In this document: positions 1 to 64,000 of the stretch, piece after piece
Layout of the letters: each line of letters starts with the position of its first letter
How positions within the stretch are numbered: position 1 is the stretch's first letter
Assembly (NCBI GenBank): GCA_002269645.1
Contig: NIVC01002067.1
Span: 124,001 to 188,000, forward strand
Reading direction: 5' to 3'
Length of the DNA stretch: 64,000 nt
Source: Macrostomum lignano
Lineage: Eukaryota
Program-made: the position numbers and the translations under genes
Notes under the pieces: model-generated
What the model was told of the DNA's origin: nothing
Databases searched by the model: none
What the model saw: the letters and a program-made list of their open reading frames with translations, nothing else

Positions 1-491
1 ATGCTGTAAGGCCATAGATATTAGCGCCAATTCTCAGTGCTGAAGGCTATAGATATTAGCGCCAATTCTCAGTGCTGAAGGCTATAGATATTAGCCCAAT
101 TCTCAATGCTGTAAAGCTATAGATATTAGCGCCAATTCTCAATGCTGAAGGCTATAGATATTAGCGCCAATTCTCAATGCTGTAAGGCTATAGATATTAA
201 CGCCAATTCTCAATGCTGTAAGGCCATAGATATTAGCGCCAATTCTCAGTGCTGAAGGCTATAGATATTAGCGCCAATTCTCAGTGCTGAAGGCTATAGA
301 TATTAGCGCCAATTCTCAATGCTGTAAGGCCATAGATATTAGCGCCAATTCTCAGTGCTGAAGGCTATAGATATTAGCGCCAATTCTCAATGCTGTAAGG
401 CTATAGATATTAGCGCCAATTCTCAATGCTGAAGGCCATATATAGCGCCAATTCTCAATGCTGAAGGCCATATATATTAGCGCCAATTCTA
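1..491. repeat. 35-36 bp minisatellite, about 13 copies, in the calmodulin-like gene intron
   Basis: Unit gctg(t)aaggctatagatattagcgccaattctcaat repeated head-to-tail from base 1. Confidence 0.95.
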
Positions 492-636
492 GATCTACAG
501 TAATTGCCGTAGGCTACATATTTTTTCCCGTGTATTTAGAGACACAAATAATGCCTTCTACACCTATAAAGCATTCATATAGCTACAAAATCCGATATGA
601 TACGAGACACATGTAGCACTAAGCCTATGCCCATAC

Positions 637-804
637 CTTCAACTCCTCCTGCGTAGGATTCTGGCCCAGCGCTCGCATCACGGACGCCAGCTCTTTATTA
701 GTGATCGTCCCGTCGCCGTCCTTGTCAAACAAAGAGAAGGCCTCGCGAAATTCTTCAATCTGTTCCTCAGTCAAACTGTCAGTTGTTGCGGCGCTGCCAG
801 ACAT
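637..804 (-). CDS. Calmodulin-like EF-hand protein, first coding exon (56 codons); downstream exons not found in the window
   Basis: Manual translation [56 protein letters not shown] matches the calmodulin N-terminus (EF-hand loop [12 protein letters not shown]). ATG at 804; phase-0 donor GTATGG at 636. Confidence 0.93.
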
Positions 805-1387
805 TGCTTAATCTTCTGTATATTTTAGTAAGTAGGTGGTTCCTACTGCGGACAGCTCTGTAGGTACTGAAATTTTCTCCTTTATATGCTGCTTGATGAC
901 ACAGGGATGGAAAAGGATGGCACAGTATATAGCTAGCTGCATGTGGCACTAAACTTTTCTGTTGGACTGCAATTAGACAATGAGTTACTCAACGCCTCCC
1001 CCCCCATTGACGCGGAGCTTTGCAACTCAGCTCTTGAAGATGAGGAAAAAGTTGAAAAAGAAAAAAAGCGATTGGGAAGAAGTGGAGCGGAAGCTACATA
1101 CATTAAAGAGAATTTGCTCAACAATAGCCGTAAAGAGTGCAGCTACTATGCAGTGTCTAACAACTGGCCCGCTGCAACTTGTTAACACGATTGACTGAGC
1201 ATAGCTTTGGATTGTCTATGCTCACCTGAAGACAAAGCTCAGGATAATAGGATATATGTATATAATTCACAAAGGATCTTCTATCTTCTTTGACAGCTCG
1301 GGTCTGTTATATCGTATAATTAGCTTTAAGAACTGAGGACGTGGCCTATCCTACTGGTACTGCATGTATAGTAAAGTAGTTGGTATA

Positions 1388-1978
1388 CTGTCCGTCAAAA
1401 GTTCCGGAACCCTTGCTACGATGTCTTCTAGCGGACATAATTTCAGTCCGTTTCAATTGTAACTTGATTCAAATGAAAGCTGCGGATCTCAGCTCCATGA
1501 TGTGGTCAAGAAAAAGTTTATTCGAAGGAGCGCGTGTGAACAGGCCAGTGTTATGTACATAAAGGTTAGAGAAAAAGTGAGGAAAAGACAAACAAGCAAT
1601 TGTTTTTTACTCTCCCATGAAAGCTGACTGCACAAGAATCCATAAGAGCTGTTGATTTCAACACAAGTTTTGGCCATAGACTAATGTTAGCCAGGCTGAA
1701 CACTGCGCGCAAACCGATTCCTTCCAATGTGTGTTTGCTCCATAGACTCAGCAACCATAGACAATTGCTTGTTTGTCTTTTCCTCACTTTTTTTCTCTAA
1801 CCTTTATGTACATAACACTGGCCTGTTCACACGCGCTCATTCGAATAAACTTTTTCTTGACCACATCATGGAGCTGAGATCCGCAGCTTTCATTTGAATC
1901 AAGTTACAATTGAAACGGACTGAAATTATGTCCGCTAGAAGACATCGTAGCAAGGGTTCCGGAACTTTTGACGGACAG
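1388..1978. mobile_element. MITE, Tc1/mariner-type, 591 bp with about 216-bp terminal inverted repeats
   Basis: 1388-1603 is the near-perfect reverse complement of 1761-1978 (CTGTCCGTCAAAAGTTCC...GGAACTTTTGACGGACAG). TA on both sides (1386-1387, 1979-1980); 157-bp spacer; no transposase. Confidence 0.88.
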
Positions 1979-2169
1979 TATATATTGGCAATCCCTGAAA
2001 CAAAGAACACAGAGACAGCACTGGAATTTCATGTCTTCTGACCTGCGCAATCAGCTGAATCTTCGCAGTAATCATACATGTAGTTTTATACCGTTTTACG
2101 AGTAGCTAGAAGAGCAAAAACATTCAATAAATAACCAAGAACGAGGAGAGAGCAAAGAGGGTAGCAGCT

Positions 2170-2455
2170 GACACCAATCGGCAGAGCCAATAGGCTGAAG
2201 CGAAGGGGAGTCTGGGGGAGAGGAGGGGGGATGCCCCGGCCCCAGCCAATCGGCAAGCTGTTCTGGGCAGAGCCAATAGGCTGGAGCGAAGATGAGGTAG
2301 GCAGAGAGAGAGGGAGATGCCCCAGCGCCCCCCCCCCCACAGCCAATCAACTGGCTCCACCGGGGCAGAAAAACTAAATGAGGGAAGCTTAACTAGCCCT
2401 GCAGCCAACCATTCGGAACCAGCTGGCAGAGCCAGGACCAACCAGATGGCGTACA
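2170..2455 (+). promoter_or_regulatory. CCAAT-box cluster, promoter-like or LTR U3 remnant
   Basis: Five CCAAT boxes (2174, 2187, 2246, 2273, 2343) in a duplicated GC-rich module, plus AGATGGCG (YY1-like core) at 2444. Confidence 0.35.
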
Positions 2456-3043
2456 AAGTACAAAAAGTAGAAACCGAGTTTAATTGCTGAACTCACTGAA
2501 CCTTAGTCTAAGCTGACTACTGTCTAAGCGGAGAGTGCAGTAGAAGAAACGCATTTTACAATATTTTTATCTTCTAATCTTCGTCAGTACGTTAATAGTA
2601 CGAGTATTTGCTAATTACAATGTACTTTTAAGCCAGGTCTCACGACTGCCTATTCGCCTGCTCGTATTTTCCACTGCATCACTGTTAGCTGCAATGCATA
2701 TATGCAGCGCAACACTGCGCCACGCGGAGTCAATCAGTATGCATGTATGTAGATAGTGTTTAATAAAGCCTTAGTACACTGTAACTGCATAATACAGCTT
2801 TAGGAATTACATGCGCAGACAGCAGCCTTGGTAGCTCCCAATCAATCTGGGATTAATGGGGATTCTTCATAAACTCGGCGATGGATGCTAATAATATCAA
2901 TAAATGGAATGTGACAGGCTCACCCAGTTTTTTCCCAGTTTTATCCTTGCACACAGTATGTGCTGTAGCTAGTGGTGCATGTGCTTGCAGTGTATACTGA
3001 CACTGTCATTCCCAGTAAGATGGAATGCGATTCAGCCAGGATC

Positions 3044-3173
3044 AGATAGATAGATAGATAGATGATAGATGGATAGATAGATATATAAATAGATAGATGA
3101 TAGATGGATAGATAGATAGACAGATAGATAGATAGATAGACAGATAGATAGATAGATAGACAGATAGATAGAC

Positions 3174-3232
<59 letters not shown>

Positions 3233-3251
3233 CAGATAGATAGATAGATAA

Positions 3252-3303
<52 letters not shown>

Positions 3304-3362
3304 ATAGATATATAAATAGATACGCTCGTAGATAGATAGATACAGAGTAGATAGATAGATTT
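3044..3362. repeat. (GATA)n microsatellite
   Basis: Long GATA/GACA run. Confidence 0.97.
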
Positions 3363-3422
3363 AATCAGCATGATCAAGCATAAATTAAAATTAATATTGC
3401 ACTATAGCAATAAAACAGGAAA

Positions 3423-3670
3423 CCCTTCAAGGCAGGTGCAGACCATAGAGTAGATCCTGTTTAAACACCCCGGATGCTTTATCTCTAATTGACAGAAATT
3501 CGGAGCGAGTTGATAAAATGCTGAGATTGCTCCTCAATGATTTCAGCTAGCCCTTCAAGGCAGGTGCAGACCATAAGTTCCTGTTTAAACACCCGGATGC
3601 TTTATCTCTAATTGACAGAAATTTTCAGGAACAGGGCACGGAGCGAGTTGATCAAAATGCTGAGATTGCA
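3423..3670. repeat. Local direct duplication of about 110 bp
   Basis: cccttcaaggcaggtgcagaccata...ctaattgacagaaatt...aaaatgctgagattgc occurs at about 3423-3530 and 3551-3670. Confidence 0.8.
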
Positions 3671-4962
3671 TTGGTCTCAAAACGCTCCTGATTTCAAGCT
3701 AGCGCCAGCCTCGCACTATGAAGAGAACCTATACCTTAATACTGCAGCCAGCGGACTACAGTAACAAACTGGATAATATATCAATGTCTGTACGCTCCTA
3801 ATCTGTATGAGCAATTGAGCAAATACAATCATGGGGGTTGAGGGCGGGGCATATCCTGATTCCATCGGAGCAGTTCCTGCAGTCAGAAAGGAATCGAGAT
3901 TTATTATAGCTATAATAATGCTCAAAATAGAGGCAGCTGATTGACCGATGCAGACTAAATTAGATTGCAATTTGCTATTGCTTGATTAGCTAGATTACAC
4001 AGCTGAGGTTGTTTTTTGGGATCGAAGTCTGGGGACCGTATCGCATCTGTGCTCTGACTGACTGACTACATACTGTAACTGATATACACGTAGCTTTGCA
4101 GCAGCCCATTTAAGCTGACGCGCATTGAATTTAATCTCCGGTATGTCTACCAAAGTATTAGAGCTTTTGTCTATGGTTAGCTAGGCTATCATAGTGCTAC
4201 GTAATACATCAGTCAGATTCTAATAATGCTTTTTAAGTGCTAATTGAGAGTAGCAGAAGCTGCAGTCTATGGTCTTAACCCTGGGCTCATATAAGCCTTC
4301 ATGTAGTCTTTAATAGCCTATTCGTATAGGCATCACGTGACCATCATTTCCCATGACAACTGAAGCAGGGACACTTGGCGAAACCTCATTTAGCGCCATG
4401 CGTTCTGTTAGAGCATACTAAATGCACTGTTTTGCTTTTACACTACTATTAGTAGGTGCAATTTGCAGATTAGGAAGTTTGCGGGGTTAGTATAATAGAA
4501 TCAGTAAAGTTATATTTCGAAATTTTAGAGGGATAAAGACAGTTTATTTTCTGTCTTTTTACTTCAGTCTATGAACTGCCCCTTGTTCATGTCATCAATA
4601 TATAGATTTGCCTGCACTGCATGTACACAATGCTTATAAAAGTGAAAGCACTTTTGACCAAATTATGATGAGGCAGAAATTTATCTAATAAGGCTTCAAC
4701 GTCAAGGTGGCAATTATATTGACAGTAGAGCGGAAATTCCTATAAACAATATTTTCGCTTGAGAAAGCTTCTCTGTGCTCTCACCATAATTCGATGATAG
4801 TTCAATGTTCTGCACAAGGACTTCTAGACTAGCTAGTCTAGAAGTCCTTGGTTCTGCATCAGTGTAGCATGCATGCGAACACATGGAACTGCGATCTACC
4901 TCTACTCTTGCCCATCAGACTGAGATGCTCTATGAGATCGCACCGACAGGAAACCAATGCAG

Positions 4963-4963
<1 letters not shown>

Positions 4964-5026
<63 letters not shown>
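4964..5026. repeat. (CTAT)n microsatellite
   Basis: Perfect CTAT run. Confidence 0.95.
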
Positions 5027-5742
5027 GACCTGAGGTAGATATTACAACGCTATGCAAGGGAGATAGAATTTCCAGATACGCGTGCATCATTGCAGCCAGA
5101 AGGTGGGTACAGTTTTAGGCCAGAAATCACTCTAAATTCAAGACGCGCAGCAGATCTGAATTGATACTGCACTCTTCCGAAGCCCTGTGTCAGGGGCATT
5201 ATACATTTATACGGAAGTGCTACATCAGTCAGTACGCTACTATAAAGCCTGTGACGTCATCAAACGAATTTTTTTACAGCAATCCATACATTGATCGCAA
5301 AATGAGTTCACACGAAGAAGTCCTACGTGCATGCATGTGTCGATTCTCCATCACCCGTGAGTGTGACTGTCGGGTTTCCCTATTAATTTGCTCAAGCCTC
5401 ACCTCAGAAAGTGCCTTCGGCAAGAGCATCGCCTTGTTATTTGTTGGTCAAAAGTTTTATTCAATGCCATATAGCGTTGAAAGTTATAAGCGTCAACACG
5501 AAGGGAAGATTGTGCAACTGTTATGAATCAAATAATATCCTGAATCTGGAAAGAAACACGCACGTTCACATCTCGGAGTCCAATATGCGCTGATAACGAG
5601 CAGAACAAGCTCACCAAATAAATGCGTAAAAATCTATCGCATGGGTGCTCGACTTTTATCAGTCCCTGGCTTGAGAAGATAACACTTATCTATCATAGAG
5701 AGAATATTGGACGTTTTACTTCAGTAGCTAGCCCCCCCAGTC

Positions 5743-6270
5743 AGTCCAGTCACGTGATCAGAGGCGAGGCCAAACCTGGGGGTTTCTCACCAATTCCCGC
5801 AGCTAGACAATATCAGTCCAGTCACGTGATTAGAAGCGAGGCCACCCCTGGGGGTTTCTCACCAATTCCCGCAGCTAGACAATATCAGTCCAGTCACGTG
5901 ATTAGAAGCGAGGCCACCCCTGGGGGTTTCTCACCAATTCCCGCAGCTAGACAATATCAGTCCAGTCACGTGATTAGAGGCGAGGCCAAACCTGGAGGTT
6001 TCTCACCAATTCCCGCAGCTAGACAATATCAGTCCAGTCACGTGATCAGAGGCGAGGCCAAACCTGGAGGTTTCTCACCAATTCCCGCAGCTAGACAATA
6101 TCAGTCCAGTCACGTGATCAGAGGCGAGGCCAAACCTGGAGGTTTCTCACCAATTCCCGCAGCTAGACAATATCAGTTCAGTCACGTGATCAGAAGCGAG
6201 GCCACTCCTATCCAGAAGTTTTACGAGCTGACCCACCTCAGAAAGAGACGCGTATTATAGTCACGTGATC
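5743..6270. repeat. 72-bp tandem repeat, about 6.5 copies, each with TCACGTGA
   Basis: Unit cagtccagtcacgtgatcagaggcgaggccaaacctggaggtttctcaccaattcccgcagctagacaatat; explains ORF 5622..6260. Confidence 0.95.
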
Positions 6271-6387
6271 GAAACGAATCCGAAGGGTCTTGCAAATTCT
6301 ACACAAAAAACAGTAATAAACCTAGAAAAAATCTCATTTCACAGGTACAAAACGGACTTAGAACACGTGCCCTACTCTACAAGTGGC

Positions 6388-7725
6388 TCAGCTTTTGCGT
6401 CGAGAAAATGAGCAGAAAATGTCGGCAATAAACCCGGGCCACAATTTGTCCTCGTGGTGCCAAGCGGCCGTGTCTTTGGAATTGCCAATCAGGATGGCTC
6501 TGCCGTGCTCAGGTAGGGAGCAGTTGCCGAATGGCACCTGTATAGTGAGTGTTCGAGAGATATGCCAATTGACAATTTGACATACATGTACAAGAGACAC
6601 AATCTGGCAGACAAGAGACACATGCTTGCATAAAAGAGACACAATCTTTGATAGAAGAGACACAATATTTGATAGAAGAGACACAATATTTGATAGAAGA
6701 GACACAATCTTTGATAGAAGAGACACAATCTTTGATAAAAGAGACACAATCTTTGATAGAAGAGACACAATCTTTGATAGAAGAGACACAATCTTTGATA
6801 GATGAGACACAATCTTTGATAGAAGAGACACAATCTTTGATAGAAGAGACACAATCTTTGATAGAAAAGACACAATCTTTGATAGAAGAGACAATCTTTG
6901 ATAGAAGACACACAACCTGACACCCTGCAGGCACACACAAATATGGGTCTACGTGAACTGCTTTTACAATATTCTATCAGAAGAAAATCAGCACAGATGG
7001 ATTAATTAAAGCGGATTATGGATTATGAAGTTTTAACTATCTAATAAGCCTAGCAATTTATTGGAAAGCTGTTAGCAATTAACCTAATTACAAATCGGCA
7101 TAAAATTTGCATCTAGGGGTCAGTGGAGGCTCACGTGAACAGATGAAGATTTAATAGTGGATGCAGCGGCCGAGTTTTGGGCTGCAGTGAGCAGCGAAGC
7201 CAGCAGAAATTCGCAGAAAAGAAAGACGTTATTCCCGCGTTCGGGCAGTCGGCCGCACATCTCGTTGCGCAGATCCCAGCCAGCCAAGTCCAGCTCCAGT
7301 TTGCGCAGCATGAACACATCGTCCTGGTTGCGCGATGTCGTGTCCGTGAATGGCAGTCGACGATTTCCCACTCTGGAATTTTGAAATTAAGTATAGCTAT
7401 AGGTGTCAGTCTGGAAATAACGGTCATCTGGAAAATTACGTAATCAAGCAAAGTTATCTACAGTCAGTTTCAGAAAGCATCATTTTTAGATTCTGTCATT
7501 CGTAGAGGACGTCAATTTCGGGCGACGTCATTCATGGATGACGTCATTCTTAAGATGGCGAAAATTTCTGGATGACGTAATTCTTAAGGTGACGAAAATT
7601 TCTAGATGACGTCATTCTTAAGATGATAAAATTTTTAGATTACGTCATTCTTAAGATGACGAAAATCTCTAGATTTTCTGCCACTCTGATCTCTAGAGAT
7701 CTCTCTCTCTCCCTCTACTTCTTTC

Positions 7726-7767
<42 letters not shown>

Positions 7768-9716
7768 TCTCCCTCTACTTCTTTCTCTCTCTCTTTCCCT
7801 CTACTTCTTTCTCTCTCTCCCCCTCTCTCTACTTCTTTCTCTCTCTCCCTCTCTACTTCTTTCTCTCTCTCCCCTCTCTCTACTTCTTTCTCTCTCTCCC
7901 CTCTCTCTACTTCTTTCTCTCTCTCCCTCTCTACTTCTTTCTCTCTCTCCCCCTCTCTCTACTTCTTTCTCTCTCTCCCTCTCTACTTCTTTCTCTCTCT
8001 CCCCCTCTCTCTACTTCTTTCTCTCTCTCCCTCTCTACTTCTTTCTCTCTCTCCCCCTCTCTCTACTTCTTTCTCTCTCTCCCTCTCTACTTCTTTCTCT
8101 CTCTCCCCCTCTCTCTACTTCTTTCTCTCTCTCCCTCTCTACTTCTTTCTCTCTCTCCCTCTACTTCTTTCTCTCTCTCTCTCTGCCTCTACTTCTTTCT
8201 CTCTCTCTCCCTCTACTTCATTCTCTCTTCTCTCTCCCTCTACTTCTTTCTCTCTCTGCTGCTGCTGCTCTACTGTTTACCTGATTCTTAACATGACGAA
8301 AATCTCTAGATGACGTAATTCTTAAGATGACGAAAATCTCTAGATGACATCATTCTTAACATGACGAAATTTCTAGATTACGTCATTCTATTATTGAAGT
8401 ACCTCAACTTAACTTATTGAATATTGCGTTTGAAAACAAGTAATTTTCAAATGAACAGTTCCCCATACTGAAGACTCTTATTCGAGCAAACAAACACGCA
8501 GAGCCTTAAGCTCGCAGGGACGTGACATTTTCTTACTAGTACTTTTCTGTTTTCTTATCTCAGTCTCCAATTAAGCGAATGCTCTTCCAATGAACTATCT
8601 GTTTGACTTCTAAATAAAGATTTTTTCTTTTTTTTAAAGCACTCAATGCACTTGTTTACGCAAACTTACAGTATAGTTAATGCGTTAGATTCAACATTGC
8701 AAGGCTTTAAAAGTACTCATACTAGTAGAACTTATAGGCAACCAGAATATGAATAGCTCAATCAGTGTACTGTTAATCATTTCTAAGTGGCATTGAATAA
8801 TTTACTGCTTACCTGAGAGTGACACGTGAGCCTATTAGATTTAAAAGAGACTTAGGCGGGAACTGTGAGCAAGATAAATATGGGGCAAGAGATGCGATGC
8901 TTCGTTTACTTTTCAACGTAAAACTTGAGAAGGGGTGGGGAGAAGAAGGAAAAGGGGGAAAGTGCGAGTGAAAGAGGGAGAATCGAGAAAAGGTGGAAGC
9001 AAAAAGGAGATGAAGAGGGAGAGGGAGAGAGAGGGGAGGAGAGAGTAGCGCACCTCCATCTTCCACACAGTGAAAGGGCGAATAAAAGTTTCAATTTAAT
9101 TAAAGTTGCCGATATTTCGAGTAAGATGACTCTTCGTCAGGGCAGAATGAGAGGGAGAGGGGAGGGGTGAGAGGGAAGGAGAGTAAAGAGATGGAGAGGG
9201 AGAGGGAGAGGGAGAGGGAGAGGGAGAGAGGGAGGGGTGAGAGGGAAGGAGAGTAAAGAGATGGAGAGGGAGAGGGAGAGGGAGAGGGAGAGAGGGAGGG
9301 GTGAGAGGGAAGGAGAGTAAAGAGATGGAGAGGGAGAGGGAGAGGGAGAGAGGGAGGGGTGAGAGGGAAGGAGAGTAAAGAGATGGAGAGGGAGAGGGAG
9401 AGGGAGAGGGAGAGAGGGAGTGAGAGGAAGAGGGAGATAAAGATAGGGGAGAGGAGAGAGAGAGATGGATCAGGAGAAGCATGCTACACGGCAATAGCTG
9501 AAAAGCTGCTCAATCAAAAACTAGGTCATAGCTCAGCCCCAAAGCAGGGCAAACGACGGCAAAAAGCAGCTGAGGTCAAAGCCTGAGGTCGCTCTGCACG
9601 CACGGCGCTCCGTAACTACGAGTACTCAAGAGTAGTCTCGCTTGGCAACTCAGTGAATTTCCGTTAGTCTGCGTCCAATTCCCACTTTGAGTTCCACTTC
9701 AACCAGTCCGGCTACC

Positions 9717-9760
<44 letters not shown>

Positions 9761-10445
9761 CCTACACGTAGATGGAGTGGCTCAGAGTAATTCCCGGTAC
9801 GAACCAAACCATTTTTTGTAATGTGGATTATTAAAGCATATAGCATTTAGTTCGGCTTGTACTTTTAATCAAGTGTTAGGTCACTATATTATGTCGCGCT
9901 AATTGATGCAGGGCAGGTGAGAAGGGAGCGAGAGAGATCGAGAGGCTTCAAAGCCAGAAGCAAGGCGACAGGATATTGTATTTTGTGATAGTATGCTGGA
10001 CTGGCAAGCCAGATTTGAAGGCTTGCAACTCTGGGCTACTTTAAATACATATTCGAATGCCTTCATAGTCAGCCGCAGCCATGAGGCTGCTTTGAATACT
10101 GCTAAGTCTGCTCTACCTCTCCTCCCTCTTCCTCTCCCTCTACGAGCTACTTCTTACTCTTCCTCTCCCTCTCTCCCTCTACTTATTTCTCTCCCTCTCC
10201 CTCCACTTCTTTCTCTCTCTTTCTCCTTCTACTTCTTTCTCTCCCTCTCCCTCCACTTCTTTCTCTCTCTCTCTCTGCCTCTACTTCTTTCTCTCTTCTC
10301 TCTCCTTCTACTTCTTTCTCTCCCTCTCCCTCCACTTCTTTCTCTCTCTCTCTCTGCCTCTACTTCTTTCTCTCTTCTCTCTCCCTCTACTTCTTTCTCT
10401 CTCTGCCTCTACTTCTTTCTCTCTCTCTCTCTCTCTGCCTCTACT

Positions 10446-10489
<44 letters not shown>

Positions 10490-13400
10490 TACTTCTTACT
10501 CTCCCTCTACTTCTTTTCCTCCCTCTCCCTCGCCATCTCACTCTACTTCCTCCTCCCTCTCTACTCTGTCTCTCCTTACTGCCTCAGCAGGAGTTTAAAC
10601 CCGGTCTCTCACCTGACATTTCTGCACAGCCAGGTTGGCTCGCTGTAAAATTTGCTCAGCTGACTGACCGTGGGCGGATCGCAGTACACAGTGCTGCTCA
10701 GGATGGAGCTCTCTGATAGAAATGATGCGGCTGAAATTACAGTATTTTTAATTGGATAATTTATAAACGGGAAATTAAAGTACAGTTCGGGTGATAGAAG
10801 CTAAACAGATTTCTGAATAAAGAGGCTGTTTTGGGTATAAAGAGGATGAGAAAGGATTAGAAAAGAGAAAGGGGGAGTGGAGAGAGAGAGTGGCAGAGGG
10901 GAGAGTGGCAGAGGGGAGAGTGGCAGAGGGGAGAGTGGGCAGAGGGGAGAGTGGGCAGAGGGGAGAGTGGCAGAGGGGAGAGTGGCAGAGGGGAGAGTGG
11001 CAGAGGGGAGAGTTGCAGAGGGGAGAGTGGCAGAGGGGAGAGTTGCAGAGGGGAGAGTGGCAGAGGGGAGAGTGGCAGAGGGAGAGTTGCAGAGGGGAGA
11101 GTGGCAGAGGGGAGAGTTGCAGAGGGGAGAGTGGCAGAGGGGAGAGTGGCAGAGGGGAGAGTGGCAGAGGGGAGAGTTGCAGAGGGGAGAGTGGCAGAGG
11201 GGAGAGTGGGCAGAGGGAGAGTGGCAGAGGGGAGAGTGGCAGAGGGGAGAGTGGCAGAGGGGAGAGTGGGCAGAGGGGAGAGTGGGCAGAGGGGAGAGTG
11301 GCAGAGGGGAGAGTGGCAGAGGGGAGAGTTGCAGAGGGGAGAGTGGCAGAGGGGAGAGTTGCAGAGGGGAGAGTGGCAGAGGGGAGAGTGGCAGAGGGGA
11401 GAGTTGCAGAGGGGAGAGTGGCAGAGGGGAGAGTGGCAGAGTGATCAGGTAGGCAGGTAACAATACAAAGTGCATTTCAAAGGAAATCAAAACACAGATT
11501 AAGAAGATTAGAAGATGTCCCTGTTAAATAATGAGGACTGCATAGATTTCCCACGGCAAGGCTAAGCCTGTTTTTGGAAGCGGAAGAGGCGGACTGTGAT
11601 GGGAAGTGGAGGGTTATAGCGGCGGTCATCAATGTCCAATGAAACCTAATAGCAAATTAACTTTTTTTAACTGACTGTACTTGATGAAGCCTAATGAGAT
11701 TGACACATAAACCTCGTAGGCGTGGGCTCTAGGTGTCTGAATAATTCATTAAGTCGCTAAAGCACTCAATTTGTTTTATTACTTACCGCTAAAGCTAGGG
11801 TGCATCGCATATATTTATCGATACCAATAAAATCACCTCTTATTTAGCGCCAGAGCCATGCAGCGATAAACCAACAAGGATTTGTTTAATCGCGATAAAA
11901 ACTTTGCTAAGAAAATATTTAAAAAAGAACCTGGTCACAACAGGAACGGATTGAGTCTACCCTACCGGCTAACTTTTTGATAAATACAGATAAGGGAACA
12001 GGGGGATTGGGTAGGTAGAGGAGAAAGGGGTTGGGTAGGTATGGGACAGGGGGGTTGGGTAGGTAGAGGACAGGGGGATTGGGTAGGTAGAGGACAGGGG
12101 GATTGGGTAGGTAGAGGACAGGGGGGTTGGGTAGGTAGGGGGCAGGGGAATTGGGTAGGTAGAGGACAGGGGGATTGGGTAGGTAGGGGGCAGGGGAATT
12201 GGGTAGGTAGGGGACAGGGGGATTGGGTAGGTAGGGGGCAGGGGAATTGGGTAGGTAGAGGACAGGGGATTGGGTAGGTAGGGGACAGGGGGTTGGGTAG
12301 GTAGAGGAGAAGGGGGTTGGGTAGGTATGGGACAGGGGGGTTGGGTAGGTAGAGGACAGGGGGATTGGGTAGGTAGGCGGCAGGGGAATTGGGTAGGTAG
12401 TGGACAGGGGGATTGGGTAGGTAGGGGGCAGGGGAATTGGGTAGGTAGAGGACAGGGGGATTGGGTAGGTAGGGGACAGGGGGGTTGGGTAGGTAGGGGA
12501 CAGGAAGATTGGGTATGTATGGGACAGGGGGATTGGGTAAGTAGATGATAGGGATTCGATAGATAGGTGATAGAGACATTGGATAGACAGGTGATAGAGA
12601 CACTGGATAGACAGGTGATAGAGACACTGGATAGACAGGTGATAGAGACACTGGATAGACAGGTGATAGAGACACTGGATAGACAGGTGATAGAGACACT
12701 GGATAGACGGGTGATAGAGACACTGGATAGACAGGTGATAGAGACACTGGATAGACAGGTGATAGAGACACTGGATAGACAGGTGATAGAGACACTGGAT
12801 AGACAGGTGATAGAGACACTGGATAGACAGGTGATAGAGACACTGGATAGACAGGTGATAGAGACACTGGATAGACAGGTGATAGAGACACTGGATAGAC
12901 AGGTGATAGAGACACTGGATAGACAGGTGATAGAGACACTGGATAGACAGGTGATAGAGACACTGGATAGACAGGTGATAGAGACACTGGATAGACAGGT
13001 GATAGAGACACTGGATAGACAGGTGATAGAGACACTGGATAGACAGGTGATAGAGACACTGGATAGACAGGTGATAGAGACACTGGATAGACAGGTGATA
13101 GAGACACTGGATAGACAGGTGATAGAGACACTGGATAGACAGGTGATAGAGACACTGGATAGACAGGTGATAGAGACACTGGATAGACAGGTGATAGAGA
13201 CACTGGATAGACAGGTGATAGAGACACTGGATAGACAGGTGATAGAGACACTGGATAGACAGGTGATAGAGACACTGGATAGACAGGTGATAGAGACACT
13301 GGATAGACAGGTGATAGAGACACTGGATAGACAGGTGATAGAGACACTGGATAGACAGGTGATAGAGACACTGGATAGACAGGTGATAGAGACACAGGTG

Positions 13401-13836
13401 ATAGAGACACTATAGACAGGTGATAGAGACACTGGATAGACAGGTGATAGAGACACTGGATAGACAGGTGATGTGCAAGCGGCACCAAAGAGCCGCAGGG
13501 GCGCAACTCACGGTGAAACCGAGCCTCTCCCAGTCGCTCGTCAGTCGAGCTACTCGATTTCCACAGCAGCAGCTCCGGCCTTGACGCAATCAGCTTCCGA
13601 CTACCCTCAGCGCCATCCTCATCACCCTCTGTCGCGTCCATTTTCAAATCGGCGCTCTCACCAGTCGGTGAAATCCGACTTTGAGTCGATTGAGAACTGT
13701 GAGCAGATCGCAGCGCTAGAAAGGATAAGCTGGTTGCTAGGCAGGCGACAAGCAGCAGTATTGAGGCCAGCGCTGCCGCTGTCAACCGGCGATGCCATTC
13801 AGGACAGCACCGGCTGGAGCCCATGTTGACTGGCAT
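6388..13836 (-). CDS. Spliced gene for a putative type II membrane protein, partly reconstructed: exons 13512-13836, 10613-10712, unresolved 9.0-10.1 kb, 8813-8923, 7135-7372, 6388-6537
   Basis: N-terminal signal anchor ([27 protein letters not shown]), GTGAGT donor at 13511, and phase-compatible joins 13512>10712 (ARFH-Q-SSILSS...LCRNV), 8813>7372 ([13 protein letters not shown]) and 7135>6537 (SSVH-VPFGNC...RRKS-stop). Middle exons contain stops or are unresolved. Confidence 0.5.
6590..6910. repeat. 21-bp minisatellite, about 14 copies
   Basis: Unit aagagacacaatctttgatag. Confidence 0.93.
7505..8390. repeat. 34-bp TGACGTCA-containing minisatellite split by a 570-bp CT-rich low-complexity block (about 7700-8265)
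   Basis: Unit gatgacgtcattcttaagatgacgaaaatttcta at 7505-7690 resumes at 8290-8390. Confidence 0.8.
9150..9460. repeat. GA-rich low-complexity tandem array
   Basis: Repeats of gagggaaggagagtaaagagatggagagg(gagagg)n. Confidence 0.85.
10110..10575. repeat. CT-rich low-complexity array
   Basis: ctctacttctttctctctc units, same motif as 7700-8265. Confidence 0.85.
10875..11442. repeat. 14-16 bp minisatellite (gagtggcagagggga)
   Basis: About 37 copies; explains four overlapping repeat ORFs. Confidence 0.95.
11995..12545. repeat. 23-24 bp G-rich minisatellite
   Basis: Unit aggtagaggacagggggattgggt. Confidence 0.93.
12560..13472. repeat. Near-perfect 24-bp minisatellite, about 37 copies
   Basis: Unit gatagacaggtgatagagacactg. 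Confidence 0.97.
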
Positions 13837-14011
13837 TGACGGTTCCAGCTGCTGTACGGTGGAGACTCAGTGACACAAGTAGTTCCTTATTATATCTTTG
13901 TAGATGGCTATGTATTGAACACTACGGGCTGCCAGCTCTCATTGGTGGCTGCTGCACTTAGCCAAAAAGACTGTAGCGGTCTGATTGGGGGAGAGATGAA
14001 ACTCATGTAGG

Positions 14012-14150
14012 CAGTCAGTCAGTCAGTCAGTCAGTCAGTCAGTCAGTCAGTCAGTCAGTCAGTCAGTCAGCCACTCACTCACTCATGTCAGTCAGTCAGT
14101 CAGTCAGTCAGCCACTCACTCACTCATGTCAGTCAGTCAGTCAGTCAGTC
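14012..14150. repeat. (CAGT)n microsatellite
   Basis: CAGT run with two cactcactcactcatg interruptions. Confidence 0.92.
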
Positions 14151-14589
14151 GGAAATTCGGAAATTCGGAAATGTGCAATCATCTGCCCCACTATTTTTCC
14201 CCGTGGGAATGAGGCGAAGACGATAGTGACCCCGATATGTTATCTAACATTCATTAATGATTTAAGCAACGAAGCAGAACTCCTGAGTAACTTGCAGGCA
14301 CCTGTCTGTAAGCACCTGAGAGCACGGAGGCTGCTGCAACTGACTTGAGGAGATATACATATGTAAAATGGCAAAAAACCGAAAACGTTTAGAACTTGAA
14401 AGCTTCTAACATTTCTACCGTTTCACGCAAGGCTGATCATCCCATGAGAACTCCTATGGGCGCAGACTTTTGACATGAAACGTTTTACATGTACTTCGTT
14501 ACTTTGTTATTTGTTACTTTGACTCTGACTTTGTCATAGAAAAAAACTGTAATATTTATTGAACATTGAGCATAATGACCTAATAGAAT

Positions 14590-15070
14590 GAGTGTGGGTG
14601 AACAATGACCCTAATAGCCTATAAACGTGGGTGAACAATGACCCTAATAGCTTATAGACATGGGTGAACAATGACCCTAATAGCTTATAGACATGGGTGA
14701 ACAATGACCCTAATAGCTTATAGACATGGGTGAACAATGACCCTAATAACTTATAGACATGGGTGAACAATGACCCTAATAACTTATAGACATGGGTGAA
14801 CAATGACCCTAATAGCTTATAAACTTGGGTGAACAATGACCCTAATAGCCAATAAACGTGGGGGAACAATGACCCTAATAGCCAATAAACGTGGGCGAAC
14901 AATGGCCCTAATAGCTTATAGACGTGGGTGAACACTGGCCCTAATAGCTTATAGACGTGGGTGAACAATGGCCCTAATAGCTTATAGACGTGGGTGAACA
15001 CTGGCCCTAATAGCTTATAGACGTGGGTGAACAATGACCCTAATAACTTATAGACGTGGGTGAACAATGG
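14590..15070. repeat. 33-bp minisatellite, about 14 copies
   Basis: Unit gtgggtgaacaatgaccctaatagcttatagac. Confidence 0.93.
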
Positions 15071-15389
15071 CCAGATGAAAACGCATCAAATAATATAGCT
15101 CATCTAGGGAAAACAAGCGAGCCCATATAAATCACAGGGTAAGTTCTCCTGTTCAGCTCAACAGCAAAAAACTGCGCATGAAAAGAGGAGGAGTGTCAAG
15201 TTACAAATCAGAAGGCATGTGAGGATCTTGGCTACAGCTCTGAATCTCTTCAGCCTACGCAGGTTAGAGGGCAGGCATTATGGGATTTCTGTGTCAGGTC
15301 ACACAAAGGCGCCTTTCTGGAGAAGAGAAATCAAATTAATGCTCTCTTTTGCTGTATCGACAGAAAATACCGCTTGACATTAAGAATGA

Positions 15390-16020
15390 GAGACGGATGA
15401 GACTGAGAAGAGGAGATGGAGGGAGTGAGACAGAGAGAGGAGATGAGGGGAGTGAGACTGAGAGGGGAGTTAAAGGGAGTGGGACTACGATAGGATATCG
15501 GAGGGAGTGAGACTCAGAGAGTAGATGAAGGGAGTGAGGCTCAGAGAGGAAATGAAGGGAGTGAGACTCAGAGAGTCGATGAAGGGAGTGAGACTCAGAG
15601 AGTAGATGAAGGGAGTGAGGCTCAGAGAGGAAATGAAGGGAGTGAGACTCAGAGAGGAAATGAAGGGAGTGAGACTCAGAGAGTCGATGAAGGGAGTGAG
15701 ACTCAGAGAGGAAATGAAGGGAGTGAGACTCAGAGAGGAGATGAAGGGAGTGAGACTCAGAGGGAGTTGAAGGGAGTGAGACTCAGAGAGGAAATGAAGG
15801 GAGTGAGGCTCAGAGAGGAAATGAAGGGAGTGAGGCTCAGAGAGGAAATGAAGGGAGTGAGGCTCAGAGAGGAAATGAGGGAGTGAGACTGAGAGGGGAG
15901 TTGAAGGGAGTGGGACTACGATAGGAGATCGGAGGAAGTGAGACTCAGAGAGTAGATAAAGGGAGTGAGAGTGAGAGACGAGATGAAGGAAATGAGACTG
16001 AAATAGATGGAGTGGGACTG
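15390..16020. repeat. 27-bp purine-rich minisatellite
   Basis: Unit gagtgagactcagagaggaaatgaagg. Confidence 0.9.
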
Positions 16021-16444
16021 AGAAGGCAGAGCAAGATGAAGCGGCACACATGTGAGGAATGATATAAGGGAGCAATTATTTGCAGAGAAAAAGTCCCTGA
16101 GAAAAAATCCTCACCTATTAATAGGCGAGTCTGCGCCCAAAAATTGGCACCTTCTGCTAATTTGCTTAATTAGATGTACTGACCTGTAGAAGTCGGGATT
16201 TTTTCAGCGCCGCCTACTATAAGTAGAGTGGCTGACTAACAAGACCACAAAAATCCAAGAATACTGTAAAAAAATTCTGAGTAAGCCTGCTCTGTCATTA
16301 TTCGTCTCTTTGACAATATTAGACAGGGTAAAAATGATTACAGAAAACCCCAATTTTAGAAATATCAGAAACAGTTCAATAACAAAGAAGCTAAGGTTCC
16401 AAGCAATCTGAATTTAAAAACTGGGTTCAATCAACACAATCTTA

Positions 16445-18330
16445 TTTTCGCTGAATCAGCATTCTGTTTCTAAAAAAGTCCGGCTCTGAAACCATACAAG
16501 CTCTACGATTCGGAATTCTGTTTCTAAGAAAGCCGGGTTCTGCAACCCTACAGGCTATAAGATTCATCATTCTGTTTCTAAGAAAACCGGGTTCTGCAAC
16601 CCTACAAGCTATACGATTCATCATTCTGTTTCTAAGAAAACCGGGTTCTGCAACCCTACAAGCTATACCATTCATCATTCTGTTTCTAAGAAAACCGGGT
16701 TCTGCAACCCTGCAAGCTATAAGATTCATCATTCTGTTTCTAAGAAAACCAGGTTCTGCAACCCTACAAGCTATAAGATTCATCATTCTGTTTCTAAGAA
16801 AACCGGGTTCTGCAACCCTGCAAGCTATAAGATTCATCATTCTGTTTCTAAGAAAACCAGGTTCTGCAACCCTACAAGCTATACGATTCATCATTCTGTT
16901 TCTAAGAAAACCGGGTTTTGCAACCCTACAAGCTATACGATTCATCATTCTGTTTCTAAGAAAACCGGGTTCTGCAACCCTACAAGCTATACGATTCATC
17001 ATTCTGTTTCTAAGAAAACCGGGTTCTGCAACCCTACAAGCTATACGATTCATCATTCTGTTTCTAAGAAAACCGGGTTCTGCAACCCTACAAGCTATAC
17101 CATTCATCATTCTGTTTCTAAGAAAACCGGGTTCTGCAACCCTGCAAGCTATAAGATTCATCATTCTGTTTCTAAGAAAACCAGGTTCTGCAACCCTACA
17201 AGCTATAAGATTCATCATTCTGTTTCTAAGAAAACCAGGTTCTGCAACCCTACAAGCTATACGATTCATCATTCTGTTTCTAAGAAAACCGGGTTTTGCA
17301 ACCCTACAAGCTATACGATTCATCATTCTGTTTCTAAGAAAACCGGGTTCTGCAACCCTACAAGCTATACGATTCATCATTCTGTTTCTAAGAAAGCCGG
17401 GTTTTGCAACCCTACAAGCTATACGATTCATCATTCTGTTTCTAAGAAAACCGGGTTCTGTAACCCTACAAGCTATAAGATTCATCATTCTGTTTCTAAG
17501 AAATCCGGATTCTGCAACCCTACAAGCTATACGATTCATAATTCTGTTTCTAAGAAATCCGGATTCTGCAACCCTACAAGATATACGATTCATCATTCTG
17601 TTTCTAAGAAAGCCGGGTTTTGCAACCCTACAAGCTATACCATTCATCATTCTGTTTCTAAGAAAACCGGGTTCTGTAACCCTACAAGCTATACGATTCA
17701 TCATTCTGTTTCTAAGAAAGCCGGGTTTTGCAACCCTACAAGCTATACGATTAATCATTCTGTTTCTAAGAAAACCGGGTTCTGTAACCCTACAAGCTAT
17801 AAGATTCATCATTCTGTTTCTAAAAAAGTCCAACTCTGAAACCATACAAGCTATAAGATCCATCATTCTGTTTCTAAGAAAACCGGGTTCTGCAACCCTA
17901 CAAGCTATAAGATCCATCATTCTGTTTCTAAGAAAACCGGGTTCTGTAACCCTACAAGCTATAAGATTCATCATTCTGTTTCTAAGAAAACCGGGTTCTG
18001 CAACCCTGAAAGCTATAAGATTCATCATTCTGTTTCTAAGAAAACCGGGTTCTGCAACCCTACAAGCTATAAGATTCATCATTCTGTTTCTAAGAAAACC
18101 AGGTTCTGCAACCCTACAAGCTATACGATTCATCATTCTGTTTCTAAAAAAGTCCAACTCTGAAACCATACAAGCTATAAGATCCATCATTCTGTTTTTA
18201 AGAAAACCGGGTTCTGCAACCCTACAAGCTATAAGATTCATCATTCTGTTTCGAAGAAAACCGGGTTCTGCAACCCTACAAGCTATAAGATTCATCATTC
18301 TGTTTCGAAGAAAACCGAGTTCTGCAACTA
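16445..18330. repeat. 54-bp minisatellite, about 35 copies
   Basis: Unit attcatcattctgtttctaagaaaaccgggttctgcaaccctacaagctataag. Confidence 0.96.
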
Positions 18331-20324
18331 CAACCCTTCTTCTGCAGGACTCCACAAGTTCTTCAAGAACAAGATACGCAATAATAGCTGAACAGCTAGT
18401 GAGATTTACGGTTTCAAGATCAGGATTTTTTATGATTCCATTTCAGTTCCATTTCAAATCATGTTTCAGTGACGCCAAAAGACAAATGAAAAACAATAAA
18501 GTCAGCGAATAGTGCAATTTTCAAGTTAGCCTTAAAATCTGTTTATTTAATATACATGTACATAATAAAAGCATCGGGAAGAGTGCTTCGACAACAACAA
18601 TGGCACACCAGTTGAGCTCAGAAGTAACACGTCTGGCACCAGCGGAGCCGTCGGTACAAATTATGAGAATAAAGCTGCGCCCCAACAATGAATGGCGCAA
18701 CGAAACAGACAACGACGATTCCGTGAGTGCCAAGAGAGTTGACTTCATCATCAAATACGCATTGCGGGGATGCTGTTTAAAAGAATCTAGATCGGACACA
18801 AATAGGCCGGCTTAACTGCAACTCACCTTCTGGAATGCTGAGTAGTGAGTTACTCATTGCTTACAATTCGAGTTCAGAGGCTGATAAAAGAAAAAATATT
18901 AATTGGCGCCGACTAGGAAGGAGACAGCTGGGCCTCCTACAGGCAGCAGCGAGGGGATAAAGAGGATCGAAATTTTTGGCAAAGATGTGACGCACGCAAA
19001 TGTGGTGCCCCCCACGAGCGGCTTATATTCCCTTCTATCCCTACTCCTCCTCTTCCTCCGTCTCTGCATCCTAGAATCCTCTCTCCCCCCCTTGAACCCC
19101 CCATGGTGCTGGGGTTCCTGAAACACCCGTCTTCAACACACACAGACACGCGCACACACAGCACTCCCCTTTCTCCCTGCCTCTTCAAAGACGACGAATA
19201 GCTTTGCCGGGGAAAGAAAGTAGTAGAAAAGCCGGTTTGGAGGGAGGGTTCAGCTGCGTATTTGTGGACTAGGGGCCGCGCAGTCTCTGCACTGCGCGTG
19301 TGAGCGGGATGAGGCGATAGCCGTGAATGGGAGGGGTGAGAGAGCCTTGGGAAAGAGATTTCATGGGAACTGGAACTGGACAGGCGGAGGGAGGCGAGGA
19401 GAGAGGAGAAAGAAAGCTGAAGAAATCATCCCAGCCTAGAAATCAAGCCCCCAACCTCCCAGCCTTGACCGGAGGAAGAAGAAATGCATTAGACAGAGAG
19501 GGAAGGGGAACGGAAGAGCTATCGATCTGTGCTCCCCACAAACGTTCAACCGAAATCCTCCCCCCCCTCTTATCAAGGCAGCATCTCGCACACTGTGCTG
19601 CTGCACAAGCAGGCTTCGGCAGAGGAAAGGAGAGAGAGAGGCTATAGGCTAGCAACGCAAATTTCCAGGACCTGCACTGCATGCTTGCGTGCGAGCAGGA
19701 GAGCGCAATCCGCCATCTCCTATAGCTTAGTGGAATCCTCTTGCTTGCCTGTCTTCTACCGCTTCTATCTAACTCGACTTTCCTTCCTCTTCCCTTTTGC
19801 CTCTCCCGAAACCTCGTTTCCTTTCAGACTGCTACTGCTCCTGCCTGCCTTCCCTTGGATATTTATTTCTGCCTGCAGTCGCACGCAACGCAAGGAAGTC
19901 CGAAATGGGCCCTTTTTGCCTTGACTTTTCTTTCTTCATTCTATCCTTTTTCGCTACTTTTTTGCCTTTTAAACAGACTGAGCTTTTTCGCTTTTCATAG
20001 GTTCTTGTCTACCAAAACCGGATTTTAAAAAAATGATTTTGATGCTTATAAATCATTTCAATCAATGCGATGATGTATACGAATGCGAGTATATATATAT
20101 GGGTCTTGTCACTTACTTCAGTATTTACTTGCCATTTAAATTCAGTTTTTTTTCTTTGCATTTCAATCATTGCAGCGACAGTAACAGTCGGTCATACAAT
20201 AAAATGCAGGGACAGGTTCAGAAAGTATCTGAATCGAATTAAAAATCGCAAGGAATCCTTAATTGAAACACAGCTACACGCATGCTTCAGTCAAAACTCA
20301 ATTGACAATTAAGACTCTTTAGTG

Positions 20325-20990
20325 TGTCACTCACAAGTTCTCCTCACTACTCTGACTTTGACTCTGAGTCACAAGTTCTCCTCACTACTCTGACTTTGAC
20401 TCTGAGTCACAAGTTCTCCTCACTACTCTGACTTTGACTCTGAGTCACAAGTTCTCCTCACTACTCTGACTTTGACTCTGAGTCACAAGTTCTCCTCACT
20501 ACTCTGACTTTGACTCTGAGTCACAAGTTCTCCTCACTACTCTGACTTTGACTCTGAGTCACAAGTTCTCCTCACTACTCTGACTTTGACTCTGAGTCAC
20601 AAGTTCTCCTCACTACTCTGACTTTGACTCTGAGTCACAAGTTCTCCTCACTACTCTGACTTTGACTCTGAGTCACAAGTTCTCCTCACTACTCTGACTT
20701 TGACTCTGAGTCACAAGTTCTCCTCACTACTCTGACTTTGACTCTGAGTCACAAGTTCTCCCTACACAGATCCTTCTCTGAGTCACAATTTCTCCCTACA
20801 CAGATCCTTCTCTGAGTCACAATTTCTCCCTACACAAATCCTTCTCTGAGTCACAATTTCTCCCTACACAGATCCTTCTCTGAGTCACAAGTTCTCCCTA
20901 CAAAGATCCTTCAGTGAGTCACAATTTCTCCCTACACAAATCCTTCAGTGAGTCACAAGTTCTCCCTACAAACATCCTTCTGCAACTGAG
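20325..20990. repeat. Compound minisatellite: perfect 38-bp unit (about 11 copies) followed by a related 34-bp unit (about 6 copies)
   Basis: gagtcacaagttctcctcactactctgactttgactct, then gagtcacaatttctccctacacagatccttctct. Confidence 0.95.
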
Positions 20991-22257
20991 AAGTTCTCAT
21001 GACAGAGACTTTCGATAAAAAATTTAATTCATTTAGAGTTAATTGTTCAATTCTTTTACAAAAAACGTACATAAGTAACTGGGAATGATGGATTGATCGA
21101 ATGCTTTATAAATTTAAAGCCAGTTTTTTCCAAAACATCAGACGAAAGTGAAGAGAAACTTTAAAGCAAGGCAAAGTTGTTTTGCAAATTGCAATTTGGG
21201 CATAGATCTTGAAGCGAGGTCGACAAACTTGAACGAGCAGCAGAGAGCAGGCATCCAGCTAAGGGGGTTGGGGAGGGGGTTAGTTGCTTTGGAAAGCCAT
21301 GGGGGAGAGCGAGGCCGAGTGTGCGAAGAATCCTGAATGTGGGAGGAGGAGGATAGGGGATGGGCAGAAACGGATCAATACGAGGAGCAGGCGAGGAGGG
21401 ACACAAGGCCTGGCGGGGACTTGAGTCAATGGATGCAGATGAAGCGAGTAGCGCTGCGTGGGGATTAGTTTGGGTAGAGGGAGAGAGAAGGGGCGGGGCC
21501 TACTCCGGGACTCTCTTACAGCATCCTGCAGAACTCGAGGAAAAGTGGTGCACGCGAAGGAGAAACCAAAAGGTCGGGTATACGACTAGTGAGCAGGAGC
21601 AGCGGGGGGCGACTTCTCCGAGCTGCGCTGAGGAAAACAGAAAATTCCAATCGATAAGGAGAGAGGAGAGGAGAGGAGAGAGGCAGAGCCAAGCCGAGCA
21701 GAGCAGGGTGCTAAATTAGTTGGGGAGAGAAAGCCCCGACTAACCCTGAAGTTCCCACGGATGCTGAGCCCTGCCTGCCCGCCTCCCTTGAGACTTCGGT
21801 CTAAGGGATTGGGAATGCGCTGGGAGAAGGAGAGAGAGAGAGAGAGGAGACATGAGGCAACGATGCGAGTGAAATTGGGATCTAGAGAGGGACAGAAAGA
21901 TTGGCGTACGAATGGGGGGACCGAGCAGGAGCAAAGTATAGGGAGGGAAAGCACTAAGACGAGCTTAGACAAATTGCCAAGCAGCGGTATTAGTGGCATT
22001 GAAAGCTATAAAAAATAAAGTTAGTCGCTTTCTTTCCATACTACTGAACAGAGCAGCGTAGTAGAGTTGAAAGTAAAATACAAGCTAGATGTGGCTAAAG
22101 TGAATTGTAATATTCAGAAATAAATTTGAAACAGGTTTATTTTGTTTTAAATTAATCCTATTTTCCTTGGCAGTCTCACAGAGAAATAAAAAAAAACTAC
22201 AAAAATAAGGTGTGTTTAAATAGTAATAGAATTTTGTCAAAAAAATTGAATAGATAA

Positions 22258-22840
22258 AATCAGATTGATGACTGAGCTGATTCCCTTCACAGGGGACAGA
22301 TGGATGAGCACCCAAAACTGCTGGCAATCATGCACTGCAGTTCTGTTGCCTCTCTTGAAGGCTCAAGAATGTGCTTCTAAACCAAAACTGGAAGGATATT
22401 TACACCCCTGTCATGACCCCATTACCATTACTACCTCGCTAGACACTGCTTCCTCCGAGGTTGGATCTCGAGAGTGAACCTTGTCCTTTTTGTGAATATG
22501 ACAATGAAGATGCTTAGCACTTTGTTTGTCCCTGCCCTTTCTTTACCAGAAAGAGACTGGATATACTAGATTGGGCCAAACCTGTCTATTGATGAGGTCT
22601 GCTAGCCCAATAGCATCCCATGCCTCATCAAGTTCCTTCAGACAACAAGATCCTTCAGCCACTTTCTTCCTTACAGAAGAAGATCATGCATACTGCAGGA
22701 CAGACTGACAACTGGTCCCATGCCTCTGCATGTTTGTATGCCTTCAGGGGCCAGTCGCCGCTAGCGGAATGGGTGATCCTTACCTCCTTTGCCGTGTCTA
22801 CGGTCTACAGACCACCCTGCATCTCAGTCAAGTAAGTCAA
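22258..22840 (+). mobile_element. Decayed 3' fragment of an RNase H-type non-LTR retrotransposon
   Basis: Translates to CPFCEYDNEDA*HFVCPCP, aligns by eye with 48660-49180 (CPFCNLENEDAKHFVCYCP), and ends in the same agtcaagtaagtcaag tail. Confidence 0.8.
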
Positions 22841-22963
22841 GGGGTGTTCATCTAAAAATTACTGAGACAATGTGTGATAGGGTAGATTGCCAAGCAGATA
22901 TACTTTTAACCTACTATTAGTAGTTCAGACTTAAAATTTAGTGTAGTAGAAAATATTAGGGAA

Positions 22964-25120
22964 TGATGTAACCACGCTCTGGTCGCGGGATAGGGCATGG
23001 GAACTTTTTCGAAAGTGCCTCCTATCCCGTGCACCCTCTGCACAAAGCTGTCGAGACTCGGCCAGGTCTCCGACCGGGCCTGGAGACTCCCGCTCTGCTG
23101 CACCCCTCCTGCTGCCTTGGTCCCGTCTCTCCTGCCGCCACACCTGCCTTTCCGGAGCCCCTACCCCTTTCTCTACCTCCTCCTTTTTTTGTCTCCCTCT
23201 GCACTCTTTTCCTGCGCTGTCCCCTCTTTCCCTGTGTCTACTTACAGTACTTTGTGTGCTCACCGTCTCCCCATCCCCTCTCAAACTCCCAAACGGTGAC
23301 GCAAGTCGTGTGACCCCTTCTCCCCCTCGGTGACTCATCGATGACTCATCCCCCTCTCTTGCGCAACCTTTTCTCACGCTATTGTTCTCCTTCCCAAATT
23401 TCTCATGTGACACCCACCCCACCTCCGCTTCTATTGTTCTCGTTTTTGCTTCTTTTGTTCTCTCGACCCCCACCAATTATCACATTTTCTCCGATTTTCT
23501 CTTTCTTTTGTTCTCGTTTTCGCACCTAATTATCACCTTTTCTCCAATGTTTACTTTTCCATTGTTCTCAGTTTTCCCCAATTATCCCCGATTTCCAATT
23601 CCTTTGTTCTCGACCCCAGCCCTATTGTTCTCAATGTTTGCTTGCGCAACACTTTCGCGACCACCCGCTGCGCCAATTATCCCCCACCCCACCTCCGGAT
23701 TGCGCAATTTCCCGATTTCTCATGTTGCTATGCCGGTCTCATGCTTCTCATCATGACTCATTCTGACGTCATTCTGCCGGCAGCCAATCAGAGAGAGGGA
23801 GCCATGGTAACGACCTTGAGGAGGCGGCTGTGAGGTCTATAAAAGGAAGCGATTTCGGCATGAGAATACTCAACTGAGTTTATCTCTGTTCCTCTCCTCG
23901 TCCTTCTTTGGACTTGCTGTCAGATTGAGTTCTGACCCATTCGTCTATAAGACGAATCCCTGCCGGTCCGCGGTCTGTTACCGCCAAGTTATCCTTAGCT
24001 CCCCAAGTGAGCTCGCCTATCGGCCAGCGGTCTGATACCGCCCAGCATCATCAGCATCGCCTGATCTACATCAGCGCCTCGTCGCTCCAGCGCATCGCCG
24101 CTTCACCGTCTGCCTGACTGCAGCCTACAGCCGCCACCGGTCACTCCGCCTCTCTCTCTCTGTGCAGCTGCCGGTAAGTTCCTGTTACTAATTTGTGCTC
24201 TAATTGCCTTTGCTTATCCGGGGTTTGCCTATTTTCCATTGTCTGATTAGAGAGCTGAGCCAATTGTGATACCGTATCTTTTGCTGTATTTTACTCAATA
24301 GTGAAGCCGCCTAATTGCCTGCTTATTTGCCTAAGGGCCTAATTATTAACTATTAACTAACTTCATCATTATTCAATCTTTCACCATCATTTCACTCATG
24401 GCTTGCTAAGCCTTTCTCCCGGGGTGGCAAAGCATAAGGAAGTTTGGGTAAGCTAATGGCCTCTCCCCGTGCAAAGCCCGCCTGTGAGTGCGTGCTGCGG
24501 GGCTGCGTGTGCGTGCAGTAGAGGGATTAGCGAGTCTTGGCACAGAATGGCAGTAGGAAGGTTGCAACCCCATGCTAACGCGTCCCTTCGCCCTGAGCAA
24601 TCTAAACTGTAGACAGTACATGTTCGCCTCATACTACTCTTAGTAATCAAAGTCGCAAGTCAGCCTCGCTCACAGCCACAAAGGATCCCCTGCTGAGAAA
24701 TCCTCCAGGATTGAGCCCAGAGTTCCCGATCATGCCCCAAGCAGAGTCCCTGTACTCGGCTGCATGCGTCTCCCCTGTTAGCCTAAATCCCCTGGTAACC
24801 AATCCAGGCGGGGCTCTAGCCTCGAGAGGTCTGGTAGAAAGATCCAGGTGCGCCAGGTCACATAGAGTGGTGGCAGCCACTCGGTCATACCATGACCGAG
24901 TGACCAACTATTGCACCTTGGCTACAGGTGGGGTCCATGTGGGTCCTTGGCCCTCTGGTCACGAAGCGCTACCAAAGCTACTAATCATGTGGGCGGGACA
25001 GTCTGGTGCTGGAGGTCCGTCAGGTCATTGCCCGGTCATAGGCAGCCTACGGTCATTGCCCCCTCTAGCCATGCGTTCGTCTCTCTACGGAGCGGACAGG
25101 CGACAAGGGCGGTTACATCA
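22964..25120 (+). mobile_element. 2,157-bp solo-LTR-like element
   Basis: Termini TGATGTAACC...GGTTACATCA (10-bp inverted, TG..CA); 4-bp TSD GGAA (22960-22963, 25121-25124); internal TGACGTCA 23764, CCAAT 23784, TATAAAA 23838; no coding domains recognised. Confidence 0.75.
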
Positions 25121-25549
25121 GGAACATTATTCACGTAGAAGAAAGGATTAAGAGGGAAAAGAAGAGAGGAGAGAGAAAAGACAAAGAGATGTAATAGAAA
25201 GGATAAGAGAGCAGATAAGAAAGAAGAGAGGAGAGTAGAGAAGAGAAGTAAAATGAGAGAAAAGAGAGAAGAAAAGAAAAATAAGAGAGTAGATAGGAGA
25301 TAAGAGAGTAGAAGCGAGAGAAAAGAAAGGACAAATAAAAGAAAGGTGAGTAAGCGAGAAAAGATGAGAGAGAATTTTTGTTCACTTTTATCCTACTCGT
25401 TGAACTTTCACCTCATTCCTGTAATGCAATCAGATACGGGGTGGAAATTCCGAATCTGTAACGAAAATTTACAGAATCCGGGCGAATTTTCCGGATCAGA
25501 ATAAAAAATTCCGGAAAATAGACCGGGATCTCTATAAAAATTCCGGTAA

Positions 25550-26310
25550 CAGTTCCGGGTGAATTCTGGGTGAGGGAACCGGATCTGCAGCCGAATCCGG
25601 ATGAATTCTGGGTGAGGGAACCGGATCTGCAGCCGAATCCGGATGAATTCTGGGTGAGGGAACCGGATCTGTAGCCGAATCTGGGTGAATTCTGGGTGAG
25701 GGAACCGGATCTGCAGCCGAATCCGGGTGAATTCTGGGTGAGGGAACCGGATCTGCAGCCGAATCCGAATGAATTCTGGGTGAGGGAACCGGATCTGCGG
25801 CCGAATCCGGCCGGTGAATTCTGGGTGAGGGAACCGGATCTGCAGCCGAATCCGGGTGAATTCTGGGTGAGGGAACCGGATCTGCGGCCGAATCCGAATG
25901 AATTCTGGATGAGGAACCGGATCTGCGGCCGAATCCGAATGAATTCTGGATGAGGAACCGGATCTGCGGCCGAATCCGAATGAATTCTGGATGAGGGAAC
26001 CGGATCTGCGGCCGAATCCGAATGAATTCTGGGTGAGGGAACCGGATCTGCGGCCGAATCCGGCCGGTGAATTCTGGGTGAGGGAACCGGATCTGCGGCC
26101 GAATCCGAATGAATTCTGGATGAGGAACCGGATCTGCGGCCGAATCCGAATGAATTCTGGATGAGGAACCGGATCTGCGGCCGAATCCGAATGAATTCTG
26201 GATGAGGGAACCGGATCTGTAGCCGAATCCGAATGAATTCTGGATGAGGGAACCGGATCTGTAGCCGAATCCGAATGAATTCTGGATGAGGGAACCGGAT
26301 CTGCGGCGGA
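25550..26310. repeat. 41-45 bp minisatellite, about 18 copies
   Basis: Unit gaattctgggtgagggaaccggatctgcggccgaatccgaat. Confidence 0.93.
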
Positions 26311-27765
26311 ATCCCGTGCTCAACAGGGTAGCGTAAAATTAAAAATAAAGGACGGGTTCATACTTTTAATTCCACAACTACGAATTGAATCGAATTCGAT
26401 TTAGCCGTCTTCAAAGAGAAATATTAAATTCAGTTGTACGTATACAGAACTGTAAAATATTTCACTTTCCGAAACACAAAATGCTATCATATCAATACGC
26501 TTTTCTGACCTTCTCAATGGCACTCAATGTCAGTCCATCTATATAAGCAGGTCTAATAATTGATGCTACACTGGATTGGCGATCTGCTCCGACCGGGTGC
26601 TAAGTCGCTGGTCTGACCTGCTGGGCCCTGACGCGAATCCGACGGCAACTGACGCGTGAATCAGACGTTGGAAAGATTGGGTCACGGGCGCGAACAACGA
26701 TTAATCAGACCACTGATGGGGGCTTGCATTATATTCCGGCGCAATGAAATTACTCATCATTATAAGGTTGAATTAAATGGCGATGGAAGGCAGTTTCTCA
26801 AAAATACACAGTTATAAAGCAGACAGTAATGTACATGTGCATACACATTTGATTGTCCAGCTCTAACAGACAGTGACGGTACGCCGACAGGCATTGAACA
26901 TAGGACGACGGCTCGCTAGTGAATTATCAACGGCGTCATCAACTGTGTCGTTCGAAGCGTAGTCGCCCTATGTCGCCCTAAAATATGGATAAGGGGAAGG
27001 GAATTTACTTAAAAACGATACCCTCCTCTTTTGTCAACCGTGCTTGAGACCGACTTGGTGGTTACCCCTCTTGTAGTCTGTATCGGCTACTCTGATCTGA
27101 TCTGGGACTTGATCAAGGCTTTATATTTTTACCCCTCGACATGATTCCGACCCTCGATCGTAGTCAGTACACTGTTGCGACTACTCTCTACTTGATCGAG
27201 AATTTATTATCTCTCGACATGATTACCGACCTGATCGTAGTCTGTATCGATTACTCTGATCTTAGACTTGATCTGCTCACGGCTGGTGCAACAGCAACTG
27301 CAATTTGGAATTGAATTTCTGTTCGAATTCTTAAAGTAAAGGAAGTGATTTTATACTAATGCTCATGACCTTTGATAGAAAAAATGCGTTAGGTTGAAAT
27401 AAATTGGATATCGCTCGCGTGAACTTCGAAAATGAGAACATTTCTTGGAAAACAAGTTTGGATAACGCGCAGGATATGGATAAAACAAACTCCCTTGAAA
27501 ATGAAGGTACTGTAATATTGTACTAAAATAATTAAAAGATTATATACCGGTACATGTACAATTGTTTCTTCTGAGTTGTCGCCGATTTCGCTTTGCCGAA
27601 TTATTTGTTTGTCGCCGATCAAATATACCAGTCAGCACCCGTTGAGTATTGACACATCGACATACATGTACATGTATTGTGCAACTATAGGCCTAAACTA
27701 CCAGGAGATGAGATTCATATCGTTTCTTGTTCTCGAGTTTCCTTCTCGTCCCCCGTGAGACGTAC

Positions 27766-28480
27766 TGTTGTGTATGGACTTTTGGTTTAGCAAATGCACT
27801 AATGCTTCCCTTCTTTTGTCTATAGTCTAGGGTACAATCTTTTATTTCTTTAAGAGCCGAAGGCTAACAGTATTACAAAGGGCAGGCAAGACGTGCGCCG
27901 GCTAGAGGCAAATAAAGCTTGTGAACAGCTCGTATTTTAAATAATGCTTCTTCGACTTGACTTTGATGTCAGATGGTAGCCTGGAGGCAATAGTCGGTAT
28001 AGAAGCAGAAGAAGAGGACATAACAATGGCGACGAGTGTAAAAATCGGAGAGTTCGACGTGGCTAAACCGGAGCAATGGGAAGCTTATGAAGAACGACTC
28101 AAGCAGTTTCTCGTCGTAAACAAAGTGACCGAGGAGGCACATAAGCGAGCAAATCTGATTACAGTGATTGGTAATGACTGCTATCAATTGCTCCGCAACC
28201 TGCTGTCACCAAAGAAGCCCAAGGATGTGAACTTCGACGATCAAGTCAAGGCCCTGAGGGAGCATTTTAACCCAAGGCCTAAGATCGTTGTCAAGAGATT
28301 CAACTTCCACAGCAGAGCCCAACATGAAGGAGAAAATGTGAGCGATTTCATCGCAAGTCTGCGGAAGTTGGCTGCCACGTGTGGTTTTAATGAATTCTTG
28401 GACGAGGCACTGAGAGACAGGTTCGTTGTCGGCCTAAGGAATCGCCTGACACAGCAGCGTCTGTTGCAAGAAGACACACT
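27766..28480 (+). mobile_element. gag: Truncated Gypsy (Mag-like) element: 260-bp 5' LTR (27766-28025), PBS and partial gag
   Basis: TGTTG...ATAACA LTR with AATAAA; PBS TGGCGACGAG at 28027; ATG 28026 opens MATSVKIGEFDVAKPEQWEAYEERLKQF...LRDRFVVGL...QRLLQE, homologous to the gag at 61201; homology ends at about 28480. Confidence 0.88.
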
Positions 28481-28667
28481 GACGAGACGTATACGAGACG
28501 AGACGAGACGTACAGTGCGGACGATCTTTAAAAGAATGGGCAAGGACTTCTCAAGTAGACTACTTAAGATGTTTTTGAGAATGTGTCACGGTAGAGACGC
28601 TTGGCCCGGATACATATATACACTGTAGATCTCTTTTAGCCAATTATAAGTCTAACGCAAATATATA

Positions 28668-30278
28668 TGTAACCCGTCTGAAAAGACCAGAAGCTTTCTA
28701 AAGCAGATGCGCAAAATGTTTTGACAATTCGAATTGATGGGTTTCGGCTTTTTCGGCCCCTTTCGGGAAGCCTTCGGGCCTCAGGTCTCAGAAATGAATC
28801 ACTTAGAACTCTGTCTGAACTCTGAACTCTGTCTGAACTCCTGTCAGATGGTCAGTCCCGAGGTAGCAAGATTGTGGGCGAGCAGCTAGGTCCTATAGCT
28901 AAGAGAAGACAGCGAGAGACAAGCAGGGGGAATTTGAAAGGTAGAGATTAGCTAATCCGCAGATTAACTAACCCGCTGCCACCAGTCCGTGCGCCCCGGC
29001 TCACCAAACCGGAGCTGTCGAAATCGGACTTCCGACTAGAGGGGCACTGCACTTACCTGCCATCTAGTGTATTTTAGCTGTCTATCTCGAAGTCATAGCC
29101 GAATAGAAGGACACTGCTGGGACTAAGATCGCATTGGCCATGCAGGGACTTTTGCAGGGGGTTCTTGCGCTGGCGAGCCTTAATTATACACTACTAAATG
29201 TACTATTTCATTACCGAATTCCCAGAAGTACATGTACAAGTACACGTAACTGCACACCTTTGGCACTAAATGTGTTAACACGTCGACAGATAGCGATGAT
29301 GTAGATGCATTGTTACTTTTGGAGACCGTTAGACTAACATTTATCTCGTTTTAGCCGCTTAGCTGCCTGAGACCTCGCGAAAGCGCCAGTCTTTCACTGA
29401 GTTTGCATGCTTATCATGATTGCTTAGATCGACTGATTGACTGGGAACTGTGCCGCTTCCGGTCCACTGTGACCTCTGCCCCTAGATCTAGCCGCTCATC
29501 TCAGCTGGCATTGCGAAAAAGAATGAAAACGCCAAGTCTTTAACTTCCAGATTTAACTTTCTCACTTAATTCACAATCCTAAACGCCTTAGATTGAGTCA
29601 GAGCTAATGGCTACTTTTAGTATTAAATGACACTTCTGCCTCGAGTTTGGCACATAAAAAGCAAGTAAGCAAAAGTGCAAATCCTATCAGACTACCTAGG
29701 AAGGGGTCAGACAAAGGGCGCACCCAGTTAAGCAGGTCAAGATAGCCTCTCACCAAACCAATCAGAGGACCTAACTGCCGGTAGCCAAGGGATCCGCAGA
29801 GACCGAAGCGCTCGGATGGGATGCTGCTGCTGATCTTAACTGACGAGTGTCGCCGGCACTCTTCACTTGCCGGTTGTCGTTGCTGCTCTTAGATCACTGC
29901 CGAAAGATATCGATGATGCTTCTCAGGGGGAACTTAGCTGCTGAAGCCGAAACTGCCGGGGCAAGGTGGACCAGACGTCGAAGACGCAGCAGATGCCGAA
30001 GGGGCCGTCTAAGACGGGGTTAGGACCGTGCAAGAAGGGAGGTCCCACCTGGCTTTTTCGAGCGCGGGTCGAGTTGCCGCCTTATATAGCTCTCATGCGG
30101 CCGATTTGTTATAACGCGCGCCGAATTTTCTGATTGGCTGAGAGCTTTTGTTAATAAAATAGGCGCTGAATTTTCCGATTGGACGAGCCGGGGGCAGTCA
30201 GGTCGTCTCTGATTGGCTGAGCTCAGGACTCCAAAACCCACCCCACCAGGTGGCCTTCAGACCCCAGGGAAGTTGACA
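28668..30278 (-). mobile_element. LTR-like promoter-bearing fragment; boundaries uncertain
   Basis: TGTAAC start at 28668; on the minus strand three CCAAT boxes (30133, 30178, 30212) then TATATAAG (30081-30088) and a GC-rich leader like that of the 22964 element. No TSD found. Confidence 0.4.
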
Positions 30279-31198
30279 GGTGCGGTCATAAATCATGTGC
30301 AAAGCATTATAAAAGTAATTTGTCTAGACATCCTGGCGCCAAAAGTGACTGCAAAACGCCCATAAATCAAAGGAGAAGTAACAACAGAGCGAGTGGGGAG
30401 AAAGCTGGAAAGACCTCTTTGACCCAGACAGTCTGACGTTCAAAGGTGCGTAAACAACCCAAAATTAGAATCCTAAGGGAAGTACATTGAGTATCTAACA
30501 CAATTAATAATAATGTCATAAGTTAGTATAGAACCCAGCCTAGATGAGAGGACTTAGGAGAGAAAGTCCTAAGCTAACCTACTGACAGTAGTGGAAAAAG
30601 CGCATCGAAGCAAAATGTGCGGTTTTAAGACTGAAAAAAGATGCGTCCTCATCAATAACTACAAGTATGGCAGATTAATTATAAAGCTACAGAGAAGTCC
30701 TACTAGTATGAATTCAAGAAAAATCACAAAATTAAAGAGGGAGAAAAACGCCCATAGCCTGCTGCTAGTAGGCTAGCAAGTTTGGAACCCATGTGCGAGC
30801 GTGAAATTTGGAAAAAAGTGCGTCCTCATCAGAATCATAATTTTTATTTTGGTACTCCAAATTTACAAGTAACAAACTTACTAAAATTCAAAAACTTTTT
30901 TATTCTGTAAAAGTGAAACAAATGTAACTAGTTTTAAGGCGAATGGATCAAGTAAAACAGCGTGTGCAAATTTTTTACAAATATTGCTTAAGTGCTTAAT
31001 CAATAAAAAAGCTAACAGCTACATAAAAATTGCTACCCATAGTGACCAAAATCACGCCACGAAAATGCCGTGGCCCAATTGTCTTGACTCTTAATAATCA
31101 CTGAGTCATTGACTAAACGAAGAAAAAAATTTAATAGGTTGAAGGTTCTCCTTAGTTCTTTAAATTCTAAAATATAACATTGACAGTGATTAACGAAG

Positions 31199-32829
31199 AT
31201 GAAGATAAACTTCTGTATCGGTGTTTGCTTTTTCATTTCCATCATTTCCTTGCAGTGTAAGTTCTTAATTTTCTATTCACATGACACATGACAATAACTT
31301 AAGTAGGCATAAGTACTGAAACTGTAGTAGTATCTGGTATGTGTATTCCATATAGGCAAATATTTAAACATATACTTTCCCCCCTTTTATTGACTTTCTG
31401 GACTGTCTAGGCTTACCATATAGATAGACCAGAGGATGTTTTACATGACAAGGTGACTTTCAAAATGGTCCTAATCTGAAAAAGTAGGGCCTATAACAGA
31501 GGGCAGAGGCACTGTATCACAGTATCAAATAAACAAATTTCCTAAACATAGGATTAGGGCATTAGGGTAGGATGCAGTGGTGGGTTTCCATGATTTTTTG
31601 TGCCTATGCTTTTTGGTACCTAGCATTTTGGTATCTCAGATTTTTGTTTGGCTAGGTCTACTCATCATATGCATGGTACCAAATAAATAGTACTAGAATA
31701 AACACTATTTGTGTGTATCAATTTTCCACTATAAATAGTATTGCTGTCACCAAACCAAACCATAGCACCTGCAGCATTAATTAAAATGAGAGCCTGTGAT
31801 GCCAAAATGAGTGCCTATGGTGCTCACTTGAGTGCCTGCAGTGCCAAAATGAGTGCCTGCAGCACTAAAATGAGTGCTGACAATACCAATTTTGAAAATA
31901 ATGTATATGTAGGAATTTATTCATGTATACATACGTGTATAATAGTTGTCTTTGTCCCCCCTACCAAAAATCCATGGCAATGCCCCTGAATTTAAATAAA
32001 AATATCCAATAAAAAATTAATACATAATCCTTACTTTCTGAACAAAAAGCTTTATAAATAATAATAGAACTATAAAAAAGGCAAAACATATCAAAATTTG
32101 AACACTGGCTCTGCCTCTCATCAAAAGCAATAACAATTTTAATATGAAAAAAGTTCTTATCTCCATAGTGTATCTTTGGTGAAAATCAGCCACTTTAATA
32201 TTTTCTGAGAAATGTAGTTTCCCCTCCTTTTACTTGAGTAGTCCTTGGGGTTTATATTGTTAATATTTGATTATTATTTAATTAAAATTGTGCACAACAA
32301 ATATTCATTTTATCATTAAAAATCAATTTTAGGCTTGGCTAATCCAGTGTTTCTTAGCACAACTACAGAAACAACTGCAGTGCCATCTACAACTACTGTT
32401 GGTACTAATAGTAGTACCACTGGTGCTACTGAGACTACAGGTACTACCAGTGTCACTGGCACAACTGGAGTCACTGGCACAACTGGAGTCACTGGCACAA
32501 CTGGAGTCACTGGCTCTACTAATGCTACTACTGAAACTACCAATAGTACTACTGTTGGGCCAAGCTCTACTACTAATGACAACTCAACTATTACTACTAG
32601 CAGTAGTATTAGTAGTAGCACAGGTAAATCTAGCACCACCAAGGCTCCAAGCCATTCCACTCCTGGAGATGCTACAACATCAGCCGGTGGCCAGAATGCT
32701 GGCGGTCGTTTCGATGCCGGCTCATTCTTTGGCGGCATTGTGCTTGGCCTGGTCTTAGTTGCTATCGGCATGTTTGCCTACAGGATCTATAAGAATCGTT
32801 CTGGCCGAACCAACTACAGTCAGATGTGA
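31199..32829 (+). CDS. CD164/porimin-like sialomucin, 2 exons (31199-31256, 32333-32829), 184 aa
   Basis: Signal peptide exon MKINFCIGVCFFISIISLQ with phase-1 GTAAGT donor joins the ttttag acceptor in frame (C-LANPVF). Thr/Ser-rich ectodomain, FDAGSFFGGIVLG TM motif and NYSQM C-terminus match the CD164 family (FDAASFIGGIVL...NYHTL). Confidence 0.9.
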
Positions 32830-33059
32830 TGGAGCTCGATTGAGATTCTATGCGTAAAATCGATTGATTTCATTGTGGTGTGAGCGAACGATTATAACTC
32901 ACCTTTTTTTAAACCAAAAATTGTTTACAAATAAGCTTGCCTTCACAAATTTTAATTTTTTCACTTTTCATCCTTGTAGTAAACACTACAGTTGCAAATG
33001 CTGCATTATTACTGTTAGTAGAACACATGGTGTATTTTTGAAACATTTTATAATCTTTC

Positions 33060-33870
33060 TGATACTTCAGGTAGTGTCACAATCCTCGCAGATACTTCAA
33101 TGGGTGGTCACAACCCTACATTCCTGACACTTCAGATAGTGTCACAACCCTGCATTCCTGACACTTCAGGTAGTGTCAAGATCCTGCATTCCTAATACTT
33201 CAGGTTGTGTCACAACCCTACATTCCTGGTACTTCAGGTAGTGTCACAACCCTACATTCCTTATACTTCCGGTAGTGTCACAACCCTACATTCCTGGCAC
33301 TTCAGGTAGTGTCACAACCCTACATTCCTGGCACTTCAGGTAGTGTCACAACCCTACATTCCTTATACTTCCGGTAGTGTCACAACCCTACATTCCTGAT
33401 ACTTCAGGTAGTGTCACAACCCTACATTCCTGATACTTCAGGTAGTGTCACAACCCTACATTCCTGATACTTCCGGTAGTGTCACAACCCTACATTCCTT
33501 ATACTTCAGGTAGTGCCACAACCCTGCATTCCTGATACTCCAGATATTGTCAAGATCCTGTATTCCTGATACTTCAGGTAGTGTCACAACCCTACATTCC
33601 TGATACTTCAGGTAGTGTCACAACCCTGCAATTCCTGATACTTCAGATATTGTCAAGATCCTGCATTCCTGATACTTCAGGTAGTGTCACAACCCTACAT
33701 TCCTGATACTTCAGGTAGTGTCACAACCCTGCAATTCCTGATACTTCAGGTAGTGTCACAACCTTACATTCCCGATACTTCAGGTAGTGTCAAAACCCTA
33801 TACTTCCAATGTTTCAGGTAGTGTCACAACCCTATACTCCCAATGTTTCAGGTAGTGTCGCAATCACACT
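33060..33870. repeat. 34-bp minisatellite, about 24 copies
   Basis: Unit gatacttcaggtagtgtcacaaccctacattcct. Confidence 0.93.
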
Positions 33871-34555
33871 ACCCTGATCCTTCAGCTGAGCGCCGTATTT
33901 CTTCGTGAAAATGTCTTCTTTGAATGAATGATTGTCTTCCCATTTTTCTGTTTATCTTGTTTATTTTTCAATACCAATTTATTCGAGGTCTAGAATTATA
34001 TATTTATTCCAGCGCTGCTCAATACTACTATTTTACAATATTATAATATATATATATAAAAGTGCTCTAAAACGAATTAATGGCTTCAGTTTATTGTGTT
34101 TTCAAAAGTTCTATTGACTGTCTTTATCAAATAATCACAACTGCACAGCTTTATTCCAGGTCGAAGTTTATATAGTTATGGTCTACAATCATATCAATAG
34201 CTTTAATTGCGGCTTTAATTGTGTTCTTCCCGCCTTATAAAAATTGTTTTGATTAATTTTATTGCGTTGATTGATATAGTGAATCTCATCTATATTTATT
34301 GGCCATGTATCAGCTGTGAAGGCTTTAATCATTAGTAGTAGTTATTAAGCTAACTTATATTATTTTGCTGACAATATATCGCCAATGTTTACTCCGCCAA
34401 GCTGGACTTTTTGGTATCTTAAGATCGCGTTTATGATTGTTTGGGTTCATTATTACCATAATATGCATGCACTGTGCACTGCGTTGGTCTTCTGGTCTTT
34501 CGTTTTTTTACAAGTCCCCCGGCCGGATCCTCAGTTGCTGGGCCAGACTCCCAGA

Positions 34556-36102
34556 TAGGGGGCGACCCAGTCCCGGGCCTGGGCCCGAAAAGTCGGGAAT
34601 CCCGACCAAAATCGTGGCCCGACCCGGGCCCGGGCCCGACCCTAAAAAAGTCGGGAAATCGGGACAAGTCTTTTTTCCCTAAAGGCACTAACCGCGTGCG
34701 AATAAGAATAAAATTATTTTTATTCACAGCACAGCACAACACTCAGTTAAGCATCGCATCAGCACTCAAGACTCAAGCACTGCACGACTGCAGTAATAGT
34801 AATAGATGATATGATGTGAAGTAGCAATATCATTGATTTGTAGTATGCTCTTAGCGTGAGCGTCTGTGACTGTGACCGTGAGCGTCAGCCACAGCCAGTT
34901 TCCACTTTCCAGGAAGATCGGATTTTTTCCAGGAAGATAAAATTAAAACATAGTTTTGCAATACTTTTTGCAATATTGATTACACTTTACACGCTGCAGG
35001 CTGCAGCCTAAAAGCAAAAATATGATTCTTAAAAAAGTTGATTTGTCAATTTTAAGCTTTTGTAAATAACATTTCCTATTTACGTTCCAAGAAGTACCTA
35101 TTAAGGGCCAAGGCTACCATTTTTCCAAGAAGTTTGCTATCTGTCAGAGTTTGTAATCGTGTTCATATTTGTATTGTATTCGTAGGTAGTTGTAGTCGTA
35201 GACTCATAGTATCATATTCGTAATCATATTCGTTTAGGTAGGTAGGTGAGCAGGTAGGCAGGTATCAGCTAATTACTTGTATTTCCATTGTCTGTTTGCC
35301 TGTTCTGTTGAGACAGTTGAGTGTTGTGTTGTGTTGTCACTTCACTTGTGTTCTGTTCTGTTGTCTTGTCTTGTTGTCTTATTGAATACTGACTGTGTAC
35401 ATGGCTCTTTACATTGAAGCTATGTAAAGGAACTAAAAATTCAAATAAAAGAATCAATCAATTGATTTGGTTCTTACTTCCTTATTGCTTCCAATGCCAA
35501 GTGCCTTACACTTAATGCTTCAGCTTTTCTTCTTTTTGCTTACTGCCACTGCCAGTGCCAGCCGCACTACCGCAGTGCCTGCTTGCCTACCTCACTGCCT
35601 ATTAGTGTCACTGTCACTGGCACACACACAGTACTTGTGCCACACAGTGACATTGAATTTGAACTATTGGGTATATTGATATTTGAGTATTAAGTCTTTT
35701 AATGTAACTCTTATCTATTCTGAAGTCTTAACTAATGTATTAAATAAAAATAATATTTATTATATTATATATTTAATATATATTTAATTTAATATATTAT
35801 ATTTATTATATTTATATATTATTATATATTCAATATATTTATATATTATAATATATTTAATGTTTATCATATATTTATTATACATCTAAAATATATTATA
35901 AGATTTAATATATCTATATATTTATTATATATTTAATAGTAATCCGCATATGCTAAAAGTATTAAGATTTATTATGATTTTTTTTCCAATTATTGAGCTG
36001 TCCTAAAGATCTTGTCCCGAATTCCCGAGGCCCGACCCGGGCCCGAGTCCTCATTCCCGGGCCCGACCCGGGCCCGACTTTGGCTGTCCCGGTCGCCCCC
36101 TA
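34556..36102. mobile_element. Non-autonomous hAT-type DNA transposon, 1,547 bp
   Basis: TIR TAGGGGGCGACC...GGTCGCCCCCTA; 8-bp TSD CTCCCAGA (34548-34555, 36103-36110); subterminal GGGCCCGACCCGGGCCCG repeats at both ends; no transposase ORF. Confidence 0.9.
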
Positions 36103-36595
36103 CTCCCAGATCCTCGTTGCTGTGCTAGCCTCCCAGATCCTCAGTTGCTGGGCCAGCCTCCCAGATCCTCAGTTGCTGGGCCAGCCTACCAGATCCTCAG
36201 TTGCTAGGCCAGCCTCCCAGATCCTCAGTTGCTAGGCCAGCCTCCCAGATCGTCAGTTGCTAGGCCAGCCTCCCAGATCCTCAGTTGCTAGGCCAGCCTC
36301 CCAGATCCTCAGTTGCTGGGCCAGCCTCCCAGAGTGTCAGTTGCTGGGCCAGCCTCCCAGATCCTCAGTTGCTGGGCCAGACTCCCAGATCCTCGTTGCT
36401 GTGCTAGCCTCCCAGATCCTCAGTTGCTGGGCCAGCCTCCCAGATCCTCATTTGCTGGGCCAGCCTCCCAGATCCTCAGTTGCTGGGTCAGCCTCCCAGA
36501 TCCTCAGTTGCTGGGCCAGCCTCCCAGATCTTCAGTTGCTGGGCCAGCCTCCCAGATCTTCAGTTGCTGGGCCACCAGCCTCCCAGATCCTCAGT
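36103..36595. repeat. 28-bp minisatellite; first unit at 34525-34555 separated by the hAT insertion
   Basis: Unit cctcccagatcctcagttgctgggccag. Confidence 0.93.
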
Positions 36596-36957
36596 TTGCG
36601 TTGCACGAAAATCTCATTAATAGCTAAGAACTGAAAAACACTCTTGTGTTTTTATATTTAGCTTTTTTAATCAAGTTTTTAATAACAGTTAATAAAAAAT
36701 TCAGAAAACAAACAAGCATTCTGTCTAGAGCGACAGACCTGTACATCTTTCATGTACATATTGATTCCTGTCTTGGTTATTATGAAATAACTTAGCGCGT
36801 GTAACGAAACTACGAATATGTTTATATTGACATCATAGGCCTAAATTCGTTATTGATACCGCGTACAGCTAAAGCAGATGCACGCTGTCTATTCCAGTGA
36901 GTTTTGTGCACAATCGATGCGTGCAGTACATATACTTTATTGGGCAGGATTAATAAA

Positions 36958-39900
36958 TTAATTAGGCAGTTCGTTTTCAGTAGCATGAAATCCGTCATTG
37001 GATCTGCCTTCATTCTGATTGGTCGCTGTGACGGCCAGCGGCTTAGGATCCCCCTTGACAGCGGCTTTGCTGGACCCTGGGGCTGACAAAATTAAAGTTT
37101 TGAAAAATTCTAAAAATTGCGTGTGTTGGCTTCTTGGGAAAATGTCTGGGCAAGTATAATCAATTAGGAACCCGTTAGGAATCATCGAAGATGAAATTCC
37201 CACAGTGTCTAAAATGGAACCCAGCACAGTGTCAAAAATGGAACCCATAGTTTCTAAAATGAAATCCACAGTGCCTAAAATGAAATCCACAGTGTCTAAA
37301 ATGGAATCTACAGTGTCTAAAATGGAATCTACAGTGTCTAAAATGGAATCTACAGTGTCTAAAATGGAATCCACAGTGTCTAAAATGGTATCCATAGTGT
37401 CTAAAATGGTATCCACAGTGTCTAAAATGGAATCCACAGTGTCTAAAATGGTATCCACAGTGTCTAAAATGGTATCCACAGTGTCTAAAATGGTATCCAC
37501 AGTGTCTAAAATGGAATCCACAGTGTCTAAAATGGAATCCACAGTGTCTAAAATGGAATCTACAGTGTCTAAAATGGAATCCACAGTGTTTAAAATGGAA
37601 TCCACAGTGTCTAAAATGGAATCCACAGTGTCTAAAATGGAATCTACAGTGTCTAAAATGGAATCTACAGTGTCTAAAATGAAATCCACAAGGTCTAAAA
37701 TGGAATCCACAGTGTCTAAAATGGAATCCACAGTGTCTAAAATGGAATCTACAGTGTCTAAAATGGAATCCACAGTGTCTAAAATGGAATCCACAGTGTC
37801 TAAAATGGAATCCACAGTGTCTAAAATGGAACCCACAGTGTCTAAAATGGAATCCACAGTGTCTAAAATGGAATCTACAGTGTCTAAAATGAAATCCACA
37901 GTGTCTAAAATGGATCTCAGTGTCTAAAATGGAACCCTACCGTGTCTAAAATGGAACCCACAATGTCTGAAATGGAGCCCAGCACAGTGTCTAAAATGGA
38001 ACCCACAGTGTCTAAAATTTAACCCACAGTGCCTAAAATGGAACCCACAGTGTCTAAAATGAAACCCACAGTGTCTAAAATGGAATCCACAGTGTCTAAA
38101 ATGGATCTCAGTGTCTAAAATGGAACCCACAGTGTCTGAAATGGAACCCACAGTGATTAAAATGGAACCCAGCACAGTGTCTAAAATGGAATCCACAGTG
38201 TCTAAAATGGAATCCACAGTGCCTAAAATGAAATCCACAAGGTCTAAAATGGAATCTACAGTGTCTAAAATGGAATCCACAGTGTCTAAAATGGAATCCA
38301 CAGTGTCTAAAATGGAAACAGTGTCTAAAATGGAATCCACAGTGTCTAAAATGAAATCTACAGTGTCTAAAATGAAATCCACAGTGTCTAAAATGGATCT
38401 CAGTGTCTAAAATGGAACCCTACCGTGTCTAAAATGGAACCCACAATGTCTGAAATGGAGCCCAGCACAGTGTCTAAAATGAAACCCACAGTGTCTAAAA
38501 TGGAACCCACAGTGTCTAAAATGGTATCCACAGTGTCTAAAATGGAACCCAGTACAGTGTCTAAAATGAAATCCACAGTACCTAAAATGGAATCTACAGT
38601 ATATAAAATGGAACCCTACCGTGTCTAAAATGGAACCCACAATGTCTGAAATGGAACCCAGCACAGTGTCTAAAATGAAACCCACAGTGTCTAAAATGGA
38701 ACCCACAGTGTCTAAAATGGAACCCACAGTGATTAAAATGGAACCCAGCACAGTGTCTAGAATGGAATCCACAGTGTCTAAAATGGAACCCACAGTAACT
38801 AAAATGGAACCCAGCACAGTGTCTAAAATGGAACCCACAGTGTCTAAAATGGAACCCACAGTGTCTAAAATCGAACCCACAGTGTCTAAAATGAAATCCA
38901 CAGTGCCTAAAATGAAATCCACAAGGTGTAAAATGGAATCCACAGTGTCTAAAATGGAATCTACAGTGTCTAAAATGGAATCCACAGTGTCTAAAATGGA
39001 ATCCACAGTGTCTAAAATGGAATCCACAGTGTCTAAAATGGAACCCACAGTGTCTAAAATTTAACCCACAGTGCCTAAAATGGAACCCACAGTGTCTAAA
39101 ATGGAACCCACAGTGTCTAAAATGAAACCCACAGTGTCTAAGCATCTCAGCCACATGCACACTGTTCTGCTCAGTACAGTGTAAACTTACGATCACCAAT
39201 AGGCTGGGTGTAGCTTCGCTTCTCCAAGTAACTGACCAGGAATCTGTAGATGAAGGCGAGCTGACCCTAGGGTGCAAGCATGAGGTTTTTGTTGTGTCAT
39301 GACACACTCGAAACTCCATGACCAATTTTCTAAACCTCCCTAACCAGTTTTAAATCTGATGACCTACTTCGAAAGTTTGAATGACTCACTGGAATGTAAG
39401 CTAGATGACCATTTCCACTCATGACCTTTTTTACCCTATACATGTACCTTTGACACCCACGGTCATAATCCTCCCAAACTTATATGACCTTTTCCACCAT
39501 CCACGGCCTCCATGAATCCAGGCTTTACCTGGGTCTGCACCGTGACCCCAAATAAACCCTCACCTTGGTCTGCACCATGACCCCAAACCCTCACCTTGGT
39601 CTGCACCATGACCCCAAATAAACCCTCACCTTGGTCTGCACCATGACCCCAAACCCTCACCTTGGTCTGCACCATGACCCCAAACCCTCACCTTGGTCTG
39701 CACCGTGACCCCAAACCCTCACCTTGGTCTGCACCATGAGTTTGCGGCAGGCCCGCAGCTGCATGACCGTCTCAAACACGTTGATGGTTTTGGCGCCGCG
39801 CAGCTCCAGCGAGCGCACCAGGATGTCCAGCGCGATCAGGGTGCCGGTCCGGCCGACCCCGGCGCTGCAGTGCACGAGAATCGGCGGCTCGTCGTCGCTT

Positions 39901-42900
39901 CGCCTCAACTTCGGCGCGTAGCTGCGCATCTGGGCGAGGAAGTCGGCGAGGTCGTCGACATTCGGCACGTTGTAGTCAGCCCAGCCCAGGTAGAAGAGCT
40001 GCACCACCTGAAGCGGCTCCGTCTGGTTTCTACGCAGGTTGGAGGGGTTGGAAATAAATATTTGCAGAAAGGCTCGTACACACGCTCACACAGGGGGTGT
40101 GCCCTTATGAGTGTGAACCGCACGTGCACACACACAAGCCCCAAATGAATGTGGCCACGCAAGGAATAGAACCAGAGTCTGTTCGCCTGTCCCCTCGGTG
40201 GCGACGTCTCAGTCTTTAATAGCATGATGATTTTTATGTAGCATGATGAAGAAATGACACCAAAAATAGACTATTAGTCTATAACACTCGTACACTCGCA
40301 AGTCTTGCAAATCATCGTTAGCCCAAAAATAAAGATTGGCTCAGATTACCTAGAAGAGTAAATAGGACTTTTCGATCCGATTAGAAACACACACTTAGAA
40401 GAGTGGAACAGCGTACCTGCCCCAGCAGAAATACTTGGTATGTAAATTCGCTATTAAATATACACTTTACCTGTCGGCACTGCACGTGACCAGCATTTTC
40501 CGAACCGTATAAGTACCCAATGAACTTTCGCTGTCCAATACCACTTTGATGTCGTCGTAATATTCAGATTGGCCAACAGTTACTGGCCAGAAACGCTCGC
40601 ATTTCTTTTTCTCGCCTTCGAGGCACTGGGTTAGGGTTATAATGAGAGTCACCTTGTGCTGGTAGATCATGCGCCAGTGATCGTCTAGTGTGCCCGGCAG
40701 GGGGCCTTGGCTGGATATGAACTCTCTCTGGCGGTCCAGGCCCCTGATTTGAGGATGGGTGGGGTTGCAACTTCACTTGCTTTTTAGAAAACTTTGGAAG
40801 GCTGATTTTTTACGCAAAAAATGTACACACTTACCCCATACATCCAGCTCACCTAGTTCACTCTCCTAGTCCTATAGTGTACACCTAGTTCACTCTCTTA
40901 GTCGTATAGTGTACACCCAGTTCACTCTTCTAGTCGTATAGTGTACACCCAGTTCACTCTCCTAGTCGTATAGTGTACACCCAGTTCACTCTCCTAGTCG
41001 TATAGTGTACACCCAGTTCACTCTCCTAGTCCCATAGTGTACACCCAGCTCACTCTCCTAGTCCTATAGTGTACACTGTGTACAGTATGCAGTTAAAACT
41101 CGACCATTCCTTGTAATTTATATCTACGTGAACCAAACTGCATAACAAGCATGAATGTACACTGCTACAGGTACGCACCTACCCCTCTTCACCTCACCTG
41201 ATGTAGTTGGCATTGATATAATCATCTGGAGCCAAACCCGGGCCTTCGTAGTCGGATTCCAGAGTCACCCGAGTATGATCGTAGGGCAGGATGTCCGTGT
41301 ACCTGTTCTTAGCCCTGTTGCAGTCTTCCACAGCCGCATCGCAGGTGAACTTGTAGTGCTCCAACGCTGCGCACTCTTCCCGCATCTCTTCAAACTGCTG
41401 GTGAACCCCCAGCTCGCTGTCTCTCAGCATTGAAGCCGCGTAGAAACCAAACTCTTCAACTGCCACCCCGAGGCTTTCTAGGCGTCTTGGGAAAATTGAG
41501 ATGCAGAAATAATTAAGGCTGGATCTTGTCAAGGACTCAAAAGGGAATTAGATGCTCAAAAGAAGCTTATCACAACTCACTGCATGGGAATATCTCGCGA
41601 TTCCAGCCTTCCGCCTGAGGCGCCCATTCCAAGAAAGTGACGTCTTAAAAACAGCGACGCTGTCACGCCGACCACTGCAATAGCTAGAAACAACATTGTG
41701 CCGGTGAGGCCGACAGCCAATAAGCTAGAAGATACTCGTACCTCTGGTTCCGGTGTAGTCCTCACCTGGAATTGAGGCCATGTTGGGATGTTCGTTGGGA
41801 TTTGGATTAGGAACATATGCCAGAAACATACGCTTAGTTTACACCTAAGAATGTTTAACAACTATAGCAAAACACTTGTCTAACAGTTGTGTGCCTGTCT
41901 AACAGTTTCTAACTAACTAATAACGTGTCTAACTGTTGACATTGACCTGTCTAACACAACAACTGTAGCAATAACATAGGCAGTGTCCTGTCATCCATCA
42001 TAATATTTGTCTAAATTTAACATCTATATCTTTTTTACAGTAACTATAGCAAAGTGTGTATCACAGTTTAAAACCATTCAAAGAAAATAATTTTAACAAA
42101 AAAGAGATTATAAACTGTAATTAGGTATTTTCTTACCGAAGCCCACTGCACCTCGGACGCCTGGTTCTTGTAGACAGCCCAGTAGGTCAGGTTGTATTCG
42201 AAGCCCGGCATCAAATTGTAAAATATGATTTCACAGAAATGTTTTCTAACAACACAAGAATAATTTTGTTTTTCACCGGATAATCGTGCTTCCATTCGAT
42301 AAGAAGTAGTTCTCTCTTTGAAGGACGCAACTAATCTTCGACTGTCACTCGACTGTCTGTTCAGCGTTGGAGATTGCGGCTCTGTGGGGAGAATTGGTGC
42401 ATCGAATTTTTTGTTTGAAACATCATTAAAGCGAATAGCTAATCATGGACCAGAGGAGTCCGCAGAGCAGCAGCATGCAAATTCTGCAGCAGAAGTTCTG
42501 GTGGCAGAAGAAGCCGTGTTGGAATTGGCGCTGGATATCATCGAGGAAAACAGGCCCAGCAGCGCCCTGGTTGGCAGATGGACTTAGAGCAGATTGCGAT
42601 GTGGAATCTAAGGAGTGGAGTCGCTGAATGATGAGAACAATGCTGTAAACTTCCTCCAGCTAGCCAGCTAGCCTTCCTCTGACCCAAAGCAGGTCTGGAA
42701 CACGATCAAATGCCTCAGCAACGGCCAACAAGCAGCCCAGCCCAACGAGAACCTGGTGGTTGACAACCGAGAACTCTGCACTGACAAAGACAAATTCAAC
42801 GCCTTCGGCTGCTACTACGAGAGAATCAGCACGCTGAAGCACGACGCCACTCACCGCAAATTCAAGGTGAAAACGGCCAACCGCGCCTCGCCAACTATTC

Positions 42901-45900
42901 TGTCAATGACGACAACTACCGCCGTGATTTCACCGAAGGCGAACTTTGCAGAGAAGTCGACCGTCTGGACCCGAGCAAGAAGTGTAGCCTGGACGGCAGA
43001 GAAGCGGCTCTTTTCCTTCATCTGCCCGACAATTGACGCTCTCCTTGGCTCAAGTCTTTTTTCGCTGCTGGCGCACCGGCTCCCCGGCCCTCTTCTTACT
43101 TTACGTCAACGCCTGGACGGAGTTCACGACGCCAGAAGTTGAATACAGCGGGTATGCCGACGACATCGCCTTGTGGTCCACCGGAAGAGACGTCCGCGCC
43201 ATCTTGGATCGCATCCAGGACGCTCTCCAGCGGATCGAGAAGTGGGCTGACTTCCTGCGCGTCGATCTCAACCCAGCCAAAACCGAATGCTGCCGCCTCT
43301 TCAGTAGAGACCGTGCCGACCGGGATCGCGCCCTCCTCTATCGCTGTACGGCCACGGTATCCCACCCCTAAGCAAAAACTGAAGTTCCTTGGGGTCTGGA
43401 TCGACAGAGGACTTCTGTTCGACAGGCACACAAACACGGTCAAGGACAAGATGCAACGCAGAACAGCAATCATCCGCGCCCTTGCGCACTGGGAATGGGG
43501 CTGGGACCGCCCCCTGCTCCTTCGGGTCTACCGCGCCCTCCTCGAGTCGGTGGTCTAGCATGCCGCTGCAAAAACCCGCCTCGACGACCTCGATCGCGCT
43601 CAGAGAGAAGCGCTCAGGACCTTTACCGGGCTGCCTCGCTCTACTCCCGTCGAAGCCATCTACCTTGAGGCGAATGTCCACCCAATCAGTCTCTTGCTGA
43701 CCTACGAGAAAGTGTCCCGCCGCCCCATCGACGACCCGTTTCGGCGAATCTGCGATAGGCACCTGAACATCCGTCTGGCGGCTAACAAAGGCCTTCGCGA
43801 ACAAGCCAGAGCCTGCTGCAATGCCATGGTCGCTCTGCCTCGTCTGCCTTTTCCTCTCATCTGCCATCCTTCATGGGACTCTCTCATCGATTATGTAGTC
43901 CATCTGTTTACCAAGCTCCTGGAGTTCGAGGGCCCCGCGTCCGCGGCAGTGCTCTCCGCCATTGAGCTGCGCTGCCCCGCCTCGTACTGCCATCCTGGCG
44001 GACAGTCAGAGCGCCAGCGTCATCCAAGCGGACCAGCCCACGCTGAACTCCAGGCTCGAGACCGCTAAAGCTCTCCTTACTCAAGCGGCTCGCCGTACTC
44101 AGATGACCCTGCAGTGGGTGCCCGGGCACTCAGGGGTGCACGGCAACGAACTGGTCGATGCCGAAGCCAAAACCGCCGCTGCAGTCTGTCAGGAACAAGT
44201 CGAAATTTCGCCTCTAAAAAACGTATATCGGTCACCACCTCAAGTACCAACCCGGCCTGCACGGTCACCTGGAAGTGTACCGGCCGTGACCCGGTCTCGC
44301 TCGCGCCCGGTACTCGCCGGCAGCAGATGCTCGCCTCCCAAATCAGATCCGGCTGTCCCGAATCGTCCTACTACCGCATTGCCGAGAGGGGGAACCCTGT
44401 CGTCTCTGCAACCAGCCGGCCGAGCAATTCCTTATTCTGTGCGTGTCCGAAGCTCGATACTACCCGACGCATCATCGGCGTCACTTGTCTGCGCGACTTA
44501 GCACAAGGGGACGTGGTGGCACAGCTCTTGGGGGCCATCTACTGGCGGCCCCTCTGAGCTCACCAACGCATTCAACAACAATAACATCAGCAACAACACC
44601 AGCAACATCAGCAACAACACCAGCGACATCAGCAACAACACCAGCGACATCAGCAACAACACCAGCGAGAACACCAGCGACATCAGCAACAACACCAGCG
44701 ACAACACCAGCGAGAACACCAGCGACATCAGCAACTACACCAGCGAAGCAACAACACCAGCGACAACACCAGCGGCAAACCAGCGAAAACACCAGCGACA
44801 ACACCAGCGACAACACCAGCGACAACACCAGCGAAAACACCAGCGACAACACCAGCGACAACACCAGCGAAAACACCAGCGACAACACCAGCGAAAACAC
44901 CAGCGAAAACACCAGCGACAACACCAGCGAAAACACCAGCGACAACACCAGCGACAACACCAGCGAAAACACCAGCGACAACACCAGCGACAACACCAGC
45001 GAAAACACCAGCGACAACACCAGCGAAAACACCAGCGAAAACACCAGCGAAAACACCAGCGACAACACCAGCGACAACACCAGCGAAAACACCAGCGACA
45101 ACACCAGCGACAACACCAGCGACAACACCAGCGACAACACCAGCGAAAACACCAGCAACAACACCAGCGACAACACCAGCGACAACACCAGCGAAAACAC
45201 CAGCGAAAACACCAGCGAAAACACCAGCGACAACACCAGCGACAACACCAGCGAAAACACCAGCGACAACACCAGCGAAAACACCAGCGACAACACCAGC
45301 GACAACACCAGCGAAAACACCAGCGACAACACCAGCGACAACACCAGCGAAAACACCAGCGACAACACCAGCGAAAGCACCAGCGAAAACACCAGCGACA
45401 ACACCAGCGAAAACACCAGCGACAACACCAGCGACAACACCAGCGACAACACCAGCAACAACACCAGCAACAACACCAGCGACAACACCAGCGACAACAC
45501 CAGCGACAACACCAGCGACAACACCAGCGACAACACCAGCGAAAACACCAGCGACAACACCAGCGAAAACACCAGCGAAAACACCAGCGACAACACCAGC
45601 GACAACACCAGCGACAACACCAGCAACAACACCAGCAACAACACCAGCAACAACACCAGCGAAAACACCAGCGACAACACCAGCGACAACACCAGCGACA
45701 ACACCAGCAACAACACCAGCAACAACACCAGCGACAACACCAGCGACAACACCAGCAACAACACCAGCAACAACACCAGCGACAACACCAGCGACAACAC
45801 CAGCGACAACACCAGCGAAAACACCAGCGACAACACCAGCGAAAACACCAGCGAAAACACCAGCGAAAACACCAGCGACAACACCAGCGACAACACCAGC

Positions 45901-48900
45901 GACAACACCAGCAACAACACCAGCAACAACACCAGCAACAACACCAGCGAAAACACCAGCGACAACACCAGCGACAACACCAGCGACAACACCAGCAACA
46001 ACACCAGCAACAACACCAGCGACAACACCAGCGACAACACCAGCAACAACACCAGCAACAACACCAGCGACAACACCAGCGACAACACCAGCGACAACAC
46101 CAGCGACAACTGGTCTAAAAAACATTGAGCTTTGAGGGGATCTCAAAAACATTAGCTTTTGTATGCATAACAATAAACGATTTCGATCTACATTCATACT
46201 TGTCTCGTGTACAATTTCAAATTTGAGTGGGATCTTAGAGAGCAGGATCTGAGAGATTGGGATCCTGGGAGGTTGGGATCTGAGAGAGTGGGGTCTGAGA
46301 GAGCAGGATCTGAGAGATTGGGATCCTGGGAGGTTGGGATCTGAGAGAGTGGGGTCTGAGAGAGCAGGATCTGAGAGATTGGGATCCTGGGAGGTTGGGA
46401 TCTGAGAGAGTGGGGTCTGAGAGAGCAGGATCTGAGAGATTGGGATCCTGGGAGGTTGGGATCTGAGAGAGTGGGAACCGAGAGGGTGGGATCTGGCAGA
46501 TTGGGATCTGGGAGATTAGAATCTGAGAGTGAGATTTTTAATTTTGGGTAAGATTTTTGGGGATCTAAAGTGCTACTTGGAATCTGAGAATGAGATAGGC
46601 AAGATTGGAGTGAGATTGGGAAACTGGGTGAGATTAAAAATCTATAGTGATATTTGGGGTTGTTGTTAAACGGGGGAGGGAAGCTGGGCTTACCGCGGAT
46701 CAGCCCTAAAGGGGGCTCTGCCGCTAGTGGAGCACCGAAGAGTTTTTGGATAGACTACTTAAAGCGGTCCGAGAGCGGGGATACCCCGAAGTCAACGGAA
46801 ATGGCTTATCAATTGGAGTGAGTCTGGAAGGCTTGTTTCCGAAAGGGAGACTCCAGGCGGGAAGACCGGCCGCCTCTATTGCTACCAACCCAAGGGTTTA
46901 AGTTTATAAGTTTAGTTTAGTTTAGCGCTTATGAAGTTTAGCGCTTGTGAAGTTTAGCGCTTGTGAAGTTTAGCGCTTATGAAGTTTAGCGCTTGTGAAG
47001 TTTAGCGCTTATGAAGTTTAGCGCTTGTGAAGTTTAGCGCTTGTGAAGTTTAGCGCTTATGAAGTTTAGCGCTTGTGAAGTTTAGCGCTTGTGAAGTTTA
47101 GCGCTTGTGAAGTTTAGCGCTTGTGAAAGTAGGTGAGTTAGCGCTTATGAAAATTAGCGCTTGTGAAGCCTCCCCCTGAAACCCTCTAAACGCGCCTTTT
47201 GACACTACCCAATTTTTATTGCCTTTCTTGGAATTCCAGCCTAAAGCTGCCGTGTACATTCCAGTGGACTGGCTAATGTACATTACTGCTGAACCAATTA
47301 GCAATATGTTTACGCCTGCAAGCATGGGCTTCTAAAGTCAAAGTAATTTCAACTGCCTTTTTTAAAAATAAAAATAGCTTATGTATTCTTTGCTACTGAA
47401 CTGAAAGTAGAAAGCTGTTTTACTAAGTATATGACTGAGTGGCCCATCCACGAATAGCTATTTTAGTATCTAGTACCTGCGGCTTAAATCAACAGACAGA
47501 ATTTATTGCCCAACTATTAATAAATTGAAAAAAAGGATTAACTTTATTATCAAATGGCTAACCATTTATCAAATCACAAAGCTTATTCAAATGACTTATT
47601 AAATGACATGTCCCGATCCATAAAACTGAGAATGCAACAATAAACTTTTAGATTTGCCGAAACCGAACCTAACGATCGTCAGTGTGACAGCAACCAACGA
47701 TAGTAGTATAACAGCTGCTGCGCCGAAAAATTTCAATCAAACTTACGAAATTTGTTCCGAAGATAAGTGCAAAAATCTCTTAAAAGCAAACAATAGCGTT
47801 TGCTTTACGGGTCTCCAACCGGGTACTGTGTACACTCTGACTGTGCGAACAGTCAAAACTGCATTTCCTGCATCAGATGCAGGACTCAAGAAAGCAGACT
47901 CAACTTCCAAATTTCTGGTACTGTATTCAAAAGGAAATTTTAAATACAGAGGTTTCTCTTTACAACAGGGCCATCTCTGCTCTCTCAGCATTCGGATCCC
48001 TAATCTCACTGCCATATATACAATCTCACTACCACGTTTCCAATTTCCCTCCCAGCATCTCAATCTCCCCTGATCTCATTCGGGGAGGCTTCACAAGCGC
48101 TAAACTTCACAAGCGCTAAACTTCACAAGCGCTAAACTTCACAAGCGCTAAACTTCACTACCAACGCTTCAAGGTCACTATCCCCTCTAGGGAGAACGCC
48201 AACGACAGCTGGGCCCCTCAGGAGGTTCACTGCTTTACTGACGGATCCTCCAAAGACGGTTTATCCGGCTTTGGAGTCTGCGTCCTTATCAACGGACGCG
48301 TGATCGTCACTCACGCCCAACACACTGGCAGACTCTCCAGCGTCTTCCAGAATGAAGTCCTTGCCATCAGCTCCTGTGCAGCTGAGCTCCACTGCAGGGA
48401 CTTCAAGGACAGAAGAATATTCTTCCACCCTAACAGCCAGGCCGCTTTGCAGGCCCTGTGTCACACCACTACGAACTCCTGAACAGTCCGCGACTGTATC
48501 GGGCAGCTCAACAAGCTGGCTCGGAGGAACACCGTCCGGCTTACGTGGATCCCAGGACACGCCGGCTTCAAAGGTAACGAGCTCGCCGACTCCCTCGCTA
48601 AGGCGGGCTGTTCCGGCTCGCTCCTTGGCCCCGTGCCCCTGGCCCCCATCCCCGCCACTGTCATTAATCGTCAGATTAACGACTGGGCGGACATCCTGCA
48701 CTTGCGCAGATGGGATGGTATCTCCAACTGCCGCCAATCCCGTGCGGCAGTGCCCAATCCGTCCCTCAAGCTGCGGAGAATCCTTTTGAACCAAAATCGA
48801 AAAGATATCCGATCTTTCGAAATCGAAAAGATCTCTGCCCTTTCTGCAACCTCGAGAACGAAGACGCCAAGCACTTCGTCTGCTACTGCCCGGCCTTCAA

Positions 48901-50994
48901 CCGAGACCGGCTCAACCACCTCGGGCCCAACCCGTCCCTGGACGACGTTTGCCGGCCCGAGAACATCCCACGGCTCACCCGGTTTCTCCGGGCCACCAAG
49001 CGAGCCTCCGTCTTCCCCACCGAAGGCAACGCTGCAGACAGGCCCGGCAGACCTCCCTGACCGGCCCCGCGCCCTAGCCTATGCGGGCCTTTCAGGGATT
49101 AGCGGAATGGGCGACGCTCGCCTCCCCGCTGCGTCTTCGGACCGCCCTGCAGCTAAGTCAAGTAAGTCAAGATATTACATGTACTATCAGTATGATAGCT
49201 TCGTTCCATAAACCTGAATTTTTACTATGTCGAAATTTTACAACAGCGAATTTTATTGTACTTTAACAAACAATTTATTTAAATGCCTCGTTTGTGATTG
49301 AGTGATTGAGAGTGAACGAGTGCAGTATAGCGTCACTCTATGGCAAAATATTCTAACCTACCGTAATTATTGTGGGTCACTTTAAAAAACCTTAATATTT
49401 CATAGGCTCAAAGCTAATTGCATGACCAATTGAAGTACCATTTTTATATACAAAGTGTATTTAATGGCTTTACCAATGGATGGAATGCCACTGATAAACA
49501 GATGTTGGCGCCAGCAAACTTTTCTATCTATAGGTTAACACTACGAGCTAAGAGAGTTGCACACTAAAAACTCTGAAGCACAAGCTTAAGCCTTTCCAGC
49601 TTTAAACATCGCTGGCAAATTATTACGAATCTAAACATATAATTTTATGGAAAGCTTGTTTAATAAAGTTTACAATGAAATTGTTCACATTATCACTTGT
49701 GTGGTGAAGCATTTGGTACACGAATCTAAGAGCAAAACAGCTTTTCCTATCTTACTTGAATCTAGTAGAGAATTTGATTTTATCTACAGCTGAACATAGT
49801 TTGTTTCATAGGGTCCATCTATTGCCCATCCATAGTTTACTCACTTGTTATTGCCAGCAGCCACTGCGTTGGACCTTCCCTATAATCGGGACTTTCAGCA
49901 ACGGCTCTAATGGTGATGTTGTAGACTTCTCCACTTGAATTGTAATAACACGTGTGCCTCATTGATTTTGTCTCCACTGCAGCAGCTCTGGAGTCGCAGT
50001 TGACAAAATATGTCAGATTTAAATGTTTCACCGCCTGACTGACATTGTCTGGCCAGGACCAAGCAATCTCTATCAATTGTGCTGTTGTACGATTCACCTG
50101 CACTTTTAGATTAGGAAGTTCTACTGGTTCTGGCGTGGTTTGCACTGCACTGCCAGCTGTTGTTACGGTAGTTGCAGTTGTAGTAGTTGTTTGAAGGATT
50201 GCAGTTGTAGTCGTAGTTGAGGAGTCAGTTGTGCGGGACTTTGTCGTAGTCTGCTTTGTCGAGTTGGCAGTAAATGAAGCCGTAGTGCCATTTTTAGTTG
50301 TAGTTAAAGTTTTAGATGCAGTTGAAACGGCAGTTAAAGAGGCAATTGTAGAGGCAGTTGAAGCGGCAGTTGTAGAGGCAGTTAAAGCGGCAGTTGAAGC
50401 GGCAGTTGTAGAGGCAGTTAAAGCGGCAGTTGTAGAGGCAGTTGAAGCGGCAGTTGAAGCGGCAGTTGTAGAGGCAGTTGAAGCGGCAGTTGTAGAGGCA
50501 GTTGAAGCGGCAGTTGTAGAGGCAGTTGAAGCGGCAGTTGTAGAGGCTGTTAAAGCGGCAGTTGAAGCGGCAGTTGAAGCGGTAGTTGAAGCGGCAGTTG
50601 TAGAGGCAGTTGAAGCGGCAGTTGAAGCGTTAGTTGTAGAGGCAGTTGAAGCAGCAGTTGAAGCGGCAGTTGAAGCGTTAGTTGTAGAGGCAGTTGAAGC
50701 AGCAGTTGAAGCGGCAGTTGTAGAGGCAGTTGAAGCGGTAGTTGTAGAAGCAGTTGAAGCGGCAGTTGTAGAGGCAGTTGAAGCGGCAGTTGTAGAGGCA
50801 GTTGAAGCGGCAGTTGAAGAGGCAGTTGAAGCGGCAGTTGTAGAGGCAGTTGAAGCGGCAGTTGTAGAGGCAGTTGAAGCGGCAGTTGAAGCGGCAGTTG
50901 AACTAGGCCTAGACTGCTCACTGGTTGGATTTGCCAGAGAAGCCAGCACCAAGCTCGCTATGATGGCTAGCAAAATAGCAATACCTTTACTCAT
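36958..50994 (-). CDS. Receptor-type protein tyrosine phosphatase (mucin-FN3-FN3-TM-single PTP, R3-like), 8 exons: 49845-50994, 42137-42381, 41581-41765, 41198-41485, 40471-40743, 39723-40029, 39191-39266, 36958-37082; 882 aa
   Basis: All joins are GT-AG and phase-compatible (2,649 nt total). Signal peptide, Thr/Ala repeats, FN3 motifs (NLMPGFEYNLT), TM (LLAVGLTGTMLFLAIAVVGVTASLFL), PTP motifs KNRYTDILPYD, DYINANY, QGPL, KCERFWP, HCSAGVGRTG, MVQTKGQ. AATAAA at 36936-36941. Confidence 0.93.
37200..39140. repeat. 21-bp intronic minisatellite, about 90 copies
   Basis: Unit gtgtctaaaatggaatccaca, in the last phosphatase intron. Confidence 0.96.
39520..39737 (-). repeat. 31/35-bp minisatellite made of the exon 3' end plus splice donor
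   Basis: Minus-strand unit (A/C)TGGTGCAGACCAAG|GTGAGGGTTT(ATTT)GGGGTC; donors at exon boundaries 39723, 39692, 39661, 39630, 39595, 39564 and a variant at 39529. Confidence 0.92.
40850..41075. repeat. 32-bp intronic minisatellite, about 7 copies
   Basis: Unit tatagtgtacacccagttcactctcctagtcg. Confidence 0.9.
42660..44580 (+). mobile_element. Decayed non-LTR retrotransposon (RT + RNase H, I/Ingi-like) in phosphatase intron 1
   Basis: RT motifs SPALFLLY, YADDIALW, KFLGVWID; RNase H QWVPGHSGVHGNELVD; many frameshifts, stops and internal deletions; ends in a (CAA)n tail at about 44570. Confidence 0.9.
44570..46110. repeat. 12-bp minisatellite (acaccagcgaca/aa), about 125 copies
   Basis: Directly continues the LINE (CAA)n tail; explains ORFs 44443, 44481 and 44728. 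Confidence 0.96.
46225..46510. repeat. 59-bp minisatellite, about 4.5 copies
   Basis: Unit gagagcaggatctgagagattgggatcctgggaggttgggatctgagagagtggggtct. Confidence 0.9.
46890..48157. mobile_element. Foldback-like structure: inverted arms of 16-bp tandem repeats around a loop of about 906 bp
   Basis: Left arm (aagtttagcgcttgtg) x about 13 ending gaagcctcccc at 47175; right arm ggggaggcttc at 48082 then (acaagcgctaaacttc) x4; CTACCAAC at 46882-46889 and 48158-48165. Confidence 0.6.
47652..47951 (+). CDS. Isolated fibronectin type III exon, antisense to the surrounding phosphatase gene
   Basis: Acceptor ttttag at 47651, phase 1; open frame LPKPNLTIVSVTATNDSSITAAAP...VCFTGLQPGTVYTLTVRTV with the FN3 L-x-P-G-T-x-Y motif; the candidate phase-1 donor AG|GTTTCT at 47952 is weak. 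Confidence 0.7.
48158..49180 (+). mobile_element. 5'-truncated non-LTR retrotransposon (RNase H plus C-terminal Cys motif)
   Basis: VHCFTDGSS, FQNEVLAI, WIPGHAGFKGNELAD, CPFC...HFVCYC; one in-frame stop; aagtcaagtaagtcaag tail. Confidence 0.9.
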
Positions 50995-51624
50995 CTCATC
51001 GGCTAATGGATCGAAGAAGAATAAAATCTCTTGGACTTACTGTGTGTTTATGATTCTTTTAATTTGGTGAGCTTGTTGCCACCGCTTCAATATATGTGTT
51101 TGCATGTGCGTACATTGTCCCTTCGAGATTGCAGTACAGATCTGCGAGCGTTATTTACATAAAATAATGTAAATACACTGTGCGCGCTCGTTTCACACAC
51201 TCTCTCGGGTTTCCGGTTTGGCATGCGTATGCGATCCTTGTGTATGTGAACCTTACCCAGCCTGATCTTGATTGAACCGGCTTACATGTGTTTATATGCT
51301 TTCTAGTTACCTGCGCACATGTAAAATATTTAATAATTAATTTCAGTTATTAATTGTGAGCTGAGAGTAAGGTTTAATGAAAACAAGTAAATCATGACTA
51401 CAATTGATCAAGGATGCGCTTTGTACTTTGCGTATGCATGCATATATTTTCCAGTGACTTGGAGCGTTTAAGGTGGCCTTTAGTTTGCTGCTGTTGGCAG
51501 CTGCTGTACGATGCAGTCTGACTATTTTTAGATGTCTTTTACTCTCTAAATAGCTATTATTATTATTAATGTCCCGCATCAGTAGGCACTGACTCTCGCT
51601 GATTGCTAACCTTTATCTAAGCTT

Positions 51625-52583
51625 TCTCTCCCCTTCTCCTCTCTCCCCCTCTTCCTCTATTCCCCTTCTTCCTCTATTCCCCATCTTCCTCTATTCCCCA
51701 TCTTCCTCTATTCCCATCTTCCTCTATTCCCCATCTTCCTCTATTCCCCATCTTCCTCTATTCCCATCTTCCTCTATTCCCCATCTTCCTCTATTCCCCA
51801 TCTTCCTCTATTCCCCTTCTTCCTCTATTCTTTTTCTTCCTCTCTCCCCTCTTCCTCTCTCCCTCTTCCTCTCTCCCCTCTTCCTCTCTCCCCCTCTTCC
51901 TCTCTCACCCTCTTCCTCTCTCACCCTCTTCCTCTCTCCCCCTCTTCCTCTCTCACCCTCTTCCTCTCTCACCCTCTTCCTCTCTCCCCATCTTCCTCTC
52001 TCACCCTCTTCCTCTCTCACCCTCTTCCTCTCTCACCCTCTTCCTCTCTCACCCTCTTCCTCTCTCACCCTCTTCCTCTCTCACCCTCTTCCTCTCTCCC
52101 CCTCTTCCTCTCTCACCCTCTTCCTCTCTCCCCATCTTCCTCTCTCACCCTCTTCCTCTCTCACCCTCTTCCTCTCTCACCCTCTTCCTCTCTCACCCTC
52201 TTCCTCTCTCACCCTCTTCCTCTCTCACCCTCTTCCTCTCTCAACCTCTTCCTCTCTCACCCTCTTCCTCTCTCCCCTCTTCCTCTCTCACCCTCTTCCT
52301 CTCTCACCCTCTTCCTCTCTCACCCTCTTCCTCTCTCCCCTCTTCCTCTCTCCCCCTCTTCCTCTCTCACCCTCTTCCTCTCTCCCCTCTTCCTCTCTCA
52401 CCCTCTTCCTCTCTCACCCTCTTCCTCTCTCACCCTCTTCCTCTCTCACCCTCTTCCTCTCTCACCCTCTTCCTCTCTCACCCTCTTCCTCTCTCACCCT
52501 CTTCCTCTCTCACCCTCTTCCTCTCTCCCCATCTTCCTCTCTCACCCTCTTCCTCTCTCACCCTCTTCCTCTCTCACCCTCTT
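51625..52583. repeat. CT-rich 16-bp minisatellite (ctcttcctctctcacc), continues at 61460-61920 after the LTR insertion
   Basis: Same unit on both sides of the outer LTR element. Confidence 0.93.
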
Positions 52584-52926
52584 TGTAAAGACTTCACTTA
52601 GTTAGCGAGGCAGAAAGATGCTTATGCGATAGCATGATAAAATCATTCATATATGTACATGTATTTGTCGAAATAGTATTTTAACCGATCAATAATTTGG
52701 GGACTGTAAAATAGACATATTAGTCACGTGCACGTACGCACAAAAGAACAAGCGAAGGAGAGAGTTGAAGGGCACGATGGTAAAGTGTACGCAGCAACCC
52801 CCAGCACCCCACACAACACAAGCCAAGTCACTACACTCCTCCCCAACAACTGCAGAAGCAGGGAACAGGAATTAAAAGAAACTATTTAGTCCGCAACTCA
52901 AAGAGCACTAAATAACGGAATCACAG

Positions 52927-53738
52927 TCACTGGTAACACAGTCGATTAGGCTCAGTTCGGATCCTGGTCGAGCGCCGCGGCAATGCCAAATCGCTCGCAT
53001 TCGTGGCGTCGCAGGCGACCGCCAGGCCGGGGGCAACAGCTGCGCCGGCCGCTGCTGGTGGATCTTCCGGCGGATCAGCGACCTGCTCAGCCTCGGGAGC
53101 TTCGCCAGCCGGTACAGCATCCGCGGGTCTGCGAACTTGGTCGATGTGCCGTTGGACCTCCCGGCCGTCATCAAAGTGGCACGAGAACGACGCTGCTCCA
53201 GAGCTGGCAGTCACCACCGCCGGCTTCCATCTGCCGTCATCAGCGAAGTCCCTGGCAACCACGGCATCGCCGACCTCAATGCGGCGATCGTGAGCGTTGG
53301 CGTCGTGATGCTGCTTTTGCATCGCTTGCTGCACTGCAACCCTGGCCGGCACGTCGGGACGCACTCGATCGAGCAGAGAGCGCAGTCGCCTTCCCATCAG
53401 CAGCTCGCACGGCGGCGTGCCAGTCGTGGCATGTGGCGTCACGCGGTATGTCAGCAGGAACCGCGCTACTCGGTCTTTGAGCGAGCCGCCCTTCTGCTTG
53501 GCCAGCGACTTCTTCAGCGTTTGCACCGCGCGCTCCGCCTGGCCGTTGGATGCTGGGTGATACGGTGCAGTTCGCACGTGCCGAATGCCGTTTTTCCGTA
53601 GAAATTCGCTCATCTCTTCGCTGACTAGATTTGGCCCGTTGTCCGTAACGACAATGTCTGGCAGACCGTGAGTAGCGAAACTCTGCCGCAGTCTCTGAAT
53701 CGTGGCCGTTGAAGTCGTCGACATCATTACATGAACTT
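52927..53738 (-). CDS. pol: Outer element pol, part 2 (integrase core and C-terminus)
   Basis: VTDNGP and SNGQAERAV; in frame with part 1 once the insert and one TSD are removed (3,864 nt, 1,287 aa). Confidence 0.93.
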
Positions 53739-53743
53739 CCATC

Positions 53744-56700
53744 TGTTATGACTTCTTCTCTAGCGGAAGACAGTGAGTCAAGATCAACAAGGTCAACTTA
53801 AAAGTTGCACTCTTAGCAGAGCGTCTTATTTCATGTTCGTAACGTTCCTTTTTATTTTCCAAGCTTGAAGCATCGCTTCTTTAGCTTATGGCTGGGTGTG
53901 TGTGCGACGGAGTCGTCTATGGCCACACCCAACATCTCCCCCCTTACAATGGCAAAGAAAAATTTTTTTAAGTTAATGCGGGAGGAACAAATTTTAGCAC
54001 TTATAGTTAACTTTGGGTTTCTCCGAAAGTCGCATGCTTCTCCTGGGTTCAATAGTATCCTCGGGAACCTCAGGGATCGGAGGTGTACGCAGCCCCTCTT
54101 TTTGTGGAGGCTCCTCTTCTTGTTTTCTCCCTGCCGCGTGCTCGCCAGCTCAGGGTGGCATTCTGTCGGTTTCTGCGGGCTCCTCGCCGGTTAGACTGTA
54201 CGGATGTAGCTGATCCAAGTGAACCTTCCGATACTTTGAGTTCGGTTCATCTGTCTTGATCATGGCCATGCTCCTTCCGATAGGCAAAAGCAGTTTTGCA
54301 GTGATTGGCTTGTCTCTCTCATTTTTGTAGATAACTGGATCCTCCAGTCCAACTTGCCTCTTGGTAAACGGAACCCTGAGCTTGTGCCCCAGCAGCTGTT
54401 CCGCTGGTGACGATCCCGCTTTGTTGTCTGATGCGCGATAAAACAGCAAGAAGCGGTCAACAGACTCTTGACTGAAGCCATTTGCTTTGATGCTTTCTTT
54501 TAGCGTGCGTACGAAACGCTCTGCAACCCCATTACTTTGTGGGTGATAAGCTGCAATAGTTAGGTGCTCACAGTCAATTCCTGCCAACCACTCCGTAAAC
54601 TCCTTGCTGATAAAGCATGGTCCGTTATCTGACACAAGTGTCCTTGGAATTCCAAGCTGAGAAAATGTCCTTCTGAGACACTGAATGACAGTTCGAGAAG
54701 TCATATCTTTGGTGACGTGGACTTCAGGATACCCGCTGTACGAATCTACCAGAACGAGCATGTAGTGGTTGTCGATCGGTCCTGCAAAGTCGATATGAAC
54801 ACGATCCCAAGGACCCGCAGCTTCAGGCCAACTGGAGCGAAAATTCCTATTTTGCGGTTTTGCGGTCCTACAGATCTGGCACAAACCGACTGTCCGTTCG
54901 ATATCGCTGTCCATGGCTGGCCACCAAAACTCCGCACGAGCCAAGGACTTGGTGCGGGACATTCCCAAATGAACTTCGTGCACTGCTGCAATCGCTTTCA
55001 TGCGTAAGGATTTTGGAATAATGATCCTGTGGCCTCGAAGAATAACATCGTCCTGAACGCAAAGTTCTTCTCGCACATTTTTGAAAGGTCGCAGCCTAGG
55101 GTGTTTGAACCTTCCTGTCTTTATAGCGCTCTTCAGCAAGCGCATTTCGTTACACCGCTTCGTTGCTAGCCTGATTTCTTCCAGAGACACTGTAGTTAAA
55201 ACCGTGTGAATGTTACCAATCTCTAGCGTTTCACCGCTTCTTCCTTGCGGAACCAATCTTGAGAGCGCGTCAGATGCCATAGCTTTAGATTTTCGATACT
55301 CGATCTCGTAATCGTACGCCGTGAGAAATATCGCCCATCTCTGCAGCCTTGCGGACACTCTCGATGGTAGCTCTTTGTCACAGGCTAAGATGTAAACGAG
55401 ACTTCGATGGTCGGTTATTAGCTTAAATTTTCTGCCGCAGAGAAAACAATGACATCTTCTAACACCCCATTTTATCGCAAGCGCTTCTCGCTCTATTTGC
55501 GAATAATTTCGCTCCGATGATGACAAAAGTTTGCTGATGTACAAGACAGGACGTCCTTGCTGACTCAGGACACCACCAAGGGCAATCTGCGAAGCGTCTA
55601 CTTCGAGCTCAACCGGTAGCTTTGGGTCGTACGCATGCAAAGCAGCGTCTTCTGAAAGTGATTTCTGGATGTTTCTGAACGCATCTTGTTCTTTTGCGCC
55701 CCAACGAAACTCCACACCTTTGCGCTCAGGTGCACCAACGGAGCCGATATTCCAGAAAGGTTTGGAATGAATCGCGAGCAGAACGTAATCAGTCCGAGGA
55801 AGGATTCTAACTCGGAAAGATTCTTCGGAGTTTCCATTTCTTTGATCGCCCGCACTTTCTCTCCATCAGGATAAATACGACCGCTGTCCAGAATATGACC
55901 CAAAAACCGGACTCGAGATAAATTCCGTTGGCATTTCTGATCATTTACCTTTAGCCCTTCCGATGCTAGACGGTAAAGTACTTGTTCTTCGCGTCCTTTC
56001 AACTCTGACTCATCGCTTCCACCAATTTATATATCGTCCATGTACGCTATTGTTCCGGGAATACCTTGGATCACTTGCGATATATACCGTTGGAAAATAC
56101 TCGGAGCCGTTTTTATTCCAAACACAAGTTTATTGTACTTAAAATTTCCAAATGGTGTCGACATCACGGTTAGCGGTTTAGATGCATCGTCCAGCTCTAC
56201 TTGGTTGTACGCTTTCTCTAGATCGATGATACTGTACCGAAAGCATCCCGCCACTGTCGAGAACGCTTCCTCCGGGGTCGGTGTCGGGTAGCTATCCGGG
56301 ACCAGCTGTGGATTAAGCGTACTCTTATAGTCCACACATAGCCTGATACTGCCGTTGGGCTTGCCGACTACCACGACTGGAGACGCCCATTCCGAGAATT
56401 TCACAGCTTCGATTATACCTTCATCAAGTAAGCGATCCAATTCCTTTTTTACTGCTTCACGTTGAGCAAATGGTAACGGTCTTGCTTTTACATACTTTGG
56501 TACTGCTCCGTCTTTAAGTTCCAAATGAGCTTTCATTGTAGTTGCACTTGCTGCCAGAGATGCCATATCCATGGAGACTTTCCCATTATGTCCTGTGTCC
56601 AGCTGTACACAGAGAACATCTCGCCCCAGCAAGGCATAGCTCTTGCTGCCTTTCACTACCTCAAAGTCGATGCGCTGATATTTTCCATTCAGTTCTACCA

Positions 56701-58149
56701 CAGCTTCGTATTGACCTAATACCGTGAACTTGTGATCACTTAGATAGCCACCCAGTTGTGTATTTGAGTTCTTAAGAGCTGGTCGACCCAACTGTTTCCA
56801 GAGGGATTCTGACATTATGGACACACCCGCTCCAGTATCCAGCTCGCATGTCAGCGCGTATCTCTTTTGCCCTTCTAGTACGGACACTGTGATGGAGATA
56901 GGCTTTCGGTGATCCCGATCTGGGCAGCAACTTTGCACTTCAGCGACAAATACTTCGGAATTTTCTTGAACATGTTTTACTGTTGATTTACTCGTGCCAC
57001 CGGTCTTTCTATGTGAAAAGTCTGAGCCTCTGCAGGCTTTGGCAAAATGATTAGTCTTGCCACACCGGTTGCAGGTCTTACCATACGCCGGGCATTTAAA
57101 CTTTTCATGATTGCCGCCACACTTCTTGCACAGCCGATCCGCCACTGCCGGAGTTTTGAAATCCTTCGACTTGGACCCTGGTTTCGCGTTGAGACTTTCA
57201 GAACTGTTCCAGAATCTGATTTCGGAGTTGTCTTCATTATCTGCGTTTCCAGCAAACTTGAATGGGCTTCTGCTTCTGCTACCGCCTCTTTAAATGTGAG
57301 TGTTTTATGATCCTTGATGATCAGCTTTCCAACTATGGCTTGACTGCCAAGACCGCATATGAATTGGTCACGCATTCTCACATCTCTGTTTTCAAACTCA
57401 CATTTCTCAGATGCTTTTATTAGTCTTTCTGCAAAAGCTCTTACCGGCTCATTGGGTTCACGGCCAATTTTTTGAAATGTAAATCTTTCGGCCAACACAT
57501 ATGTCGTGGGTATTAACAGTTCTTGTAGTGCTCCTGTTAGTTCCTCAAACGACATCATGCCAGGCTTTTTTGGAGACACATAGTCCGCTAGCTTATTGTA
57601 GAGAGCAGGTGACATTCGCATCAGCAGGACATGAGCTCGTGCAGATGCGTCCCAGTTAAATAGGGTGGCTCCGATCTCAAAACCGTCGAGCCAACGATCC
57701 AGAATGGTTGACTCCTCCAACCTTTCAATCTCAGACATACCTGAGGTTTGGCGACTGCTCTGAGTGGCGTTCTGGGCTTGAGCATCCCTTTCAATTGCTT
57801 GGGACTGTGACCGGTTTTGAGAACCTCCTCCATTACGGCTTGGAGAGATCCCAGCAGACTTGGCCGCTGACTTCGTCGGATCTGCAGACTTCGTCGGATC
57901 CTTGCTCATTATGAGCTTGAACGTCTGACCGTCAGGTTACGATTGCTTGCGACGCCACTGTTATGACTTCTTCTCTAGCGGAAGACAGTGAGTCAAGATC
58001 AACAAGGTCAACTTAAAAGTTGCACTCTTAGCAGAGCGTCCTATTTCATGTTCGTAACGTTTCTTTTTATTTTCCAAGCTTGAAGCATCGCTTCTTTAGC
58101 TTATGGCTGGGTGTGTGTGCGACGGAGTCGTCTATGGCCACACCCAACA
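53744..58149 (-). mobile_element. Nested Gypsy (Mag-like) LTR retrotransposon, 4,406 bp
   Basis: 191-bp LTRs 57959-58149 and 53744-53934 (2 mismatches); 5-bp TSD CCATC; PBS TGGCGTCGC at 57949-57957; PPT 53935-53943. Confidence 0.97.
54150..57909 (-). pseudogene. pol: Nested element gag-pol, disrupted by two frameshifts and one nonsense codon
   Basis: Four ORF pieces: gag (56977-57909), knuckle/protease/RT to YMDDI-stop (56027-57145), RT thumb (55598-56002) and RNase H/integrase (54150-55715; HIDFAGP, SDNGP, SNGVAERFV). Confidence 0.92.
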
Positions 58150-61100
58150 CCATCCACTTCGAATGAGCGTCCACGATCACCAGAAGCATTTTTCCTTCTA
58201 CCGGACCAGCAAAGTCGAGATGAAGACGCGACCAGGGTCTGTCCGGCCATGCCCATGGGTGCAGCGGAACCGGCGCCGGTGACTTCAGCAGCTCACGGCA
58301 CTCGGAGCACGCACTGGACAGGTGCTCAATGGATTCATCCAGCTTTGGCCACCAGAAAAAACTGCGGGCGAGCGCCTTCATTCTAGAGGCGCCCTGGTGT
58401 CCTTGGTGCAGGCACTGCAGAAGCGCCGAGCGGCCAGCTTGCGGTATCACCACTCTTGTGCCCCAGAGGAGACAGCCATCTTGGACACTCAGCTGATTAG
58501 CCCGATTTTTGAACGGCTGTAGCTCTTGAGTTACTCGCTCGGGCCAGTAGCCAGACTCGGTGAACTGCAGCACCTTGGACAGGATCGGGTCCGTTCTAGT
58601 CAAAGCTCGAATGTCTCCGGCAGTCACTGGTTCCTCATCAAGCGTGTCCATGACTAGCACCACATCGGCTGGTGTCGGTGCCTTTGCTGGTCTCTCTGGC
58701 AGCGGCAGTCGACTCAGCGCGTCCGCACGGAGCAGCGACCGACCCGATCGGTGCTCCATCGTGTAGCTGTAGCCTGCCAGGATGAGCGCCCACCTTTGAA
58801 TTCGACCGGATGCCATTGCTGGAATCGGCTTGGACTCGTGTAGCAGACCCAATAGCGGTTTGTGGTCGCTGATCAGTGTAAACTTCCGGCCGTACAGATA
58901 CGCATGAAACCGCTTCACTCCGAAAATGACCGCCAGAGCCTCTTTGTCCAACTGGGAGTACCTGGTCTCAGCATCGTGCAAAGAGCGCGAAGCGAACGCG
59001 ATCGGCTGATCGATACCATCAATCCGATGACTGATGACCGCTCCGACGCCGTAGGGCGACGCGTCGCACTCCAGGATCAGCGGCTTACTTTCGTCGAAGT
59101 GCGCGAGGACCGGCGCTTTGCTGAGAAGCGACTTGCACTTCCTAAATGCGGTCTCCTGTTGAGTGCCCCAGCGCCACTGGGCACCTTGGTTGAGCAGACG
59201 ATGCAGCGGCGACAGCTCCGCGGATAAGTTGGGCATGAAATTCCCGTAATAGTTGACAAGTCCAAGAAAACTGCGAAGCTGTGTCACGTCTCGTGGTGCT
59301 GGAGCGTCGGCGATGGCACGAACCTTGTCCGGTAGCGGATGCAGGCCGGCAGCGTCCATCCGGTGGCCTAGATAGCTGACACTGTCCTGCATGAAGTCGC
59401 ACTTGCTCAGGCCGCAGCGCAGTCCGCTTTGGTGCAATTTCTTGAGCACTGACTCTAGTGAGCGCAGGTGAATTTCGTCGTCAACACCGGTGATGATCAG
59501 ATCGCCGATAAAACAGGCGACATGCGGAATCGACTGCAGCAGATTGTCCATGTGTCGTTGGAAAATACCGACGGCCGGAGCAACTCCAAAAGGCAGACGG
59601 GTGTAGCGCAGAAGGCCTTTGGACGTGTTAAATGTACAAATCCCTTGGGCTGCTTCGTCCAGTGGCAGTTGAGAATAGGCTTGCGACAAGTCGAGCTTCG
59701 TAAATTTTTTCCCACCTGCCAGCTTAGCAAAAAGCTCTTCGATTCTCGGTAGCGGATATTTGTCAGGTTCAACACAGAGATTTACCGTTTGTTTGAAGTC
59801 GGCACAGATGCGTATTGAACCGTCCGACTTGAGCACTGGCACAATCGGCGAGGCGTAGTCCGAGTTGTTGACTGGTCTGAGCACACCTTGCTCAATTTCC
59901 TTGTCGAGCTGAGCCTCCACCTTAGTCTTAAGAGCAAACGGGACGTTGCGTGCCTTGAAAAATCGAGGCCGGGCCCCGGCTTTCAGATGCAGCTGCACAG
60001 GCGGTCCGTTGTACTTGCCGAGTCCCGGCTCGAAAACCTCGGCATACTGGTCCAGCAGGGCGCGGATTCCAGGGTGCTCACTGTCTTTTCGCACCTGGTT
60101 GATGCTGCGCCAGTCCAGCGGCAAACATGCCAGCCAGTCACGGCCGATCAGGTTCGAACCAGAGCCCTCGACTACGAGCAGTGGAAGCTCCTTGGCAGCT
60201 CCGGCAGCTTGCACTCGGACGGTAATTTTACCTAGCAGGGGGACCGGCTCTCCTGAGTAGGTGCGCAGCTTAGTGTTGGCAGGTTCTAGCTTTGGTCCTT
60301 CCCGCAGCTCTGAGCGAAATGTTTCTGAAGATATGAGCAAGACAGATGCACCCGTGTCGACCTCCATCCGAACTGGCGTGCCTTCGATGATGACCGTGGT
60401 CTCGATCGGTGGAATCTTCCCACACCGTTCAGCCATCACGTGCAGCGAATGTGCCTCTTCTTCATCGACCTCAACCTCTCTCACATTATGGTCCATGCGA
60501 CGATTCGAACCCGCAGGAGACTTACAGGCAGCAGCCGTATGGCCCACCTTCGAACAGTTGAAGCACTTCTTGTCAGCAAACGGGCACTTCGCCGCGACGT
60601 GCCGCTGCGACCGGCAACGAAAGCAGCGTCCAGTGGACTGTGGCTGGTGTGCTATCTGAAAGGCGTCCTGACTCGCAGATTTCATCACGAGAAGATTGCC
60701 CTCAGCGGCCGACGCTTGAGCCTGCGCCAGAGATATTGCGGTTTCGAGAGTCAGCTTCTTCTCCGAAAGAAGCCTTCGCTGGATGTTGTCGTCAGCGATG
60801 CCAAGCACGAGCCGGTCTCTGATCATGTCATTCAGGCTGCCGCCGAAGTTGCAGTCCCGTGCCAGTCTGCGAAGATCCGCGAGAAAATCCGCAATCGATT
60901 CACCAACTTGGCGACTCCTGGAGTAGAAACGGTAACGTAGCACGATCTCAGGGGGCTCAGGGTCGAAATTCTCTTTCAGCTTAGCGCAGATCGCTGTGTA
61001 GCTGGACTGGGCAGGCGACTCTGGAGACAGCAGGCTGGCAAGCAACTGATACGTCTTCTTGCCGCAGAAGCTAAGGAGAACGGCACGCTTCTTCTCTTCT

Positions 61101-61201
61101 TTGATATCATTGGCCTCAAAATACTGCTCCAGTCTTTCTTGGTACTGAATCCACTTTTCAGTGCCCTCTTCATAGAGTTCTATTGAGCCAACCAAGCTCA
61201 T
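58150..61201 (-). CDS. pol: Outer element gag-pol, part 1 (gag, two zinc knuckles, protease, RT, RNase H, integrase N-terminus)
   Basis: ORF with CFRC..H....C, CFNC..GH....C, DTGAS, CADFK, LDLSQAY, LECDAS and HHCC; the RT motif reads FIGD; interrupted at KW-M by the nested element. Confidence 0.93.
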
Positions 61202-62434
61202 GCCTCGTCGCCACTGTAAAGACTTCACTTAGTTTGCGTGGCAGAAAGATGCTTATGCGATAGCACGATAAATCATTCATATATGTATTTGTCGAAATAG
61301 TATTTTAACCGATCAATAATTTGGGGAATGTAAAATAGACATATTAGTCACGTGCACGTACGCACAAAAGAACAAGCGAAGGAGAGAGTTGAAGGGCACG
61401 ATGGTAAAGTGTACGCAGCAACCCCCAGCACCCCACACAACACAAACCAAGTCACTACACTCTTCCTCTCTCACCCTCTTCCTCTCTCACCCTCTTCCTC
61501 TCTCCCCATCTTCCTCTCTCACCCTCTTCCTCTCTCACCCTCTTCCTCTCTCACCCTCTTCCTCTCTCACCCTCTTCCTCTCTCACCCTCGTCCTCTCTC
61601 ACCCTCTTCCTCTCTCACCCTCTTCCTCTCTCACCCTCTTCCTCTCTCACCCTCTTCCTCTCTCCCCATCTTCCTCTCTCACCCTCTTCCTCTCTCACCC
61701 TCTTCCTCTCTCACCCTCTTCCTCTCTCACCCTCTTCCTCTCTCCCCATCTTCCTCTCTCCCCATCTTCCTCTCTCCCCATCTTCGTCTCTCCCCATCTT
61801 CCTCTCTCACCATCTTCCTCTCTCCCCATCTTCCTCTCTCACCATCTTCCTCTCTCACCATCTTTCTCTCTCCCCATCTTCCTCTCTCCCACGCTTCCTC
61901 TCTCCCCTCTTCCTTTCTCCGTGTCTGTTTTGTCTAGCCTCTCACCTGCCCAAAACTCGACAGTAGCTATACATTACACTCGGTGACTTGCGTTGCCAAA
62001 AAATGCAGCGCGCTTTGAACCACTCGAATCACAAGAAAGCATTTTGTTATTTACCAAAAAGCGTCAGTTTTAAAAGTTCTGTGGCTATAAATCTGCTATA
62101 CAATGCCTGCAGAAGGTTGTAAATTTATCGAACTGTTTTATCATTGTACCTAAATTGCATTGGCACGAGTATTGCATATTAGCGAACCGCTGAAACTGCA
62201 GGTGCTATTTGAATGTTTCAGAATGGAATTTAATGACAGAAGTCTATCCAAACCCTGTTTATATACTTCGTAGTTAAATAGCATTTCTGGCATCAACGTC
62301 TTCTACATACAAGCACTTATGCATCATTTGCCACTTATTTCCGCAACTTATATTGATGATTTTAGCTTCATAAAGTTATATACGCCTCATATTGGTCTTA
62401 TGAAAAATCTCGTCATTTTAAGAAATTAAAAAAA

Positions 62435-63115
62435 TAATTTTAGCTTCATAAAGTTATATACGCTACATACTGGTATTATAAAATTCGTTATTGAAAAGGA
62501 TTTTTTTAAAACATACTTAATAGATTTAGCTTTATAAAGTTTTTACGCTACATATCGATATTGTAAATTTTTTTGAAAAGGAATTTTTTAAAAACTTAAT
62601 AATTTTAGCTTCATAAAGTTATTTACGCTACATATCGGTATTTTAAATTTTTTTGAAAAGGTATTTTTTAAAAAACTTAATAATTTTAGCTTCATAAAGT
62701 TATTTACGCTACATATCGGTATTTTAATTTTTTTTTGAAAAGGTATTTTTTAAAACACTTTAATTTTAGCTTCATAAAGTTATTTACGCTACATATCGGT
62801 TTTGTAAAATTTTTTGAAAAGGAATTTTTTAAAATACTTAATATTAGCTTCATAAAGTTATTTACGCTACATATCGGTTTTGTAAAATTTTTTGAAAAGG
62901 AATTTTTTAAAATACTTAATATTAGCTTCATAAAGTTATTTACGCTACATATCGGTTTTGTAAACTTTTTTTGAAAAGGAATTTTTTAAAACACTTTAAT
63001 TTTAGCTTCATAAAGTTATTTACGCTACATATCGGTTTTGTAAACTTTTTTTGAAAAGGAATTTTTTAAAACACTTTAATTTTAGCTTCATAAAGTTATT
63101 TACGCTACATATCGA
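62435..63115. repeat. 76-80 bp AT-rich tandem repeat, about 9 copies
   Basis: Unit ttttagcttcataaagttatttacgctacatatcggttttgtaaactttttttgaaaaggaattttttaaaacactttaa. Confidence 0.92.
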
Positions 63116-64000
63116 TAGTGAAGCATGCAAAGTTTACTTTCACAATTACCCTAGCATCCGCTCTAATCTCTTCTAGAAGTTAAAAAAATAAAGCCAAGAG
63201 CTAAGCCGGCCACTTGCATAATCGCAATTCATTTGCACCGCTAGATTAGAAATAAGGCAATTTTATATTTTCTGGCGTAGAAAAATAGATAAAATAACGC
63301 AATCATCAGAACTGGCTCTTCAGGAATTGAACAAGGATTTTCCAGTTACTGGAAATAAAATTCACAGTGGTAACTGGAATTCTTTCGCATTTTGCTTCTC
63401 TGCAATACTGTATTGTAGAAAGCGAAATTGTTAATAAAAATATATGAACTTGATAATTAGAGAATATCTGTTCTTGTTTTGCTCGATAAACCACCGATAT
63501 TTTGACCTTATTAAAAAACGAGACCTGGGATATTGAGGGTTGGAATAAATAACAACACACAATCGGGAATCATTGGTTGCAGCATAAAAATTAGCTCAGG
63601 CTGGCAAAAATTATGGATGGATGGCACAGTAAAGAGACACGGAAAATACATGTAAATAGACATTATTCTATGTACATCACAGCCAGGATTTCACCATAAA
63701 AAACTAACTAAATGATGGAAAAGAAGTTAACAGGTTTTTTGGTTTGTTTTTTTCTGCAAGAAAATAAGTTTATATAAATTTGAGCACAGAAACTACTTAC
63801 ACTGAGTAGTTAGTATGCGCATGCCAAAAGCAGCGACATAACTAGAGTAAGTTCATAAAGTCATTTCTTGGAAAATTAACAGAAAATGAAATAACAAAAA
63901 AAACATGCAGCGCTGCTTATACGGCACAGAAAACATGACAGTAATAATCGAAAATAAATAACAATCCTGCAATTCTCAGCATTTCATAAATAAACAGGCT

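Follow-up and report, generated by a model that had tools for sequence, protein, structure and literature searches.

A foldback-type inverted-repeat unit enclosing an FN3 exon in intron 1 of a Macrostomum receptor phosphatase gene

An FN3 exon lies between inverted repeats, antisense to the surrounding gene, in intron 1 of a receptor phosphatase gene from Macrostomum lignano, which raises the question of how it came to be there and whether it contributes to the product of that gene. The original prediction offered three readings, i.e. a switch of ectodomain length through inversion of the loop, a fixed inversion that silenced a native exon, and capture of the exon by a foldback element. We analysed these in a 64-kb stretch of M. 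lignano DNA (hereafter the window), in which the inverted repeats and the exon together form a foldback-type unit of 1.3 kb (Table 1).

Table 1. Features of the foldback-type unit, its host gene and the neighbouring intron DNA (window positions)
Feature	Position	Strand	Description
Host TM exon	41580-41765	-	Followed by the phosphatase exons
Host exon 2	42137-42381	-	FN3-2; phase 1 in, phase 0 out; acceptor at 42381
Non-LTR element	about 42400-44530	+	Decayed
12-mer array	44583-46110		1.5 kb
61-mer satellite	46225-46634	+	
Stretch X	46635-46889	+	GC-rich, 255 bp, unique in the window, left of the unit
Left copy of CTACCAAC	46882-46889	.	8-bp direct repeat, putative target-site duplication
Left (long) arm	46890-47175	+	Degenerate AAGTTTA-type start, 13.1 16-mers, two degenerate units, inner motif GAAGCCTCCCC
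Left loop part	47176-47651	+	Unique, AT-rich (35% GC), intron-like; ends in acceptor TTTTAG (47646-47651)
FN3 exon-like segment	47652-47917	+	Phase-1 start (2 nt + 88 codons)
Candidate donors	47918-47953	+	Two, both weak: CTG/GTACTG at 47918 (phase 0, domain end) and GAG/GTTTCT at 47952 (phase 1)
Right loop part	47955-48081	-	20-nt repeat (AATCTCAC...) in about four copies; related, in inverted and diverged form, to the end of the 61-mer satellite (46486-46574); repeat family D9, pairs I18, I19, I23, I25
Right (short) arm	48082-48157	-	GGGGAGGCTTC and 4.4 inverted 16-mer units
Right copy of CTACCAAC	48158-48165	.	8-bp direct repeat, abutting the last 16-mer
Non-LTR retrotransposon	48166-49171	+	5'-truncated, decayed; RNase H, C-terminal Cys/His motif, TAAGTCAAG tail; starts at the unit's right edge
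Host exon 1	49846-50994	-	Signal peptide, Ser/Thr/Ala-rich (mucin-like) repeats, FN3-1; phase-1 donor A/GTGAGT (49845/49844)

By its sequence features the host gene classifies as an R3-like receptor tyrosine phosphatase: it encodes a signal peptide, an ectodomain whose only domains are FN3s, a single TM segment and one PTP domain, Y_phosphatase being the only catalytic domain match in the gene. Its downstream exons are 95-99% identical to those of an M. lignano phosphatase (P0001; 96% overall), the sole Macrostomum model found, which begins downstream of the cassette region. M. lignano is neopolyploid and repeats occupy over half of its genome (PMC10733133, PMC5730564), so the 96% match is probably one to a homeologue or to a sister species.

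Intron 1 of the host gene spans 7.4 kb and consists mostly of mobile and tandem DNA. The retrotransposon fragment on the right of the unit contains one in-frame stop and one frameshift; its homologues (P0008-P0018) carry PF00075, and the ENA contig L001 is 57% identical to it at the protein level. X gave no Rfam or tRNA match, as was the case for the whole window, and has no further copy in the window. The idea that the unit was inserted into the right-hand retrotransposon was not borne out: a profile covering the part of the retroelement that precedes RNase H had no match in X, Smith-Waterman alignment of X with L001, the closest relative, gave p=0.26, and tblastx and blastn searches with X found nothing. 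The truncation of the retrotransposon coincides with the right edge of the unit, and either order of insertion is possible. A relationship of the 12-mer array to the exon-1 mucin-like repeat, as an inverted copy of it, was also considered and discarded, the best register matching at 7/12 positions, which is not above chance.

The arms of the unit are built from a tandemly repeated 16-mer. TRF and a repeat finder both identified 13.1 copies of AGTTTAGCGCTTGTGA on the left (46919-47127), with two further, degenerate units reaching to 47166, such that the left array comprises 13-15 16-mers over 46919-47166 when degenerate units are counted, and 4.4 copies of the reverse complement on the right (48089-48158). 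The 16-mer has 18 matches in the window (0.02 expected), all of which fall inside the two arrays. The inner edge of each array is formed by GAAGCCTCCCC/GGGGAGGCTTC, at 47165-47175 and 48082-48092, a motif with no other site in the window; arm and inner motif, when joined, read TTAGCGCTTGTGAAGCCTCCCC. The left and right arms pair over 68-70 nt with 99-100% complementarity, and folding of a single strand, whether RNA or DNA, brings the right arm together with one register of the left in a stem of ~77 bp. The inverted (16-mer)n arms enclosing a loop, as first read from the letters alone, are thus confirmed by TRF, by the repeat finder and by motif counts. The search for other copies of the arms that had been proposed at the same time returned none, either in the 64-kb window or in JGI metagenome contigs, and no report of the arm sequence was found in literature full text; the arm sequence of the unit is undescribed.

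The outer edges of the unit carry the only two copies of the 8-mer CTACCAAC in the window, a placement for which we estimate a chance of ~0.1-0.5%. The original prediction had this direct repeat bracketing the structure, with a gap of ~35 bp on the left; the bracketing stands, and the gap is shorter, a spacer of 8 nt (CCAAGGGT) separating the left copy from the first degenerate arm repeats. Foldback elements such as Drosophila FB and D. virilis Tetris have inverted arms of tandem subrepeats, often unequal in length, create duplications of 8-10 bp, and enclose a variable middle domain that lacks a transposase (PMC4079207). CTACCAAC is of the length expected for such a duplication, although its left copy is set off from the recognisable arm by the spacer. 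The identity of the outer 8-mers favours integration of the arms and loop as one piece, since separate insertions followed by inversion would leave unlike flanks. If the unit was inserted, the empty site would read ...TATTG CTACCAAC GCTTCAAGG...; with X showing no retroelement homology and the right CTACCAAC at the 5' edge of the retrotransposon, this site is not reconstructible.

The loop (906 bp, 47176-48081) has no further copy within the 64-kb window. It contains a + strand open frame of 139 codons (47654-48073), antisense to the host gene, with the acceptor ending at 47651 and the exon beginning at 47652; just 0.75% of shuffles of the loop produce a frame as long or longer. Pfam fn3 (PF00041) is the sole domain match in the loop and matches the exon frame with E=9e-5 and 23 bits, as compared with a curated cut-off of 25 bits. 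A full-library phmmer/HMMER scan of 1.84 billion representatives retrieved 117 proteins at E<1e-3, those checked being all multi-FN3 proteins, with named examples that include eta-like and beta-like receptor phosphatases, tenascin-like and fibronectin-like proteins. The top single-domain match reached ~22 bits at ~36% identity. No match to the FN3 exon came from a word-indexed library of 5.8 billion proteins (M. lignano included), neither this library nor that of 1.84 billion representatives yielded a close FN3 relative or a parental gene, and no copies of the exon were found in JGI metagenome contigs.

The FN3 fold is a seven-strand β-sandwich with a conserved core comprising a Trp on strand B, a Tyr on strand F and a Leu that precedes Pro-Gly. 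In the exon the Leu (Leu54) and the Tyr (Tyr60) are retained, and the near-invariant strand-B Trp is replaced by Ala. An AF2 model of the exon FN3, built on 28 homologous domains, has a moderate pLDDT of 69.6 and six strands, the last of which is formed by residues 74-82. When this model was compared with the PDB using Foldseek, all 50 of the 50 matches listed were FN3 domains (TM 0.5-0.77), among them the fourth FN3 of human phosphatase eta. We take the exon to encode a real, complete FN3 domain, ending near 47917; the uninterrupted + strand FN3 exon with an acceptor, as originally described, is borne out by phmmer, AF2/Foldseek and the TTTTAG motif, with Pfam fn3 just below its cut-off.

To the right of the exon, the end of the loop (47986-48078) is related to the inverted 61-mer satellite. 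The local alignment of the two scores 35; shuffles (500) gave 18.3+/-2.7 and at most 29, and ~400 controls drawn from the window at most 31. The satellite lies 400 bp to the left, and the relationship hints at a local origin. The loop could be flipped local intron DNA; alternatively, by analogy with Tetris, whose internal repeats have seeded satellites (PMC4079207), the satellite and the inner arm repeats of the present unit could form one element family.

The splice phases of the exon bear on whether it could ever have served the host gene. Its phase-1 start is compatible with the host exon-1 donor (LAIT-N-LPKPNL), as the original prediction had it and as can be read directly. Each of the two candidate donors matches 5/9 positions of the MAG/GTRAGT consensus, as compared with 6-9/9 for the donors of the host gene. 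Via the 47918 donor, the phases of the exon (1 then 0) are those of host exon 2; were the segment flipped, splicing from this donor would shift the frame into exon 2 and be in frame with the TM exon only. The donor at 47952 sits 11 codons past the end of the FN3 domain. The proposal that a flip would add a third FN3 in frame is formally true via 47952, but relies on the poorer-placed of the two weak donors.

Taken with the anatomy of the unit, we consider it about an even chance that these observations reflect a non-autonomous foldback-type transposon, or the relic of one, whose cargo, a captured piece of intron and exon, is inert. The unit would have inserted in intron 1 of the R3-like phosphatase gene and duplicated the 8-bp target CTACCAAC. 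Its cargo would be a genomic piece consisting of intron, FN3 exon and intron from some FN3-encoding gene, taken up by transduplication in the manner of Pack-type elements. Because the exon faces against the host transcript and lacks a strong donor, it would be an inert passenger, and the sole likely effect on the host would be the ~77-bp stem in its pre-mRNA. What we infer from the structure is that the unit transposed in one piece, that the exon was captured and that it has no function; of the three readings first put forward, foldback capture fits best, on the strength of the unequal arms, the middle without a transposase, the 8-bp repeat and an FN3 with no specific relation to those of the host.

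The content of the loop is consistent with capture, in that the middle of the unit holds nothing but the FN3 reading frame with intron-like DNA on each side. Comparison of the exon FN3 with the two host FN3s gave 9.4 and 3.5 bits, and generic FN3s reached up to 22 bits (phmmer, BLAST). Derivation of the exon from the host FN3s was considered and rejected: a BLOSUM local alignment to FN3-1 scored 51 (z=5.5), but unrelated FN3s outranked it in phmmer and BLAST. The surrounding intron, with its two non-LTR fragments, 12-mer array and 61-mer satellite, is a plausible setting for a transposon. The lost strand-B Trp and the lack of a second + strand FN3 in the window also count in favour of capture. 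Set against it are the single copy, in a search that covered the window and JGI metagenome contigs, the failure to retrieve a parental FN3 gene from the protein libraries searched, the coincidence of the right 8-mer with the 5' edge of the truncated retrotransposon, the relation of the loop's right end to the satellite, and the location of the exon in a gene whose own FN3 exons are of phase 1.

The last point leads to the best-placed alternative, namely that the host once had the exon in sense, as its third FN3 or as an alternative FN3 next to the membrane, and that the exon was flipped between inverted 16-mer arrays, silenced and fixed in this orientation. The exon is placed between the two FN3 exons of the host, its phase-1 start suits the exon-1 donor, and with the 47918 donor it would have had the phases of host exon 2. 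Its best named relatives include eta-like and beta-like phosphatases of the R3 type, and the host is R3-like; in addition, the loop end and the 61-mer satellite would have been in direct orientation before the flip. Contrary to what a fixed inversion would lead one to expect, identical 8-mers stand at the outer ends of two arrays that would have inserted separately, the exon FN3 is no nearer to the host FN3s than to unrelated ones, and both candidate donors are weak. No orthologue supports the former presence of such an exon, the sole Macrostomum model found starting downstream of the region. The original proposal of a fixed inversion thus gains from the satellite relation and the R3-type relatives and loses by the identical flanks and the lack of a specific relation to the host FN3s, and we regard it as unlikely but as a serious alternative.

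A rearrangement that did not involve a transposon, such as a fold-back during repair or replication or a templated insertion, or else a misassembly in a repeat-rich neopolyploid genome, seems to us distinctly improbable. Tandem arrays form a mosaic here, the satellite-like and 16-mer blocks do not follow each other in mirror-symmetric order on the two sides, and the genome, more than half of it repetitive, is hard to assemble (PMC5730564). The flanking 8-mer and the inner 11-mer shared by both arms, however, resemble the ends of an element, and a missed-adapter artefact does not fit a loop that is unique and not palindromic.

It is more improbable still that the exon is part of a separate + strand transcript, from a nested or antisense gene or a transposon-driven chimera. 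The 139-codon open frame and the plausible acceptor are what such a transcript would use, but a phase-1 start calls for a preceding exon, which was looked for and not found, and the + strand neighbours are decayed retroelement ORFs. A search with a profile made from 1437 FN3 segments located no other + strand FN3 in the 64-kb window, and for this window alone it upholds the earlier statement that no other + strand gene owns the exon. Furthermore, no predicted protein among the 5.8 billion searched, M. lignano included, contains it.

An active or polymorphic invertible exon, with arm recombination in germline or soma turning the FN3 between antisense (skipped) and sense (included) to give two ectodomain forms, is barely credible: 70-nt inverted repeats with 99-100% complementarity could support recombination and the phases allow an in-frame product via the 47952 donor, but ORFs in and around the element match only fn3 and retroelement RNase H, the element itself encoding no recombinase and no transposase, whether Mutator-like or P-like, the assembled sequence is single and in one orientation, the donor that keeps the frame is weak and placed beyond the domain, while the domain-end donor frameshifts into exon 2, and the conserved FN3 Trp is lost, so that the switch first envisaged is left unsupported.

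Comparison with systems in which inverted repeats enclose or move other DNA helps to place the unit under the preferred reading, that of a foldback-type transposon with a captured exon. In the programmed invertible segments of prokaryotes and yeast (Hin/Gin, shufflons, 2-micron FLP), a coding segment lies between inverted repeats, and the product depends on which way it faces. All of them encode, or depend on, a dedicated site-specific recombinase with short specific sites beside it; in contrast, none was found in the unit, which is seen in one orientation. Galileo is a Foldback-like element of the P superfamily that made natural inversions in Drosophila buzzatii, and it resembles the unit in its foldback-like arms, which contain internal tandem repeats; when inverted copies of it recombine, the DNA that lies between them is flipped. 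In contrast to the unit, Galileo creates duplications of 7 bp and its inversions extend over megabases between separate copies; the unit contains no Galileo-like sequence or transposase.

Closer to the present case are composite elements flanked by FB (Ising's TE, FB-NOF; PMC6431247), in which foldback arms also mobilise the enclosed DNA. These composites span tens to hundreds of kilobases and contain whole genes, whereas the unit carries 0.9 kb and one exon. Pack-MULEs and other Pack-type transposons (PMC6431247; for CACTA elements, PMC1947982) resemble it in being non-autonomous, 1-2 kb long, and in holding a gene fragment with intron inside inverted termini. They are mostly from plants, have identified parents and exist in many copies, whereas the unit is from a flatworm and no parent was found in the protein libraries.

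If the reading is confirmed, the unit would be a clear animal case of a coding exon aboard a foldback-type transposon, in flatworms, where mobile DNA is poorly described, and would show how exons of cell-surface proteins can move into introns of related genes, i.e. the raw material of exon shuffling. It also marks an intron in which a perfect stem of 77 bp is predicted to form in the pre-mRNA. As one copy of a putative element, it serves for now as a starting point for surveying the 16-mer arm repeat family across the genome. With FB and Tetris it has in common the unequal tandem-repeat arms, the transposase-free middle, a putative 8-bp duplication and repeats linked to a nearby satellite. It differs from them in its short arms (~77 and ~285 bp), in a 16-mer without a match to described elements, in being known from one copy, and in a middle that has a recognisable protein-coding exon. 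In these respects the unit would join known classes, combining the architecture of foldback elements with gene-fragment capture of the Pack type.

The 7.4-kb intron 1 of the R3-like receptor tyrosine phosphatase gene, which hosts the foldback-type element, also carries a decayed non-LTR retrotransposon, and immediately beyond its 3′ end a 12-mer array begins. The array is open for 561 codons on the + strand, where the frame reads as NTSD/NTSE repeats, and for approximately 540 codons on the − strand. We consider it probably to be an expanded retroelement tail or a minisatellite, rather than coding sequence. The non-LTR element lying in this part of the intron is heavily decayed, with many frameshifts, and differs from the non-LTR family represented by the fragment on the other side of the foldback-type element (see table).

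Repeats and retroelements in and around the phosphatase gene, with window positions
Feature	Position	Strand	Description
Large tandem-repeat block	36961–39349		>2 kb; − strand frames SILDTVD... and CGFHFRH...
Second, different non-LTR element	42400–44530	+	Same intron; RT thumb, RNase H
12-mer array	44583–46110		1.5 kb; unit AACACCAGCGAC, 128 copies, 91% matches
61-mer satellite	46225–46634		Within intron; 5 copies, 94% matches; 15-mer subrepeats as building units
Stretch X	46635–46889		255 bp, GC-rich, unique; between 61-mer satellite and foldback-type element
Non-LTR family	48166–49171; 22298–22841; ENA locus L001		RNase H, C-terminal Cys/His motif, TAAGTCAAG tail
Exon 1 tandem array	50318–50902		12/24/36-nt units
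Gypsy-type LTR retrotransposon pol regions (n = 2, adjacent or nested)	52927–61228	−	Protease, RT, RNase H, integrase

To the left of the foldback-type element, stretch X gave no match to proteins, Rfam, tRNA, or repeats. The repeats of approximately 20 nt within the element's loop (47955–48081) are related, in inverted orientation, to the degenerate end of the 61-mer satellite.

Tandem repeats also occur outside this intron: the exon 1 array encodes approximately 200 residues of a STAASTASTTAA-type mucin-like repeat upstream of the first FN3, and the large repeat block lies just downstream of the exon bearing the catalytic motif (39660–40085, VHCSAGVGRTG). Just upstream of the first exon are the Gypsy-type pol regions; one of their ORFs, 1053 codons long, remains open. 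Besides the fragment at 48166–49171, the non-LTR family is represented in the window by a second 3′ fragment, at 22.3–22.8 kb, and its relative on an ENA metagenome contig (ERZ23496033, scaffold_6737; L001) shows 57% identity at the protein level.
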